From Vicinamibacterales bacterium (lineage in GTDB: Bacteria; Acidobacteriota; Vicinamibacteria; Vicinamibacterales; JAMQPK01), in the NCBI GenBank assembly GCA_963730445.1, contig CAVSRX010000004.1:73539-137538 (forward strand): a stretch of DNA of 64,000 nucleotides, read 5' to 3'. The notes under the pieces are model-generated. The model was not told the origin of the DNA and did no database searches. It worked only from the letters and a program-made list of their open reading frames with translations. Of the stretch, positions 1 through 64,000 are shown piece by piece. How positions within the stretch are numbered: the first letter of the stretch is position 1; the number at the start of each line of letters is the position of its first letter. A program made the position numbers and the translations under genes.

Positions 1-1
1 C

Positions 2-184
2 TATCGGATGGAAGAGCAGGGGCTCATCGATTCCGAATGGTCGGTGACCGAGAACAACCGCAAGGCGAAGTTCTACAAGCTGACCCGCAAAGGGCGCACT
101 GCCGCGCAGGCCGAGGTCGATGGATGGTTGCGGTTGTCGAGCGCCGTCACGAAAGTCCTTCGCGCGATCGAGCAGGGAGCCTAA
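2..184 (+). CDS. PadR-family transcriptional regulator, acidobacterial type (3' part only)
   Basis: Hand translation of frame 2: YRMEEQGLIDSEWSVTENNRKAKFYKLTRKGR...AIEQGA*; PadR wHTH wing; directly upstream of an ADOP permease. Confidence 0.9.
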   Translation, partial: YRMEEQGLIDSEWSVTENNRKAKFYKLTRKGRTAAQAEVDGWLRLSSAVTKVLRAIEQGA

Positions 185-2787
185 ATGAAATTGAAATGGC
201 CGTTCATCTCGCAGAAGCGCGACAAGGAAATGTCCGACGAGATGGCGTTTCACATCGAATCAAAAACGCGCGAGCTCGTGAGCGCCGGCATGAGCGAGGT
301 CGACGCGCGCTTCGAGGCGCGGCGCCGTTTCGGCAGCGTGCTGAAGCAGAAAGAAGCCGGCCACGAGATTCGGGCCGGCCGGTTTTTTGAGGATGTGCTG
401 CGCGACGCCCAGGTGATGGGACGCGGCCTTTGGCGCACGCCTGGTTTCACGCTGGCGGTCGTCCTCACGCTCGCGCTCGGCATCGGCGCCAACACCGCGA
501 TTTTTTCCATCGTCGATCAGGTGCTGCTGCGGCCGCTGCCGTACCCCGAAGGCGAGAACCTGGTCATGGTGTACGAGGCGAGGGACAGCAACAGTCACAA
601 CTCGGTCTCGCCGGCGACCTGGCTCGATTGGCAGCGTGACAGCCGAACGCTCGAACGCGTCGCGGCGTGGGCGGCCGGGCGTTCTGCGACCCTGACTGGC
701 GCGGGTGAAGCGACGCGCTTGGGCGTCCAGGCGGTCTCCGCCGAATTCTTTCCACTGCTTCGTGTCCCACCGATGCTCGGACGAACCAGCAACGAAGACG
801 ACGACCGTCCGAATGCGCCCGATGTGGTCGTCATGAGCCATCGTTTGTGGCAGACGCGGTTCGGCGGTGATCGAAGTGTCGTCGGCCGTTTTATCCAGTT
901 GAACGACACTCCGACACAGGTTATTGGCGTCATGCCGCCGGGATTTCGTTTTGTGTATCACGATATCGATGCATGGGTCCCGCTGCAGCTCGACCGGAAC
1001 GCGCCGTGGCGCGAGGCTGGCGGACGATTCATTAACGTCGTCGCTCGAGTGAAGACGGGAACCGCGCTTGCGACGGCACGCGCCGATATGGAGCAGGTCG
1101 CAAGGCGTCTGGCCTCACTACACGAGTTCAACAAGAACAGCACCGCCAGGCTCGTACCGTTGCGCGAGGAGCTCACCGGTCAAGTGGAAGCGTCGCTCAT
1201 CGTGCTCTACATCGCGGTTGGCGTGCTGCTCGCGATCGCGTGCTTCAACATTGCGAATTTATTGATTGCGAGAGCGGCCTCTCGCCGGCAGGAAATTGCG
1301 ATTCGCACGTCGCTCGGCGCTGAGCGCGGTTCGATTGTCCGGCAGCTGCTGGTCGAAAGTATGTTGCTCGCGCTCGCTGGAGGCACACTCGGCATCGTGC
1401 TCGCGCGTTCGAGTCTCGATGCGCTCGTCGCCGTCGCGCCTCCCGGCCTCGCTGGGCGGGCAGGAACTGACAATCGACGCGCGTGTGTTGTTGTATGTGG
1501 CCGGATTGTCGGTGCTGACCGGGCTGGTTGCCGGGCTTGCGCCCTCGTGCGATTGTGGCCCGTCGTTCTATTGTCGAGTCGCTGCACGCGACGAGCTCGC
1601 GCGTGACGCATTCGCCACGCATCCGGCAATTGCTTGTCGTGGGGCAAGTGGCGATGACCGTCGTGCTCCTCTGCGGAGCGGCGCTACTCGTACGAACGGT
1701 GACCGCACTCACGAGCGTCAACCAGGGCTTTGAGCAGCGAGGGCTCCTGACAATGCAGGTCTCGCTGCCAGGCACGCGCTATCCCATCGAGCGCCAGGTC
1801 GCGTTTCAACACGAACTCCTGACGACGATTCGTGCGCTGCCCGGCGTGGATTCGGCTGGTGCCGCAAGCGGACTGCCGGTGATCGGCGCTCCGCGGGCTG
1901 GAACACGTTTTCATCGATACTCCACACCGGTCGTCCCGCCCACGCAGATGTCGAGCGCGACGATCCGAGTCGTCACGCCGGGATATTTCCGTACGCTGCG
2001 TATTCCAGTGCTGCGAGGACGCGAATTCACGCACGCCGACGATGCGAATCCGGCGCCAGGATTCATCGTCAACCAGGCGTTCGTCGATCGATATCTTCCG
2101 AACATGGACCCGCTTCGCGAGTCGCTGATGGTGCGCATGCGGGATGAGAACCCTTACGCGCCGATTATTGGCGTCGTCGGCAACGTTGGCGAAGGATCGA
2201 TGCGCAGCGCTCCGCGTCCGACGATCTTCTACAGCCATAGTCAGCTTCCGCTCGGGCCGACGCTGTTCGTACGGACCGATCGGCCTGTGGCGACGGCCGA
2301 AGCCGTGACGAGCGTGATTCGTCGCATGGATCCCAACCTTGTCATCAGAAACGTCCGTATGTTCGAGGAAGCGGTTGCTGAGAGCCTGGCGCAGGAACGG
2401 TTGACAGCGCTCGTATCGGGTGCGTTTGCCGTGAGCGGGCTACTGCTCGCGTCGCTTGGTCTGTATGCGCTCCTCGCATTCATGGTGACGGAGCGCACGA
2501 GAGAAATCGGGCTTCGCATCGCCCTCGGTGCGCAGGGGACAGACCTCACATGGTCTGTTGTAAGAGATGGATTACGTCTCGTTGCGATTGGCGCCGCCGC
2601 CGGTGTGGCGATGTCACTGGCCGTACTGCCGTTATTCGGCACGCTGCTGTTCGGCGTGAAGCCAACGGACCTGACGACATATGGCGTTGTCCTTACGCTG
2701 CTTGCCGCCGTCGCAGGTCTGGCGTCGTATGTCCCGGCGCGCCGCGCCGCGCGAGTGGAGCCGTTGACCGCATTGCGTCAGGAGTAA
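185..2787 (+). CDS. ADOP-family (duplicated MacB/FtsX) permease, one frameshift near 1450
   Basis: ORFs 185-1606 and 1528-2787 join into a protein collinear with the neighbouring 872-aa paralog; TLALGIGANTAIFS, RRQEIAIRTSLGA, REIGLRIALGA, ALRQE end. Confidence 0.9.
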
Positions 2788-2791
2788 AGCG

Positions 2792-5410
2792 ATGATGAAG
2801 ATTCGATGGCCGTTCGTGACGCAGAAACGCGATGACGACATGTCGCAGGAGATGGCGTTCCACATCGAGTCGACCACACGCGACCTCGTGCGCGGGGGCA
2901 TGAGCGAACGGGATGCGCGGCTCGAAGCACGGCGCCGATTCGGCAGCGTGCTCAAACAGAAAGAAGCCGGCCACGAGATCAGGGTCGGACGGGTTCTCGA
3001 AGACATTCTGCGCGACGCGCGCTTCATGTCGCGAGGCTTGCGCCGCAGCCTCGGCTTCACTGCCGCCGTCGTCCTCACGCTCGCGCTGGGGATCGGCGCC
3101 AACACCGCTATCTTTTCCGTCGTCGATCAGCTGTTGCTTCGCCCGCTTCCATATCCGGAGGGCGAGAACCTGCTGATGGTGTACGAGGAATTTGTCGGTC
3201 CTCGTGCCGGTTTGGGCGATCGGCTTTTCGCCTCGCCCGCGAACTGGCTCGACTGGCAGCGCGAGAATCGTACGCTCGAAGGGTTGGCCGCCTGGCGGAC
3301 GCTGCCTATCACCCTGACAGGCGCAGGCGAAGCCACACGATTGAACGGGCAGCAGGTCTCCCATGAGTTTTTCGCGCTGTTGCGAGTCAAGCCGCTGCTT
3401 GGCCGCACGATATCAGAAGACGACGACCGTCCCAATGCGCCGCGCGTCGTCGTGATGAGCCATCGTCTGTGGCAGACGCGGTTCGGCGGCGACTCGAATA
3501 TTCTCGGTCGATTCATCCAGCTGAACGATCGGCCGTTTCAAGTCGTCGGCGTCATGCCTGCCGGCTTCCGCTTTGTCTATCAGGACAACGATCTGTGGGG
3601 CGCCTACCAGCTGAATCGTAATCAGACGTGGCGTCAGACCGACGGCCGGTTCATCAACGTGATGGGACGGACGAAAACCGGAACGACCATCGATGCGGCA
3701 CGATCGGATATGCAACGGATCGCCCAGCGCCTCGCGTCGATCCATGAGTTCAACAAGAACACGACCGTTAACGTGATATCGATGCGCGAGCAACTCACCG
3801 GGCAGGTGTCAACCTCGCTCGTCGTGCTGTATATCGCGGTTGGCGTGCTGCTCTCGATCGCCTGCTTCAACATCGCGAACCTGCTGCTCGCCAGGGCCGC
3901 ATCGCGGCGTCATGAAATCGCCGTGCGCACCTCACTCGGCGCCGGACGGCTGGCCATCATCAGACAACTGCTTGTCGAAAGCGTCCTGCTCGCGCTCGCC
4001 GGAGGAGCGCTGGGCATCGCGCTGGCGCGCTGGAGCCTCGATGCGCTGCTCGCGTTCGCGCCGCCCGATCTCCTCGGCGTGTCCGAGCTGACGATCGATG
4101 CGCGTGTGCTGCTCTACACGGTGGGGCTGTCTCTTGTGACCGGCGTCATTGCGGGACTCGCGCCGGCGGCCACGGTGGCCCGCCGATCGATTGTCGCATC
4201 GCTGCGGACCAGTAACTCACGCGTCACGCAGTCGCCCCGCATTCGCCAGGCGCTCGTGGTCGGCCAGGTTGCGATGACCGTCGTGCTGCTCTGCGGCGCC
4301 GGCCTGCTCGCGCGAACCGTGATGGCCTTGAACAGCGTCAACAACGGTTTCGACAAATACGGACTTGTGACGATGGAGGTGGGGCTGCCGGGGGCCCGGT
4401 ATCCTGCTGAGCGGCGCGTTGCGTTCTATCGCGATGCGTTGGCGTCGATTGAAGCTCTTCCGGGCGTGGAATCGGCGGCGGCGTCCAACAGTCTCCCGGT
4501 ACTTGGTTCGCCACGTGCGGGCAGCTGGTTTCATCGTCGCGGCACGCCGGAGTTGCAGACGGGCCAGCGGCCGATCACCTTGATTCGTGTTGTCACGCCG
4601 GGATACTTCCGCACGCTGCGCATTCCGCTCCTTCGTGGGCGCGACTTCACGCACGCCGACGAGGCGAATCCCGCGCCCGGGTTCATCGTGAACGAGGCGT
4701 TCGTCAAGGAACATCTCTCTGGAGTGGATCCGCTTGCCGAGTCGATTACGGTGTGGATGCAGAACGAAAACCCTTACGCGCCGATTATCGGCGTGGTCGG
4801 CGATGTCAGTGAGGGATCGGCGCGAGACAACCCGAAGCCTACTGTCTTTTACAGCCACGGTCAGATGCGGGAAATGAGCATGACGCTGTTCGTGCGATCG
4901 AGCCGCCCGGCGTCGACAGGGGATGCGGCTATCGCGGCGATACGCCGCATCGATTCGAATCTGCCCGTCACGAAGGTTCGCACCTTCGAGGGGGCGCTGG
5001 CGGAGAGCATTGCGCAAGAGCGGCTCAGCGCACTTGTGGTCGGCGCCTTCGCCATCACCGGTCTGCTGCTCGCGGCGCTGGGGTTGTACGCGCTGCTCGC
5101 ATTCCTCGTCGCCGAGCGCACGAGAGAGATCGGTCTTCGCATCGCGCTTGGCGCGCACGGCGCGGAGCTGACATGGTCGGTCGTACGAGATGGGTTGTGG
5201 CTCGTGGCGATCGGCGCGGCAGCAGGCGTTGCGCTTTCGCTCGTCATGCTGCCGTCGTTCGGGACGCTGCTGTTCGGCGTGAAGCCCCACGACATCACAA
5301 CGTATGCAGTCGTCCTGACACTGCTCGCGGCTGTTGCCGGACTCGCGTCGTACGTGCCCGCCCGCCGTGCGGCCCACGTGCAGCCGCTGACGGCGCTTCG
5401 GCAGGAGTAG
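2792..5410 (+). CDS. ADOP-family (duplicated MacB/FtsX) permease
   Basis: Intact 872-aa ORF with permease prefix domain and two MacB_PCD/FtsX halves. Confidence 0.93.
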   Translation: MMKIRWPFVTQKRDDDMSQEMAFHIESTTRDLVRGGMSERDARLEARRRFGSVLKQKEAGHEIRVGRVLEDILRDARFMSRGLRRSLGFTAAVVLTLALGIGANTAIFSVVDQLLLRPLPYPEGENLLMVYEEFVGPRAGLGDRLFASPANWLDWQRENRTLEGLAAWRTLPITLTGAGEATRLNGQQVSHEFFALLRVKPLLGRTISEDDDRPNAPRVVVMSHRLWQTRFGGDSNILGRFIQLNDRPFQVVGVMPAGFRFVYQDNDLWGAYQLNRNQTWRQTDGRFINVMGRTKTGTTIDAARSDMQRIAQRLASIHEFNKNTTVNVISMREQLTGQVSTSLVVLYIAVGVLLSIACFNIANLLLARAASRRHEIAVRTSLGAGRLAIIRQLLVESVLLALAGGALGIALARWSLDALLAFAPPDLLGVSELTIDARVLLYTVGLSLVTGVIAGLAPAATVARRSIVASLRTSNSRVTQSPRIRQALVVGQVAMTVVLLCGAGLLARTVMALNSVNNGFDKYGLVTMEVGLPGARYPAERRVAFYRDALASIEALPGVESAAASNSLPVLGSPRAGSWFHRRGTPELQTGQRPITLIRVVTPGYFRTLRIPLLRGRDFTHADEANPAPGFIVNEAFVKEHLSGVDPLAESITVWMQNENPYAPIIGVVGDVSEGSARDNPKPTVFYSHGQMREMSMTLFVRSSRPASTGDAAIAAIRRIDSNLPVTKVRTFEGALAESIAQERLSALVVGAFAITGLLLAALGLYALLAFLVAERTREIGLRIALGAHGAELTWSVVRDGLWLVAIGAAAGVALSLVMLPSFGTLLFGVKPHDITTYAVVLTLLAAVAGLASYVPARRAAHVQPLTALRQE

Positions 5411-5493
5411 GGCCAGGGCATTGCCATATTCTCGATTGACGATTGCCACATTGATTGCCGTTGCATTGAGGTGATTCAGGCACAATAGCGGCG

Positions 5494-6736
5494 GTGCCAC
5501 ACAAAGCGCGCCCCGCCAGAATTCGTGTGCGTCTGTGGGATACGAGCGCGCCTGGCGCCGTCACGCTCGCGCTGCCCGGCCGCAATATGTGGCCCGCCGC
5601 AATCGCGTTCGGGAGTTTTTTCGTGATCTTTGCCGCCATCGAGTGGAGTGCCGTTGCGGGCTTGTTCAGGCACTCGGTCGACGACGTGTTCGACCTCTCA
5701 TTCCTGCTGTTCCAGGCGTTCTGGGCGCTCGGCTGGATGGTCGGTGTGCTGATACTCGGGGCGCTGACGGCCCTGTTGGCGTTCTACTCGGAATCGGCGC
5801 GCATCGAAGACGGCAGGCTCATTCACATACCGCAGTTCGGACCGCTGAAGGTTCTCGTCGACTACGACCTCGCGAAGGTGCGCAGCGCGCGGCTCGATCC
5901 GGTGGGCGGTGCCGATTCAGATACCGTGCAGGTTCGTTTCGACTACGACGGCGGCGTGAATGCGCTGGGCAATGCGATGGGGCGCGCGGAAGGGCAGCGC
6001 GTCGTCGATGCCATTGCGGCAGCCTCGCGTTTCGTTCCTCGCGCGGTGGATGCCGGTCAACCGGAATTGCGCACGCTCGAATCGCCGGCAGCGCACAAAT
6101 CCGCCGGTGCGCACGAAGCCGCCCGCCGTGCCGCTGCCGCTCTCGTCAGAGTCGGCGATTGCGCTGGTCGTCGCGAATCTCGTTCCGCTCGCCGGCGTGC
6201 TGTTTTTCGGATGGGATCTGGGGAGCATCATGGTGCTCTACTGGGTCGAAAGCGGCGTCATCGCGTTCTACACGGTGCTGAAGATCGCGATCGTCGGGAA
6301 GCTCGCGGCCATCGTCGCGGTGCCGTTCTTCGTCGGCCACTTCGGCGGCTTCATGATCGCGCACTTTCTATTGATCTACTCCCTGTTCCTGCGAGAAAGC
6401 ATTGGTGGGTGGGCGCCGGGTGCCGGCGCGGAACTCTACGCCATCTTCATTCCCATCTGGATATCGATTGCCGCGCTCTTCATCAGCCACGGCGTCTCGT
6501 TCTTCACGAACTTCATCGGGGAGCGCGAGTATGAGGCCGCCACCGTGAGCGGCCTCATGCACGCGCCCTATTACCGCGTCATCGTGATGCACATGACTTT
6601 AATTCTCGGCGGCTGGATCGTCATGTTGATCGGCATGCCAGCCGGTGCCCTCGTCGTGCTGCTGCTGTTGAAAACCGCGGTCGACCTGCATGCGCATCGC
6701 CGCGAGCACGCCGTTATCGGTCGTCGTTCCGGATGA
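5494..6736 (+). CDS. Membrane protein with C-terminal DUF6498-like domain, frameshift near 6100
   Basis: N-terminal TM region in 5494 frame; ALVVANLVPLAGVLFFGWD...LYWVES...PYYRVIVMH in 5960 frame. Confidence 0.7.
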
Positions 6737-8432
6737 CGCCCATCCCCTGGCCGTCGGCAAGATGCGCGCCTCCAGCGCCCGACAGAGTGACGTAGAACGT
6801 TTCGTCCGATTCGCGTTTCTTGTCGCCCTTCACCGTGACGGTCACCGTCTTCGCGGTCTCTCCTGCGCTGAACGCAAGCGCTCCCGACGCGGCGTTGTAG
6901 TCTTCAACAGACTTCCCGGAGCCGTCCATCGTGGCGAAGTTCACCGTGATGGCGCTATCGGAAGCCGGCGACATGCTGATCGTGAACGCGAACGCCGTCG
7001 AGCCGCCGTTGCCTTCGTTCCTCGAGACATCGCTAATGGTGACGCGCGGCTCGTCGTCCGCGATGGTGAGCAAACCCTGTCCGTCGGCAATCACACCACC
7101 CTGTACCTGACTCAGATTGATGAGAACCGTCTCGTTCGCCTCGCCGATGCGGTCACCGTTTACCGCCACGGAAATCGTTTCGCTGGTTTCACCGGCGTCG
7201 AAGGTGACCGTGCCCGATGCGGACGCGTAATCGCTACCGGCCGTGGCGCTGCCATTGGCCGTGCTATAGGACACGGTCACCGGCTCGCCGGCTGCCCTCG
7301 ACAGCGACAGCGTCACGTTCACCGTGCGTCGTTCCTGCATGCCCCTCGGTGACCATCGCGTCGCCGATGCTGACGACGGGCGTGTGGGAGGCGACGGGCG
7401 TCAGAAGGTACGCGTGATGGCGGCCTTGGGCATCGACGCGGTGCCGACGATCTGGCCGGCGTTGTTGATGCCCGACGCGTACTTGAGGTGCAGACCCGAG
7501 CCCGATGGAATGAGGCTGTTCAGGTTGGTCGCCACGCCGTCGGCGAAGACGTACGCGTGCCAGTTCGAAGGACCGCCCCACGCGCGCATCGTCCCGACGA
7601 CGACGCCGGAATCGTTGATGTCGCCGCCGTAGGCTTCCTTGCTCGGCACCGGCAGCACGTTCATCACGCCGTTCTCATACAGGAAGGCTCTCGAGGTGAT
7701 CTCGTACGTCTCTTTATCCATAAAGCCGGATGTGCCGACGATCTGCCCAACGCTGTTGATCGCAGTCGCGCCGCTGTCTTCCATACCGGGCGCCACGCCC
7801 AGATCGATGATGGCGCCGTCCTGCCAGAGAGTGGCATGCGGCATGTTGACCTGCGGCGTGCACGACGCCCCGACGATGCGGCCCGAGTCGTCGATATCCT
7901 GCGCGTGCGAGCATCCGCCGCCAAGGTCTCCCAGCAGGGTCAGCACGCCGTTCTGCCAGTGAAAGCCCTTCCAGTTGTCGATACTGCCGACGACCTGGCC
8001 GATATCGTTGACGCCGTAAGCGACGGCATAATCGCTCGAGGGTGTCAGGTCCGTCGTCGTGCCGCCCGACCACAGGACCGCGTGGTACTTCAAGGCCGAC
8101 GTTTGGGCCCGCCCGACGACATGTCCTGTGTCGCTGATCGCGACGGCTTCGCTGTGATTCCCGCCGATCGTTCCGAGGTCCGTCATCGAGCCGCTACGCC
8201 ACAGAAACGCGCGCAGCCTGGAGGCCGCATTGGTGGCGGAACCGACGATGTCGCCCGCCTCATTGATGTCGAGGGCCTGAGCGCTGGGCCCGCCAAGCGT
8301 TCCCAGATCCGTGAGCACATAGGGCCCGGGCGCATCGGCGGCCTGTGGTGCGTGATGGGTGACGATGTCAGGAATGGCGACAAGCAGGAGCGTTGCGATG
8401 ACAAGCGATAAGCGCAGGTGGAGTTTGTGCAT
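6714..8432 (-). CDS. Secreted HAF-repeat protein with two C-terminal Calx-beta domains, frameshifts near 7435 and 7330
   Basis: Signal peptide, repeated DLGTLGG/AxxINxxGxIVG units; bridging frame VDAQGRHHAYLLTP...VSIGDAMVTEG; Calx-beta motifs TANGSATAGSDY...GTVTFDAGET, TIADDE, IRNDD. Confidence 0.85.
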
Positions 8433-8445
8433 TCCGCATGCGGAG

Positions 8446-8460
8446 GCAATGTTCGTGCCT
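8446..8460 (-). promoter_or_regulatory. Putative sigma54 -24/-12 promoter of the HAF/Calx-beta gene
   Basis: Minus strand AGGCACGAACATTGC, GG-N10-GC, 14 nt above the ATG at 8432. Confidence 0.7.
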
Positions 8461-8560
8461 CTGTATTTGCAGGATTCGGCGCGAATTGTCGGCGACCCGC
8501 GACGTGTCGGGAAAGAAATGATTACGGATTGTGAACGAGCTTACGCGCGGTGTAAGTAAG

Positions 8561-8585
8561 AGGGGCCGGCGAGAAGCCGGCCCCT
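8561..8585 (-). terminator. GC-rich hairpin, probable terminator of the DUF5666 gene
   Basis: AGGGGCCGGC-gagaa-GCCGGCCCCT perfect 10-bp stem 20 nt past the stop; weak U tract. Confidence 0.65.
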
Positions 8586-8605
8586 GGAGTCGCTAGGGTT
8601 TACCG

Positions 8606-9586
8606 TCAGCTGTTACCACCGCCGTTGCCGCGTCCATTTCCGCCGTTTCCATCGCCCGATTTCCCATTGTCGTCGGCGTCGCGCTGAATGTTGACGAGCG
8701 TGGCAAGCGCCGTCCCTACGCCGGTCGGCGTCGCCCGGACGTGAACTCTCACGCCCATGGCGATCTCTTCGCAACGGCCGTTTTTGAAAACCGTCAACGC
8801 GTTCGTCGTCACGGCGACGTTCTTCACCGTGAACAAGCCGCACACGCCGGCGGTGACGAGACCTTCGAGCTCGAGCTTCATCTGTGCGGCGCCATCATCG
8901 TCATCGTCGCCGTCATCGGCGGTCTTGAACTTCACGTCGGTCGCGCGCACGGTGCTGTCCGCCAGGGTCGAGCCCTTCACCTGGACGAGCGCGCCTGGGA
9001 TGACGTTCGCGCACGTGCCTTTCGAGAACTGCGTCGCCGCATCGGTCGTAATCGTCGTGCCGTTGACGACGAACGACGCGCACGTGCCGCTGACGATGGC
9101 CCCTTCGATCTCCACTTTGTTGAGCTTGTCCTTGCGAGACACGCTCTGAAGCGTTGCGGTGCTGCCGCTCACTTCAACGCCAATGCGGAGCTCGTCGCCG
9201 CCGTTTACGCCGGTCACCGTGAGCAGTGCATCTGTGCCTGGACCTGTGAAGCGGAGCTGGATATCGCCGGGAGGAACATTCGTCAGCACGAACGTTCCGT
9301 TCGGCTTGACCGGAGCGGTAATGTCGGTGCCGACAACCGTTACCATGATTCCAGGGCCGACGAGCGAGGCGAAACTGCCGTCGCTCAGGCTGAGCGCTGA
9401 GAGAGCGGCTCCCGTAATCGCTCCGTTAATCGTCGCGCGATTTCCGGTCGTTGGGATTGGCGATTCATTGCTTGACAGTTGGCTCGGCGGGCTCGGCGCC
9501 GAGGGCGACGATGACCCGCATGCGCCTGTGCCGAGTGCAACGGCGACAAGCGACCCAACAATAACAATCGCATTCTTGAAATTCAC
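8606..9586 (-). CDS. Lipoprotein with two DUF5666-like domains
   Basis: GTG at 9586 after GGAGGT RBS; lipobox-like TGAC then Ser/Pro linker; two repeats of VEIEG...FVVNGTTITTDAATQF...G..VxVxG. Confidence 0.75.
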   Translation of the reverse strand: MNFKNAIVIVGSLVAVALGTGACGSSSPSAPSPPSQLSSNESPIPTTGNRATINGAITGAALSALSLSDGSFASLVGPGIMVTVVGTDITAPVKPNGTFVLTNVPPGDIQLRFTGPGTDALLTVTGVNGGDELRIGVEVSGSTATLQSVSRKDKLNKVEIEGAIVSGTCASFVVNGTTITTDAATQFSKGTCANVIPGALVQVKGSTLADSTVRATDVKFKTADDGDDDDDGAAQMKLELEGLVTAGVCGLFTVKNVAVTTNALTVFKNGRCEEIAMGVRVHVRATPTGVGTALATLVNIQRDADDNGKSGDGNGGNGRGNGGGNS

Positions 9587-9627
9587 GCGTGACCTCCGAG
9601 TTGAGCGCACAACGGGCGCGTGGATCT

Positions 9628-9643
9628 AGCAACTGGAGTGCCA
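9628..9643 (-). promoter_or_regulatory. sigma54 -24/-12 promoter of the DUF5666 lipoprotein gene
   Basis: Minus strand TGGCACTCCAGTTGCT, exact TGGCAC-N5-TTGCW consensus, ~40 nt above start. Confidence 0.85.
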
Positions 9644-9796
9644 CGGCGAGTCGGAGAGAGTGGAACGCGTATGATGTTGAAACAAGAAGGTTTAAATGCA
9701 GCCGCTCCGGGGCGGCGCTCGGCCGATCATGGGGTCGAGGCGCGAAATTTTTACCCGGCAGGGTATCTTTGAAACCACGATATACTCCGCCGCCAT

Positions 9797-10318
9797 ATGA
9801 AACGAAGCGCTGTTCTGCTTGCCCTGATCGCCGCGATTGTGGCAGCCGCATATCTTGAGTCGCGCGCGCAGGCGCCGGCACCGGCGCCCGATCCCGCGGA
9901 TCTTGCTGCGGGCATGCGGCTGTATCAGCAGAAGGGCGACTGCAAGGCGTGTCATGGATGGGCGGCGGACGGGGTGAAGAGCGACAGCCAGATGCCCGAC
10001 GGCCCGAGCCTGCGCGACAAGAAGTACACGCGCCAACTGCTGATTCTGACGATCAAATGCGGCCGGCCCAACACGCAGATGCCGGCGTTCGACAAGTTCG
10101 CCTACACCGACGGCCGTTGCTTCATGATGACGGCCGCGGATCTCGAAGAAATATCCCACGCGCATGCCCGATCCGCCGGCCACGCTGCAGCCGCGCGAGA
10201 TCGAGCTGATCGCCGATTTCCTGTTGGCAAAGGTCGTCGGCCAGGGGCCGATGGACCAGGCCAAGTGCGTCGATTCTGGGGCAGCGACGTTGCGGTGTGT
10301 AAAGAACTGAAGAAGTAA
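9797..10318 (+). CDS. Periplasmic monoheme cytochrome c, two compensating frameshifts near 10145 and 10270
   Basis: Signal peptide, CKACH, GPSL, GRPNTQMPAF; alternative frame gives MPDPPATLQPREIELIADFL. Confidence 0.85.
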   Translation: MKRSAVLLALIAAIVAAAYLESRAQAPAPAPDPADLAAGMRLYQQKGDCKACHGWAADGVKSDSQMPDGPSLRDKKYTRQLLILTIKCGRPNTQMPAFDKFAYTDGRCFMMTAADLEEISHAHARSAGHAAAARDRADRRFPVGKGRRPGADGPGQVRRFWGSDVAVCKELKK

Positions 10319-10332
10319 CTACTGAAAGAAAT

Positions 10333-10356
10333 TCTTTGCGTCTTTGCGCCTCTGCG
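10333..10356. repeat. Three tandem octamers between convergent genes
   Basis: TCTTTGCG TCTTTGCG CCTCTGCG. Confidence 0.6.
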
Positions 10357-10366
10357 TCGAAGACAG

Positions 10367-12134
10367 CTAGTTCAGCGCGAACACGAACAGGTAGCTGGAA
10401 TTTTCCAGCTTGTCGAATTTCACCGGGTGCAGGTGCCGGCCGCCGGATCTGCACCGCGAGATACTGCTTCGGCCCGACTGAATACGTCACCGGCGCGCCC
10501 TTCAGCGGCGTGCCGACGTTGAACCGCCACAGCTCTTCGAGCGTTTCGTCGTTGTAGGCGACAATCCAGCCGTCCTGCAGCGCGGTAAACACCACGCCGC
10601 CCGCCGTCGACAGCGTCCCCGAGCGTATCTCGATGTCGGTTACCGCCTTCGCGATCACCTTGTGATTCATGGCGTCGTACGCGGTGATCGATCCGTAGTA
10701 GAGATCGCTCGAATACGTGCGCTTGGTCGTGTTCTTGTCGTCGATGCCGCCGTCGGGCGAGAGAAACGCGACGGTGTGGCCGTTCTGGGAGTAGCAGCCT
10801 TCGGTGCCCACGCCATACGCAATCTTCTTGACCGGGTTATACGATGTCGGCTGATGCGCGATGCCGCCGTGCCAGGTCGGGCAGGTGCGCTTCATCGGAT
10901 CGCCGCGAAGCGCGCGCGCAGCCGGATTGTAGATCTGCACATCGAGCTTCGGATTGTATTCAACGGGCTTGCCGGTCTCGGGATCGAGCCCTTTGGTCCA
11001 GTTCACGTCGTTCACGTACTGGCTGCCCTTGATGAAGCGGCCATTGGTGCGATCGAGGGAATAGTAAAAGCCGTTCCGGCCGAAGTGGCCGACGACCTTG
11101 CGATTCACCTTGTCGATCATCGTGTCGTACAGCATATGCACGCCCACCTCGTCGTAGTCCCACGAGTCGTTCGGCGTGTACTGGAAGTACCACGCGAGCT
11201 TGCCGGTATCGATGTTCAGCGCGACGACGGCGTTGGTGTAGAGGTTGTCGCCGGGGCGCGCCTGCGGATCGTAGGTCGGCACGGGGTTGCCGGTGCCCCA
11301 GATGGTGAGCCGAGTCGCCGGATCGTACGAGCCGGTCTGCCAGATGCCGCCGCCGCCGGTTTTCCAGGCGTTGTTCTTGTCCTTCCAGGTCTCGCTGCCC
11401 GGATCGCCCGGCTTCGGCACGACATACCAGCGCCACAATTCGTCGCCCGTGCGCGCATCGAGCGCCGCAATCCAGCCGCGAGTTCTTCCGTCGCCCGCGC
11501 CGTTCACGACGATGACCTTGCCTTCGGCGGTGATGGGCGCGGTGAAGAATTTTTCGCGGCTGCCGAACTCGTTGGTGACCGCCACCTTCTTGTCCCACAC
11601 GATTTCGCCGTTCGCGCGGTTCACCCCTATGACGCGTCCGTCGGGCAGGTTGGCGATGACGAGGTCTTCCCACAGCGCGATACCGCGCGACCGCGACACG
11701 TTGCCTTCGTGTCCCACGCCGGGGTCGGTCACCCAGACGAGCTCGCCTTTGTTCGGCGCGCGCGCGTCGATTTTGTAGAGGGTGCCCCAACCGTCGGTCG
11801 TGTACATGAACCCGTTGTCGATGAGCGGATTCACTTCGCTCTCCGGGCCGTTCTGACCGACGTCCTGCATGCCGCCGAGCGCCAGCGCCCAGACCATGCG
11901 CAGGTCCTTCACGTTGTCGCGATTGATTTGTGACAGCTTCGAATATCTCGTGGAGGCGTAGTCGCCGTTCATCATGAGCCAGTTCTGCGGCTCATTCTGC
12001 GCGTTGACCAGCCGGTCGCGGTTGACCGTCATCGAGTACTGCCCAACGAGAGTAGCGGCCGTTACAGCCACGACCGACACGCCGCCGATCACGGCGGCAC
12101 CGAACCTCGAGCTCTTCCGCGCGCCTGGTTGCAT
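10367..12134 (-). CDS. PQQ-dependent dehydrogenase (alcohol/methanol superfamily, divergent), frameshift near 10445
   Basis: RYSKLSQINRDNVKDL, GGGIW, WGTGNP, DNLYTNAVVALNIDTGKLAWYFQYTPNDSWDYD; corrected C-terminus ...SYLFVFALN* at 10367; ATG 12134 after GGAG. Confidence 0.9.
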
Positions 12135-12213
12135 TCGCGTCTCCTTGGAGTGATGTGGGATCGTCGCGATACTAAGCCCGCGGCACATCTGGCGCAACCA
12201 CGAATGATGGCCG

Positions 12214-13750
12214 CTAGGCCGATTTGATAGCCAGCGTTTCGGCAGGCAGGTATCGTGAGACGAGGGTCGTGATGGCCCCCGGATTGACGTCCACGAAGCG
12301 GACCCCCGCCCGGTACATGGCAGACGTCTGTGCGCGTGTCGATTCCAGTTGGGCCCACACGACTCGCCCCTCACAGGTAAGGCGGCCGCTCTCGCCTGCA
12401 AGCGCGACGCGCACGCAGCGATTCGGCCGTAGGGCGGTCGGCGACATGATTTGTACGCCCAGCGCGGAGAGATCGACGAGCGTGCTCGTGACCCCGTCGA
12501 TCAACACTTCGACCGCGTCGGTCACCTTCACGCGGCGAGCCTGGCGGCTGACTGCGTATTGATCGGCGTCGTTCCTCTCAGAAGGGGAGCTTGCCGCCTG
12601 TGCCGATCGCTTTGTCTCAACCGGCGACTCGAGATCAATGGAGGATTCAGTGCGGCTCAGGCGCTGGTTCACGCATCCGACCAGAACCTCTGCGATCGTC
12701 TCTGCGATGCGTAAACGATCCACCGGGTGGTCTGACCGGGTTCTGCGCGTACGCCACAGCCATGACGCGCCCGTGCGCCAGCAAGGGCAGCGCTATCGCA
12801 TTCACACGCGGCATCTCCCCTTGCTCTGCCGTGCCGGCGCCAGGCGCCGCTTCCTCTGTCACCGTCGTACGGTACTTGGCGGCCCGTGCTAACGGCGACT
12901 CGCTCTCAAACGAGACGTGCGGCGGGACAGACGCTGAATCGCCACCGCGGCGTCTCCACAGCTTCAAGCCCTTGCCCCTCACGGCAAACACCGCAACCGT
13001 CGCAAAGCTGTCGCTGAGATGCTCGATCAGCGTTGAGAGGAGCTCATCAGTCCTCACACTGCGGAGTTCGTCGAGGCTGTTCTTGAGACTCTCGAACACA
13101 GGATCGCTGCTGCCTTTGGCAGGGGAGGGTTGCGACTGTGCCTGTGCCTCCAGATGGAGCAGCCGTTTTTCCAGCGCACTCACGCGCTCTCCTGACAGGT
13201 GCGCTTCGAGTCTGCACGACTCGGCTTCTGCTTTGGCCAGCACAATCTCCTGGCGGGCAGCGTCCAACTGCATCGTCAGCATGGTCCGCCGCTGAACTTC
13301 TTCTTCAAGGCGCGCGTCGGCGACTTGTCGCATGCGTCCGGTCTGCGCATGTGCCTCTTCGACGGCCGCAATTCGCTTCGCAGCTTCGTCCAGGCTGGCG
13401 GCGAGCTCATCCCGCTTGCCGCGTATCGCGATGATGTCGCGCTCGGTTTCCGCCAGATGTGCCTCGAGCGCCGTGCGCGCGGCGTCAAATTCCGCGCGTG
13501 CGGTTTCAAAATCGGCCTGGAGGCGAGCGCGAACACTGCTCAATTCGGACTGTGCCGCCGCCTCTGCCTGGCCGCGCGCATGCGTGACGGCCGCCTTGAG
13601 CTCTTCAGCCGCCACGGCGTGAATGTCGGCAGTGAGTTGCTCGAGGACCTCGTCGTTACGGGAAACGATATTGCCGAGGGCCGTGCGAAGGTCGGTTGAG
13701 ATTGCAGTACGCCACAGTTCAGTCTGCTGGCGTAGTCGTGATTCAGTCAT
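12214..13750 (-). CDS. Coiled-coil protein with C-terminal PilZ domain, frameshift near 12720
   Basis: Long Ala/Glu/Arg heptad region, GAF-like middle (IALPLLAHGRVMAVAYA), PilZ motifs RQARR and DLSALG, GRVVW, AGVRF. Confidence 0.75.
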
Positions 13751-13791
13751 GGGGCGCTCAGAGGCGGAAGGCAATCACGATTGCCTGCTTG

Positions 13792-13806
13792 GCAATCCGC
13801 ATGCCG
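13792..13806 (-). promoter_or_regulatory. Putative sigma54 -24/-12 promoter of the PilZ gene
   Basis: Minus strand CGGCATGCGGATTGC, GG-N10-GC, ~40 nt above ATG 13750; palindrome GGCAATC-AC-GATTGCC at 13770-13785 just downstream. Confidence 0.65.
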
Positions 13807-13910
13807 TTTGCGATCGGCTGCAACTGCTTGATTGTGCAGCAGTGGCCTTGCCGATTCGTGCGGAGGATGATCGAAAAGTGGAATTTGTGCTTGCAGAATT
13901 GTCAGGCCAA

Positions 13911-15251
13911 TCAGAACGCCAGGCGCCGATGAAACTCCCGTCTGAGCAGCAAAAGGTTCATGCCGAGCTGCAGAATCGTCGCGCCGACCGACAAATACCA
14001 CACCCAGCGGAGCTCGAAGCCCGGCATGCGCGACAGCAGGATCGCCGGAATCGCGACGATCAGGATGCGGGTGAACGACGCGATGACCGGAGGAATCGTG
14101 TTGCCCATCGCCTGGAACATGCTGCCGTTCACGTAGATGATCCCCGATGCCACCGTGCCCCAGGCGATGATGCGCAGGTATTCGGCGCCGACCGCAATGA
14201 CGGCGGCGTCTGAAGAGAAGAACCGGATCATCGGCTCGTCGGCGAACAGGCAGGCGGCCGTGACGAGCCCCGTCACGCCGGTCACCATCAGTACCGCTTG
14301 CTTGAATGTTTCCCTCACCCGGTCGCCTTTGCGCGCGCCGAAATTCTGTCCCGCAACCGGTGCCGCGGCGAAGCCAAGCGCGACGATCGGCATGAATCCA
14401 GCCTGGATGATGCGCTGCCCGATGCCAAACCCCGCCTGCCCGGCCGCACCAAACGGCCGGCTCACCGTGTAGACGACGAACAGATACACCGCGATGAAGG
14501 CGAACTCAACGCCCGCCGGCAATCCGATCTTCAGGACCTGCCACCACATGCCGGCGTGCGGCCGGAAGTGCGGATGCAACTTCAGGTACGACGCGGATTC
14601 GAAGAAATAAAACGCCAGCCAGAACGTGCCGATGATAATCGCGATGAATGACGCCAGGCCGGCCCCCGCAACGCCCATTGGCGCCGTGCCGAGCCAGCCG
14701 AACATGAGCGCCGGCGCGAGCACGATGTTGATGATCACCGTCGCCGTCTGCACCACCATGCCCGGTTTGAAGTTGCCGGTGCCGCGCAGCGCCGCGCCCA
14801 TCACCACCATCGGAAACTGAAGCGCCATCGCGGGAATGAACCAGGAGAGATAGGCCGTCGCGGCCGCTGCGCTCACGACGTCAGGGCTCAGCGATCCCAC
14901 GTACCACTCGCGCAGCGCCGTCACGATAATCAGGAACAGGGCGCCGATGAAGGCCGCCAGCAGCAGCGACTGCGTCAGCACCTGCTGCGCCTGCTCGCGC
15001 TCTTTGCGCCCCGCCGCATGCGAGATGAGCGTCGTCGTGCCCACCGCAAGCATCTGCGTGATGGCGAGGACGATGAATGTGAGATTGCCCGCGATGCCGA
15101 CGCCGGCAATGGCTTCTTTCCCGAGGCGGCCGACCCAGTAGAGGTCGACGAGGAAGTACAGCGTCTGAAAGACCATCGTCACCAGCATGAAGCCGGTGGT
15201 TTTCAGAAGATGGCGTGAAATGCTGCCGGTAGTGAGATCCTCCACGTGCAC
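13911..15251 (-). CDS. MATE-family efflux transporter
   Basis: 446 aa, DLTTGSI start, VDLYWVGRLG, NIVLAPALMFG, GAGLAS, GQNFGA; ~12 TM. Confidence 0.93.
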   Translation of the reverse strand: MHVEDLTTGSISRHLLKTTGFMLVTMVFQTLYFLVDLYWVGRLGKEAIAGVGIAGNLTFIVLAITQMLAVGTTTLISHAAGRKEREQAQQVLTQSLLLAAFIGALFLIIVTALREWYVGSLSPDVVSAAAATAYLSWFIPAMALQFPMVVMGAALRGTGNFKPGMVVQTATVIINIVLAPALMFGWLGTAPMGVAGAGLASFIAIIIGTFWLAFYFFESASYLKLHPHFRPHAGMWWQVLKIGLPAGVEFAFIAVYLFVVYTVSRPFGAAGQAGFGIGQRIIQAGFMPIVALGFAAAPVAGQNFGARKGDRVRETFKQAVLMVTGVTGLVTAACLFADEPMIRFFSSDAAVIAVGAEYLRIIAWGTVASGIIYVNGSMFQAMGNTIPPVIASFTRILIVAIPAILLSRMPGFELRWVWYLSVGATILQLGMNLLLLRREFHRRLAF

Positions 15252-15354
15252 ATAGTGTATAACCCTTGCGGTTTCTGGTTTTTGGTTTCTGCGGTCGGCA
15301 CGTATTCAGTTCAGGTTTGTCACGGGCAGTAACGGTCGATTGGAGTAGTTGGAG

Positions 15355-15882
15355 CTACGCCATGCCGGGGTAGTGCTTTTCGCTGCACGACGGGCAGATG
15401 CCGTGGGAGAACTCTGCCTCCGATCGCCGCGAGATGTAGGCTTCCATCCGTTCCCAGTCGCCCTTGTCGTTGCGGATGTTCTTGCAGAACGCGCAGATCG
15501 GGAGCAGCCCTTCGAGCACTTTCAGCCGGCGCTGCAGTGCGCGCTCGAACTCGGCGAGGCGCGCGAACCAGAGCGCCAGAAAGATAATCACCACACCGCG
15601 AAACGCGGTCGCCAGCGCGAGTCCCGCCACGTTCTCCGATGCAATATTCGGCATGACGAGGAACAACAGGCGAAACACCGGCACCGCGATCGCTAAGCCC
15701 ACTGCGGACCACATGCCCGAGTACCACGCGGCCAGAATGACGGGCAATACGTACACGACTGGAAAATTCACCGCCTCGGAGGTGAGGTAATCGATCCAGA
15801 GCATCGCCGCGCCGAGCGCCACCCACCACAGCGGTTGAATGCGGCCCGACGGAAGCAGCCACCACGGACGCGTCGTCGTCAT
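15355..15882 (-). CDS. Small membrane protein with C-terminal CxxC...HGICPxC domain
   Basis: Four TM segments then GLLPICAFCKNIRND..WE..EAYIS...FSHGICPSC. Confidence 0.8.
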   Translation of the reverse strand: MTTTRPWWLLPSGRIQPLWWVALGAAMLWIDYLTSEAVNFPVVYVLPVILAAWYSGMWSAVGLAIAVPVFRLLFLVMPNIASENVAGLALATAFRGVVIIFLALWFARLAEFERALQRRLKVLEGLLPICAFCKNIRNDKGDWERMEAYISRRSEAEFSHGICPSCSEKHYPGMA

Positions 15883-15925
15883 TACTGCGTCAGTATCTCA
15901 TGCGCGACGGGCGTAGAATGCGCCG

Positions 15926-16564
15926 ATGCTCCGCACATCGCGGCAGGTTGTGATCGTCGGAGTCAGCTTGCTGCTTGCGGCGGCGATGGGTCTCTTCGTC
16001 GTCCGTTCCAAATCTGATACCGCTACGCTCGCTTTCTGGTTCGAAAGCATTAGTGAAGATGCGATGAAGACGCTGCCCGACAGATTGGCTGGTGGTATTT
16101 CGCCAGACGACATGAAGACGATTGAGAAAATCTCGCGTGATGAGATTGTTCGTGCGTTTCGTCAGTATCCCATTTCGATCGTTGGCCGCACCGCCGGGCT
16201 GTATCACGTGCGCGTCGTTGACAGTCTCAACAGCGCGGGAGGTGGTTCCGCGGAATCCCACGTGTTTCCAGGACTCGGGGGCCAGGGGTTTATCAACTTC
16301 CGAAATCTCGCGCACGGCGCAATTGCGTATGCGCCGGCAGACGCCGATCGGCAGGAGATCGTCGCTGCGATCGGTCGCGGAATCGGCCGCACCGCCGTTC
16401 ATGAATTTACGCATCAGCTCCTCGGCAGGCATGCCCGCATAGACGACTCAAAGGACATGCAGAGCTACGAACACGGCTCCGCGAATCGGCGCGAACAGTA
16501 CTACGGCGAGATGCGCTGGGATATCGCAGCGCCGATGCTGAAGCAGAAATTCGGATTGAAGTAG
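15926..16564 (+). CDS. Exported hypothetical protein, possible zincin metallopeptidase
   Basis: N-terminal hydrophobic anchor; TAVHEFTHQLLG HExxH motif. Confidence 0.6.
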   Translation: MLRTSRQVVIVGVSLLLAAAMGLFVVRSKSDTATLAFWFESISEDAMKTLPDRLAGGISPDDMKTIEKISRDEIVRAFRQYPISIVGRTAGLYHVRVVDSLNSAGGGSAESHVFPGLGGQGFINFRNLAHGAIAYAPADADRQEIVAAIGRGIGRTAVHEFTHQLLGRHARIDDSKDMQSYEHGSANRREQYYGEMRWDIAAPMLKQKFGLK

Positions 16565-16570
16565 CGGCAG

Positions 16571-16631
16571 GTCCGCCTAAAGGCAGACACTACCGATGTG
16601 CACCGTCGGCCGACCTGAAGGTCGGCACTAC
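16571..16631. repeat. Pair of GTAG-family REP-like palindromes
   Basis: GTCCGCCTAAAGGCAGAC-ACTAC (16571-16593) and GCCGACCTGAAGGTCGGC-ACTAC (16609-16631), each a hairpin followed by CTAC. Confidence 0.75.
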
Positions 16632-16669
16632 GTACTGCTGTCAGCGGCCGGGAGCGCCGGTGAAACAAA

Positions 16670-17547
16670 CTATTTCGGCTGTCCGTATGCTTCCGACGTA
16701 CCGACCGTAAACTTTTTGTAATTCGAGAATTCTGAAATGCCGCGGAGCCGCAGCCGCCGGACGAGCAGCAGCCGGCCGCTCGCGATCCAGGTCACCTTCG
16801 CGGGCAGCCACACCTCGTTGTTCACCTTGCGCCGCTCGAACGTGGCAATCGTGCCCTTGTGCACGCGGGCGAGCAGGCCCATGCCGAACGACAAATCGCG
16901 AATCGCCTCGATCTCGATGCGCACCAGCTCGTAATCCGTTTCACTGATCCACGCCCGCGCCTTGAAGTTGCGCATGATCTTTCCGTCGTCGGTCTGCGGC
17001 TTCACACTGTCTTTCGGATCCAGCGTGGCGAGGATCGTGACGTGTCCGTCGATCGGCTCGCGGCGAATCATGCGGATGTCGTAAATGCGAAACAGGTCGT
17101 CGATGGCCGCGTTGGTTCGGCGGCGGGCCTGTTCGCGTTCGCGCGCCGCTTTCTGCCGCTGCGGCTCCGAGGCCTGCGACTTTACGTATGCGTCGACATC
17201 TTCCTTCCGCTCGCGATCCTGCCGTGCGAGCTGGTCGGCCGCCACCCGCTGGCCGTTCTCTTCGATGAGCCGCCGGTATCGCTCCTGGCCGGGCAGCCCG
17301 GGATAGATCTCGTATGTCTTCACGGTCTCGCTCGTTTGGACGGCCGGAGCTGTCGACCTTCTGCTCGGTGCGGCGCTCGACGTAGACGTAGCCGCTCTGG
17401 CGCTCCTCGTCGGTCGCCAGGTGTTTTCGCACCTGCGGCAGAGAAGGTGTTGAAGTCGGGGAGGGGCTTGCCCTGAGCCGCGTCGAAGGGGCGCTCCTGC
17501 GCCAGAGGGGCAGCGACCAGCACCAGGGCGATCACCAAAGGGCGCAT
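16670..17547 (-). CDS. Exported hypothetical protein, frameshifts near 17435 and 17340
   Basis: Signal peptide MRPLVIALVLVAAPLAQ; three frames join to RKHLATDEERQSGYVYVERRTE...YRRLIEENG...AWISETDYELVRIE...EVWLP...FSNYKKF. Confidence 0.75.
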
Positions 17548-17584
17548 AGTTGATTATCGCGCACGATGTTAGGATCGGCACATC

Positions 17585-19231
17585 ATGCGCAGATATCTCC
17601 TCGTCCTGCTTGCGGTGTGCTGCGTGTCGACGGTCGGGGCCAGCCAGGCGCCGCCTGCGACAACGCCCCCGAAGCTGATCCTGGTGATTTCGATCGATCA
17701 GATGCGCTCCGATTTCGTGGATCGCTTCGCGCCGCTGTACCGCTCGGGTCTCAAGACGCTCATCGATCGGGGCGCGGTGTTTTCGAACGCCAAGTATCGC
17801 CACGCCGCCAACGAGACGGGGCCGGGGCATTCGGTTCTGCTGACCGGCTCCGATCCGCTGCACTCAGGAATCGTCGCCAATGACTGGTGGGATCCGTATC
17901 TGGCCCGCATCGTCAACGTCATCGACGATCCGGTCCAGACGCCGCTCGGCGGATCCGGACGTGCGTCGTCGCCGGCGAATCTGCTGACGTTCACCGTCGG
18001 CGACGTGATGAAGAGCAGGAATCCGCGCTCGCGCGTCGTCGGCGTGGGCATGAAGGATCGCTCGGCCATCCTCATGGCAGGCCGTCGCGCCGACGCGGCG
18101 TACTGGTTCGAGAACGCCGGCGGTAATTTCATCACCAGCACCTACTACATGGATGCGGCGCCCGCGTGGCTCAACGACTGGAACCGCCAGCGCCATGCCG
18201 ATAAATTTGCGGGGCAGACCTGGAACCGCCTCATCGACGATGCGGCGCTGTATGAGAAGTACGCCGGCAAGGATGCCATCGAAGGGGAGCGCGATCGGAT
18301 AGACATCACGTTCCCGCATCCGATCGTCGCGAAGCCGCCGCAGACGCAGTATTACGTCGAGCTGCGGCGGTCTCCGTTCGCCGAAGAGGTGCTCCTGGAT
18401 TTCGCGCTCGAAGCGATGAAGCAGCACGATCTCGGCCGCGACGCCGACACCGACATTCTCGCTATCGGATTCGCCGCGACCGATGCCATCGGCCATCAAT
18501 GGGGACCGGACAGCCACGAACAGATGGATCAGATGCTGCGCCTCGATCGTGTCCTGGGACGCCTGTTCGAGCAGATCGAGTCGTCTGTTGGTCTCGATAA
18601 CACCGTCGTGGTGCTGTCGGCCGACCACGGCTCGCGCCCGCTCGTGGAGATCCTGCAGATGCGCGGCTTGCCCGGGCGCCGCGTGACGCCGAAGGAAATG
18701 GAGAACGTGCTCGTCGGCGCGCTGGCGAAGAAATATCCGGGCGTCACCGATCTCGTCAGCTACTTCGCGACCGACGTGTATCTCAACGAAGATGCGGTGC
18801 GCCGTCACAACCTCAGCTGGAAAGAGGTGGAAGCGACGGCCATCGCGGCGCTGCTTTCAACGGGCGTCGTCGAAAAGGTGTACACGCACGACGATCTGCG
18901 AAGCACCGCGCGCAGTTCCGATCCGTATCTCGAATTGTTCAAAAAAGCGTTCTACGCGCCGCGCGCCCCTCATTTGAATGTGCTGCTCAAGCCGGGAGTC
19001 TACGTGAACTCGGCGGTCGGCGGCACCGGGCACGGCACGGCCTACGACATCGATCGCCACGTGCCGGTTATCTTCATGGGGCGCGATATCAAGCCGGGAC
19101 GATATACGCAGGAGAGCGGGCCCGAGGACATCGCGCCCACGCTCGCGCACCTGCTGCGGCTCGAGTTTCCGCGCGAACAGGACTCGCGCGTGCTCCTCGA
19201 GATGCTCCCTCGGGCAGGCGAGAGTCGTTGA
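17585..19231 (+). CDS. Alkaline phosphatase family protein (PafA-like)
   Basis: Signal peptide, ISIDQMR, ETGPGH (Thr nucleophile), KDRSAI, DAIGHQWGP, SADHG, TGHG. Confidence 0.92.
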   Translation: MRRYLLVLLAVCCVSTVGASQAPPATTPPKLILVISIDQMRSDFVDRFAPLYRSGLKTLIDRGAVFSNAKYRHAANETGPGHSVLLTGSDPLHSGIVANDWWDPYLARIVNVIDDPVQTPLGGSGRASSPANLLTFTVGDVMKSRNPRSRVVGVGMKDRSAILMAGRRADAAYWFENAGGNFITSTYYMDAAPAWLNDWNRQRHADKFAGQTWNRLIDDAALYEKYAGKDAIEGERDRIDITFPHPIVAKPPQTQYYVELRRSPFAEEVLLDFALEAMKQHDLGRDADTDILAIGFAATDAIGHQWGPDSHEQMDQMLRLDRVLGRLFEQIESSVGLDNTVVVLSADHGSRPLVEILQMRGLPGRRVTPKEMENVLVGALAKKYPGVTDLVSYFATDVYLNEDAVRRHNLSWKEVEATAIAALLSTGVVEKVYTHDDLRSTARSSDPYLELFKKAFYAPRAPHLNVLLKPGVYVNSAVGGTGHGTAYDIDRHVPVIFMGRDIKPGRYTQESGPEDIAPTLAHLLRLEFPREQDSRVLLEMLPRAGESR

Positions 19232-19238
19232 ACATTCG

Positions 19239-20124
19239 TTATAGACCCATCAGCGTGATGTACTCGGCCGTGACGAGTACCCAGAAGTCGTCCGCAATCC
19301 CCTGACGCACGTACTCGTAGGGGAGCGTGCCGTATCCCTGCTGGCCCCACCCGGTGCCCCAGCTGTTGCGAATGAGGAACCGCTCGTTCGCATCGTCGTA
19401 GCCGACCGCCATCACGGCGTGCCCGCCTTCGAGACGATCCTGCACGCCCGGGAACGGGATGTTGCCCGAGTCCTGGACGGCGGCGTCCCAGATTGAGCTG
19501 TAAACCGAGAACCCGAACGCGAACGGCAGGCCGTTCGCGAGGCTCGACTTGAGCTCCGTCACCAGCGCGTCGCCGTTGTCGTGCCAGATGCGGTAGTACT
19601 TGAGAGCCTGATACTGCTGCGCGAAGGCGTAGCAGAACGCCGACGGCTCTTCTTCGAACTTGTTGATGAGATACGGCCAGAATTCTTCGGGGCATGCGCC
19701 GAACAGCTTGAGGGCCTTCATCGCGCCGCGCACGTACGCGCCCGTGTCGCCCTCGAATCCGTACAGTTTGCGTGTCACTTTGTAAAGAAAGCGCGCAGAC
19801 GCGTCGAGATGCTCCTGATGAGTGCGGCGCTCGAAATATTCGAGAAGCCCAATCACCGCCTGGGCCGTGCACGATCCCAGGTTTCCCTGATCTTCCACGG
19901 CCGAGCGGTACCTGGCGCAGGTCTCTGTCCGGGGGAAGCGCCGGGGCCGCGGTCTGTGGCGCGCCCTCCCGGAACAGGGCGCGAATGGGCTCTGACTTGA
20001 TCGTGTAGTCGCGAAAATCGGGCAGGTCGGGAAGCCATCCGGTTCCGAGCTCGGTCTTGGTGCGATAACGATGCGTGTCGATCCTGACGGCGGGGCGTTG
20101 AACTTCGAGCGGTGCGTTCTGCAT
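19239..20124 (-). CDS. C1 (papain-like) cysteine protease, frameshift near 19905
   Basis: GWLPDLPDFRDY N-region; DQGNLGSCTA, GGHAV, IRNSWG catalytic motifs; ATG 20124 after GAGGA. Confidence 0.9.
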
Positions 20125-20202
20125 GAGCCCTCCTCTCAAAGGCGAAATGTTGATACGGCTATCAACGCTCGAGAGAGAAAGACCGAACGGCTGGAGTAAG
20201 AT

Positions 20203-21012
20203 TTGTTAATGCGGCGTGAAGCGGTCACCGTGGGTCACAAATCCATCAGCTATCTGATTGCGGAGCCTTCCGAGCCCGCGGTTCGTCAGCGCCCGCTCAG
20301 CACTGTCGTATTTCTTCACGCCTTTCCCTTGCAGAGCGCGATGTGGGAATCGAACCTCGGCGCGATGCCAGAGGGATGGCGCGCGGTCGCGCCCGACTTC
20401 CGCTGGCAGGCAGGCGTTGGCATGAGCGATCTCGCCGGCGACGTCATCGATCTGCTCGACCATCTCGACGTCACGAAAGCGGCCGTCGTCGGCTGCTCGA
20501 TGGGCGGATACGTGCTGTTCGAGATGCTGAAGAGTGCGCCCCGTTACATCAGCGCGGTCGGGCTTGTGTCGACGCGCCCTGGCGCGGACAACGAAGAAGG
20601 GCGCAAGAACCGTCAGAAGATGATCGATCAGGTCGACAGCGAAGGGGTCGAGGCGATCGCCGCGCAGATGGTCACGAAGCTCCTCGGCGCGACGACGCAG
20701 CGCGATCGGCCCGAGCTGGTGAAGCAGGTCCACACCCTCATCGTCGGGAACACGCCCGACCGCGTCAAGGCAGCCGTCAAGGCGATGATGGAGCGCAACG
20801 ACTCGACACCGCTCCTCGCGAAGGTCGACGTGCCGGCGCTCGTCGTTCACGGCGCGGAAGACACGTTGATTCCGCCCAGCGAGGCCGAGGGCATGCACCG
20901 CGCGATCCGAAATTCGCAGCTCGAGCTGATACCGTTTTCCGGCCACCTTCCAAACCTCGAACAGCCAGTGTCGTTCAGTGCGACGCTCTGGCGATTCCTG
21001 AAGAAGTTATGA
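20203..21012 (+). CDS. Alpha/beta fold hydrolase
   Basis: FLHAFP, GCSMGG nucleophile elbow, GAEDTLIP, GHLPNLE. Confidence 0.9.
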   Translation: MLMRREAVTVGHKSISYLIAEPSEPAVRQRPLSTVVFLHAFPLQSAMWESNLGAMPEGWRAVAPDFRWQAGVGMSDLAGDVIDLLDHLDVTKAAVVGCSMGGYVLFEMLKSAPRYISAVGLVSTRPGADNEEGRKNRQKMIDQVDSEGVEAIAAQMVTKLLGATTQRDRPELVKQVHTLIVGNTPDRVKAAVKAMMERNDSTPLLAKVDVPALVVHGAEDTLIPPSEAEGMHRAIRNSQLELIPFSGHLPNLEQPVSFSATLWRFLKKL

Positions 21013-21854
21013 CAAAGATATTGACCGCCGCGGCCGTCGTGCTCGCGATGGCCGGCGCAACCGCACAGAACTACCAGCCCTCACCCGATCTCGAGGCGCT
21101 TCACGTGCCGTTCGACGCCCTGCTCGATCTGCACGTGCGCGATGGGCTGGTGTACTACAGGGCGCTGCAGGGCGATCGCGCGCGGCTGGCTCGCTACGTC
21201 GCGTCGCTCAATTCGCCATCCGTGGCGTCCGGATTCCCAAGGTGGAGTGACGACCAGAAGAAAGCGTTCTGGCTGAACGCCTACAACGCGCTCGTGATGC
21301 AGACGGTTGTGAGCCACTATCCCATTAACGGAACAGCGAAAGGGTATCCGGCCAACAGCATCAGGCAGATTCCCGGCGCGTTCGAAAAGACCGCGCACGT
21401 GATCGCGGGCAAGCTCGTCACGCTCGATCAGATCGAGAACACCGCGCTCGGCGACTTCAACGATCCGCGCGTGTACCTCGCGCTCGGGCGCGGCGCGATC
21501 GGCAGCGGACGGCTGCGCAGCGAGGCATTCAGCGCCAAGGCGGTCGACACGCAGCTCGATCAGACGAAGCAGCAGTTCGCGGTGACCCCCCGCTGGTCCA
21601 AAGTGGATGCGTTGAACGGGAAGGTGAGCATCAGCCCGATTCTCAGCTGGCGCTCGCCAGCGTTTATCAAGGAGTACGAAGACGATTCGTTCGATCTGCC
21701 CAAACGCGAGCCGATCGAGCTCGCGGTGATAGGATTCCTGCGGCCGCACCTGCTCGACGCGGAAGTGGAGTTCATCAAGATGAACACCTTCCAGCTCACC
21801 TACGAGCCGTTTGACTGGCGGCTCAATGACCTGACGGGCGGACGCCCTGATTAG
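21009..21854 (+). CDS. Exported DUF547-domain protein
   Basis: ATG 21009 overlapping upstream stop; signal peptide; GLVYY, AFWLNAYNA, TLDQIEN, DPRV, FDWRLND. Confidence 0.85.
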   Translation: MTKILTAAAVVLAMAGATAQNYQPSPDLEALHVPFDALLDLHVRDGLVYYRALQGDRARLARYVASLNSPSVASGFPRWSDDQKKAFWLNAYNALVMQTVVSHYPINGTAKGYPANSIRQIPGAFEKTAHVIAGKLVTLDQIENTALGDFNDPRVYLALGRGAIGSGRLRSEAFSAKAVDTQLDQTKQQFAVTPRWSKVDALNGKVSISPILSWRSPAFIKEYEDDSFDLPKREPIELAVIGFLRPHLLDAEVEFIKMNTFQLTYEPFDWRLNDLTGGRPD

Positions 21855-21880
21855 GGCTGAGGGCTGAGGGCTTAGGGCTT
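21853..21880. repeat. Four tandem heptamers
   Basis: AGGGCTG AGGGCTG AGGGCTT AGGGCTT. Confidence 0.8.
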
Positions 21881-21883
21881 AAC

Positions 21884-22641
21884 TTGGACTTACAGCTGAA
21901 TGGCAAGGCCGCAATTGTTACGGGATCGAGCCGGGGGTTAGGGTTGGCCAGCGCAAGGGCGCTGGCGGCAGAAGGATGCCGCGTGTGCATGTGCGCGAGA
22001 GGAAAGGACGCGCTCGATCGGGCCGCCGCTGACGTTCCCAACTCCATCGCCGTCGCCGCTGATCTCTCGACGCCCGAAGGCGCTACCACGGTCGTCGACG
22101 CGGCGCTCGCCGCGTTCGGCGGCATCGACATCCTCGTCAACAACGTCGCCACTGCGAAAGGCACCGACATCGTCAACACGGCCGATGGCGAATGGCAGGA
22201 CGCGTTCGACCAGACGCTGTTTCCAGCCATTCGGATGTCGCGGCTCGTCGTGCCCCACATGAAGAAGCCGGCGGCGGGGCGATCATCATGATTGCGTCGA
22301 TCTGGGGGCGCGAGTCGGGCGGGCGCATGGTTTACAACGCCGTGAAAGCGGCCGAGATCAGCCTGGCGAAAGCCATGGCGCAGCAGCTCGCCAAAGACAA
22401 CATCCGCGTCAACAGCATCGCGCCGGGATCGATTCTGTTTCCCGGCGGGTCGTGGGACAAGCGGCAGCAGGCCGATCCGGCCGGCATCGCGGAGTTCATC
22501 AAGACCGAGCTGCCGTTCGGCCGCTTCGGCCGTGCAGAAGAAGTCGGCGATGCCGTCGCATTTCTCGCCTCACCGCGCGCGAGCTGGATTAGCGGCTCGT
22601 GCGTGCCGGTCGACGGCTGCCAGTCGCGATCGCAAATCTGA
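21884..22641 (+). CDS. SDR-family oxidoreductase, frameshift near 22268
   Basis: TGSSRGLG, DILVNN, YNAVKAA, IRVNSIAPG, VDG. Confidence 0.9.
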
Positions 22642-22651
22642 ACGAGCCAAT

Positions 22652-23633
22652 ATGCGCATCTTCGTAACGGGCGGCGCGGGCTACATCGGCAGTGTGATGA
22701 CCGATGTTCTCGTCGACCGCGGGCATGACGTGACCGTCTTCGACAATCTCTCGCGGGGCCATCGTGACGCCCTCAATCCGCGCGCCAGGTTCGTTGAAGG
22801 CGATCTCGTCGATACGCCGCACGTCTTCAATACGCTGAAGAGCAACGGCATCGAAGCGGTCATCCACATGGCCGGCGATGCGCTCGTCGGCGAGTCGATG
22901 GGGAATCCCGCGCGTTACTACCGCAACAACCTGATTGCCGGTGTCAGCCTGCTCGAAGCGATGCGCGACGCGGGCGTGACGCCCATCGTGTTCTCGTCGA
23001 CGTGCGCCGTCTACGGCGTGCCCGAGCGGACGCCGCTCGACGAGGGGATGCCGACCGGTCCGATCAACCCGTACGGCGAATCCAAAGCTGGCGTACGAGC
23101 GCGCGCTCGGCTGGTTTCACCGCGCGCACGGCCTCAAGGTCGTCGCGCTGCGCTACTTCAACGCCGCCGGCGCCGGTGCCCGCTCCGGCGAACGCCACGA
23201 GCCGGAGACGCACCTGATTCCCATTGTGCTGGATGTGGCGGCAGGGACGCGCCCGAGCGTCACGATTTTCGGCGACGACTATCCGACGCGCGACGGTACA
23301 TGCGTGCGCGATTACATCCACGTGCTGGATCTTGCGGATGCGCACCTGCTGGCCCTGGATTTTCTGCGCTCGAACGATCCGCGGATGGAGATTTACAACC
23401 TCGGTTGCGGCGGCGACGGGTACACCATTCGCGAGGTCATCAGTTGCGCGGAGAGAGTGACGGGGAAGCCGATCGCGACCGTCATCGGGCCGAGGCGTGC
23501 CGGCGATCCGCCGGTGCTCGTGGCGTCTTCAGGCAAGGCCCGCCGCGAATTGGGCTGGACGCCCGCTCGCGAGCGGCTGGACGTGATTATGGAATCTGCC
23601 TGGACATTCCGGATGGGCCGCGACCGCGCGTAA
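22652..23633 (+). CDS. galE: UDP-glucose 4-epimerase, frameshift near 23090
   Basis: TGGAGYIGS, DNLSRGH, FSSTCAVYG, PYGESK, LRYFNAAG, HEPETHLIP, DGTCVRDYIHVLDLA, RRAGDP. Confidence 0.93.
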
Positions 23634-24973
23634 TACCTCCAGAGGTGGGCCGGCCACACGTCAATGCCTTGAAATGTCTCGATGGCCGTGAGATCGATCT
23701 CGCGGCTCCGCCCATCAGTGAAATCGGCCACGTCGTAGATCTCCGGCCGTCCCTGAATCTTGCTGCGGATCAGATGCCACGCCAGCACGTAGTCGGAGTC
23801 GACCGACGCGCGCTCTTCAGGCGTGATGACATTCTCCTTGATGTGATGAATCTGGTGGTCGCTCACGAGCACGCCAGGCATCTGCAGGATCACCGCTGCG
23901 ATCGTCGCAGCGACCGCAAGGCGATATCGCGCCAACGATGCACCGCCCATCAGCCACAATCCCGCTGGCAACAGGACGAGCGGTATCACGGGTACGAGCA
24001 GGCGGGGACCCCATGACCACGCGCCGCTCCAGATGTACCATGCCGCCGCCAGCACCAGCTCGCAGGCGACGATCGATCCGCAGAGCAGCGCTTCGGCGGG
24101 ATACCGTCGCAGAAATCGCGGCCATCCGAGAAGTCCAAGGACGAGGATGGGCGAGAAGATCAACAACCCGCGGTCGAGCGACACCAGCAGGCTCGGAATC
24201 GTCTGCGGCACCTGCGTCCACCGGAACTGGTACGCTTCGCTTCCATACCCCGATTCGAACGGCGAGCCGAACCGCACGAGGTTTGCGAGGCCAATGAATG
24301 CGAGGCACGCCAGTATCGGGCATACGTACACCGCCGCCTTGCGAACGGCGTCTGGTTTTGCGCGCACCGCCATCCACACGTAGCCCAGAAATAGCGGCAG
24401 CAGCACGACGTGGACGAGTTTCAGCGTGACGAGCGCACCGAACGCGAGGCCCGCGACCAACAGCCATTGTGTCGTTGCGACGAGCACGCCCGCGACCGCC
24501 AGCATGAGGAACGCCAATTGCCCCATCTCGCTGAAGTCGTGCACGGCGTAGCGCCAGAACAACGTGCCCAGCGCCAGCGCGAGCGTGACGACCTGCTGCA
24601 GCCGCGCAGGCACACCCAGCACCGTCTGCGCGCGCGCAAAGGCGACGAGCGCCAGTACCGCCAGCGGGACGTTTGCGAATGAGATGAGGAATCCCGTCAG
24701 CTGCGCCGACGGCACGCCGGCGAGGGATGCGGCGCCGCGGGCGACGGCGACGAAAGGCACGTAGTACAGCGCCAGGCCAATGCCGTATTTCGAGTAGCTG
24801 CGCCCGTCACGGCCCGCGAGCGTGGCGCCCTCGACATGCTCGATATCGAGATGGCCTGTCGAGGCGATGCGCTCGGCTGTTTGGAGGGAATAGCGGGTGT
24901 CCGCCACCTGCACGTAGCCTCTTGCGGAGAAGGCAAGCACCGCAAGAACGGCCGCGAGCAGGGTGCGGTTCAA
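23393..24973 (-). CDS. Polytopic membrane protein, GT-C (ArnT/PMT-like) glycosyltransferase-like; 3' end uncertain
   Basis: YSKYGIG, ~11 TM helices, NLVRFGSPFESGY, GLLIFSP, WSWGPRLLVP. Confidence 0.65.
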   Translation of the reverse strand: MNRTLLAAVLAVLAFSARGYVQVADTRYSLQTAERIASTGHLDIEHVEGATLAGRDGRSYSKYGIGLALYYVPFVAVARGAASLAGVPSAQLTGFLISFANVPLAVLALVAFARAQTVLGVPARLQQVVTLALALGTLFWRYAVHDFSEMGQLAFLMLAVAGVLVATTQWLLVAGLAFGALVTLKLVHVVLLPLFLGYVWMAVRAKPDAVRKAAVYVCPILACLAFIGLANLVRFGSPFESGYGSEAYQFRWTQVPQTIPSLLVSLDRGLLIFSPILVLGLLGWPRFLRRYPAEALLCGSIVACELVLAAAWYIWSGAWSWGPRLLVPVIPLVLLPAGLWLMGGASLARYRLAVAATIAAVILQMPGVLVSDHQIHHIKENVITPEERASVDSDYVLAWHLIRSKIQGRPEIYDVADFTDGRSREIDLTAIETFQGIDVWPAHLWRYYARSRPIRNVQADSIITSSRSRAGVQPNSRRALPEDATSTGGSPARLGPMTVAIGFPVTLSAQLMTSRMVYPSPPQPRL

Positions 24974-24995
24974 TTCACTCGCTGCGGTCCGTGGA

Positions 24996-25259
24996 TCAGG
25001 CCGTCTTGGCGGATTTGCCTGCCGCTGCCTTTGCCGGGGCCTTCTTGCGGCCGGCAACGGTCTGCGCGCCGAACTTCTTCGTGAACCGCTGGACGCGACC
25101 CTCGGTGTCCATCAGCTTCTGCCGGCCCGTAAAGAACGGATGGCAACTCGAGCAGATTTCCAGGTGCAGCTCTTTCTTGGTCGACCTGGTCTTCCAGGTC
25201 GCACCGCAGGCGCACCGGGCCTCTACCTCGTGATAATTGGGATGAATGCCTTCTTTCAC
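24996..25259 (-). CDS. rpmE: 50S ribosomal protein L31 (zinc-binding type)
   Basis: [34 protein letters not shown]. Confidence 0.97.
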
Positions 25260-25291
25260 GATCGTACCCCTTTCAGGAAACCTAGATTATA

Positions 25292-26257
25292 TCACTCAAT
25301 ATTCTTCTCTCGCACCCACCGGTGTCTACGCAGGACCTGTAAGAGCTTCAAATCCAGCGGTTTGCCATCGCCGGCCGCGATGTTCCGCTCGACGTGCGCG
25401 GCCTTGCGCATCCCCGGAATCACCGTCGACACGGTCGGCTCTGCCAGAATGAAGCGCAGGACCATTTCGGGCAGGTCCATGCCGCTCGGCACGACCTCTT
25501 TGAGACGCTCGACGCGCGCCAGCGTTTCGGGGAGGGTCTCGGGCGTGAAGTAGATGTTTCGGAAGTCGCCTTCGGGCCACCGGCTGTCTTTCGTGAGCGT
25601 GCCCGTCAGGCTCCCTTCATCGAACGGCACGCGCGCGATGACCGCGATATCGAGCTCGCGGCAGGCAGGGAACAGCTCGTCCTCGGGGTTCTGATCGAAG
25701 ACGTTGTAGACCACCTGCACGGCATCGACAAGGCCGGTGCGCAGCGCCTTGATGACGTTGGCAGGCTCCCAGCGGTTCACGCTGATGCCGAACGCGTTGA
25801 TGAGCTTCTGCCGCTTCAGATCCTCAGCCGCGCGCTTCCACCCCTCATCGTCTGCCCACGCATCGCTCCACACGTGAAGCTGTTGGAGGTCAACCGAGCT
25901 CGTGCCGAGGTTGTCGAGGCTCTTCTCGGTCATCTCGATGATGTAGCTGGCGGGGAAGACGTCGGCGATTGGCGTGTCGGCGCGTCCTGGCCACTTCAGG
26001 TTTTTCGGCGGCACCTTCGTGGCCGTGTACAGCTTGGTGCCCGCGTGACGCTTCAGCGCTTCGCCGAGCAGCTGCTCGCTGCGTCCCATCCCGTATGCGT
26101 ACGCGGTGTCGAAGAAATTGCAGCCGAGCGCGACCGCGCGATCGAGCGATCGCCGCGACTCGGCGTCATCCGAACCGGTCCAGCCCCCCATGCCCCACAT
26201 GCCGTACCCGATTTCGGAGACCTGCCAGTTCACGCGTCCAAAGCGTCGGTAATGCAT
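25292..26257 (-). CDS. Aldo/keto reductase
   Basis: VSEIGYGMWG, FFDTAYAYG, ATK, DLQQLH, QVVYN, VIPG. Confidence 0.93.
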   Translation of the reverse strand: MHYRRFGRVNWQVSEIGYGMWGMGGWTGSDDAESRRSLDRAVALGCNFFDTAYAYGMGRSEQLLGEALKRHAGTKLYTATKVPPKNLKWPGRADTPIADVFPASYIIEMTEKSLDNLGTSSVDLQQLHVWSDAWADDEGWKRAAEDLKRQKLINAFGISVNRWEPANVIKALRTGLVDAVQVVYNVFDQNPEDELFPACRELDIAVIARVPFDEGSLTGTLTKDSRWPEGDFRNIYFTPETLPETLARVERLKEVVPSGMDLPEMVLRFILAEPTVSTVIPGMRKAAHVERNIAAGDGKPLDLKLLQVLRRHRWVREKNIE

Positions 26258-26266
26258 GGCGGAATT

Positions 26267-26956
26267 CTACGTCGATCGACGGTTCACACGATGGCTGAGC
26301 CCGGCGCTCAGATCCCACAACGCCATCTTTCGGCCCAGGTCATCTTCGGCGATGGCCTCGACGGGCGGCGCGAAATTGAATGGCGGCCTCTGAAGGTTGA
26401 GGGGGCGGAATCCACCAATGACGGTGTCATGGTTCTCGGCCACGTCGTCATTGGTCGTTACCAGCAGCCATCTGGCGCCGCTGGACTCGAAGTTCTTCAA
26501 CGCCGCGACAATCAGGTAGGTCGGCAGATGCTGGAAGCAATCACGGCAGTGAATCGCATCGGCTTTCGGCAGCGCGTCGCGTGTGAGGTCCGCGCACCTG
26601 AACTCGAGCGAGGGATACTTGACGCGGTTCGTTTCGATCAGCGTCTCGACGATGTCGATGCCGGTGTAGCGGTCGAGCATTGGGGCGATCCGCGACATCC
26701 AGTTGCAGTCGCCGCACGGCGCATCCACCAGCGACCTGATACCGTAAGACCGCCAGAGCTCCGGCAGTTGTGCCGTGATCTGCGCAGTCGCCTCGAATAC
26801 GGATCCGGGGCCTGACACCGAATTTCTTTCGCCCCATAAATTCTGCTGATAAATGCGCGTGAACACAGACGCGCGATAGCTCCGCCGAAAGCGATCGGAG
26901 ATGCGATCGCGCAGGTGCCACAGACGGGCGCGCAGTGCGCTCAGCACGCCACGCAC
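26267..26956 (-). CDS. Class I SAM-dependent methyltransferase-like protein
   Basis: FTRIYQQNLWG..SVSGPGS, VDAPCGDCNW, YTGIDIV, CRDCFQHL; start approximate (GTG). Confidence 0.8.
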   Translation of the reverse strand: MRGVLSALRARLWHLRDRISDRFRRSYRASVFTRIYQQNLWGERNSVSGPGSVFEATAQITAQLPELWRSYGIRSLVDAPCGDCNWMSRIAPMLDRYTGIDIVETLIETNRVKYPSLEFRCADLTRDALPKADAIHCRDCFQHLPTYLIVAALKNFESSGARWLLVTTNDDVAENHDTVIGGFRPLNLQRPPFNFAPPVEAIAEDDLGRKMALWDLSAGLSHRVNRRST

Positions 26957-26957
26957 C

Positions 26958-27746
26958 TCATTCGGGTTTTCTGGCTGCGATGATGTACCCCAGCGCGAAC
27001 GGGCGTGTCTTCGAAAGCCCGCACGCGGCGAGCAGCAGCTTGACGGCTTTCTTGGGGAGCGAGTGGGTGCGCGCAATTCCCGCGCGGTAATACTGCACGC
27101 TGTCGACGCGATACCCCAACTCGGTCAACAGATCGCGCACGATCCACGCGGGGTATTCGCGGTAATGAATGTCGCCGCGATCGATCACCGTGTCGCCCTC
27201 CACTTTGATGTCGCGCAGGAACGCCGGCGTGCCCCACAGCACGTACCCGTCTCCGAGCAGCCGGACGCTGTTGGCGAGCGTCGACGGATTCGGCGTCGTG
27301 AGGATGAGCGTGCCGCCGGGACGAAGAATGCGGTACACGGCCTGCAAAAGGCCGGCGGGGTGATTCAGGATGTGCTCGAACACTTCGCCCATCACGACCA
27401 CGTCCATCGAGCGGTCCGGAAAATCGGCAAGGGGGCGGGCGTCGTTGAGATTTGTTTTCGTGTACGTGATCCCTTTCCGCGCGAACATCTCGTCACGCTT
27501 GGTCTCCTCATTCGCGTCAATCGCGCTCGTGCGGAAGCCGAGCTCGCTGAAGAGATACGCCATATAGCCGCTCGCGCATCCGACCTCCAGCAGCGTCGGT
27601 TGGCCGCTGCCCGAGAGGTGCATCGATGCGAGCTCGGCGATCGACTTTACGCGCTGCGCGTTTTCGGGCCAGTAGGTGTCGAGGAACCAGGGATTCCAAT
27701 GGTATTCGCGCAGGAGTACGTCGACGGCGGCGCGATAGTCCGTCAT
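26958..27746 (-). CDS. Class I SAM-dependent methyltransferase
   Basis: LLEVGCASG, EVFEHI, ILRPGGTLILTTPN, HYREY. Confidence 0.88.
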   Translation of the reverse strand: MTDYRAAVDVLLREYHWNPWFLDTYWPENAQRVKSIAELASMHLSGSGQPTLLEVGCASGYMAYLFSELGFRTSAIDANEETKRDEMFARKGITYTKTNLNDARPLADFPDRSMDVVVMGEVFEHILNHPAGLLQAVYRILRPGGTLILTTPNPSTLANSVRLLGDGYVLWGTPAFLRDIKVEGDTVIDRGDIHYREYPAWIVRDLLTELGYRVDSVQYYRAGIARTHSLPKKAVKLLLAACGLSKTRPFALGYIIAARKPE

Positions 27747-28346
27747 GGCGCGGCCCATCCGCGAATCGTCTTCCAGATTTGATCGAGGCCGTCGCCTTTG
27801 AACGCCGAGACGGGCAGGACAGGGGAGTCGTAGTGTTTGTTCAGGGTCCGCATGGTGCTGGCCTGCTCCGATCGGTTCAGCTTGTCGATCTTCGTCGCCA
27901 CGATGGCGAGCGGCGCCTGCACCGCCAGCAGCCAGGCGTACCCGGCAGCGTCTTGCGGCAGATCCGGATGGCGCGAATCGACGAGCTGCAGGATGCCCGC
28001 CACTCGACGCTCGTCGCGCGTGGACGGATCGAAGTAGGCCTGAGTCAGCTGCTCGAAGGCCTCGACCGAGTCGTGCCCGCCGCGCGCGTAGCCGTAGCCG
28101 GGCAAGTCGACCAGATACAGGGATTGTTGACCAGGGCTTCGCGATTCGATCAGGTAGTAATTCACCAAGCGCGTCTTCCCCGGCGCCGCGCTCGTGCGCG
28201 CGACCTTCTGTTTGACGAGCGCGTTGATGAGGCTCGACTTGCCGACATTGGATCGGCCAACCATGGCGATCTCGGGAATGCCGGTCCGGAGGAATTGTGA
28301 GGGTGAGGCGGCTGAGAGGCACGAAGCGGGTTTCTATGCGGTCCAT
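27743..28346 (-). CDS. engB: Ribosome biogenesis GTPase YihA/YsxC, frameshift near 28320
   Basis: PEIAMVGRSNVGKSSLIN, PGKT, DLPGYGYA, TKIDK; N-terminus MDRIETRFV in adjacent frame. Confidence 0.93.
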
Positions 28347-28409
28347 ACTACCGCTATTCGCGCCGCGCTCTGTAGTGTCCGGCGCAGAGCCGGGTGGTAC
28401 ACTCTGCCG

Positions 28410-29180
28410 ATGTTCGAGCCAAACGTCGAGCGCCTGCTCGCGACGCTTGCGGCAGATGCGGTGGTGCTCGATGTCGGTGGATGGGCCAGTCCGTTCAACC
28501 GGGCCCAGTGGATTCTCGATGCCGAGCCCTTCGACACGCGTGGGTACTATCGGACGTTCGGCGGCCGTCCGTTCCAGGGCGGCGAGCGCGAGTGGTTCTC
28601 GAAAGAGACATGGATCCAACGCGATATCTGTGGCCGCGAGCCGTGGCCGTTTGCCGACAAGCAGTTTGACTTCGTCATCTGCTCGCACACCCTTGAAGAC
28701 ATCCGCGATCCGCTATCGGTTTGTTCGGAGCTGATTCGCGTAGGCAAGGCGGGCTACATCGAAGTGCCGTCTCGCGTGGCCGAGTCGACGCTCGGCGTTG
28801 AGCGTCCCAATATTGCAGGGTTGTCGCACCATCGCTGGCTCATCGACATCGAAGGCGACGAGATTCGGTTCCTGCCGAAGTATCACTTGATTCACTCTGA
28901 CTGGCGCTACAACCTTCCGAAGGCGTACCTTCGCTCGCGTCCGCCTGAAGACGCCGTGCAATGGTTATGGTGGAACGGTGATTTTCGGTTCTCAGAGGTG
29001 ACGATTCACGGGCTGGCAAACCAGGAGCGCGAGCTCGAGCGCTTTTCCGAGGCGACCTACCCGCGGTCTCCCTGGATGCGGCGCGCCAGCGACCTATGGC
29101 GCTCCGCGGCGTCGCTCCCTCAACGAGGCTGGAATCGGGTTTTGAGGAGTGAGGGAAGAGGGGTGAGGGAAGAGGGGTGA
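28410..29180 (+). CDS. Class I SAM-dependent methyltransferase
   Basis: VLDVGG, PFADKQFDFVICSHTLED, GYIEVP, HHRWL. Confidence 0.85.
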   Translation: MFEPNVERLLATLAADAVVLDVGGWASPFNRAQWILDAEPFDTRGYYRTFGGRPFQGGEREWFSKETWIQRDICGREPWPFADKQFDFVICSHTLEDIRDPLSVCSELIRVGKAGYIEVPSRVAESTLGVERPNIAGLSHHRWLIDIEGDEIRFLPKYHLIHSDWRYNLPKAYLRSRPPEDAVQWLWWNGDFRFSEVTIHGLANQERELERFSEATYPRSPWMRRASDLWRSAASLPQRGWNRVLRSEGRGVREEG

Positions 29181-29228
29181 GGGAGAGGGGTGAGGAATTT
29201 CTTCCCTCTGCCCTCTTCCCTCACCCCT
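29149..29228. repeat. Tandem 14-mer repeats with an inverted copy (hairpin) between convergent genes
   Basis: GTGAGGGAAGAGGG x2 plus a 13-nt variant, then CCCTCTTCCCTCACCCCT (reverse complement) at 29211-29228. Confidence 0.75.
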
Positions 29229-29236
29229 GACCAGCG

Positions 29237-31624
<2,388 letters not shown>

Positions 31625-31639
31625 TTGGACTCCTATGGG

Positions 31640-32887
<1,248 letters not shown>

Positions 32888-32897
32888 ATGTTGGGGG

Positions 32898-33500
32898 CTA
32901 CGCCCGCTTCCGGATTACATCGTCAATGATACCGTATTCCTTCCCCTGGTCGGCATTCATGATGTAATCCCGCTCGGTGTCCTCCATAATCCGTTTGACC
33001 GGCTGACCCGTGTGGTGCACGAGAATTTCGTTCAACCGCTCGCGCATCCGCAGGATCTCCCGCGCGGCGATGTCGATGTCGGTGGCCTGACCGCCAAGCC
33101 CAGACATGAGCGGCTGGTGAATGACGATGCGCGAGTTCGGCAGCGAAAAGCGCTTGCCCTTGGTGCCCGACGCCAGCAGTACGGCGGCCATCGACGCGGC
33201 CTGGCCGATGCACAGCGTCTGCACGTCGGGTTTCACGAACTGCATCGTGTCGTAAATCGCCAGGCCTGCCGTAATCGATCCGCCAGGACTGTTGATGTAG
33301 AGCAGGATGTCCTTGTCCGGATCTTCCGCCTCCAGGAACAGCATCTGCGCGATGACGAGATTGGCGATCTGATCGTCAATCGGCGTACCGATGAAGACGA
33401 TGCTGTCCTTGAGGAGGCGCGAGAAGATATCGTACGCTCGCTCCCCGCGGTTGGTTTGTTCCACGACCATGGGAACGAGTTGCATGCGCGAATCTGACAT
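32898..33500 (-). CDS. clpP: ATP-dependent Clp protease proteolytic subunit
   Basis: [34 protein letters not shown]. Confidence 0.98.
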
Positions 33501-33535
33501 AACAGGAGCACCCAGCCTTTAATTAAGTATCGGCA

Positions 33536-34843
33536 CTAGTCACGAGTGACTTGAGCCTGGGAAATGACGTAATCCATCGTTTTTTCGCGTCGCAGCCCGG
33601 CCGAAAGACGCGACAACGCGCCCTCTTTCTCGAGACGCGCCCGCACCGCCGCAGGCGTCAGCCCGCTGCGCTCGGCGTACTGCGCCACGTCCTTCTCGAC
33701 GTCCTCCTCGGACACCGTCACGTTCTCGCGCCGGGAGATTTCGTCGAGCGCCAGCGCGCTCTTGACCGACTCGCGGCTCGCCTCGCGCTGGCTGTCGCGG
33801 AACTGATCCCAGTCAATGTTCGCCCGCCGCGGATCGATCTTCTGGTCCATCAGGCGGCGCGCGAATTCTTCGGTGCGGCGGTCGAGCTCGCGCTCGACGA
33901 GCGACTCGGGAATGTCGGCGGTCACGCGCGCGGCGAGCTCTTTCATGAGATCGCTGCGGAGATTCCTATCGGCTTCCGCCTCCGCCTCGCGCTGCAAATC
34001 GTGCAAGACGCGATCGCGGAGCGCCTGCAGCGTCTCGAACTCGCCGACATCCTTCGCAAACTCGTCGTCGAGCACCGGCAGGACGCGTGTGCGGAGATCC
34101 TTCACTGTGACTGAATACTCCACACTGGTGCCGGCCATTTCCTTCACCGCGTAGTCCTCGGGGTAGTGAACGGTGAAGGTCTTGCTGGCCCCCAACTCGA
34201 GCCCCTTCAGGTTCTCGTCGAACCCCGGCGGGTTCGCTTTGCCGCCGATTTCGACCACCACGTCATGATGATGCTCGGGGGCGCTGGGGGCGTTGGGTGC
34301 GTCAGGGGCGTCAGGTGCGTTGGGTGCCATACGCTCGACGTCGAGCGTCACGGTATCGCCATCCTCGACGCCGCGCCCTTCGACAGGCTCGTACCGGGCT
34401 GCGCGGCCCTGCAGCTGCGTCAGCGTCTGTTCGACGGCGTTCTCTTCGAGCGTCACCGCGGGGCGCCGCAGCGAAATCGTATTCAGCGGCCCGGGATCGA
34501 TGGGCGGCAGCGTCTCGAACGTGGCGGTAAACGTGAGCGCCTGCCCTTCGTCGAGCGTCACATCCTTCACGTCGGGCGTGTCGACCGGCTCGAGGCCGCG
34601 CTCGCGCAGCGCCTCGTCGATGGCGCGCGGGATGAGGTCGTGCGCGACGTCGTGGAGAATCTGCTCGCGGAATCGCTTCTTGATGAGCGTCGGCGGCACC
34701 TTGCCCTGGCGGAATCCGGGAATGCGCGCCTGCCGGCTGTAGCTGCGGGCGACGCGATCGATTTCTGCATCGACGATGTCGCTCGGAATCTCGACGGCAA
34801 CGCTCTTCTTGGTTTCAGTGAGATCGGCGAATTCGGTTTTCAC
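33536..34843 (-). CDS. tig: Trigger factor
   Basis: IPGFRQGKVP signature, FKBP domain, LDDEFAK; GTG start 34843; upstream of clpP. Confidence 0.96.
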   Translation of the reverse strand: MKTEFADLTETKKSVAVEIPSDIVDAEIDRVARSYSRQARIPGFRQGKVPPTLIKKRFREQILHDVAHDLIPRAIDEALRERGLEPVDTPDVKDVTLDEGQALTFTATFETLPPIDPGPLNTISLRRPAVTLEENAVEQTLTQLQGRAARYEPVEGRGVEDGDTVTLDVERMAPNAPDAPDAPNAPSAPEHHHDVVVEIGGKANPPGFDENLKGLELGASKTFTVHYPEDYAVKEMAGTSVEYSVTVKDLRTRVLPVLDDEFAKDVGEFETLQALRDRVLHDLQREAEAEADRNLRSDLMKELAARVTADIPESLVERELDRRTEEFARRLMDQKIDPRRANIDWDQFRDSQREASRESVKSALALDEISRRENVTVSEEDVEKDVAQYAERSGLTPAAVRARLEKEGALSRLSAGLRREKTMDYVISQAQVTRD

Positions 34844-34876
34844 TACCGAATTATACCTTTGAGTACGTCGATGATT

Positions 34877-34960
34877 TGCGAAAGGGGGGAGTCGAACCCC
34901 CAAGGCCTTTCGGCCACCGGATCCTAAGTCCGGCGCGTCTGCCAGTTCCGCCACTTTCGC
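34877..34960 (-). tRNA. tRNA-Leu (anticodon TAG)
   Basis: GCGAAAG acceptor, TGGCGGAACTGGCAGACGC D-arm, CCGGA-CTTAGGA-TCCGG anticodon arm, long variable arm, GGGGG-TTCGACT-CCCCC T-arm; CCA not encoded. Confidence 0.96.
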
Positions 34961-35238
34961 ACGCGAGGTCCTGTCCTGGAACGAGGATGTGACTAGGCTA
35001 CACTGGCCCGCCTTGCGCACCAACCCGTACGACGCCGCGCAATCGTCGACGTCGGATGCGGTGCCGGAGCATCTTCCCGACGCCTCTCGCACCCGTCGTC
35101 CTGGGCCGCGCAATCATTGCCGCCACCCTCCGCCGAAGGCTCGGTCGAGCCGATAAGGTGTAGCAGAAAGAAGCTGTTGCAGTCCTTCCGATGGGACTCA
35201 CAGGGCGAAGCTGTACCTGTCTGGCTGATTATCTTCTG

Positions 35239-36459
35239 ATGATGCTGAAAACAAAGAGTTTATGGGCGCTGTTCGGTGGCGCGCTGCTGACGGCGGCGCC
35301 GGCGTCGGCTCAGATTACGGCTCCGCGCGAAGCGGCGCAAATCGCATTCGGACCGCTCTCGTTGTATCCGAGTCTGCAGATCGTGGACGTGGGCGTCGAC
35401 GACAACGTGTTCAACGACGGTGAGGCGCCGCAGACCGATTACACGATGACCGTCGCGTCGAGAGTCCTCGCGGTTATCCGTCTTGGCTCGAACGAGCTGA
35501 TGTTGCAGTCCGGCAACGACTACGTGTGGTTCCAGGAATTCGACAGCGAGCGATCCAGCAACGCGCAGTACGCGGTGCGATTCAACTTGTCGGCGAGCCG
35601 GTTCAAGCCGTTCATCGGCGCCGAGCGCCTGCGCACGCGGGTTCGCCGCGGGCCCGAGATGGACGCCCGCGCGCGCCGCATCGACCGCGCGCTCGTCAGC
35701 GGCTTCGCCTTCGAGCTGTCGCCGCGCACGGCGCTGACGGCAGGGGTCCGGTTCGATGAGGCACGTTACGAAGAGGGAGAGCGTTTCCGCGGCGTCGCCC
35801 TGGACGAGGCGTTGAATCGAACCGGCCGCACCGCCGACGCCGGCGTCCGGTACACCATCACGGCGCTGACGACGTTGAACGTGACGGCTGGATACGAAGA
35901 GCAGACGTTCGACGAGTCGCACATCCGCGACCTGAAGCGCTATACGGTCGGACCCACCCTCGAGTTCAGCCCCGAGGCGGCTATTCGCGGCCGCGCCGTG
36001 ATGGCCTTAGAGCTCTTCAAGCCGAACAACCCCGAACTTGGCGAGCAGGTGGGCCTCGCCTATCAGGCGCAACTCAATTGGTCCCTCTACGGACGCACGC
36101 TCTTCGATCTCGGAGCGGGCAGGAATATCAGTTACTCTTATCTAGACACCGAGCCTTATTACCTGCTGACGAACGCGAGGCTGACTGTGACCCAGCCGTT
36201 GCCTCGATGGTTCGATCTCTATGGCGGGTTCGACTGGGAACACATGGCTTTCCGGTGGCGTCGCGGCATCGCTGCCGCGCCTGGTGAGTCGGACCGCATC
36301 GACCGGCAGATCTCGGCACACGGCGGCGTCGGCATACGCTTCGGGCGCGGCTTTCAGATGAGGATCGGCGTCGAAAAGACACGACGGCGTTCGGTCGAAG
36401 AACCGCTGCAGAATTTCAAGCGCACGCGCATCTTGAGTACCGTCACGATAGGCTCCTGA
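35239..36459 (+). CDS. Polysaccharide-locus outer-membrane beta-barrel protein
   Basis: Signal peptide ending ASA-Q, DDNVF motif, alternating amphipathic beta strands; first gene before Wza. Confidence 0.8.
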   Translation: MMLKTKSLWALFGGALLTAAPASAQITAPREAAQIAFGPLSLYPSLQIVDVGVDDNVFNDGEAPQTDYTMTVASRVLAVIRLGSNELMLQSGNDYVWFQEFDSERSSNAQYAVRFNLSASRFKPFIGAERLRTRVRRGPEMDARARRIDRALVSGFAFELSPRTALTAGVRFDEARYEEGERFRGVALDEALNRTGRTADAGVRYTITALTTLNVTAGYEEQTFDESHIRDLKRYTVGPTLEFSPEAAIRGRAVMALELFKPNNPELGEQVGLAYQAQLNWSLYGRTLFDLGAGRNISYSYLDTEPYYLLTNARLTVTQPLPRWFDLYGGFDWEHMAFRWRRGIAAAPGESDRIDRQISAHGGVGIRFGRGFQMRIGVEKTRRRSVEEPLQNFKRTRILSTVTIGS

Positions 36460-36470
36460 GGAACGCAACA

Positions 36471-37340
36471 ATGGCACCTTTACTCGTACTTCTGATCTTC
36501 GCAGGCGGATGCACTCAGGCGTTCGCGCAGGCGGCGCCGCCGGCCTCCGCCACGTCACCTGCGGCGAAGCCGCCTGCCCAGGCAGCGCCAGTGTCGCCTG
36601 ACACCGACTACCTCGTCGGGCCGCGGGACATCATCGCCGTGAGGATTTACGGCGAAGAGAAGCTGTCGGGCAGAATCCGGATCGACAACGACGGCTCGTT
36701 TCCATTCGAGTACCTCGGCCGGGTCAAGGCGGACGGGATGACGACCGGACAAATTGAGGCCTACCTGACCAAGGCGCTCGGCGATGGGTATCTCCGCGCT
36801 CCACAGGTGTCGGTCGAGGTGGTCGAGTATCGAAGCCAGAGCGTCTTTGTGACGGGCGAAGTGCGAGCGCCGAACAAGTACTCGCTGCAGGGGAACTCGA
36901 CGCTGATGGACGCGCTGACGCTGGCGGGATCGATCACGACGAACGCCGGCAACTGGGTGCAGATTACGCACGCCCGCCAGGGCGTGGACGCGCTGGGACC
37001 GTCGGCATCGGTCGAGTACGACATGCGCGTGAACCTGCGCGACATTCAGACCGGCAAGGCGCAGAACATCAAGATGCGCGATGGCGACACGATCTTCGTG
37101 CCGAAGGCCGAGCGCATCTCTGTCGTCGGGCAAGTGCGGAACACGGGGTTCGTCACCTTCGAAGAAGGGATGACAGTGTTCGAGGCGATCGCGGCGGCGG
37201 GAGGGATTACCGAGAAGGGCTCGAACAGCCGCATCTCGATCATTCGCATCGAGAAGGGGCAGCGCAGGGAGATCGATGCGCGTCAGACCGACGTGTTGAA
37301 GCCGGGCGACCAGGTGAATGTGAAACCCCGCCGTCTGTGA
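36471..37340 (+). CDS. Polysaccharide export protein (Poly_export + SLBB; Wza/OPX-like)
   Basis: DYLVGPRDII, DGSFPFEYLGRV, PQVSVEV, VTGEVRAP, AAAGG, LKPGD. Confidence 0.92.
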   Translation: MAPLLVLLIFAGGCTQAFAQAAPPASATSPAAKPPAQAAPVSPDTDYLVGPRDIIAVRIYGEEKLSGRIRIDNDGSFPFEYLGRVKADGMTTGQIEAYLTKALGDGYLRAPQVSVEVVEYRSQSVFVTGEVRAPNKYSLQGNSTLMDALTLAGSITTNAGNWVQITHARQGVDALGPSASVEYDMRVNLRDIQTGKAQNIKMRDGDTIFVPKAERISVVGQVRNTGFVTFEEGMTVFEAIAAAGGITEKGSNSRISIIRIEKGQRREIDARQTDVLKPGDQVNVKPRRL

Positions 37341-38557
37341 GAATTGTCTTCCTCAGCCCGAGCGGCGAGCTCGGGGGAGCGGAGACTGCGTTGCTGGACA
37401 TGCTCGCCGCGATTCGCGCGGCGCGCCCCGACTGGCCGCTCGCGATGATCGCGGCCTCCAATGGGCCGCTCGTCGGCAAAGCCTCCGCATTTGCCGACGC
37501 CGCGGCGATGCCCTTCCCGAGCGCGCTGGCCCGGCTCGGCGAATGGGGGACGCGCGGATCGATCGCCACTCGCCTCCGCCTCGGCGCCGCACTCGTTGCC
37601 GCATCTGCGCCCGCCCTCAGTTACGCGCGCAATCTGCGGCGACGTCTTCATGAGCTCAATCCCGACATCATTCACAGCAACGGTTTGAAAATGCATCTGC
37701 TCGGCGCTCGAGTACGGCCGCCGCACGCGAAGCTCGTGTGGCACCTGCACGACTATCCGGCGGCGCGGCGCCTCACCGCGAGGCTGCTGTCGAGCCAGAC
37801 GCACCGCTGTGACGCGATGCTCGCGAATTCGGAGAGCGTGGCCGCCGAGGCGCGGCAGACATTCGGCGCGCGCGTGCCGGTGCACACGGTCTACAACGCC
37901 GTCGACCTCGACCGATTCAATCCTGCGGGTCCACGCGTCGATCTCGACGCGCTCGCCGGCCTGCCGCCACTCGGTCCGGGTGGCATTCGTGTCGGGCTCG
38001 TCGCCACGTTCGCTCGCTGGAAAGGACACGCGGTGTTTCTCGACGCGCTCGCGCGCCTGCGGGATATCGCGAACGTGCGCGGCTACATCGTGGGCGACTC
38101 GATTTATCAGACCGATGCGAGCCAGTACTCGCTCGCGCAGCTGCGCGCGCAGGCGCACGCGCTCGGGTTGGGAGATCGCGTGGGCTTTACCGGGAAAGTC
38201 GACGATGTCTCCGCCGTGCTGCGCTCGCTCGACATTGCGGTGCACGCCAGCACCGAACCCGAGCCGTTCGGCCTCGTCATTGCCGAGGCGATGGCCTGCG
38301 GGCGCCCGATTGTGGTCAGCCGTGCCGGCGGCGCTGCCGAGATCGCGCAGGGCGGCGCTGTGTTTCACGAGTCTGGCAACAACGCCGAGCTGGCCGAGTG
38401 CGTGCGCGGGCTTGCCGGCGATTCCGCGCGGCGCGCGGCACTGGGCATTGACGGACGCGCGGCGGCCGTCCGGTTGTTCAACGGCGTCCGCCTGCGCGAG
38501 ACGCTCATTCCGATCTACGACGCGCTCGCGGGCGCCGCGCTCCACCACGATGTCTGA
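37337..38557 (+). CDS. Glycosyltransferase family 4
   Basis: GGAE, WKGH, EPFGLVIAEAMACG. Confidence 0.92.
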   Translation: MRIVFLSPSGELGGAETALLDMLAAIRAARPDWPLAMIAASNGPLVGKASAFADAAAMPFPSALARLGEWGTRGSIATRLRLGAALVAASAPALSYARNLRRRLHELNPDIIHSNGLKMHLLGARVRPPHAKLVWHLHDYPAARRLTARLLSSQTHRCDAMLANSESVAAEARQTFGARVPVHTVYNAVDLDRFNPAGPRVDLDALAGLPPLGPGGIRVGLVATFARWKGHAVFLDALARLRDIANVRGYIVGDSIYQTDASQYSLAQLRAQAHALGLGDRVGFTGKVDDVSAVLRSLDIAVHASTEPEPFGLVIAEAMACGRPIVVSRAGGAAEIAQGGAVFHESGNNAELAECVRGLAGDSARRAALGIDGRAAAVRLFNGVRLRETLIPIYDALAGAALHHDV

Positions 38558-39087
38558 CACGGCTGACATGCTCGAGGTGCTCAATCTGGGCAGCGGCCGG
38601 CAGCGCATGGCCGGGGCGGTGAACGTCGACATCAGCGATCAGGTGGGCGCCGACGTCGTGCATGACTTGACCGTCCTGCCGTGGCCGCTCCCCTCGGATC
38701 GCTTCCGCGAAGTACACGCGCAGGACGTCATCGAGCACTTGAGCGACACGATCCGCGTGATGGAAGAGATTCACCGCATCTCGCGGAATGGGGCGCGGGT
38801 GCACATCACGGTGCCGCACTTTTCGTCGGCCAACGCGTATACGGATCCGACGCACTGCCGCCTGTTCAGCTACTTCACCTTCGATTACTTCGACCCTGGC
38901 CACAAATTCGGGTTTTACAGCGCGGCGCGGTTCAAGCGCGTCAGGGCGCAGATTGTCTTTCAGCCGTCGATGACGAACACGATCGTACGGCGCCTTGCGA
39001 ATCGCCGGCCGTTCGCGTACCGAGCAGCGCTGGGCATGGATGTTTCCGGCCTGGTTTCTGTCGGTCGATCTCGAGGTGATCAAATGA
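38550..39087 (+). CDS. Class I SAM-dependent methyltransferase, frameshift near 39020
   Basis: LNLGSG, VHDL..PWP, VIEHL, EEIHRI, DPTH; corrected end EQRWAWMFPAWFLSVDLEVIK*. Confidence 0.85.
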
Positions 39088-39949
39088 ACACGAGAGCCGT
39101 CTCGGTCCGCACGCTGCGCCCGACCGCCGGATGGGTCGCCATCGACCTGCACGAGCTGGTCGAGTTCAAGGACCTGATCCTCGAGTTCGCGCGGCGCGAT
39201 ATCAAGCTCCGGTACCGGCAGACCGTGCTGGGCATCGCGTGGGTCGTCCTGCAGCCGATTGTCGCCGCCGGTGTGCTGAACTTCGCGTTCGGCGTCGTGG
39301 CCGGCGCGCGGCCGCGGGGCCCGTCCTATTTTCTGTTTACGTTCGCCGGGCTGCTCGTGTGGAACCTGTTCAGCATGACGCTGAACAAGACGAGCCTGTC
39401 GCTGGTCGGCAATTCGTACCTGATCAGCAAGGTGTACTTCCCGAGGCTGGCGCTGCCGATCTCGGGCACCTTGTCCACGCTGCTCGACTTTGCCGTCGCG
39501 CTCTGCGTCCTGTTCGTGATGCAGGCGTTGTACGGCGTGGCGCCCGAATGGCAGTTGCTGCTGCTGCCCGTGTGGATTGCCATGGTATTGTCGCTGGCGC
39601 TCGGCGTCGGGCTGATCGCCGCGGCGCTGACCGTGCAGTACCGCGACATCCAGCACATCCTGCCCATCCTGATTCCCTTCATGCTGTACGCGAGCCCGGT
39701 GGCGTACGACGTGACGCAGATTCCCGAGAGCTATCAGCTGGGGCATACGCGCTCAACCTGCAGCAGTTGTTCTATTTCGTCAATCCGCTCGCGGCGCCGA
39801 TCGTGGCGTTCCGCGCGTCGCTGTTGCCAACGGCTCCGATGCCTCCGCTGCCGTATCTGGTGTGGTCGGCCGCGGTCGCGGGCGGGCTGTTCGTGTTCGG
39901 CGCCGCCGTCTTCAAGCGGACGGAACGGAGATTCGCCGATGTCGTCTAG
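39084..39949 (+). CDS. ABC polysaccharide exporter permease (Wzm-like), frameshift near 39740
   Basis: RDIKLRYRQTVLGIAWVVLQP, LISKVYFPR, YRDIQH, YASPVAY, NPL, ERRFADVV. Confidence 0.92.
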
Positions 39950-41222
39950 CGATCTCGCCATCTCCATTCGCGGGGTCGGCAAGAAGTACACGATTCGCCA
40001 CGATTACACGGCGCCGACGACGCTCGGCGAGGCGATTGTGCGGCGGCTGCGGCATCCGTTCGCCCGCGTGGAGCGCGAGCCATTCTGGGCCCTCAGAGAT
40101 GTGTCGTTCGACGTGCGGCGCGGCGAGGCGCTGGCGCTGATCGGCATCAACGGCGCGGGCAAGAGCACGCTGCTGAAGATTCTGTCGCGCATCACCGAGA
40201 TGTCCGAGGGGCAGGTCGATCTCTACGGCCGCGTCGGCAGCCTGCTGGAGGTCGGCACCGGATTCAATCAGGAGCTGACGGGGCGCGAGAACGTCTTTCT
40301 CAACGGCGCGATCCTGGGCATGACACGCGCCGAGATTCGCCGGCAGTTCGATGCGATCGTCGCGTTCGCCGGCGTCGAGCGGTTTCTCGACACGCCGGTG
40401 AAGCATTACAGCAGTGGCATGTATGTGCGGCTCGCCTTTGCCGTGGCGGCGCACCTTCGCAGCGAGATTCTGATCGTCGACGAAGTGCTGGCAGTGGGCG
40501 ATCTCGAGTTTCAGCGGAAGTGCCTGGGCAAGATGCGCGACGTCGCGTCTGACGGGCGCACGGTGCTGCTGGTGAGCCACAACATGACGGCCGTCGGAAA
40601 CCTGTGCTCGCGAGCCGTCGTCCTGCGCTCGGGGCGCGTCGCGTTCGACGGCGACGTGGCGCATGCCATCGCCGAGTACTCCGCGCGCGAGGGAGCGGCG
40701 CTCATCGGCGATCTGCGCGATCGCCACGATCGTGCCGGAAAAGGAGAAATTCGCTCCACGAGCATTGCGTTGCGAGGCTCCGACGGCGAGCTCACGCGCG
40801 CGGTGCGTCCGTATGAGCCGTTCGAGATTCTGGTGTCGTACGAGGCGAAGGTGCCGCTGGCCGGCGTCGATGTCAGCATCAATATCGAAGCGCCCGACGG
40901 CTCGAGGATCGTGACGTTGTTCAGCGGTTTCAAGAACGAGAGCTTCGACGTGAAGCCGGGCAGCGGCACGCTCGTGTGCCGTGTAGCAGGCCTTCCACTG
41001 CGGCCCGATACCTACGGCATCAACGTCTTCTTCGGCGGGAATCATGCGTTCTACGACCACGTGGAGCGCGCCGTGTCCTTCGATATTGCGCCGCACGATG
41101 TATACGGCACCGGCCGTCTGCCGCAGTGGAACGAGGGGCCGCTTCTCGCGAGCTATCGCTGGGTGGCGGCGGACGGCGATCGCGAAAGCAGTGATCTGAG
41201 TGCGCGTTCTGCACGTTCATAG
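39939..41222 (+). CDS. ABC polysaccharide exporter ATPase with C-terminal extension (Wzt-like)
   Basis: FWALRDVSF, GINGAGKST, LTGREN, YSSGMYVRLAF, DEVLAVGD; ~170-aa C-terminal Wzt_C-like domain. Confidence 0.93.
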   Translation: MSSSDLAISIRGVGKKYTIRHDYTAPTTLGEAIVRRLRHPFARVEREPFWALRDVSFDVRRGEALALIGINGAGKSTLLKILSRITEMSEGQVDLYGRVGSLLEVGTGFNQELTGRENVFLNGAILGMTRAEIRRQFDAIVAFAGVERFLDTPVKHYSSGMYVRLAFAVAAHLRSEILIVDEVLAVGDLEFQRKCLGKMRDVASDGRTVLLVSHNMTAVGNLCSRAVVLRSGRVAFDGDVAHAIAEYSAREGAALIGDLRDRHDRAGKGEIRSTSIALRGSDGELTRAVRPYEPFEILVSYEAKVPLAGVDVSINIEAPDGSRIVTLFSGFKNESFDVKPGSGTLVCRVAGLPLRPDTYGINVFFGGNHAFYDHVERAVSFDIAPHDVYGTGRLPQWNEGPLLASYRWVAADGDRESSDLSARSARS

Positions 41223-42342
41223 CGGAAATCTGTACGGCGGGGTCGAGACGTTTCTGCTGTCGCTCGCGCGATTCAAGGCGCTTGCGCCGAAGATGGACAT
41301 GTCGGTCGCGCTGACGTCGGATGGCCGGATCGCCGCGGAGCTGCGGGACGCGGGAGTGCCGGTTGCCATTCTGGGCGAGGCGCGGATCTCACGCCCGTTC
41401 TCGGTGAGGCGCGCGCGGCGCGCGCTCGCCTCGGTGCTGCGGACCCAGCGCCCCGATGTCGTCGTCTGTCATCAGGCGTGGCCGCTCGCGCTGTTCGGCC
41501 CTGTTGCGAAACGTCATGCCATCGCGCCCGTCCTGTGGATGCACATGGCCGCGGGCCGCCACTGGCTCGATCGGCTTGCGTGGCGCGTCGCCCCTGGCAC
41601 GGTCGTCTGCAACAGCCACTTCACCGCGTCGACGCTGCCCGCGTCGAAGGCGCGCGTCGAAGTCGTGTACGCGCCGGTCGAGGCGAACGCCGCGCGCGTG
41701 CCGCGCACAACGGCATCGGACAACGGCCGCGTCGTGATCATTCAGGTCAGCAGGATGGAACCACTGAAAGGCCACGCCGTACTGCTCGACGCACTTGCCC
41801 AATTGCGCGACCGCGAGGGATGGACGTGCCGCCTCGCAGGTGGCGCACAGCGTCCGCACGAGGCGCAGTACATGCAGTCGCTCCGCGCGCAGGCGGCCGC
41901 GCTCGGCATCGCCGATCGCGTCGAATTTCTCGGCGACCGCTCCGATATTCCGGGTCTGCTGGCGTGCGCCGACATCTACTGTCAGCCGAACATCGAGCCC
42001 GACGCGTTCGGACTCAGCCTGATCGAAGCGCTGGCGGCGGGGCTTCCGGTCGTGACGTCCGCGCTCGGCGGCGCGAAGGAAATCGTCGACGAGACGTGCG
42101 GCGTGCTCGTCGCACCGCGCGACGCGGCGGCGCTGGCGTCGCAGCTGTCCGGGCTGCTCGAGAATCGCGGCCATCGCGAGCGGCTCGGCGCGAACGGCCC
42201 GCAGCGGGCGCGCGCGCTGTGCGATCCGGCCGCGCAGATGCCGCGCATCGCCGAGATTCTGCAGCGGGCGGCCGCGCACGAGCGCAGCGCGCGGGCATTG
42301 GGCCCCGCAAGCGGAGCGAGGGCCCCCGGCGCTAAGAAATGA
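41200..42342 (+). CDS. Glycosyltransferase family 4
   Basis: GGVE, RMEPLKG, DAFGLSLIEALAAG. Confidence 0.92.
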   Translation: MRVLHVHSGNLYGGVETFLLSLARFKALAPKMDMSVALTSDGRIAAELRDAGVPVAILGEARISRPFSVRRARRALASVLRTQRPDVVVCHQAWPLALFGPVAKRHAIAPVLWMHMAAGRHWLDRLAWRVAPGTVVCNSHFTASTLPASKARVEVVYAPVEANAARVPRTTASDNGRVVIIQVSRMEPLKGHAVLLDALAQLRDREGWTCRLAGGAQRPHEAQYMQSLRAQAAALGIADRVEFLGDRSDIPGLLACADIYCQPNIEPDAFGLSLIEALAAGLPVVTSALGGAKEIVDETCGVLVAPRDAAALASQLSGLLENRGHRERLGANGPQRARALCDPAAQMPRIAEILQRAAAHERSARALGPASGARAPGAKK

Positions 42343-43427
42343 CGCCGATGAAGATTGCGGTGATCAGCTACCGGCTTCCCGTCGAAGGCGAAAAGCGCGG
42401 CGGCATCGAGCGGGTGGCGCACGTGCTCGCCAACGGGCTTGCGCATCGCGGCCACACAGTCGTGGTGTTCTCACACGATCGCGCACCGGCGGGCGCCGCC
42501 TACGAAGTGCGTCCGCTGCCGTGGAAATCGTTCATGGAGACCTGGGCCGGGCTTCGCATGACCGTCGGGTATCTGGGAAATCTGCTCGCGCTGCAAGTCG
42601 ATGTGCGCGAGTTCGATGTGGTCATCGCGCATGGCGACAGCCTGCTGCTCTCGATGGGGAAGAAGCCCGTCGTGCGCATCATGCACGGCAGCGCGCGGGG
42701 CGAAGCGGTGCATGCGACCTCGGCAGGCCGTGCGGTCCTGCAATGGGGTGTGTATCTGCAGGAACTGCTCACCGCCTTCATCTGTCCGTCGACCGTTGTC
42801 GGCGTCAGCGCCAACACGCAGAAAGACAATCCCTTCGTACGGCAGATCATTCCGCACGGCGTCGACACCGCCGTCTTTCAGCCGCTGCCCATCGAAAAGT
42901 CGCCGCATCCCTCGATCGTCTTTGTCGGCGCGGTCGACGGACGGAAGCGCGGCAGGTTTCTGCTGGAGATCTTCGCGCGCGTGATTCAGCGGGCGCATCC
43001 CGATGCGGAGTTGACGTTTGTCGGACCGAAGGGGCCGCCGCAGCCGGGCGTCACGTATGTCACCGGCGTGCCCGACCACGATCTCGCCGCGTTCTACCGC
43101 CGCGCGTGGGTCTGCGCGGCCCCCAGCACGTACGAAGGGTTCGGTCTTCCGTACCTCGAAGCCATGGCGTGCGGCACCGCTGTGATCGCCACGCCGAATC
43201 CGGGTAGCCGCGAAGTACTGGGCGAGGACTACACCGGGCTCGTGACCGACGCACAGTTTGCGCCGGCTCTTTTGAAGGTGCTGGCGGACGAAAGCAGGCG
43301 GCGCGCGCTCGAAATTGCCGGCATCCGGCGGGCCGCGGAGTTCTCCATCGACCGTATGATCGATCAGTACGAAACGCTCCTGAACAGTTTGCGAGGCGCG
43401 CATGCGCGATCAGTCGCTTCAGCCTAG
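42339..43427 (+). CDS. Glycosyltransferase family 4
   Basis: GGIER, EGFGLPYLEAMACG. Confidence 0.92.
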   Translation: MTPMKIAVISYRLPVEGEKRGGIERVAHVLANGLAHRGHTVVVFSHDRAPAGAAYEVRPLPWKSFMETWAGLRMTVGYLGNLLALQVDVREFDVVIAHGDSLLLSMGKKPVVRIMHGSARGEAVHATSAGRAVLQWGVYLQELLTAFICPSTVVGVSANTQKDNPFVRQIIPHGVDTAVFQPLPIEKSPHPSIVFVGAVDGRKRGRFLLEIFARVIQRAHPDAELTFVGPKGPPQPGVTYVTGVPDHDLAAFYRRAWVCAAPSTYEGFGLPYLEAMACGTAVIATPNPGSREVLGEDYTGLVTDAQFAPALLKVLADESRRRALEIAGIRRAAEFSIDRMIDQYETLLNSLRGAHARSVASA

Positions 43428-44865
43428 CCAGATCGTTTTCCCCGTCTCGCTCCATCCGGAGGAGCGCGAAACCGCGGAAGAAGGTGCGGGCACGCCGAAC
43501 GTGGCGTGGGGCTGGCTGGAGATCTTCGTGCTCGTGCAGGTGCTCTGGGGTGTGCTGTTGTTCGTGCCCGGCTCGCAGACCTACCGCGTCTATATCCGTG
43601 GATTCCCGTATATCTCCAGCCTCATTGCGCTGTTCGCCTGTCTCCGCTCGAGCCGTGCCGACAGCGCGACACCCGGTGCGTCCTGGATTCTCGCATCGCT
43701 CGCATTGATGGTCGCCAGCCTCATTCATCCGTCGACGTGGTTCATGTCGGGGATTGCGCAGATCGTCTTCCAGTTGAGCATCGCGGCGCCGGTGTTCTGG
43801 ACCGCGTACAACTGGGTGACGGCCGAGCGTCTCGAGCGCGTCCTTCTGCTCGTGTTCGGCGCGAACTTCCTCGGCGCGCTGCTTGGGCTCCTGCAGGTCT
43901 ATTACCCGGAAACGTTCATGCCGCCGGAGTTCAGCCGCCTCGCGCTCCGACTGCAGGCCGAGCTCATCGGCTCGCTGACGTATATCGGCGCCGACGGCCG
44001 GGAGATTCTTCGCCCGCCCGGTCTGAGCGACATCCCCGGAGGCGCCGCCGTGTCCGCCACCATCACGGCGCTTCTCGGTTTCGCGTTCGCGACCCGCGCC
44101 GAGGGACGCACACAGCGGCGTGTGGGATTCCTGGCCGCGGCGCTCATTGGCCTCACGGTTGTCTACTTGACCCAGATCCGATCGATGCTCGTCATGGTGT
44201 GCGTGTGCATGATCGCGGCCGGCGTGGTTCGGCTCCGCCAGGGTCGCGTCGCACACACGATGTGGATCGCGGGGTCTGCCGGCGCCCTCGTCGTCGCCTC
44301 GTTTACATGGGCGGTGGCAGTTGGCGGCGATTCGGTCGTCGAGCGTTTCCAATCGATCCTCGACGTCGGCGTGGTCCAGAGCTATCAGGAAAATCGGGGG
44401 ATCTTCCTCAGCTACACGCTGCAGGAGCTGCTCTACGAATATCCATTCGGCGCGGGCATCGGACGATGGGGAATGATGACGAACTATTTCGGCGACCCGT
44501 CGAACTGGCAGTCTCCCTCGCTGTGGGCCGAAATCCAGCCGACCGGATGGCTCTACGACGGCGGGATCTTGTTGTGGATTTTCTACGGCAGCGCGATTGT
44601 GAGCGCCACCTATCACACTTACCGGATCGCCAGCGCCAGCCACACGCACCTGAGCGATCTCGCCACGATGGTGCTGTCCATTCAGGTGCTCGTGATCGGA
44701 CTGTGCTTCACCGGTCCGATTTTCAATACGCAGGTGGGCATCATCTTCTGGCTGCTCAGCGCCAGCGTGTATGGCGCCGAGCGCACCGCGATTCTCGCTG
44801 AACAACAGGCCCTCGAAGACACCGAGGCGGACAGCGAGGCCCACACCGTGCTCGCTGACGATTAA
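43402..44865 (+). CDS. Wzy polymerase / O-antigen ligase-like membrane protein
   Basis: ~12 TM helices, large loop ending in YPFGAGIG; inside GT operon. Confidence 0.7.
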   Translation: MRDQSLQPSQIVFPVSLHPEERETAEEGAGTPNVAWGWLEIFVLVQVLWGVLLFVPGSQTYRVYIRGFPYISSLIALFACLRSSRADSATPGASWILASLALMVASLIHPSTWFMSGIAQIVFQLSIAAPVFWTAYNWVTAERLERVLLLVFGANFLGALLGLLQVYYPETFMPPEFSRLALRLQAELIGSLTYIGADGREILRPPGLSDIPGGAAVSATITALLGFAFATRAEGRTQRRVGFLAAALIGLTVVYLTQIRSMLVMVCVCMIAAGVVRLRQGRVAHTMWIAGSAGALVVASFTWAVAVGGDSVVERFQSILDVGVVQSYQENRGIFLSYTLQELLYEYPFGAGIGRWGMMTNYFGDPSNWQSPSLWAEIQPTGWLYDGGILLWIFYGSAIVSATYHTYRIASASHTHLSDLATMVLSIQVLVIGLCFTGPIFNTQVGIIFWLLSASVYGAERTAILAEQQALEDTEADSEAHTVLADD

Positions 44866-44868
44866 TCG

Positions 44869-45960
44869 GTGATACCCACCTCGCGGCCACGAGTGCTGCA
44901 CATCGTGCCGGCGTTGTTCGGGGCGTCGGGCATCGTCGGCGGCGCCGAACGCTATGCGCTCGAGCTGGCACGGCACATGGCCGACCGCGTTCCCACACGC
45001 CTCCTCTCATTCGGATCGCAGGATGCGGAGATTCGCCAGGGTCACCTCGACGTGCGGGTGATGGGCGGTGCGTGGCACGTGCGCGGCCAGCGGACCAATC
45101 CATTCTCACTCGCGATCGTGCCGGAGATTCTGAAAGTCGACATCGTGCATTGCCACCAGCATCACATTCTGATGAGCAGCGCGGCCGCCGCAATAGGCCG
45201 GGTCACCGGCCGGCGCGTGTTTGCGACGGATCTGGGCGGCGGCGGCTGGGACGTCTCGGCGTATGTGTCGACCGATCGCTGGTTCGACGCGCATCTGCAC
45301 ATCAGCGAATACAGCCGGCACATTTCTCATCACGACGACAAACCGTGGGCTCGCGTGATTCTCGGAGGAGTCGACACCGTCAAGTTCAGCCCGGACGCTG
45401 CGGCAGCCAGGTCCACCAGGGCGTTGTTCGTCGGGCGCCTGCTACCGCACAAGGGCGTTGCGGATTTGATTGCGGCTCTGCCCGACGCGATCGCGCTCGA
45501 CATCGTCGGCCCGCTGAACACGACCGGCGCCGTCGAATCACTGAAAGAGCAGGCGGCGGGGAAGGCGGTCGCATTCCATCACGGTGTGGCCGATGCGGCG
45601 CTCGTGGAGATGTACCGGCGCGCGTTGTGCCTGGTGCTGCCGAGTGTCTATCGCACTCCGGACGGGCAACACACCGACGTGCCCGAACTGCTCGGGCAGA
45701 CGCTGCTCGAAGCGATGGCATGCGCGACGCCGGTGATTTGCACGCGTGTGGCGAGCATGCCCGAGATCGTCGAAGACGGTGTCAGCGGGTTCATCGTGGA
45801 ACCCGGTGATCATGCTGCGTTGCGATCGCGCCTCGAGTGGCTGGCCGCGAACCCGGTTGACGCCGTCGCGATGGGAGCGGCCGGGCGCGCGCGAGTGCTC
45901 GCGCGCTTTCAGTGGCCCGACGTCGTGGAGCGTTGCCTCGACGCATATCGGACAGCATGA
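44869..45960 (+). CDS. Glycosyltransferase family 4
   Basis: GGAER, GRLLPHKG, ELLGQTLLEAMAC. Confidence 0.92.
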   Translation: MIPTSRPRVLHIVPALFGASGIVGGAERYALELARHMADRVPTRLLSFGSQDAEIRQGHLDVRVMGGAWHVRGQRTNPFSLAIVPEILKVDIVHCHQHHILMSSAAAAIGRVTGRRVFATDLGGGGWDVSAYVSTDRWFDAHLHISEYSRHISHHDDKPWARVILGGVDTVKFSPDAAAARSTRALFVGRLLPHKGVADLIAALPDAIALDIVGPLNTTGAVESLKEQAAGKAVAFHHGVADAALVEMYRRALCLVLPSVYRTPDGQHTDVPELLGQTLLEAMACATPVICTRVASMPEIVEDGVSGFIVEPGDHAALRSRLEWLAANPVDAVAMGAAGRARVLARFQWPDVVERCLDAYRTA

Positions 45961-47081
45961 TTCATTTCCTGACGCCGGAATATCCGCCGCGGCACGGCGG
46001 CGTCGCTGACTACACGCACCAGATAGCAACTGAACTCTCGCGCGGCGGCGAGACGGTTCATGTGTGGGGACCGGCCGGCAGCACGGCACAGCCGGGCGGC
46101 GCGATTGTCGTGCATCCAGACCTCGGCAGTTTTCGTGCTGCCGATCTCAGGCGCATGAGTGCCTTGCTCGATGCCTACGCCTCTCCGAGACGATTGGTGG
46201 TGCAGTGGGTGCCGCATGGATACGGACAGCGCGCGATGAATTTGCGATTCTGCCTGTGGTTGTGGCAGAGGTCGGTCGCCGGCGATTCGATTGAGCTCGT
46301 CGTGCACGAGCCGTTCGTGACCTTCAGCGGCGGCCTGCGCCAATGTGTCGTTGCCGCGGTGCAGCGCGCCATGACGCTGGTGCTGATGAGCGCGGCGCGC
46401 CGCGTATGGGTGACGACGCGCGCGTGGACGCCGCTGCTCGAGCCGTATCTGGCCGGACGCGGTGTCACGATTCAGTGGCTGCCGGTGCCCAGCAGCCTTC
46501 AATCCGCGAACCCAGTGGCTGTGGACGCAGTGAGATCGCGATACGCACCTGGCAAAGGCGCGTTGGTCGGACACTTCGGCACGCACGGCCCATTGGTGAC
46601 GTCACTCGTCGACGAGGTGATCGCCGCTGTCGCCGACGCGCAGCCATCCGTGCATTTCCTGTTGATCGGTTCGGGCAGCGAAGCGTTCCGGTCGGCGCTC
46701 GTCGCGCGCGACCGAAGCCTTGCCGATCGTGTCAGCGCCTCAGGTACATTGAGCGGGAGCGATCTATCCGCGCACGTCGAGGCGTGTGATGTGCTGCTGC
46801 AGCCCTATCCCGACGGTGTGACGTCGCGGCGGACGACCGCGATGGCGGGGCTCTTCGCGCGCGTGCCTGTCGTCACGACGCAGGGGACCTTGACCGAGCG
46901 ATTCTGGCAGGACGAAGCGCCGGTGAAGCTCGCAGCGGTCGGCGACGTGCCCGCGATCGTTCAACACGTCCTTCAGTTACTCGCGGATCCCGCGGAGCGG
47001 CGGCGTCAAGCGGACGCTGGGCGGGCCTTCTACGATCGATGGTTCGACGTGCGGCATACGGTTGCCGCACTCGCTACGTGA
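45957..47081 (+). CDS. Glycosyltransferase family 4-like
   Basis: EYPP..GGVADY, QPYPDGVTSRRTT, PVVTT. Confidence 0.85.
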   Translation: MIHFLTPEYPPRHGGVADYTHQIATELSRGGETVHVWGPAGSTAQPGGAIVVHPDLGSFRAADLRRMSALLDAYASPRRLVVQWVPHGYGQRAMNLRFCLWLWQRSVAGDSIELVVHEPFVTFSGGLRQCVVAAVQRAMTLVLMSAARRVWVTTRAWTPLLEPYLAGRGVTIQWLPVPSSLQSANPVAVDAVRSRYAPGKGALVGHFGTHGPLVTSLVDEVIAAVADAQPSVHFLLIGSGSEAFRSALVARDRSLADRVSASGTLSGSDLSAHVEACDVLLQPYPDGVTSRRTTAMAGLFARVPVVTTQGTLTERFWQDEAPVKLAAVGDVPAIVQHVLQLLADPAERRRQADAGRAFYDRWFDVRHTVAALAT

Positions 47082-47891
47082 TGAGCGTCAAAACCGCCGT
47101 CAAGGGTCTTGCGCATTCGGTGGCGCCGAGATTTGCCGTAGCGGTGCAGGCGTCACGCGCGCGCCGCCGATCTCACCGGCTGTTGAAGGAATGGGGCCTG
47201 TGGCATCTGAACCAGCGACTGGTCACCGAGATGGGATGCCGAGTGCTCGATGGACCCTTTGCGGGAATGACGTTGTCCGCCCTTACCCGCGCAGAGCACA
47301 TTGGCCCCTATCTGCTCGGTACCGTACGAAGCGGAGCTGCACGACACGTGGAACCTGTTGCTGCAGCGCGACTACAGTGAGTTCATCGACGTCGGCGCGA
47401 ATTTCGGTTACTACGCCGTTGGTCTCGCGCGCCGCTTTCCGAAAAAGAAGGTCGTGGCGTTCGACGTCGACTGGTGGGCGCGGAAAGCCGTCGCCGAGAT
47501 GTCCGCAGCCAATGGCACGACGAACCTCTCGATCGAATCGTGGTGCGATCCGTCCTGGCTCGCGCGCCATCTGCTACACAATTCACTGATCATGAGCGAT
47601 TGCGAGGGGTACGAGGGGGCCTTGTTCTGCGAGCAGTGGGTGCCCGCATTCGCGAGCTGCACGTTCGTGATCGAGCTGCACGAGGCGTTCGTGCCTGGCG
47701 TCACCGCGCGATGCCGAGCGATGTTCGCCGATACCCACGCCGCGCAGATCGTGGACACGCGCGGCACGATGCCGCAGAACGCGCGCCCGCCGTCATTCAC
47801 AGACGATGAGATGCGACGCGTATCGACGGAGCCGCGCGGACCTCAGCAGTGGCTCGTGCTTACGCCGCTGGCGCCGGCGGTCCCCAAATAA
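47081..47891 (+). CDS. FkbM-like methyltransferase, frameshift near 47322
   Basis: GPFAGM, LLGTYE, IDVGANFGYY, DCEGYE, IELH. Confidence 0.8.
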
Positions 47892-49084
47892 ATGCGCGTC
47901 GCTGTGGCATCGTGGACGGCCCGATATGCCGGAGGCATAGAGTCGTACGTGAGCGCGGTCATGCCCGCGCTGCGCGATGCGGGTCTTGATGTGTCGTTCT
48001 TCCACGAAGCCGACGAGCCGAAAGGGCGTCAGCTGATCGACCCGGGCGGCGGCTCCGTCTTCAACGTCGCGTTGGAGGGCGCCGATGCCGCACTCGATGC
48101 GTTGGCGAAGTGGAAGCCCGACCTTGTGTACGCCCACGGTCTGCACAGTGTGGACACCGCGACTCGACTGCTCGCGCTCGCGCCGTCGGTCACGTTCGTG
48201 CACACGTACGTCGGCACGTGTATCAGCGGCACAAAGACCCACCTGCGCCCGCACCCCATCGCCTGCTCGCGCAAGTTCGGTCCCGCGTGCCTTGCGCTCT
48301 ACTTTCCTCGGCAGTGCGGCGGGAACAGTCCTCTTACGATGCTGAAGTTGTACGGGTGCAGCGGCAGCGCCATGCCGTGCTGAGCAGGCAGGATGCCGTC
48401 GTGACACACAGCGAGCACATGAAGAACGAGCTGCGCGCGCACGGCATCGCCGCCACCGTGATCTCGTATCCGATCTCCATGTCGGCGTCAGACACCTCCG
48501 GTCCGGTGACGCCCACGCACGATCTCCTCTTCGCCGGCCGCATGGACACACTGAAGGGCGGGATGCTGTTGCTCGACGCGCTGCCGCGCATCGCCGCGGC
48601 GCTCGATCGTCCCCTGCATGTATTGCTGTCGGGTGACGGCCCCGAGCGCGCGCGTTGGGAAGGAAGGGCGAAGCGTATTCAAGCGAGGCATCCGCAGATA
48701 TCCATCGATTTTCCTGGATGGTCGGGTGAGTCGGCTCTCAGCGCGCAGATGCAGGGATCGCGGCTGCTCGTCGTGCCCAGCGTGTGGCCGGAGCCGTTCG
48801 GCTCGGTCGGTATGGCAGCGGCAAGGTATGGCGTGCCCGCAGCCGCCTTCGCCGTGGGCGGCATTCCGCAATGGCTGCATGACGGCGTCAACGGCCACCT
48901 CGCGTCAGCGACACCTCCGAATTCCGCGAGTCTCGCCGACGCGGTGATTCGCTGTTTGAGCAATCCCGATCATTATGCGGACCTCTCGCGCGGTGCTCGC
49001 CAGGCAGCGTCGCAGTCGACGATGGCACGTCATGTTCCCGAGCTCATCAGCGTGTTCGAGCGTGTGGTGCATGGACGATCCTAA
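47892..49084 (+). CDS. Glycosyltransferase family 4, frameshift near 48355
   Basis: GGIESY, GRMDTLKG, PSVWPEPFG. Confidence 0.88.
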
Positions 49085-50028
49085 GCCGCTCGTGTCGGTC
49101 ATTCTGACGGTCTATGACCGCCTGACGTTTTTCGGCGAGGCGCTCAAGAGTGTCGAGGCCCAGTCGTTCCAGGATTACGAGATGGTGGTCGCCGACGATT
49201 CCGGAACGGAGCTGGCGCGCGCGGCGAGCCTCGCCTCGAACAATCCACGTGTTCGCTACGAGGCGAACCCATCGCCGGTCGGCGTGGCATTGAGCATTCG
49301 CGCGGCATTGGGAAGGGCGCGAGGCAAGTACATCGCCATCCTGAACGACGACGATGTGTGGGAGCCAGGCTTCCTCGCGCGGCTGGTGCCGCCGCTCGAA
49401 GCGGACGCGAACCGAGTGCTCGCGTTCTGCGATCACGCGATCATGAACGCCGACGGACAGATAGACGAGGCTGCGACCGATCGCAACACCAGCCGGTTCG
49501 GGCGATCGGGCCTTCGCGAGGGGGACATCGCAGATCCGAAGGCGTTCGTCCTCGGCCACAACGGCGTGCCGCTTGCGATGGGAGCGCATGTTTCGAGCGG
49601 CAGCATTTCCTCAGGAACGCCTCGTGCCGGACGTGGCCGGGGCGTATGACTTCTGGATCTCATCTCTGCTGGCGGCATCGGGCGGCGCGTTTTACTACGT
49701 GCCGGAGCGCCTGACACGCTATCGCGTGCATGCGGGGATGGAAACGGTGAGGCGCGACCCCGAAAAAACGCGGTGTCTCGCGTTCATTGCGCAATCGTTG
49801 CTCGCCGAGCCCGCATTCGCCGATCACCGCGCGCATCTGAAACGATGGCTGGGATCCATCACCGCGCGAGCCGGCCGCGACTACTTGTATTTCGATCGCG
49901 TGGCCGAGGCGCGCCGATCGTTCATCAGCGCCTTCAAGGTCTCGGCGGGGTGGAAACCTCTCGTGGGGTATCTGGCGACGATGACGCCCGCACGGCTGCG
50001 GCGGGCCACAGGAGTGACGGGCCGGTGA
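49071..50028 (+). CDS. Glycosyltransferase family 2, frameshift near 49590
   Basis: PLVSVIL, VVADDS, ARGKYIAILNDDD, YDFW, YRVH. Confidence 0.9.
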
Positions 50029-51180
50029 AGGTCCTGTACTTCTGCGAGGGCTACACGGATATCCGATTCGTCGTCGGGCTTTCCGAGATGTGCGATCTCA
50101 CGATGGCGATTCCCGAGCGGCAGCTTCACGAGAGCGGCCTGGCCGGCCGGCTCGCCGAACGCGGCGCACGCGTGCACGTCGATGCGATCAAAGGCGGCCG
50201 GCTTGCATTCCAGTGGCGATCGATCGCGTATCTCGTCGCCAAGCTTCGGTCGTTCGACGTGGTGCTGTCGCAGGAAATGGGACGCGGATCGCTGAATGCG
50301 ACCACTCTCGGCAAGGCGTTGCGCGTGCCGGTCGTCTGCTATCTGGGAACGTCGCCCGTGGAGTACTTTCATTGCCGTCGTGTGAGAGGGCAGGTTGGCA
50401 TGCTCGCGCGGCTGGGCGTCGGAGACCTTTCTCGCGAGCGCGATGAGGGTGACAGGCGCGTTGTCGTCGGCGGTAGTGACGACTGGACCGTATCTCAGGG
50501 ACATGGCGATGCGTCTTGCGCCGCGCGTGTTCGAGGGTTATTACTGCGGCATCGACACGAGCCTCTTCACGCCGGTGACACCTGACGAGCGCGCGTCGCT
50601 TCGCGAGCGCCTGCAGTTTCCGCCGGGGAAGTTCGTGATTCTGTTTCCGAGCCGCATCAGCCATGAAAAAGATCCCGAAACGGTGCTGAAAGCGACGGCG
50701 TTGGCACGCGAGCGCGGACTCGACGCGGTGGTGATGAATCTCGGCGGCGGGTTTCAGGATTTTCTCGCGTGCGCCCGCACGCTCGGTTTGCCGGAGTGCG
50801 ACAAGTGGGTCATCGGCCGGCCCGCCGTGCATCCGATGAAGGACCTCTGCGAGTACATGCAGGCGGCGGACGTTGTCGTGCAGGCCTCGCTCGCCGAAGG
50901 CGGCGGCATGTCGCCGCTCGAGGCGCTGGCGTGCGGTACACCCGTCGTCGCGACGCGGGTGGGAGGGATGGCGTTGACGCTTCCCGGCATTGCGCAGCTC
51001 ACACCGCCTGGTGATGCTGTGGCGATGGCCGACGCCTTCCAGTGGGTGAAGCACAACACCGATGCGGCTCGCCAGCAGGCGCTCATCGGCCGCGAGTACG
51101 TCGAGGCGACTTGGTCGCGCGGCCGGGCGTTCGCGGCGATCGCCGGCGCATTGAAGGAGACGAGTGGCCGATCTGCGTGA
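50025..51180 (+). CDS. Glycosyltransferase family 4, frameshift near 50412
   Basis: SRISHEK, EGGGMSPLEALACGTPVV. Confidence 0.88.
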
Positions 51181-51950
51181 CGCCGTCAGCGGCGGGCACT
51201 ACGCCCAGAAGCAAATCCTTTCGCGCGACAAGCTCGTCGCGTGGAGTCACGCGCGCAGGTTCGCGACGGCGCTGACGATTGCGCGCGAATTTGCCGGCAA
51301 GCGCATTCTCGATTTTGGCAGCGGCGACGGCACATTCCTCGCGCTCGCGATGATGGCCGACTCGCCGCCCGCGGCCGCCGTCGGCGCCGAGCTGCTCGAC
51401 GATGTGATCGAGGACTGCAGGGCGCGATACCGCGCCGAGCCGCGCATGAGCTTCGTGCAGGTCGCGTCGCTCGACGGTCCCGAGCACGCGAAGCGATACG
51501 ACGCCGTCTTCTGTATGGAAGTGCTCGAGCACGTGTTCGACTGGGAGCCCGAGCTCGCGCGAATGGCGCGGCTGCTCACGCCGGGCGGCACGCTCGTCGT
51601 CAGCGTGCCGGTCGAGACCGGATTGCCGGTGCTCGTCAAGCAGATCGTTCGCACGGTCGCCGGCTGGCGGAAGATCGGTCACTATCCAGGCACGACGGCA
51701 TACACGTGGAGCGAGCTCGCAGCGGCCGTGTTCGCCGGATCCACGCAGCATGTGACAGCGGCCGGTCTTCGATTTCGGCAGCGGGCCGTGCCACGATCAC
51801 AAAGGCTTCAACTGGCGAGTCCTCCACGAGCGCCTGAGCCGGCAGTTCGATGTGACGCGTGTCGTCGCAAGCCCCTTCTCGTGGCTTGGTCCCGGTCTCG
51901 CCACGCAGGTGTGGTTTATCTGTCGCCTTCGCGAGGTACCCCCGCAGTGA
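51164..51950 (+). CDS. Class I SAM-dependent methyltransferase, frameshift near 51757
   Basis: ILDFGSGDG, MEVLEH, PGGTLVVSVP; corrected tail HKGFNW...QVWFICRL. Confidence 0.87.
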
Positions 51951-53112
51951 AGCCTGTGCGCGTCGGGGTCGTCTGCGACATGCGTGAAGAAGGCTGGCAC
52001 AGCATGGATCTCGTTGCCGACATGCTGCTCGAGCTGTTGCCGTCGGTCGCCGGCGGCGACGTCGTCGCGACGCGGCTGCGTCCGCCGATGATTCGGCGAT
52101 GGACCCGGCTGCCGATTGTGGGCGCCGGCGGCCGCGCGCAGCTGGGCGACAGGCTGACGGGGCGGCTCTGGGATTATCCGCGCTGGCTTCGCCCGCAGGG
52201 CGCGGGACTTCGACGTCTTTCACATCGTCGATCACAGCTACGCGCATCTCATACGCGCGCTGCCGGCCGAGCGCACTATCGTGACGTGCAACGACACCGA
52301 TGCGTTCGAGGCCGCGCGTGAAGGCGCTCGCGTCGCGGCTCGATCCCGTGCGGCTTCTCGCCGCGCACGTGCTCGACGGAATCTCGCGCGCCTCGCACGT
52401 GGCGTGCATCAGCGAAGCGACGCGACAGGATCTGATTGCAACAGGCCGCGTCGATCCCTCACGCACGAGCGTCGTCTATCTTGGCGCGCATCCCACGTGC
52501 ACGCCGGCGCCCGATGCGAAGGCCGACGCCGAGATCGATCGGCAACTGGGTGCTCGCGGCTTCGACGTGCTGCACGTGTCGAGCACCATTCCGCGCAAGC
52601 GCATCGATGTGCTGCTCGAGATGTTCAGCGGGTTTCGCCGCCTTCGCCCCGATGCCAGGCTTGTGCGCGTCGGAGGCGCATTCACGCGCGAACAGCAGCG
52701 GCTCGCTGAGCGCCTGAATGTGCTCGACGCGCTCGTGCAGCTTCCATTTCTCGAGCGGCCGCAGCTCGCCGCGCTCTACCGCCGTGCCTCCGTCGTCGTG
52801 CTGCCGTCCGATCGCGAAGGATTTGGATTGCCGGTCGTCGAAGCGATGGCGTGCGGCACGCCCGTGATTGCGAGCGACATTCCGGCGCTGCGCGAAGTGG
52901 GCGGTACCGCCGCGCTCTACGCTCCGCCCGGCGATGTGCGCCGCTGGGTCGATGCACTCACGCAATTGGAAATCGAGCAGAGAGATCCTGCGGCTCGCGA
53001 GCGCCGCCGCGCGGCGTGTCTCAGCGCGGCCGGGAAGTTCGACTGGCGCCGGTATGCCGCGCAGATGGCTGCGCTGTATCTGCAGCCTCTCGCGCGGGAG
53101 CGCGCATCGTGA
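51947..53112 (+). CDS. Glycosyltransferase family 4, frameshifts near 52200 and 52320
   Basis: EEGWHSMD, HIVDHSYAH, PRKRID, EGFGLPVVEAMACG. Confidence 0.88.
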
Positions 53113-54246
53113 AAGTGCTTCACCTCGGGAAGTTTTATCCGCCGGCGAAAGGGGGCATGGAGACCATCCTCGCGCTCATCTGCGAGCGCACGGCGCAGCA
53201 CGTCAAGAATCGCGTGCTCGTCGCCAATACGAGTTCGTCGACTGTCGAAGAACGCCATGGATCGATTGAAGTGACTCCGCGTCGCCGCGCTGGCGCGCAT
53301 CGGCGCGGTCGCGGTCTGTCCAAGGATGCCCTTCGATCTCGCGCGCGAAGAGGCCGACATCATCGTGTTGCACGAGCCCAATCCGATGGCGCTCCTCGCG
53401 TATTTCCTGGCGCGCCCCAGGGGGCGTCTCATCGTCTGGTATCACAGCGACGTGATTCGGCCGAGCTGGCGCTACCGGCTGTTCTATCGCCCGTTCCTTC
53501 GCTTCGCGCTCTCGCGCGCGGTGCGCATCGTCGTGTCGTCGCCGGCGCTTGGGGCCTCCGCTCCAGAGCTGCAGGACTTTCAGGCCAAGTGCAGTGTCAT
53601 CCCCTTCGGCGTCGAGGCGCGGAGTCCCGATGCGCTGGGCGCGATCGTGCAGCGCGCCGGCGAGATTCGGCGCGACGCCGGTCAGTCGATCGTGTTGTTC
53701 GTCGGCCGCCTGGTCGCTTACAAAGGCGTCGGCGTGCTGCTCGAGGCGTTGAAGGGTCTGAATGCGGTTGCGCTGATCGTCGGCGAGGGACCGCTGCGCG
53801 GCCGGCTCGAAGAGCAGGCGCGCGAGCTCGACGTCTCTGCGCACGTGCGCTTTCTCGGTTCCGTCGACGATGATGAGCTCGCGGCGCTGTATCGGGCGTG
53901 CCATGTCTTCGTGCTGCCGTCGGTGACACGGCAGGAAGCATTCGGCGTGGTGCAACTCGAGGCGATGGCTGCGGGCAGACCTGTGGTGAGCACCGATCTC
54001 GGCACCGGCGTCGGGTGGGTGAATCGAGACGGCGAGACAGGGTACGTCGTTCCGCCGCGCGACCCGCGCGCGCTTCGCGAGGCGCTCGCGCGTCTGCTGG
54101 CCGACGCAAACCTGCAGAAGTCGATGGGGGACGCGGCAGCGAAACGGATCCGCGCGGAATTTACGCTCGAACGCATGATCGACGACACGCTCTCGCTGTA
54201 CCGCGAAGTGGTTGCGACCGTACGCCATGGCAAAACGGCTGCTTGA
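53109..54246 (+). CDS. Glycosyltransferase family 4, frameshift near 53275
   Basis: KFYPPAKGGME, HEPNP, GRLVAYKG, EAFGVVQLEAMAAG. Confidence 0.9.
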
Positions 54247-54832
54247 TATGGCGCTGTCCGGCGGCGGGCTGATCGTGTCGGCGCCGCTCTGGGCCGTCAT
54301 CGCCGCGTTGATCAAAATCGAGGACGGCGGCCCGGTGTTTTTCTCCCAGGAGCGCGTCGGGCGCGGCGGCCGCTCCTTCGAGGCACTGAAGTTCCGATCG
54401 ATGGTCGTCGATGCCGAAGCCGGCACGGGCCCGATTCAATCCGGGGAGAACGATGCGCGTATCACCCGGATCGGACGCCTGCTGCGCGCCACCGCGATGG
54501 ACGAACTGCCGCAGTTGTGGAACATCTTCCGCGGCGATATGAGCTTTGTGGGACCGCGCGCGCTTCGGCCGGGCGAGATCGAAGTGAACGGCAGCGGGGT
54601 CGTGGAGAAGCTCGAAGAGGTTCCCGGGTTCGGCGACCGCTGCAGCGTGCGCCCCGGGCTGACCGGCGTGGCCCAAATCTACGCCCCGCGCGATGTCGTC
54701 CGGCGCCGCAAGTTTCGTTACGACCGTTTCTACATCAGGCGGCAGTCGTTCTGCTTCGATGCGCGGCTCATTCTCCTGTCGTTCTGGATTACGTTCCGCG
54801 GGCGCTGGGAGGCCCGCGGCCGCAAGTTGTAA
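54227..54832 (+). CDS. Priming sugar-phosphate transferase (Bac_transf, small monotopic PGT)
   Basis: KRLLD, FSQERVG, KFRSM, DELPQLWNI, MSFVGPR, PGLTGVAQ. Confidence 0.93.
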   Translation: MAKRLLDMALSGGGLIVSAPLWAVIAALIKIEDGGPVFFSQERVGRGGRSFEALKFRSMVVDAEAGTGPIQSGENDARITRIGRLLRATAMDELPQLWNIFRGDMSFVGPRALRPGEIEVNGSGVVEKLEEVPGFGDRCSVRPGLTGVAQIYAPRDVVRRRKFRYDRFYIRRQSFCFDARLILLSFWITFRGRWEARGRKL

Positions 54833-54873
54833 GGGCCGAAGCTCGTCAGCATAGGCGAGCGAAGGCGGGTAGA

Positions 54874-56040
54874 ATGTCGCGAATGATGCACGACGTGGTC
54901 ATCATCGGCGGCGGGCCTGCGGGCCTGTTTGCCGGCGCCCGCCTTGCTGCTGCGGGATTTCAGACCGCCCTTCTCGAGGAACATGCGAGCGTCGGCGAGC
55001 CGGTCCACTGCACGGGCGTGCTCGCAGCCGACGCGTTCGACGAGTTCAACCTGTCGCGTCGATCGGTGCTGAATCAGCTGACCACCGCCCGATTCACGTC
55101 TCCCGCGGGCCACGAAGTCATCTATGCCGGCGATCGCGTCGAGGCCGTCGTGATCGATCGCCGCGAGTTCGATCAGGATCTGCTCGACCGCGCGATCTTG
55201 GCAGGGGTGGCCATTGAGCGCGGCGCGCGCGTCACGGGCGTACAGGTCGACGCGAGCAGCGTGACCATCACCACTCCGTCGAGCGAGTATCGCGCGCGTG
55301 CGTGCATCCTGGCGTGTGGCGCCAATTATTCGCTGCACCGGCAGGTCGGGTTCGGTATGCCGCGGCTGTTCCTCCACACGGCGCAGCTCGAGCTTGCGGC
55401 GAGCCGCCTCGGCGACGTCGAGCTTCATTTCGGCGCCGAGATTGCGCCCAAGGGATTCGGGTGGGTGGTCCCGGTCGTGAGACCGAGTGAGAAGTGTGCG
55501 CGGATGGGCGTCATGTGCGACGGCGATGCGCCGCGGTATTTTCAGCGCCTGGCCGCCCGCGTCGTGTCGCGATGGGGCATCGCCGGCGATCTCGCCCGCC
55601 CGCGCCAGAAGATTCTTCCGCTCGCGCCCATTTCGCGCACGTACGGCGATCGGCTGCTCGCCATTGGCGACGCGGCTGGTCTAGTGAAGCCGACGACCGG
55701 CGGTGGCATTTATTACAGTCTGGTCTCGGCTGCGCTGGCGGCCGAGACGCTTGCCGATGCGGTGTCGCGGAACGATCTCAGCGCGCGGCGCCTGTCCGTG
55801 TACGAACAGCAATGGCGCGAGCGGCTGTCAGCGGAATTTCAAGCGCAGACCAGGCTGCGCCTGCTCGCACATCGCATGAGTGACTCCGACATCGAACAGC
55901 TCTTCGACCTCGCGCGCACCGACGGCGTCATGCCCATCGTGCGGCGCACGGCGTCCTTCAATCGTCACCGCAAGTTGATCCTCGCCTTGTTGAAACACCC
56001 GCCCGTGCGCCAATTAGTTCTTCGGCGCCTCGCGTTTTAG
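54874..56040 (+). CDS. Geranylgeranyl reductase-family FAD oxidoreductase
   Basis: DVVIIGGGPAG, HCTG, DRREFD, GFGWVVP, IGDAAGLVKPTTGGGI. Confidence 0.87.
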   Translation: MSRMMHDVVIIGGGPAGLFAGARLAAAGFQTALLEEHASVGEPVHCTGVLAADAFDEFNLSRRSVLNQLTTARFTSPAGHEVIYAGDRVEAVVIDRREFDQDLLDRAILAGVAIERGARVTGVQVDASSVTITTPSSEYRARACILACGANYSLHRQVGFGMPRLFLHTAQLELAASRLGDVELHFGAEIAPKGFGWVVPVVRPSEKCARMGVMCDGDAPRYFQRLAARVVSRWGIAGDLARPRQKILPLAPISRTYGDRLLAIGDAAGLVKPTTGGGIYYSLVSAALAAETLADAVSRNDLSARRLSVYEQQWRERLSAEFQAQTRLRLLAHRMSDSDIEQLFDLARTDGVMPIVRRTASFNRHRKLILALLKHPPVRQLVLRRLAF

Positions 56041-56063
56041 CCACCAACCACTAACCACCAACC
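56041..56063. repeat. Three tandem heptamers between convergent genes
   Basis: CCACCAA CCACTAA CCACCAA. Confidence 0.65.
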
Positions 56064-56780
56064 TAGTCGGCGTGAGGCGGTATAGGCCGAGATGCCCGCG
56101 GATTCATCGGCAGCACGTGGCTCTCCGGTTCCTTCTTTTTGAACCAGTCGGCGAGTCGCATGATGACGCCGCGCTTTTCGGGCAGAATATCCTGCAGTTG
56201 AAGGAGCACCTCGATAGCTTCCTCGAGACGATGGACGACACCGACGCCGCGCTCGGTGGCCTGCTGTTCGAGCGCCGTGTCGCCGATCTGAAGCAGAAGA
56301 ATCGCCTTCGTCTGTGAGGCGCCGACCACCTCGAGACAATTCAGAAACTGATCGTCGATGACGACATCGAGGCGCAGGGCATTGGCAATCTCGCCGCGCG
56401 AGCCCGGAACGGTCACGACCGCCGGCATGTAGAAGCCGTAGGCCTCGAGCCACGCCTGGCTCTGGAACTGCACCGAGTCTCCGGCTGTGGGAATGCGCGA
56501 GGTGAGAAACGACACCTCCCACCGATAGCGTCGTGCGAGCTGGTAGAGACGCGCGATCTGCGCGGGCTCGTACGGCGCGAGCCCCAGCCACCAGTTCGGT
56601 GTCTCGGTGATCACGCGCCAGACGCGCTTCGCGTCGGCGGCAGACACGGCGTCGAAATCCGGCATTGGCGCCGAAGGACGGCTGAATGGCGTCCTTTCCC
56701 AGCAGCTTGGCGGCCGCGTCGAGAAATGCCGTTCGAAAATCCGCAACCACGCCATCGAGATCGAAACCGATTCGAAGCAT
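56063..56780 (-). CDS. HAD-superfamily hydrolase (NT5C-like), frameshift near 56690
   Basis: MLRIGFDLDGVVADF motif I, FLTSR motif II, VIDD motif IV. Confidence 0.8.
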
Positions 56781-58170
56781 TATTGGTTGCGCATCCCTCG
56801 CGGCTCTGCGGAGCCGCACGTGGCGATACCCGCAAGCATGGCGAACAGCAGCGCGTTAGCCGGCATCGTCAACCCGGTTTCCCAGATGCTCTGCACCATG
56901 ACGCCCGCCATGCCCGCGCATGCGCCGGCCCTGATGAGATAGTTCGATGACAAATCCTGTTTGAGGCTGCGACCAGCCAGCACGAGGAAGAGCCCCGCTG
57001 CGAGCGCCGCCGGCAGCAGAAGCCACGCGCCTCCTTCAGCCATCAATTGCAGGTAGTGGTTGTGAGCTTGGTCGATAGCATAGCCGGGTTCCGCCGTCTG
57101 GTAAACGTTGATGGCCTTGCCAAATGTGCCGGCGCCGGTGCCGGTCACGGGAAAATCCTCGATCGAGCCTGGACGGCGTCGCCCCAGATGGCCACGCGTC
57201 CGCGTCCTTCCTGCGCGCGCGTGATCGATTCATCGACCCGCCGCAGCAGCATGTCGTAGTTGGCGAACCACAGCACGACCAGCGCGAGCAGCGCGAACTG
57301 GAAGATCACCCAGCGTCGCACTGCCAGCGTCGCCGCGCCGCCGTGTCAGCACCGTGCTGAGCAGCGAAGGCGCTCATCAACCCGATCAGCCCCGATCGCG
57401 AGGCCGAGAGCATGACGGCCAGCGTCATGACGCACACAGCGACCACGAGCCAGATGCGTATCGTTCCCAGCTGCTTCAGCGCATTCGCGACCCGTTGCGA
57501 AAAATGATGCGGAGATTCTTTGCGCGGCGCCCGGGCCAGCAGATAGCCGAAGGCGAGCGGGCACGCCATGATGATCCACGTCGCCATGTGATTGCGGTTG
57601 ACGAACGGGCCGTACGGGCCGCGCGCCGGTATCGAGCGGGCGCCACACGCCGTACAACATATCGATTCGCTGCGCGCGCTGGACGATGGCGGCGACCGAT
57701 GCGATGAGGCCGATGAACGCGATGACGCGCACGATGCGTCCGGTGCCTCCTTCTTCGCACACCTGCCGGCACATCCAGAACATGAGGATCGCGGACAGCG
57801 AAGATGCCAACCGCTGCGAGCGTGTCGATCGGCGCGATGCTGATCGGAATCCAGGGGAGATTGGATGGCGGTCACGAGCGGCGGCAGCCACAGCGCGGTC
57901 CTCACCGCAATCGCCTGCGGATCGAACACCCGGATCAGCGCGGCCGGCATCGGCACGAGCTGAACAAGGCACGCGACCACGACGGCTATCAACGTGAGGT
58001 CGAGTGACGCGGAAACGCTTGTCGCGGACGACGTCGGGCCGCAAGGCGAGCGCCAGCCCGAGGAGCAGGCTCGCCGCGGGCACCCAGACCCATGGGTAGA
58101 CACCTCCGGCGAGGAACGTGGCCCACGCGAGCACCACCGCCAACCACGTCGCGGCTGGAGGGTAGGACGC
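56780..58170 (-). CDS. O-antigen ligase family membrane protein, several frameshifts; start uncertain
   Basis: GGVYPW, GPFVNRNH, SASRSG, GTGAGTF, AHNHYLQLMAEGG. Confidence 0.82.
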
Positions 58171-58171
58171 G

Positions 58172-60433
58172 CTACGCCGCGTTCGATCGGACGTAGTAGT
58201 TCTTGTACTTGTAGCCGTAGTAGCGCGAGTAATAGTACTTGTTGCGGACGATGTCAACCCGGTTGAGCACCGCGCCGAGCATGTGCGGGCGGCTCGTCAT
58301 GCAGCGTTTCAACCGCGCGCTCCGCAAGCCTGCGCTGCGTCATCTCGGAGCCGATGATGAACACCACGCCCGACACCCAGGGCGCGATGATCACGGCGTC
58401 GGTGACGGCGAGCACGGGCGGCGTGTCGATGAGGACCCAGTCGAACGGACCGCTCTGCACGTTGCTGATGAGCGTCTTCATGCGGTCCGACGCGAGAAGC
58501 TCGGATGGGTTCGGCGGCGTCATGCCCGCGGTCATCACCCACAGGTTCTGCACGCTCGTCCGCCGGATGGTCTGACGCGCGGTCGCCTGACCGGTCAGCA
58601 GGTGCGACAGGCCGATCGTGTTCTCGATGCCCAGCGTGCGCGACACGCTCGGCCGGCGCATGTCGGCGTCGATGAGCAGCACGCGCGAGCCGCCGTACGC
58701 CAGCGCGATCGCCATGTTGCACGCCGTCGTCGTCTTGCCTTCGAGCGGCTGCGCGCTGGTGAGCGCAATGACGCGCGTGCCTTCGCTGCCGCTGCTGAAC
58801 ACGAGCGACGTGCGGAGGGCGCGGAACGCTTCGCCGAATTCGTGCGGCACTTCCTGCGACAGCAGCGGGTGATTGTTGCCCTTCACCGCGGGCACGAGAC
58901 CCAGGAAGGGCAGCTTCAGGCGGCGCGTGATGTCTTCAGGCGTCTTCACCGTATCGTCGAGGTAGTCGATCGCCAGCACCAGCCCGAGCGCCAGCAGGAT
59001 GCCCGCGAGCGCGCCCAGCATGAAGTTGCGGCGGATGTCTGGTGTAAACGGAGAGCCCGGCACGACCGCGCGGTCCATCAGGCGCACGTTGTTGCCGCCG
59101 CTGTTGCTGACAATCTGCAGCTCGTTCTGCCGCTGGATCAGCGAGTCGTAAATCTGCCGGTTGCTCTGCGCTTCGCGCTCGAGCACGGTATAGCCCACGC
59201 TCTTGCGGCTGAGATCCATCGCCGCGCCTTCAGACTGCTTGAGGGCTTCGCCGAGGCGCCGTTCTGTCGCCAGCGCTCCCTCGTATTCGTTTCGGATCTG
59301 CTGCACCGCCGCGACGCAGCGCCGCCTGATACTGCTTGTTCGTGTCGGCGATCGCGTTCTCGTTTTCGATGACCTGCGGGTGCTTCGGAAGGTAGCGCTC
59401 GTTGAGCTGCACTTTCTGGCGCTGCAGCTCGGCCATCCGCGTGCGGAGGGTCGTGACCGTGGCGTTCGAATTCACCGCAGGCGCATCGGCCAGCTGTGCC
59501 GGCGACAGCGACCTGATCTGGTTGTACATCGCTTCTTTCTGGATGCGCTCGGTGCGCGTCCGCGTGTACTGGTCGTTCACCTGCGTGAGGTTGGCGACCA
59601 CCGTGTTCTGCCGGTCTTCGAGCGACAGCGCGTTGTTCGTTTCGCGATACTCCGCCATCGCGCGCTCGCTGGCTTCGACCTTCGCCTGCTGTTTCTTGAT
59701 TTCGTCGGCGAGGAACTGCAGGCTCTTGGCGGTTGCCTCGGTGCGCCGCTCGAAGTTCTGCTTGACGTACTCTTCGACGAGCACGTCGGCGGCTTTGGCC
59801 GCAAACACGGGATCGGCCGACTGCACCGATACGTTGTAGAGCCGGCTGCCGCGCACGGGATCGATTGAGACCGCGCCGAGGAAATTGTTGACGAGCGCGT
59901 CGGCGTCTCTGGTGGCGCGCGCCGATGGCAGCATCGGAGGTGTGCCGCCGGTGGCCCGCGCCATCGCGCCCTGCGCCTGCCGCTTCATCGTGTCGAGCAC
60001 CGAGGCCAGGCCGGTCCGTTGCGGGCCCTGGCCGTTGAACTCGGGTACGGCGGCGAGGTTGAGCCGCGCCACTACCTTCGTCGCGAGCTCGCGGCCGTTC
60101 AGAATGCGAATCTGCGTCTGGTAGTACGGTTCGGGGTCGGAAATGTATTCGTTGTTCGTCGCAGTGTTGAATCCGGCGACCGATGCCGACGCGTTCGTCC
60201 TCGATGAGCACGCTCGTGGTCGCGCGGTACATCGGCGTCGTCGTGAAGGTGCGCACCGCCACGGCAAGCAGGACGAGGAGAAATACGGTGACGACAACGT
60301 AGCGATATTTGTAGATGGCGTTGACGCGATCGAGGATGTGCGTATCCGAATCGGTAGGAAACAGACCTTTACCGACGGCACGTTGCGGCGCCTTTGCCGT
60401 TGCGGGAGCTGCTGGTCTCTCGTTCTGGGCCAT
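58172..60433 (-). CDS. wzc: Polysaccharide co-polymerase / BY-kinase (Wzc), frameshifts near 60190, 59315 and 58300
   Basis: Wzz-like N-terminus, YLPKHP, EAFRALRTSL, SAQPLEGKTT, IDADMRRP, PPNPSELL, DTPP, Tyr cluster NKYYYSRYYGYKYKNYY. Confidence 0.92.
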
Positions 60434-60498
60434 CGCTATCGTGATTATCTGCTCGTAACTATCGGCAGAGTGTCTCCGGCGCAACAGAGACGCCAGAC

Positions 60499-60541
60499 GA
60501 CATTATATGACAATATATGACAATAAAGACGTTATTGTCAA
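60499..60541 (-). promoter_or_regulatory. sigma70-type promoter of wzc overlapped by direct and inverted repeats
   Basis: Minus strand TTGACA (60541-60536)-18 nt-TATATT (60517-60512); additional TATAAT at 60507-60502; palindrome TGACAATAA-N5-TTATTGTCA. Confidence 0.75.
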
Positions 60542-60581
60542 CCTAAGGACCATGCTCCACGGCAAAGACCCGAAATTTGGG

Positions 60582-61118
60582 CTATCGCGATGGGCTGAGC
60601 TTGGGGAGCGCCGGGTCCACGACCGTGAGCCCCATGCCGGTCGCCGCGGACAGGACCGAACTGGCGGTGTCGCCGAACACGCCGGCAAGCGCCGGCAGGC
60701 GGGAAGGGAGCGTCACGATGGCGCCCGCCACTTCGCCCGCGTTGGCCATAATCACATCGCTGACGGCGACGACGCGGCCGGCTTGATCGGCGATTTCCAC
60801 CACGTACGGGACGTCGGGCCGAGCCACGAAACTGAACTCGCCACGAGCGTTCGCGGTGACCACTTGCTCGATCTGGTTGGTCTCGAGATTTCGCAGGCGA
60901 ATGGTGGCGTTCGGCAGCGGCGCTTGATCGCTGTCGATGGCCACGCCGTTGATAAGGCTTCGAATCTCTTTGGCGGCGCGCTTGGCCTCGACTTTGGCAG
61001 ACTGGCGCGCCACTTTGGCGGCGGTGCCCGGACGGACGGCCTGCTGCGCCGACACGATCGAGGTCGACAGCACCACGCCCGCGAGCGCCACTTTCAGCCG
61101 TAGATGCATCGGAGCCAT
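60582..61118 (-). CDS. Exported protein with carboxypeptidase-regulatory-like beta-sandwich domain
   Basis: Signal peptide; INGVAIDSDQAPLPNATIRLRN, GEFSF. Confidence 0.72.
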   Translation of the reverse strand: MAPMHLRLKVALAGVVLSTSIVSAQQAVRPGTAAKVARQSAKVEAKRAAKEIRSLINGVAIDSDQAPLPNATIRLRNLETNQIEQVVTANARGEFSFVARPDVPYVVEIADQAGRVVAVSDVIMANAGEVAGAIVTLPSRLPALAGVFGDTASSVLSAATGMGLTVVDPALPKLSPSR

Positions 61119-61189
61119 ATTACTCTCTCTCAGCTGTTCCATTCCATGCCACGGCATGGCGGAATCGTAATGCGATAAGCTGCAAACCC

Positions 61190-62128
61190 ATGGAGAATCA
61201 ACGAATTCGCGTGTTCGCACCTGCCACCGTTGCCAATATTGGGCCAGGTTTCGATGTGCTCGGTTTGGCACTGAGCAGCCCGGGCGATCTGCTCGATGCC
61301 GAGCTTACAGACACCCCCGGCGTGGAGATGGTCGAGATTACGGGAGACGGCGGGCGGTTGAGCCGTGACGCGATGAAAAATGTGGCCAGCCGCGCCGCCG
61401 CCGATGTGCTCCGGCGCGCGGGCAGCGCGAAGGGGCTGCGCTTGTGGTTGCACAAACAGATGCCGCTCGCGAGCGGGCTCGGAAGCTCGGGCGCCAGCAG
61501 TGCCGCGGGCGCGGTCGCCGCGAATGAAATCCTCGGGCGTCCGCTGTCGCCGCGCGACGTCGTGTTGAGCGCGATGGAAGGGGAGTGCGCCGCGTCGGGA
61601 ACGCCCCACGCAGACAACGTGGCGCCGAGCGTAATGGGCGGATTCGTCCTCGTGCGCAGCTACGACCCGTTCGAGATCGTTCAGCTTCCGGTACCGGACG
61701 GCCTACGCGTCGCCGTCGTCCATCCACACTGCCAGGTGTCGACCGCCGAGGCGCGGCGGCTCGTCAAGGAACGCACCTACGGCCTCGACGTAATCGTGCC
61801 CAATATCGGCAGCGTCGCGGCGCTCGTCGCGGCACTTTATCGCGGCGATCTTCCGCTGCTTGGCCGCAGTATCGACGATCGCATCATCGAGCCGCTGCGC
61901 GCGACGCTGATACCCGGGTTTGCCGCGGTGAAGAACGCCGCATTCGGCGCGGGCGCGCTCGGCTGCTCGATTGCCGGGTCGGGGCCTTCGGTGTTCGCGT
62001 TCGCGGATGATGACAGCGCAGCGCAACGCATCGGCGCGGCGATGCAGGCGGCATTCAAGTCGGCCGCATCGCTTGACAGCGATCTTTTCTGGGGAAAGGT
62101 GAGCTCTGAAGGCGCGCGCGTGATATGA
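61190..62128 (+). CDS. thrB: Homoserine kinase (GHMP family)
   Basis: APATVANIGPGFDVLG, PLASGLGSSGAS, HADNVAP, IAGSGPS. Confidence 0.93.
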   Translation: MENQRIRVFAPATVANIGPGFDVLGLALSSPGDLLDAELTDTPGVEMVEITGDGGRLSRDAMKNVASRAAADVLRRAGSAKGLRLWLHKQMPLASGLGSSGASSAAGAVAANEILGRPLSPRDVVLSAMEGECAASGTPHADNVAPSVMGGFVLVRSYDPFEIVQLPVPDGLRVAVVHPHCQVSTAEARRLVKERTYGLDVIVPNIGSVAALVAALYRGDLPLLGRSIDDRIIEPLRATLIPGFAAVKNAAFGAGALGCSIAGSGPSVFAFADDDSAAQRIGAAMQAAFKSAASLDSDLFWGKVSSEGARVI

Positions 62129-62901
62129 GCTCGAACCTGCGCTCGCGCGCGTACGATGTTCTGAGGCGCGCCAAAGGCCCATCGCGGTGGCGAGCCGCGT
62201 GCCTGTACTTCGGGGCCGGGTTACTGACGGTCAGTGATTTTCGTCCTTCAAATGTCGCCAGGTGGGAGGCATACGACGACGAAAATCCCGGGCTGGTGAC
62301 GTGGGAAGACCAGGCGTACCGAACCGTGATGCGGTTGTCAGACCGTGTGCTTCTCATCGGCTGCGGCACCGGGCGCGATCTGCTCGCCTTACGACAGCTC
62401 GGGTACGACGTGACAGGACTCGAGCAATCCACTGCGCTCGCCGATCAGGCGCGAGCGACGCTTTCCCACCATGGGCTGCCGACCGAGGTTATTCCCAAGG
62501 CGATTGAGTCGTACACCTCACGCGACGCGTTCGACGTCATCGTCTTCTCGCCCTATACCTATTCCTATATTCTCGGCATGGCATCACGCGTGGCAATTCT
62601 GAAGAGGCTGCGCGAATGCTTGTCACCTCAGGGGAGGGTGATCATCAGCTACCCGGCTTTGATACGGCAGTCCTCACTGTGGATCTTCCTTGCGCGTGTC
62701 AGCAGCGTGTGTGTCGGCAGCGACTGGTGGCCGGAGGCCGGAGATCGTTTGTACGGGCCGCCGTCGCTTCCGAAAGCGCTGGGTTTCGAACATCAGTTTT
62801 CACCTGACGAGCTGGCGCGCGAGTGTGAGATGGCAGGCCTTGATATCGTTCGTGACGAATCGATCAGTTCGTATTTCCGGTTTGCCGTTGTCACCGTCTG
62901 A
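62125..62901 (+). CDS. Class I SAM-dependent methyltransferase
   Basis: VLLIGCGTGRD, FDVIVF, LSPQGRVIIS; ATGA overlap with thrB. Confidence 0.82.
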   Translation: MSSNLRSRAYDVLRRAKGPSRWRAACLYFGAGLLTVSDFRPSNVARWEAYDDENPGLVTWEDQAYRTVMRLSDRVLLIGCGTGRDLLALRQLGYDVTGLEQSTALADQARATLSHHGLPTEVIPKAIESYTSRDAFDVIVFSPYTYSYILGMASRVAILKRLRECLSPQGRVIISYPALIRQSSLWIFLARVSSVCVGSDWWPEAGDRLYGPPSLPKALGFEHQFSPDELARECEMAGLDIVRDESISSYFRFAVVTV

Positions 62902-63835
62902 GAACGGCGGTGTCGGCAATCACCGCGTTGCACACGTCATCCAGGCGCGACAATCTGCGTGGATAGGCGAGCCTGCGCAGGGGCACGTCCCGAACCAGCC
63001 GGGTCGCGGTGTTGAACTGACTTGTCAATCGCGTGCGATCCACGCGAATCAGATTGAATGCCGCCCGCGTGATTTCAAGAAAGGCCTTCTCGCCTTCGAG
63101 CGCCGTGATGCCGATTCGCGCGGCGCGCCGTCCGGGTCTGGGCAGAACGTACAGCGCTCTGAGGGGAATCGGACGACTGCTCGCCTCCGTCCCTCTGAGG
63201 GGTAGGAGGAGCTTCGACGTACCTGCGTTGAGGTGCATCCCGTCGGCGCGCGCGAGTATCTTCCGCGCCGCGGACGGAAACAGCTTCAGGCGGGGAGGTC
63301 CTGCATGCGCAAACCAGCGCCCGTCACGCACCTCCAACGCGAGGATATCGTCGGTGAGAATTGGGAACCCCCGTGCGAGAAACGCGGCCCCGAGTGTCGA
63401 CTTTCCATACCCGCAGTCGCCGAGAAACGCGACCGCTTCACCGTCGATCACCACCGCCGTCGCGTGCAGGGGCTCACTTCCGCGCGACAACAGCGAGAAC
63501 GACAGGACTTGTCCGAGCAGGTACGTCGTGAGCGATTCGTCTGTGGCACCGTCGAGGGCGAGGTATTCGATCGTGCGTGCGTCGGCCGAGATCAGGAATT
63601 CGAAGAGGCCGGACCACTTAAGGTAAGTAGCGCCGCCTCGAAGACGGTGGCATTCGAACCACTGCGGTTTCGAGGGAGGACGAAGCAGCCTGCGCGCGTT
63701 CTCGAACCGGCGCGCCACGCCCGGCCGCAGCCGGACGTCCGTTGGTGCTCCTCTGCTTGCCGTCGGACACGAGAGGGGCATTGCGGCTTCCAAGACGAGA
63801 CCGTAGACACGGTATCGCCTGGCGGTCGCGCTCAC
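62891..63835 (-). CDS. HPr kinase-related P-loop kinase, putative RiPP (lasso peptide) kinase
   Basis: YRVYGL start, LHATAV, GDCGYGKST Walker A, LTDD; GTGA overlap with upstream precursor peptide. Confidence 0.85.
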   Translation of the reverse strand: MSATARRYRVYGLVLEAAMPLSCPTASRGAPTDVRLRPGVARRFENARRLLRPPSKPQWFECHRLRGGATYLKWSGLFEFLISADARTIEYLALDGATDESLTTYLLGQVLSFSLLSRGSEPLHATAVVIDGEAVAFLGDCGYGKSTLGAAFLARGFPILTDDILALEVRDGRWFAHAGPPRLKLFPSAARKILARADGMHLNAGTSKLLLPLRGTEASSRPIPLRALYVLPRPGRRAARIGITALEGEKAFLEITRAAFNLIRVDRTRLTSQFNTATRLVRDVPLRRLAYPRRLSRLDDVCNAVIADTAVLRR

Positions 63836-63993
63836 GCGTTTGCGCCGGTCGTCTTTGTCTTGGGCTTGCCGGTGCCGTCGGCGCTTGCTCCGCCCTTGGC
63901 CGCCGTGAGTTTCCGGAAGTCTCCGTGAACTTTCAGCGCCGGTGCACGGTACGGGCGTTTCACCGAAGCCCGCGGTTCAATTTTGCGCTTCAT
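63832..63993 (-). CDS. Lasso-type RiPP precursor peptide (53 aa; not in the ORF track)
   Basis: Hand translation: MKRKIEPRASVKRPYRAPALKVHGDFRKLTA-AKGGASADGTGKPKTKTTGANA*; leader YxxPxLxxxGxxxxxTx, core Ala1 and Asp8. Confidence 0.88.
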   Translation of the reverse strand: MKRKIEPRASVKRPYRAPALKVHGDFRKLTAAKGGASADGTGKPKTKTTGANA

Positions 63994-64000
63994 GAACACT

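Follow-up and report, generated by a model that had tools for sequence, protein, structure and literature searches.

A lasso-peptide precursor without a C-terminal serine, coupled to an HprK-like kinase in a Vicinamibacterales genome

Precursor and kinase genes at the locus

The window analysed here, a stretch of 64,000 nt from the genome of a soil bacterium of the Vicinamibacterales, ends in a lasso precursor gene of 53 aa on the reverse strand (63832..63993), which was read as an open reading frame from an ATG at 63993..63991 to a TGA at 63834..63832. It is followed on the same strand by the gene for a 314 aa HprK-like RiPP kinase (62891..63835, GTG at 63835..63833, TGA at 62893..62891), which is full length with an unbroken frame, and aligns over its whole length with its relatives. 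The kinase GTG start lies over the precursor TGA stop in the sequence GTGA (63832..63835, reverse strand), and the same overlap is found in a genus-mate (G015). A 4-base stop/start overlap is in itself common in operons, but is meaningful here because the spacing of precursor and kinase is conserved in the genus, with the conserved N-terminal motif of the kinase starting 14–25 nt past the precursor stop in the 10 distinct readable loci.

The precursor scored 23.2 bits in the NCBIfam model NF033521 (lasso_leader_L3), above its cut-off of 19, and has 59 close homologues. Its leader (residues 1–31, 63901..63993, reverse strand) contains the motif Y15-x-x-P18-x-L20 and a Thr30 at position −2, and Y15, P18, L20, G24 and T30 are invariant in the 59 homologues, with the codons checked. 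The usual Thr(−2) cut leaves the 22 aa core AKGGASADGTGKPKTKTTGANA (63835..63900, reverse strand), in which an 8-residue ring from Ala1 to Asp8 is predicted; the features of a lasso precursor, namely a YxxPxL leader with Thr(−2), Gly or Ala at core position 1 and Asp or Glu at positions 7–9, are thus all present. Conservation was assessed in 57 close cores, 46 of which are also 22 aa long, and in a wider set of 114 distinct related cores. The Thr(−2) cut is preferred since it places A or G at position 1 in 100/114 distinct cores, and position 8 is then D or E in 108/114. A cut directly after the Thr, giving a 9-residue ring, was rejected, as position 1 would be variable and bulky (M, Q, R, K, L or A).

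The kinase retains the catalytic His124 (codon 63464..63466, reverse strand, in LHATAV), which is invariant in alignments of 17 and of 109 kinases, the P-loop G139-D-C-G142-Y-G144-K145-S146-T147 (63395..63421, reverse strand) and the metal-binding pair Asp162-Asp163 (63347..63352, reverse strand), with H124, G144, K145, D162 and D163 being invariant in the 109 sequences. An AlphaFold model of the kinase (pLDDT 96.3, pTM 0.93) was used in a Foldseek search, in which PEPCK (TM 0.58 on the query) and the HprK/P structures 3tqf, 1kkl and 1jb1 (TM about 0.6 on the target) were recovered, all listed matches having E-values of 1e-6 to 6e-5, and an HMM profile matched the HprK/P chains 3tqf, 1jb1 and 1ko7 with E-values of 1e-8 to 1e-6. 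As judged from this model, the kinase has the HprK/P-PEPCK fold. An earlier note on this DNA had described an HPrK-like kinase whose gene is coupled to that of a lasso precursor, with a GTGA shared by stop and start and with H-A, GxxGxGKST and DD motifs in the kinase; the lasso leader model, the coordinates of the overlapping frames and the residues His124, G139–T147 and D162-D163 agree with this description on every count.

Cluster make-up and relatives

Directly past the window end are genes for a cyclase (NF033535, PF00733), a PqqD protein (NF033536, 77.9 bits) and a PsmN-like nucleotidyltransferase of family PF14907 (NTP_transf_5, 103.3 bits against a cut-off of 31.2). The set of cyclase, precursor and kinase with PqqD and NTP_transf_5 is present in 10/10 genus loci, while of 25 related loci, which belong to 6 phyla according to their record titles, 24 have the cyclase and 22 NTP_transf_5, and the family is spread over uncultured soil phyla (Acidobacteriota, Gemmatimonadota, Methylomirabilota/Rokubacteria and Nitrospirota). 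The marks of a RiPP kinase, an adjoining precursor and a PqqD-type RRE in the cluster, are both seen here, and the precursor and kinase belong to a paeninodin/pseudomycoidin-like lasso-peptide cluster of this Vicinamibacterales (Acidobacteriota) genome.

On the other side of the kinase, a SAM methyltransferase gene (62125..62901, forward strand; Pfam Methyltransf_25 and related families) is convergent with the kinase gene, with 11 nt of overlap at the kinase 3′ end. Homologues of the methyltransferase were found close to the cluster in 6/10 genus loci and in 5/25 of the wider loci, among them a Nitrospira locus (L045) where methyltransferase and cluster are co-directional. The gene may be an accessory of the cluster. 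The annotated neighbours are a homoserine kinase and this methyltransferase, to which sulfite reductase and glutamate synthase were added by reading of translations and synteny.

Core conservation and the candidate acceptor

The hallmark of PadeK-type systems, a conserved C-terminal Ser, was not found in this precursor family, neither in the 57 close nor in the 114 distinct cores. The core studied here ends in Ala, and the last residue of the close cores is A in 36, T in 8, S in 7, G in 3 and E in 3, with Ser at the end of only 9/114 distinct cores. When Acidobacteriota were searched from the precursor side, 22 kinase-linked precursors were found, 21 of them readable, and a terminal Ser occurs in none of these 21. 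The compared sequences argue that the missing C-terminal Ser is a trait of the family and no artefact, which extends to the whole family what the earlier note had seen in this one substrate. The hallmark of BsfK and LppK, a hydroxyl residue (Ser or Thr) at the third position of the core, is likewise absent: this position is Gly here and in 109/114 distinct cores, and S or T in 1/114.

The hydroxyl residues of the core are Ser6, Thr10, Thr15, Thr17 and Thr18, exactly as listed in the earlier note. Core Thr15 (precursor Thr46, codon 63856..63858, reverse strand), which we propose as the putative phosphate acceptor, is Thr in 57/57 close cores, and is one of the invariant residues K2, G4, D8, G9, K12, P13 and T15; it is followed by K or R at position 16 in 57/57, and Ser6 is S in only 13/57. 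A [ST][KR] pair past the ring acceptor was found by script in 113/114 distinct cores, at +6 to +8 in 110 of these, and the lone miss is a mis-registration of the regular expression, the tail reading ...MTRL by eye, so that Thr-Arg is present there as well. In the kinase tree, a clade of 23 rows (support 100/99) includes this kinase and has the [ST][KR] pair in 22/22 rows with a readable core, with other clades carrying other precursor tails, although this agreement of tree and tail is weak evidence because related sequences share features by descent. By our own reading of the tails in Acidobacteriota, about 12/22 kinase-linked and 2/7 kinase-less precursors have a basic-hydroxyl pair close to the tail end, but with flanks of 1.5 kb this comparison is too weak to build on.

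Two considerations on the tail run counter to a role of Thr15 as acceptor: an invariant Thr-Lys/Arg pair could serve threading, cyclase recognition or target binding instead, and positions 17–18 are rich in S/T too.

The kinase might phosphorylate the precursor on other or several hydroxyls, at positions 17–18, at Thr10 or at a terminal Ser/Thr where present, and the earlier note had considered several sites within KPKTKTT. S or T is found at positions 17, 18 and 10 in 38, 45 and 42 of the 57 close cores, 20/114 distinct cores end in S or T, and known lasso kinases are described as able to add several phosphates; however, polyphosphorylation as described for them stacks the phosphates on one residue, short family members end in ...T-R/K-K with no hydroxyl past the conserved Thr, and none of the alternative positions is invariant. 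With Thr15 alone invariant in 57/57 close cores, conservation lends no support to the multi-site idea, and we consider modification at these other positions unlikely.

Integrity of the locus

No gene for the B2 leader peptidase (PF13471) was found at the locus; compared with the closest relative, which has B2 at this position, a stretch of 401 bp is cleanly absent (between 4265 and 4266 of locus L001), with flanks that are 87% and 83% identical. B2 is present in 10/10 genus loci and in 21 of the 25 related loci. The G020-type locus L026 is an example of a relative that retains B2 together with an unbroken cyclase. The only PF13471 gene over the cut-off in the genome is an orphan on another contig (C20), and a search of 25 relatives found no close orthologue of it. 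Three frames are needed to read the cyclase (two frameshifts, near 3438 and 3658 of locus L001) and two to read NTP_transf_5, and together with the absence of B2 this means that the pathway may not run in this genome. Essential genes are affected too, however, with rpoB and rpoC both broken over two frames in this assembly, so the cyclase frameshifts are probably assembly errors, and a pseudogene reading of such single-base breaks is weakened.

It could still be that the locus is a decaying remnant, with B2 deleted, the cyclase and nucleotidyltransferase truly frameshifted and no lasso peptide made, as the absent B2 stretch, the broken frames and the isolated position of the C20 orphan might suggest. 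Set against this, errors of assembly are the simplest source of single-base breaks in a genome with split rpoB and rpoC, and the precursor of the closest relative is frame-broken too, whereas the precursor, kinase and PqqD genes studied here are intact, with all conserved residues present. Pseudomycoidin, moreover, could be produced in both E. coli and B. subtilis in the absence of B1 and B2 (PMC6993621), and the orphan B2 on C20 might substitute. A remnant thus seems a doubtful explanation.

Substrate of the kinase and reliability of the precursor end

The kinase scores under the curated cut-offs for HprK families, both for PF07475 (Hpr_kinase_C, 18.4 against a gathering cut-off of 33.3 bits, E 0.0016, residues 122–172) and for NCBIfam TIGR04352 (HprK-related kinase A, 40 against 200 bits), and the HprK-like superfamily is large, with 17,941 representatives at E ≤ 0.001. 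These scores, and a precursor that has neither a C-terminal Ser nor a Ser3, would allow for a kinase that acts on another molecule, such as a sugar or another protein, or that works as a phosphorylase; a different substrate had also been considered in the earlier note. Against this stand the tight coupling of kinase and precursor, seen within the genus and in other phyla alike, the kinase clades, which go with the tail motifs, and the characterised HprK-like kinases of RiPP clusters with PqqD, all of which are described as modifying the precursor; we give such a role little credence.

That an indel or base error masks a Ser-terminated precursor is extremely unlikely. Frame errors do occur in this assembly, and psmA is a precedent, its database entry having shown a final Asn, owing to an error of one base, where the true residue is Ser (PMC6993621). 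However, one precursor of 98% identity, on another contig, carries an identical core, one of 91% identity ends in TTGTNA, and near-identical ends recur in other assemblies. A final Ser is missing as well in relatives whose contig names (k141_, NODE_) hint at other assemblers, and both the scarcity of Ser ends in the family (9/114) and its largely constant core length (46/57) speak against such an error. A frame artefact at the precursor end was therefore rejected, and the concern of the earlier note that polishing might give a Ser-terminated core is left with little ground.

A proposed order of events

From what the genes encode, together with the catalytic residues, the fold, the composition of the cluster and the conservation described above, we infer that the peptide is the substrate, where it would be phosphorylated and in what order the steps would follow. 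The precursor would be translated and the kinase made from the same message via the stop/start coupling, after which the PqqD protein may bind the YxxPxL leader. The kinase, with its HprK/P fold, P-loop and intact His-Lys-Asp-Asp set, would then move a phosphate from ATP onto the linear precursor, where, with no C-terminal Ser available, the likeliest acceptor would be the invariant core Thr15 in the Thr-Lys/Arg pair, seven residues past the ring Asp8. The PsmN-like nucleotidyltransferase (PF14907) would probably then add a further group to the phosphate, and the cyclase would close the Ala1-Asp8 ring. Phosphorylation of Thr15 on the linear precursor, followed by decoration of the phosphate by the nucleotidyltransferase, is the reading that we favour, and judged on sequence we see it as evenly poised between holding and failing.

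More speculatively, and with rather low confidence, the kinase clade may represent a third regiochemistry of HprK-like RiPP kinases, targeting an internal Thr of the tail that is followed by Lys/Arg and keeps a fixed distance of +7 to the ring Asp, with the PsmN-like-decorated phosphate as upper steric plug and the Lys/Arg as lower plug. If so, the knot would be held by a post-translational modification in a tail that otherwise consists of small residues.

Our literature searches found no description of this kinase/precursor family or of a Thr-phosphorylated lasso peptide. Kinase-tailored lasso peptides are limited to a handful of cases with two reported acceptor positions, the C-terminal Ser and Ser3, and a third type of site would be added by this large, uncharacterised family, which comes from abundant soil bacteria and in which an internal Thr-Lys/Arg is invariant. 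The family could also reveal whether phospho-glycosylation is a steric lock of the lasso, an idea raised for pseudomycoidin. For annotation, the rule that a kinase means a C-terminal Ser is unfit for judging precursor calls, because it fails for every readable kinase-linked precursor of the Acidobacteriota (0/21).

Comparison with known systems

The HprK-like RiPP/lasso precursor kinases, among them PadeK, ThcoK, SyanK, PsmK, BsfK and LppK, are marked by a catalytic His, a GxxGxGKS P-loop and an Asp-Asp pair, all of which the kinase studied here shows. Characterised relatives of the kinase are described as acting on the linear precursor, and PsmN as acting on the phosphate (PMC9266682, PMC6993621). 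The mass added by PsmN is +162 Da. The PadeK-type kinases reported in 2016, as described in two reviews (PMC9266682, PMC8498205), are, like the one described here, HprK homologues with a His-Lys-Asp-Asp set that act on a linear lasso precursor, but they need a C-terminal Ser, which is conserved in their precursors and absent here. The earlier note had taken such a Ser as usual, and although it was right that this precursor lacks one, the rule is no longer general, as BsfK, reported in 2023, phosphorylates the ring Ser3 of a precursor ending in Asp (PMC10368454) and LppK, reported in 2026, phosphorylates Ser3 of linear peptides (PMC13381572). For the same reason, the new regiochemistry suggested in that note is not the first site away from the C-terminus; with Gly at position 3, what would be new is a tail Thr as a third type of site.

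HprK/P, HPr(Ser) kinase/phosphorylase (1kkl, 1jb1, 3tqf, 1ko7), shares the fold of the catalytic domain and the P-loop with the kinase, but has the protein HPr as substrate, and the similarity spans only about 60 residues, with a different N-terminal half. The LppK system of Bacillota, which makes linear polyphosphorylated peptides (PMC13381572), resembles the locus in combining an RRE, an HprK-like kinase and an NTP transferase in one module, but differs from a lasso cluster in being described without a cyclase, with a signal-peptidase-like protease and with a Ser3 site.

The pseudomycoidin cluster of Bacillus pseudomycoides (PMC6993621) likewise brings together a cyclase, precursor, HprK-like kinase, PqqD-type B1 and PF14907-type transferase, and PsmK and PsmN correspond to the proteins described here in the DD metal site of the kinase and the D-x-D motif of the transferase (here EDTDLL). 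It differs in phylum and in precursor family, and in the locus studied here B2 is missing and no ABC exporter is present among the annotated neighbours; moreover, PsmK modifies a C-terminal Ser, whereas the acidobacterial family has no conserved C-terminal Ser. With BsfK of Bradymonas sediminis (PMC10368454) the kinase shares a precursor that is not Ser-terminated, and the H, G-x-x-G-x-GKS and DD motifs at identical spacing, the distance from His124 to the Asp pair equalling that from H148 to D186-D187 in BsfK. The activity of BsfK is stimulated by a PqqD-type B1, and a PqqD protein is encoded in the cluster here too, but BsfK targets the ring Ser3 behind a leader with Ile at −2, in contrast to the Gly3 and the usual Thr at −2 of the precursor described here. 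Supplementary Figure S14 of the same study shows kinase-linked precursors of Acidobacteriaceae, which may overlap with this precursor family.

Precursor and kinase genes

The lasso precursor is encoded on the minus strand by an ORF of 53 codons (ATG at 63993, TGA at 63834–63832), and directly 3′ of it on the same strand lies the 314-codon kinase ORF (GTG at 63835, TGA at 62893–62891), with the sequence GTGA at 63832–63835 common to the precursor stop and the kinase start. The precursor scores 23.2 bits with the NCBIfam lasso leader model NF033521, above its cut-off of 19, and its leader contains Y15-x-x-P18-x-L20 as well as Thr30, two residues ahead of the predicted cut. The predicted core is AKGGASADGTGKPKTKTTGANA, with a predicted Ala1–Asp8 ring, and the kinase carries His124, G139-x-x-G142-x-G144-K145-S146-T147 and D162-D163. 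Re-reading of ORFs and motifs bore out every detail of the earlier note, namely the GTGA overlap, the His, P-loop and DD motifs and the core without a C-terminal Ser, and the coupling of such a precursor to an HprK-like kinase is a real observation. The distance from the precursor stop to the conserved N-terminal motif of the kinase was 14–25 nt in 10 distinct readable genus loci, and 17–59 nt in four loci from other phyla.

Only 7 bases of the window lie upstream of the precursor start, and reading was continued on the same contig (as stretch L001, where positions equal window positions minus 61961). The lasso cyclase (L001 2016–3949; NF033535, PF00733) lies upstream of the precursor on the same strand, while the PqqD chaperone past the window end (B1, the predicted leader-binding protein; NF033536, 77.9 bits) and an NTP_transf_5 protein (L001 about 4157–5400; PF14907, the family of the pseudomycoidin nucleotidyltransferase PsmN, 103 bits) are divergent from the cyclase. 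With these three beside the precursor-kinase pair, the locus is a paeninodin/pseudomycoidin-like cluster of cyclase, precursor, kinase, B1 and nucleotidyltransferase. Translations and synteny place a sulfite reductase and then a glutamate synthase (L001 7257–12018) beyond the cluster, and the same gene set adjoins sulfite reductase in 10/10 genus loci.

Downstream of the kinase and converging on it is a SAM methyltransferase (62125–62901, plus strand), with a homoserine kinase on its far side. Its homologues adjoin the lasso cluster in L025–L030, L035, L042, L045, L047 and L051, which are loci from the genus and from other phyla, and in the Nitrospira locus L045 the gene is co-directional with PqqD, the leader peptidase B2, cyclase, precursor, kinase and NTP transferase. 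The best NCBIfam matches were CpaM and the daptide RiPP methyltransferase, both below cut-off, and the protein may be an additional tailoring enzyme of the cluster. Among relatives, four genus-mates (L026 9165–10748 and counterparts in L027–L029) encode a 527-aa multi-pass membrane protein between PqqD and B2, which had no Pfam match and is absent from the window's genome. Two tandem asparagine-synthase-like cyclase genes precede the precursor-kinase pair in L042, L047, L052, L054 and L056 (Methylomirabilota/Rokubacteria), and L033 (contig C138 of relative G006) has two cyclase-precursor-kinase sets approximately 10 kb apart, with different core peptides.

State of the cluster in this genome

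The cyclase is spread over three frames, with profile positions 1–100, 102–180 and 180–668 on three ORFs, and the nucleotidyltransferase gene over two. Since rpoB and rpoC (contig C8, 269841–276854) are each broken into two frames as well, and the assembly is 87% complete in 21 contigs, such single-base breaks are most simply read as assembly errors. Many long genes, including the glutamate synthase and the essential rpoB and rpoC, lie in two to four frames; indel-type errors are therefore frequent in this assembly, and its gene calls need care. Seemingly split ORFs in overlapping frames also occur at 56780–58257 and 58254–60484, where the ORF list alone indicates an O-antigen-ligase-like membrane protein and a Wzz/tyrosine-kinase chain-length determinant. 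A frame break after KPKTK also interrupts the precursor in the closest relative, whose kinase shares 76% identity with that of the window.

The B2 leader peptidase gene (PF13471) was found in 10/10 genus loci and in 21/25 loci of a wider set, but not in the cluster of this genome, which is thus incomplete. Compared with the closest relative, where B2 lies between PqqD and the nucleotidyltransferase, this genome lacks the 401 bases that contain B2, at the junction of L001 4265 and 4266 (about 139764 of the contig C4), with ungapped flanks of 87% and 83% identity, so that PqqD now terminates on the final codons of the former B2 frame. Above cut-off, PF13471 has just one match in this genome, an orphan gene of 132 aa (contig C20, 71528–71923; L022 1444–1842), which might stand in for the missing B2. 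It had no close orthologue among the 25 relatives searched (nearest 43% identical), and adjoins ORFs resembling a PadR-type regulator and an ABC permease.

Kinase family

Direct matches of the kinase to PF07475 (18.4 bits, cut-off 33.3) and TIGR04352 (40 bits, cut-off 200) were weak, but a profile from 17 relatives matched the HprK/P chains 3tqf, 1jb1, 2qmh and 1ko7 over residues 121–184 (E 1e-8 to 1e-6). An AlphaFold model from 109 sequences reached a pLDDT of 96.3, and in Foldseek it matched PEP carboxykinases over both domains, as well as HprK/P catalytic domains. His124, Gly144, Lys145, Asp162 and Asp163 were invariant in the 109 sequences, and motif spacing is exactly that of H148-G163-G166-G168-K169-S170-D186-D187 in BsfK, as given in PMC10368454.

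The wider family comprised 17,941 representatives at E ≤ 0.001, 8,696 at ≤ 1e-10 and 332 at ≤ 1e-30, and a match was present in 39/61 genomes searched, counting its own, and in 17/24 genus-mates. Closer relatives are labelled Vicinamibacterales, and distant members Gemmatimonadales, Methylomirabilota/Rokubacteria, Nitrospirales, Terriglobia and one Euryarchaeota MAG. On the Euryarchaeota-labelled chromosome (L058), a kinase with 29% identity to that of the window accompanies a cyclase and a lasso-type precursor (...LTRGGSGHNPEIQRPPGSRII), which could reflect gene transfer or mis-binning.

Conserved core positions

Among the close homologues, 57 had a readable core, and in these K2, G4, D8, G9, K12, P13 and T15 were invariant and position 16 was always K or R, with A (36), T (8), S (7), G (3) or E (3) at the C-terminus. 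With a profile search the set grew to 114 distinct cores with a length of 15 residues or more, ending in A (52), K (19), G (12), T (11), S (9) or others (11), and with Gly at position 3 in 109. A scripted search found an [ST][KR] pair C-terminal to the ring acceptor in 113 of the 114 (TK 72, TR 36, SK 4, SR 1), at a distance of +7 in 95, +6 in 14, +8 in 1 and +3 in 3, the last likely mis-registered; the single miss was a core mis-registered by the regular expression, which by eye ends in ...MTRL. Twenty-three of the cores stop two residues past the Thr (...T-R/K-K).

Of 400 additional Acidobacteriota genomes searched from the precursor side, 41 had matches, and 29 of these loci were examined. 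An HprK-like kinase lay no more than 1.5 kb away in 22 of them, and among the 21 of these kinase-linked precursors that could be read, none ended in Ser. A 42-row kinase tree places the window kinase in a clade of 23 (support 100/99), with [ST][KR] in 22/22 rows with a readable core, and the remaining clades have different tails, among them ...GQRPRP and tails with S/T after a basic residue close to the C-terminus. As relatives share features by descent, this match of tail and clade is consistency at most.

Comparison with known systems

According to the reviews PMC9266682 and PMC8498205, the site phosphorylated by PadeK, ThcoK and SyanK is the Ser at the C-terminus of the linear precursor, described as the conserved feature of their precursors. 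PsmK does likewise, with PsmN then placing a hexose on the phosphate, a bulky group that the authors suggest may lock the pseudomycoidin lasso; the psmA database entry ended in Asn through a one-base error, the true end being Ser (PMC6993621). For BsfK, the site described is Ser3 in the ring of a precursor whose last residue is Asp, with B1 aiding the reaction, in a report that also notes kinase-linked clusters in Acidobacteriaceae (PMC10368454), and LppK is described as phosphorylating Ser3 of linear peptides (PMC13381572). The interpretation in the earlier note is partly supported, and the regiochemistry envisaged there would be new only in part: lack of the C-terminal Ser is family-wide, but a non-C-terminal site was already known from BsfK and LppK. 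The literature searched contained no description of a tail-Thr phosphorylation site or of this precursor-kinase family.

Judged by sequence, the family-wide pattern rules out both the C-terminal Ser and Ser3 as acceptors in general; the one hydroxyl that never varies is that of Thr15, and for this reason we propose Thr15 as the phosphate acceptor, to which we give an even chance. The proposal is directly testable, although the cluster is incomplete in this genome. A phosphate on Thr15 would then be decorated and held above the ring as the upper plug of the lasso, with Lys/Arg16 on the opposite side, a role that we consider rather unlikely. In microcin J25, the Phe19/Tyr20 pair straddles the ring, and by analogy a Thr15–Lys/Arg16 pair straddling the ring would fit both the constant spacing between ring and Thr15 and the existence of short members with just two residues beyond Thr15.

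What the first reader, a model, noticed from the sequence alone, without database searches (positions are those of the whole stretch)
63832..63993. Unannotated lasso-type RiPP precursor with an atypical Lys/Thr/Gly-rich core
Seen: a 53-codon minus-strand ORF below the track cut-off, MKRKIEPRASVKRPYRAPALKVHGDFRKLTA|AKGGASADGTGKPKTKTTGANA. Established: YxxPxL...G...T(-2) is the lasso leader signature (RRE binding and B2 cleavage), and ring closure uses an Asp/Glu at core position 7-9; here Ala1-Asp8 is the only possibility. Inference: a 22-aa core with an 8-residue ring, net positive charge, no aromatic or large hydrophobic residue in the tail, so only Lys (and Pro) could hold a threaded fold. 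I do not recognise this core as a characterised peptide.
Basis: partly seen in the sequence, partly recalled or inferred. Interest (0 to 1): 0.9.

Follow-up and report, generated by a model that had tools for sequence, protein, structure and literature searches.

The report
Lasso peptide precursor, kinase-type cluster
This small gene encodes the precursor of a lasso-type ribosomal peptide in a soil Acidobacteriota genome, sitting in a known kind of gene cluster (cyclase, chaperone, kinase, sugar-adding enzyme) that here has lost its own leader-cutting protease.

Summary
The 53-codon minus-strand ORF (window 63832-63993) is real. It passes NCBIfam's curated lasso-leader model and has 59 metagenomic homologs with invariant Y/P/L/G/T(-2) and Asp8. 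It is translationally coupled between an Asn-synthetase-like cyclase (upstream, mostly beyond the window) and an HprK-like kinase (downstream). A PqqD/RRE (B1) and an NTP_transf_5 nucleotidyltransferase (N) lie divergently upstream. This is the known paeninodin/pseudomycoidin-type "phosphorylated lasso" architecture, here in Vicinamibacterales. The apparent frameshifts in the cyclase and N genes are single-base assembly insertions; independent short-read contigs lack them. A 401-bp deletion that removes the B2 leader peptidase is real, bridged by contigs from four studies. One divergent B2 lies on another contig beside a tRNA-Ser, and a model docks it on B1 plus leader (0.71; best control 0.01). 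The core family is uncharacterised: K2, G4, D8, G9, K12, P13, T15 and K/R16 are invariant, a C-terminal Ser is rare (7 of 59), and the tail usually has no bulky plug. I infer phosphorylation, possibly with hexose, at Thr15.

The parts
63832..63993 (-). Lasso precursor gene A: 31-aa leader (YRAPAL...G...T-2) plus 22-aa core AKGGASADGTGKPKTKTTGANA
   Evidence: ORF; NF033521 23.2 bits, cut-off 19; 59 homologs, invariant positions; covered by contigs X1 record 2 and X2 records 10 and 11
63977..64000 (-). 3' end of the lasso cyclase gene C (Asn-synthetase-like). The rest lies beyond the window at L002 1978-3911 (-). Its stop overlaps the precursor start by 17 nt.
   Evidence: The two apparent frameshifts at L002 3395/3396 and 3620/3622 are single-base insertions of the assembly.
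62891..63835 (-). HprK-like precursor kinase K (314 aa). Its GTG start overlaps the precursor's TGA stop (GTGA).
   Evidence: ORF; TIGR04352 40 bits, below cut-off 200; Hpr_kinase_C 18.4 bits, below cut-off 33.3; HprK structures, E 0.003; motif H124-x14-G-x2-G-x-GKS-x15-DD, same spacing as the BsfK motif in PMC10368454
62125..62901 (+). SAM-dependent methyltransferase, convergent with K; possible tailoring enzyme (uncertain)
   Evidence: weak hits only; daptide-type RiPP MTase 42.9 bits, cut-off 175; a homolog lies within 17 kb of the cluster in 8 of 15 loci, directly beside B1 in G005 and G024.

Best explanation
The ORF is the precursor gene (A) of a lasso peptide in a kinase-type lasso cluster of a Vicinamibacterales (Acidobacteriota) genome.

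Shown:
- The operon C-A-K is translationally coupled. B1 and N lie divergently upstream.
- The family is conserved across the genus in the order K<-A<-C | B1->B2->N.
- In this species a 401-bp deletion has removed B2 cleanly.
- A divergent B2 lies elsewhere in the genome.

Inferred mechanism:
1. B1 binds the YxxPxL leader.
2. K, helped by B1, phosphorylates the linear precursor. The most likely site is the only invariant core hydroxyl, Thr15. N may then add hexose to the phosphate.
3. The leader is cut after Ala(-1), either by the unlinked B2 acting in trans or by a host peptidase.
4. The cyclase joins the Ala1 amine to the Asp8 side chain, giving an 8-residue ring.
5. The bulky phospho(glyco)syl group and/or Lys/Arg16 holds the tail in place of the missing bulky plug residues.
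For: Precursor:
- It passes the NF033521 curated cut-off.
- In 59 homologs, Y-17, P-14, L-12, G-8 and T-2 are invariant; D8, G9, K12, P13, T15 and K/R16 are present in 58 of 58 full-length cores.

Cyclase:
- Pfam Asn_synthase scores 130 bits.
- The best NCBIfam model is the lasso isopeptide cyclase NF033535: 167 bits for the G000 fragment and 352 bits for an intact relative.

B1:
- Pfam PqqD scores 70 bits, above its cut-off.
- NCBIfam lasso_PqqD_Bac scores 77.9 bits.

Kinase and N:
- The kinase motif has the same spacing as characterised BsfK (passages of PMC10368454).
- N matches NTP_transf_5 at 103 bits and has a DTD motif, as PsmN has D134/D136 (PMC6993621 passages).

Synteny and integrity:
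- The gene order is shared by 14 relatives' loci.
- The three frameshifts are absent from independent contigs: 3395/3396 in X1, X2, X3; 3620/3622 in X1, X4; 4990 in X1, X2, X3.
- The B2-less junction L002 4227|4228 is bridged without gaps by contigs of four runs from four studies.
- Cyclase SNPs are 15 synonymous to 3 non-synonymous among the 40 differences shown.

Unlinked B2:
- It passes NF033537 (81.9 bits, cut-off 33) and keeps Cys73 and His106.
- The complex model of B1 + precursor + this B2 scored 0.71, against 0.01 for the best of 3 controls. That mark was reached by 58 of 80 solved complexes and 2 of 110 mismatched pairs. Runs agreed in at least 79% of contacts, and the partner's pLDDT was at least 84. 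Thr(-2) touches Cys73/Leu74/His106. This is a textbook pair type, so the pass may reflect likeness only.
Against: - No product, mass or transcript was observed.
- B2 is absent from the locus. The deletion also removed N's native ATG, so N would need a TTG 38 codons upstream.
- The cyclase and B1 scores lie below NCBIfam's curated cut-offs for these exception-type models (352 of 525; 77.9 of 80).
- The kinase is below the cut-offs of all named HprK families.
- Kinase SNPs are 7 synonymous to 11 non-synonymous, including a stop-to-Trp change, which hints at relaxed constraint.
- Known lasso kinases act on a C-terminal Ser or on ring Ser3 (PMC8498205, PMC10368454). This core ends in Ala and has Gly at position 3, so the Thr15 site is a guess from conservation alone.
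- No ABC exporter was seen among the ORFs scanned at the locus.
Confidence: 0.8

Rival explanations
1. The cluster in this species is a relic. Losing B2, and N's start codon with it, ended production. The precursor gene is intact only because too little time has passed for it to decay.
For: The 401-bp B2 deletion is real. N's native ATG is gone. Kinase SNPs are 7 synonymous to 11 non-synonymous, and the stop codon is lost in two runs' contigs. The unlinked B2 is only 25-41% identical to the cluster B2s of relatives and has no close ortholog in the 24 genus genomes searched (best 43%).
Against: After removing the assembly errors, C, A, K, B1 and N are all open. The cyclase shows 15 synonymous to 3 non-synonymous SNPs. 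The same B2-less junction occurs in contigs from four studies, so the form persists in nature. Pseudomycoidin was made without B1/B2 in two hosts (PMC6993621 passages). The model docks the unlinked B2 on B1 plus leader.
Confidence: 0.15
2. The product is not a threaded lasso. It is either a branched-cyclic peptide or a linear phosphorylated peptide in the manner of the LPP family.
For: 35 of 59 cores have no bulky residue in the tail. Unmodified pseudomycoidin is not threaded (PMC6993621, section heading and passages). A K+N+RRE module makes linear phosphorylated peptides in Bacillota (PMC13381572 passages).
Against: A cyclase is present, coupled to the precursor and under purifying selection. 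Asp8 is invariant. The leader has YxxP rather than the WxxP of LPP leaders, and no SpI-like peptidase was seen at the locus (PMC13381572 section titles and passages).
Confidence: 0.12
3. The ORF is a chance open frame in high-GC DNA and not a gene.
For: The region is full of spurious long ORFs.
Against: It passes a curated model. It has 59 homologs whose variation is confined to core positions 5-7, 10, 14 and the far tail. It has a Shine-Dalgarno site and overlapping start/stop coupling, and conserved synteny.
Confidence: 0.01

Closest known systems
Pseudomycoidin cluster (psmC-A-K-B1-B2-N-D) of Bacillus pseudomycoides (PMC6993621)
   Same: It has a cyclase, a precursor and an HprK-like kinase in that order, a discrete B1, and an uncharacterised NTP transferase. 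Core residue 1 is Ala and the tail has no bulky plug. B1/B2 were shown to be dispensable there, and the authors proposed hexose-phosphate as a lock.
   Different: It comes from a different phylum. Pseudomycoidin is modified on its C-terminal Ser; here the core ends in Ala, and a C-terminal Ser occurs in only 7 of 59 homologs. No D exporter was seen here. B2 is physically deleted here rather than merely dispensable.
Paeninodin-type and proteobacterial phosphorylated lasso peptides (PadeK, ThcoK, SyanK; review PMC8498205)
   Same: An HprK-like kinase acts on the linear precursor before cyclisation, and B1/B2 are split.
   Different: Those kinases need a C-terminal Ser, which is absent here.
Bsf cluster of Bradymonas sediminis (BsfK; PMC10368454)
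   Same: The kinase motif H-x14-G-x2-G-x-GKS-x15-DD has identical spacing. It shows that a lasso kinase can phosphorylate an internal residue and is accelerated by B1.
   Different: BsfK targets ring Ser3, and the Bsf leader has Ile at -2. Here position 3 is Gly (52 of 59) and the leader has Thr(-2) (59 of 59).
LPP family of Bacillota (PMC13381572)
   Same: It has the same RRE + HprK-like kinase + NTP transferase module.
   Different: LPP lacks a cyclase and B2, uses an SpI-like peptidase and has a WxxP leader. Here a cyclase and a YxxP leader are present.

Membership tests
Lasso peptide biosynthetic cluster | Precursor leader with YxxPxL...T(-2) | tested here: met
   NF033521 23.2 bits, cut-off 19. 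Y, P, L and T(-2) are invariant in 59 of 59 homologs.
Lasso peptide biosynthetic cluster | Asp/Glu at core position 7-9 for the isopeptide ring | tested here: met
   Asp8 in 58 of 58 full-length homologs; it is the only acidic residue in 47 of 59 cores.
Lasso peptide biosynthetic cluster | Asn-synthetase-like macrolactam cyclase beside the precursor | tested here: met
   Asn_synthase 130 bits. The best NCBIfam hit is the lasso cyclase NF033535, though below its cut-off. The gene is open once the assembly insertions are discounted. It overlaps the precursor by 17 nt.
Lasso peptide biosynthetic cluster | PqqD-like RRE (B1) | tested here: met
   PF05402 70 bits, cut-off 23.4. lasso_PqqD_Bac 77.9 bits, cut-off 80.
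Lasso peptide biosynthetic cluster | Transglutaminase-like leader peptidase (B2) in the cluster | tested here: not met
   There is no PF13471 hit at the locus. A 401-bp deletion relative to G019 removes it, and four runs bridge the junction. One B2 that passes NF033537 (81.9 bits, cut-off 33) lies on contig C20.
Lasso peptide biosynthetic cluster | Threaded macrolactam product | not testable with these tools
   Needs MS, NMR or unthreading assays.
Phosphorylated lasso peptides (paeninodin/pseudomycoidin type) | HprK-like kinase with the conserved H...G..G.GKS...DD motif | tested here: met
   the motif is as given in PMC10368454 (passage read).
Phosphorylated lasso peptides (paeninodin/pseudomycoidin type) | C-terminal Ser as phosphate acceptor | tested here: not met
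   This core ends in Ala. A C-terminal Ser occurs in 7 of 59 homologs.
Phosphorylated lasso peptides (paeninodin/pseudomycoidin type) | PsmN-like NTP transferase | tested here: met
   PF14907: 103 bits in G000, 111-115 bits in relatives. DTD motif. The C-terminal frameshift is an assembly error. The native start codon was lost with the deletion.
Phosphorylated lasso peptides (paeninodin/pseudomycoidin type) | ABC exporter D in the cluster | tested here: inconclusive
   None of the 10 ORFs of L002 scanned with Pfam is a transporter. Smaller or more distant ORFs were not scanned.
NCBIfam TIGR04352 HprK-related kinase A | Score at or above the curated cut-off of 200 bits | tested here: not met
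   40 bits.
LPP linear phosphorylated peptides | WxxP leader, SpI-like peptidase, no cyclase | tested here: not met
   The leader is YRAP, a cyclase is present and no SpI-like gene was seen among the scanned ORFs. Features are as in the PMC13381572 passages.

The most novel reading that the evidence does not exclude
This Vicinamibacterales family makes a lasso peptide whose tail is locked not by a bulky amino acid but by a phosphate, or phospho-hexose, installed by K and N on an internal tail residue, the invariant Thr15. That would be a third regiochemistry for lasso kinases, after the C-terminal Ser and ring Ser3. This species would also show that such a pathway persists in nature after losing its dedicated B2, using an unlinked, horizontally acquired B2 or a housekeeping peptidase.
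Probability: 0.25. Interest if true: 0.7.

Novelty: new member of a known kind. Interest (0 to 1): 0.45.

Why it matters
Lasso peptides of Acidobacteriota are numerous in soil metagenomes but none has been characterised. PMC8692599 (passages read) reports that they are divergent from the reference clusters in MIBiG. This family offers three things:

- A highly conserved cationic Gly/Lys/Thr core with a clear candidate modification site.
- A direct test of the proposal that a post-translational group can serve as the steric lock.
- A natural experiment on whether the B2 leader peptidase is dispensable or can be supplied in trans.

The case also shows that long-read MAG frameshifts can make an intact biosynthetic cluster look like a pseudogene.

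Tried and rejected
- **Pseudogenised cyclase and N.** The cyclase read in three frames and N had a garbled C-terminus. I rejected this because contigs of independent runs lack one base at each of the three sites. The neighbouring gltB and a MacB-like gene are split in the same assembly.
- **B2 gap as an assembly artefact.** Rejected: four contigs bridge the junction.
- **A second B2 candidate on C11** (23.9 bits). It is a 551-aa generic transglutaminase-like protein, not a lasso B2.
- **The ~1.7-kb insert between B1 and B2 in G020/G021-type loci.** It gave no Pfam or NCBIfam hit and remains unexplained.
- **Solved-structure search with the kinase.** It gave only weak P-loop matches to HprK (E 0.003).
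- **Literature on Vicinamibacterales lasso peptides.** 19 papers held both words. Of the 12 listed I opened only PMC8692599; most of the other listed titles do not concern lasso peptides. I found no paper describing this core family. The library lacks most subscription journals, and supplements, including the precursor lists of PMC10368454, could not be seen and may hold related Acidobacteriaceae precursors.
- **The search for related loci with the precursor alignment.** It returned only 2 loci, both already known as G020 and G019, so it added names only.
- **SNP counts.** They use only the 40 differences displayed of 109. The contigs bearing them are not proven to be the same molecules that carry the deletion.

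Full report
**Observation.** An AAGGGAG ribosome-binding site lies 5 nt before its ATG. The peptide scores 23.2 bits on NCBIfam NF033521 (lasso_leader_L3, curated cut-off 19). It also has weaker hits to two lasso-peptide subfamily models.

**Surroundings.** The window is G000:C4:73539-137538. I fetched 17 kb across its end as L002, where L002 position = window position minus 61999.

On the minus strand three genes are coupled:
- An Asn-synthetase-like gene at L002 1978-3911 (Pfam Asn_synthase 130 bits plus GATase pieces). Its stop lies 17 nt inside the precursor ORF.
- The precursor.
- A 314-aa ORF at window 62891-63835, whose GTG start overlaps the precursor's TGA stop.

The 314-aa protein is distantly HprK-like. 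It scores 40 bits on TIGR04352 and 18.4 bits on Hpr_kinase_C, both below their cut-offs, and matches PDB HprK chains at E 0.003. It carries H124-x14-G-x2-G-x-GKS-x15-DD. That is the same motif, with the same spacing, that PMC10368454 reports for BsfK and other lasso precursor kinases (passage read).

Divergently upstream lie:
- A 100-aa PqqD/RRE protein at L002 3935-4237 (PF05402 70 bits; lasso_PqqD_Bac 77.9 bits against a cut-off of 80).
- An NTP_transf_5 protein (PF14907, 103 bits) with a DTD motif.

The cyclase's best NCBIfam model is the lasso isopeptide cyclase NF033535. It scores 167 bits for the G000 fragment and 352 bits for an intact relative, against a cut-off of 525. The flanks are housekeeping genes: a nitrite/sulfite reductase and glutamate synthase on one side, and on the other a methyltransferase followed by a 312-aa ORF that I recall looks like a homoserine kinase but did not scan.

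**Family.** Clear homologs of the precursor occur in 12 of 24 other genomes of the same genus at E<1e-3, and in at least one genome of another family, G040. tblastn maps of 14 relatives' loci show the conserved order K<-A<-C | B1->B2->N next to the same reductase gene. With my divergent B2 query, a B2 was found in 12 of the 14 loci. Two of the relatives are named Vicinamibacterales MAGs.

The large protein collection holds 59 homologs, all unnamed or labelled 'hypothetical protein'. In their alignment:
- Y-17, P-14, L-12, G-8, F-6, R-5, L-3 and T-2 are invariant.
- Core K2 and G4 are invariant in 59 of 59.
- D8, G9, K12, P13, T15 and K/R16 are present in all 58 full-length sequences.
- Positions 5-7, 10, 14 and the last six residues vary.
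- Asp8 is the only acidic residue in 47 of 59 cores.
- 35 of 59 tails have none of F, W, Y, H, R, L, I or M.
- Only 7 of 59 end in Ser.

**Are the genes intact?** In the assembly the cyclase reads in three frames and N has an out-of-frame C-terminus. I laid Logan contigs of four soil or sediment runs from four studies on L002 800-5400.

| Site (L002) | Gene | Runs whose covering contigs lack one base there |
|---|---|---|
| 3395/3396 | cyclase | X1, X2, X3 |
| 3620/3622 | cyclase | X1, X4 |
| 4990 | N | X1, X2, X3 |

The frameshifts are therefore single-base insertions of the assembly. This is consistent with split gltB and MacB-like genes elsewhere in the same assembly. One of the runs may be the sample of origin, but four studies agree.

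**The missing B2.** blastn against the closest relative, G019, gives two collinear blocks that leave out 401 bp of G019, namely its B2 gene.
- The junction at L002 4227|4228 fuses B1 to the last three codons of B2, so B1 ends ...RDALG. It also removes N's native ATG.
- Contigs X1 record 6, X2 record 14, X3 record 22 and X4 record 32 bridge the junction without gaps. The deletion is real and recurrent in nature.
- A whole-genome scan with PF13471 finds one good B2, on contig C20 (77.8 bits). It is 132 aa and scores 81.9 bits on NF033537 against a cut-off of 33.
- That B2 sits beside a tRNA-Ser(CGA) gene and unrelated neighbours. No PqqD or cyclase gene is nearby.
- It keeps Cys73 and His106. 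It is 25-41% identical to the relatives' B2s, and it has no close ortholog in the 24 genus genomes searched (best 43%).
- A three-chain model of B1, precursor and this B2 scored 0.71 against 0.01 for the best of three controls. That mark was reached by 58 of 80 solved complexes and 2 of 110 mismatched pairs. Runs agreed in at least 79% of contacts, and the partner's pLDDT was at least 84. The leader's Thr(-2) was placed on Cys73/Leu74/His106. B1-B2-leader is a textbook arrangement, so this shows compatibility by likeness, not binding.

**Selection.** Of the 40 displayed differences (of 109) between the assembly and the laid contigs:

| Gene | Synonymous | Non-synonymous |
|---|---|---|
| Cyclase | 15 | 3 |
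| Kinase | 7 | 11 (one turns its stop into Trp) |
| N | 2 | 2 |

The cyclase is clearly constrained. The kinase's C-terminal half looks looser.

**Mechanism.**
- Shown: the gene content, the coupling, the conservation, the deletion and the intactness of the genes.
- From the literature: HprK-like kinases phosphorylate linear lasso precursors, either on a C-terminal Ser (paeninodin, ThcoK, SyanK, PsmK; PMC8498205 and PMC6993621 passages) or on ring Ser3 with help from B1 (BsfK; PMC10368454 abstract and passages). PsmN adds one or two hexoses to the phosphate. Pseudomycoidin lacks a bulky plug, is not threaded without modification, and is made without B1/B2 in E. coli and B. subtilis. Its authors proposed the phospho-hexose as a lock (PMC6993621 passages).
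- Inferred here: B1 binds the YRAPAL leader. K phosphorylates Thr15, the only invariant hydroxyl of the core, and N may extend the phosphate. The leader is removed after Ala(-1) by the unlinked B2 or by a host protease. The cyclase closes Ala1-Asp8. The appended group and/or Lys16 retains the tail.

**Comparison with known systems.** This is the kinase-type, paeninodin/pseudomycoidin-like lasso architecture. It differs in four ways: it lacks the C-terminal Ser acceptor, its core is uncharacterised, it has no visible exporter, and in this species B2 has been deleted. It is not an LPP system, which has a WxxP leader, an SpI peptidase and no cyclase (PMC13381572 passages). It is not a member of TIGR04352. 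Acidobacteriota lasso clusters are reported as numerous and divergent from reference clusters (PMC8692599 passages). I found no description of this core family, but supplements were closed and subscription journals are not in the library.

**Verdict.** It is a new member of a known kind, and the B2 loss and the likely new modification site give it moderate interest (0.45).

Noticed in passing
L002 7219-11559 (+) and L013 7055-10059 (-): The glutamate synthase large-subunit gene and a MacB/FtsX-type permease gene are each split into overlapping ORFs in different frames. This fits frequent single-base indel errors in this assembly.
   Followed up: partly
L043 (G017:C3) 8585-10660 (-); also L024: In relative G017 the cyclase frame runs on without a stop into the precursor (849-aa open frame). 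This is either a natural cyclase-precursor fusion or an assembly error.
   Followed up: no
L034 (G019:C11) 8163-8303 (-): The precursor of the closest relative diverges after ...GKPKTK and runs on for about 40 more residues. Its cyclase is also in several frames. These are probably indel errors of that MAG too.
   Followed up: no
L037 10665-12260 (+) and L035 4690-6090 (-): G020/G021-type clusters carry about 1.7 kb between B1 and B2, with a roughly 550-aa open frame that has no Pfam or NCBIfam hit.
   Followed up: partly
L045 (G006:C138) 3705-17409: G006 has two K-A-C lasso sets flanking the same reductase gene, each with its own short-form precursor ending in ...PATRK.
   Followed up: no
L013 10324-10414 (-) and 10529-10927 (+): The unlinked B2 gene lies 115 bp from a tRNA-Ser(CGA) gene, a typical insertion hotspot. 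It has no close ortholog in the genus genomes searched, which suggests horizontal acquisition or a remnant of another cluster.
   Followed up: partly
window 62891-62893 (L002 892): Contigs of runs X1 and X4 read TGG instead of the kinase's TGA stop. In those variants the kinase is longer and runs further into the convergent methyltransferase gene.
   Followed up: no
window 56780-60484 (-): A polysaccharide locus lies upstream in the window. It has a chain-length-determinant/tyrosine-kinase-like ORF with a P-loop and long ORFs that look like membrane proteins. This was read from the ORF translations only.
   Followed up: no
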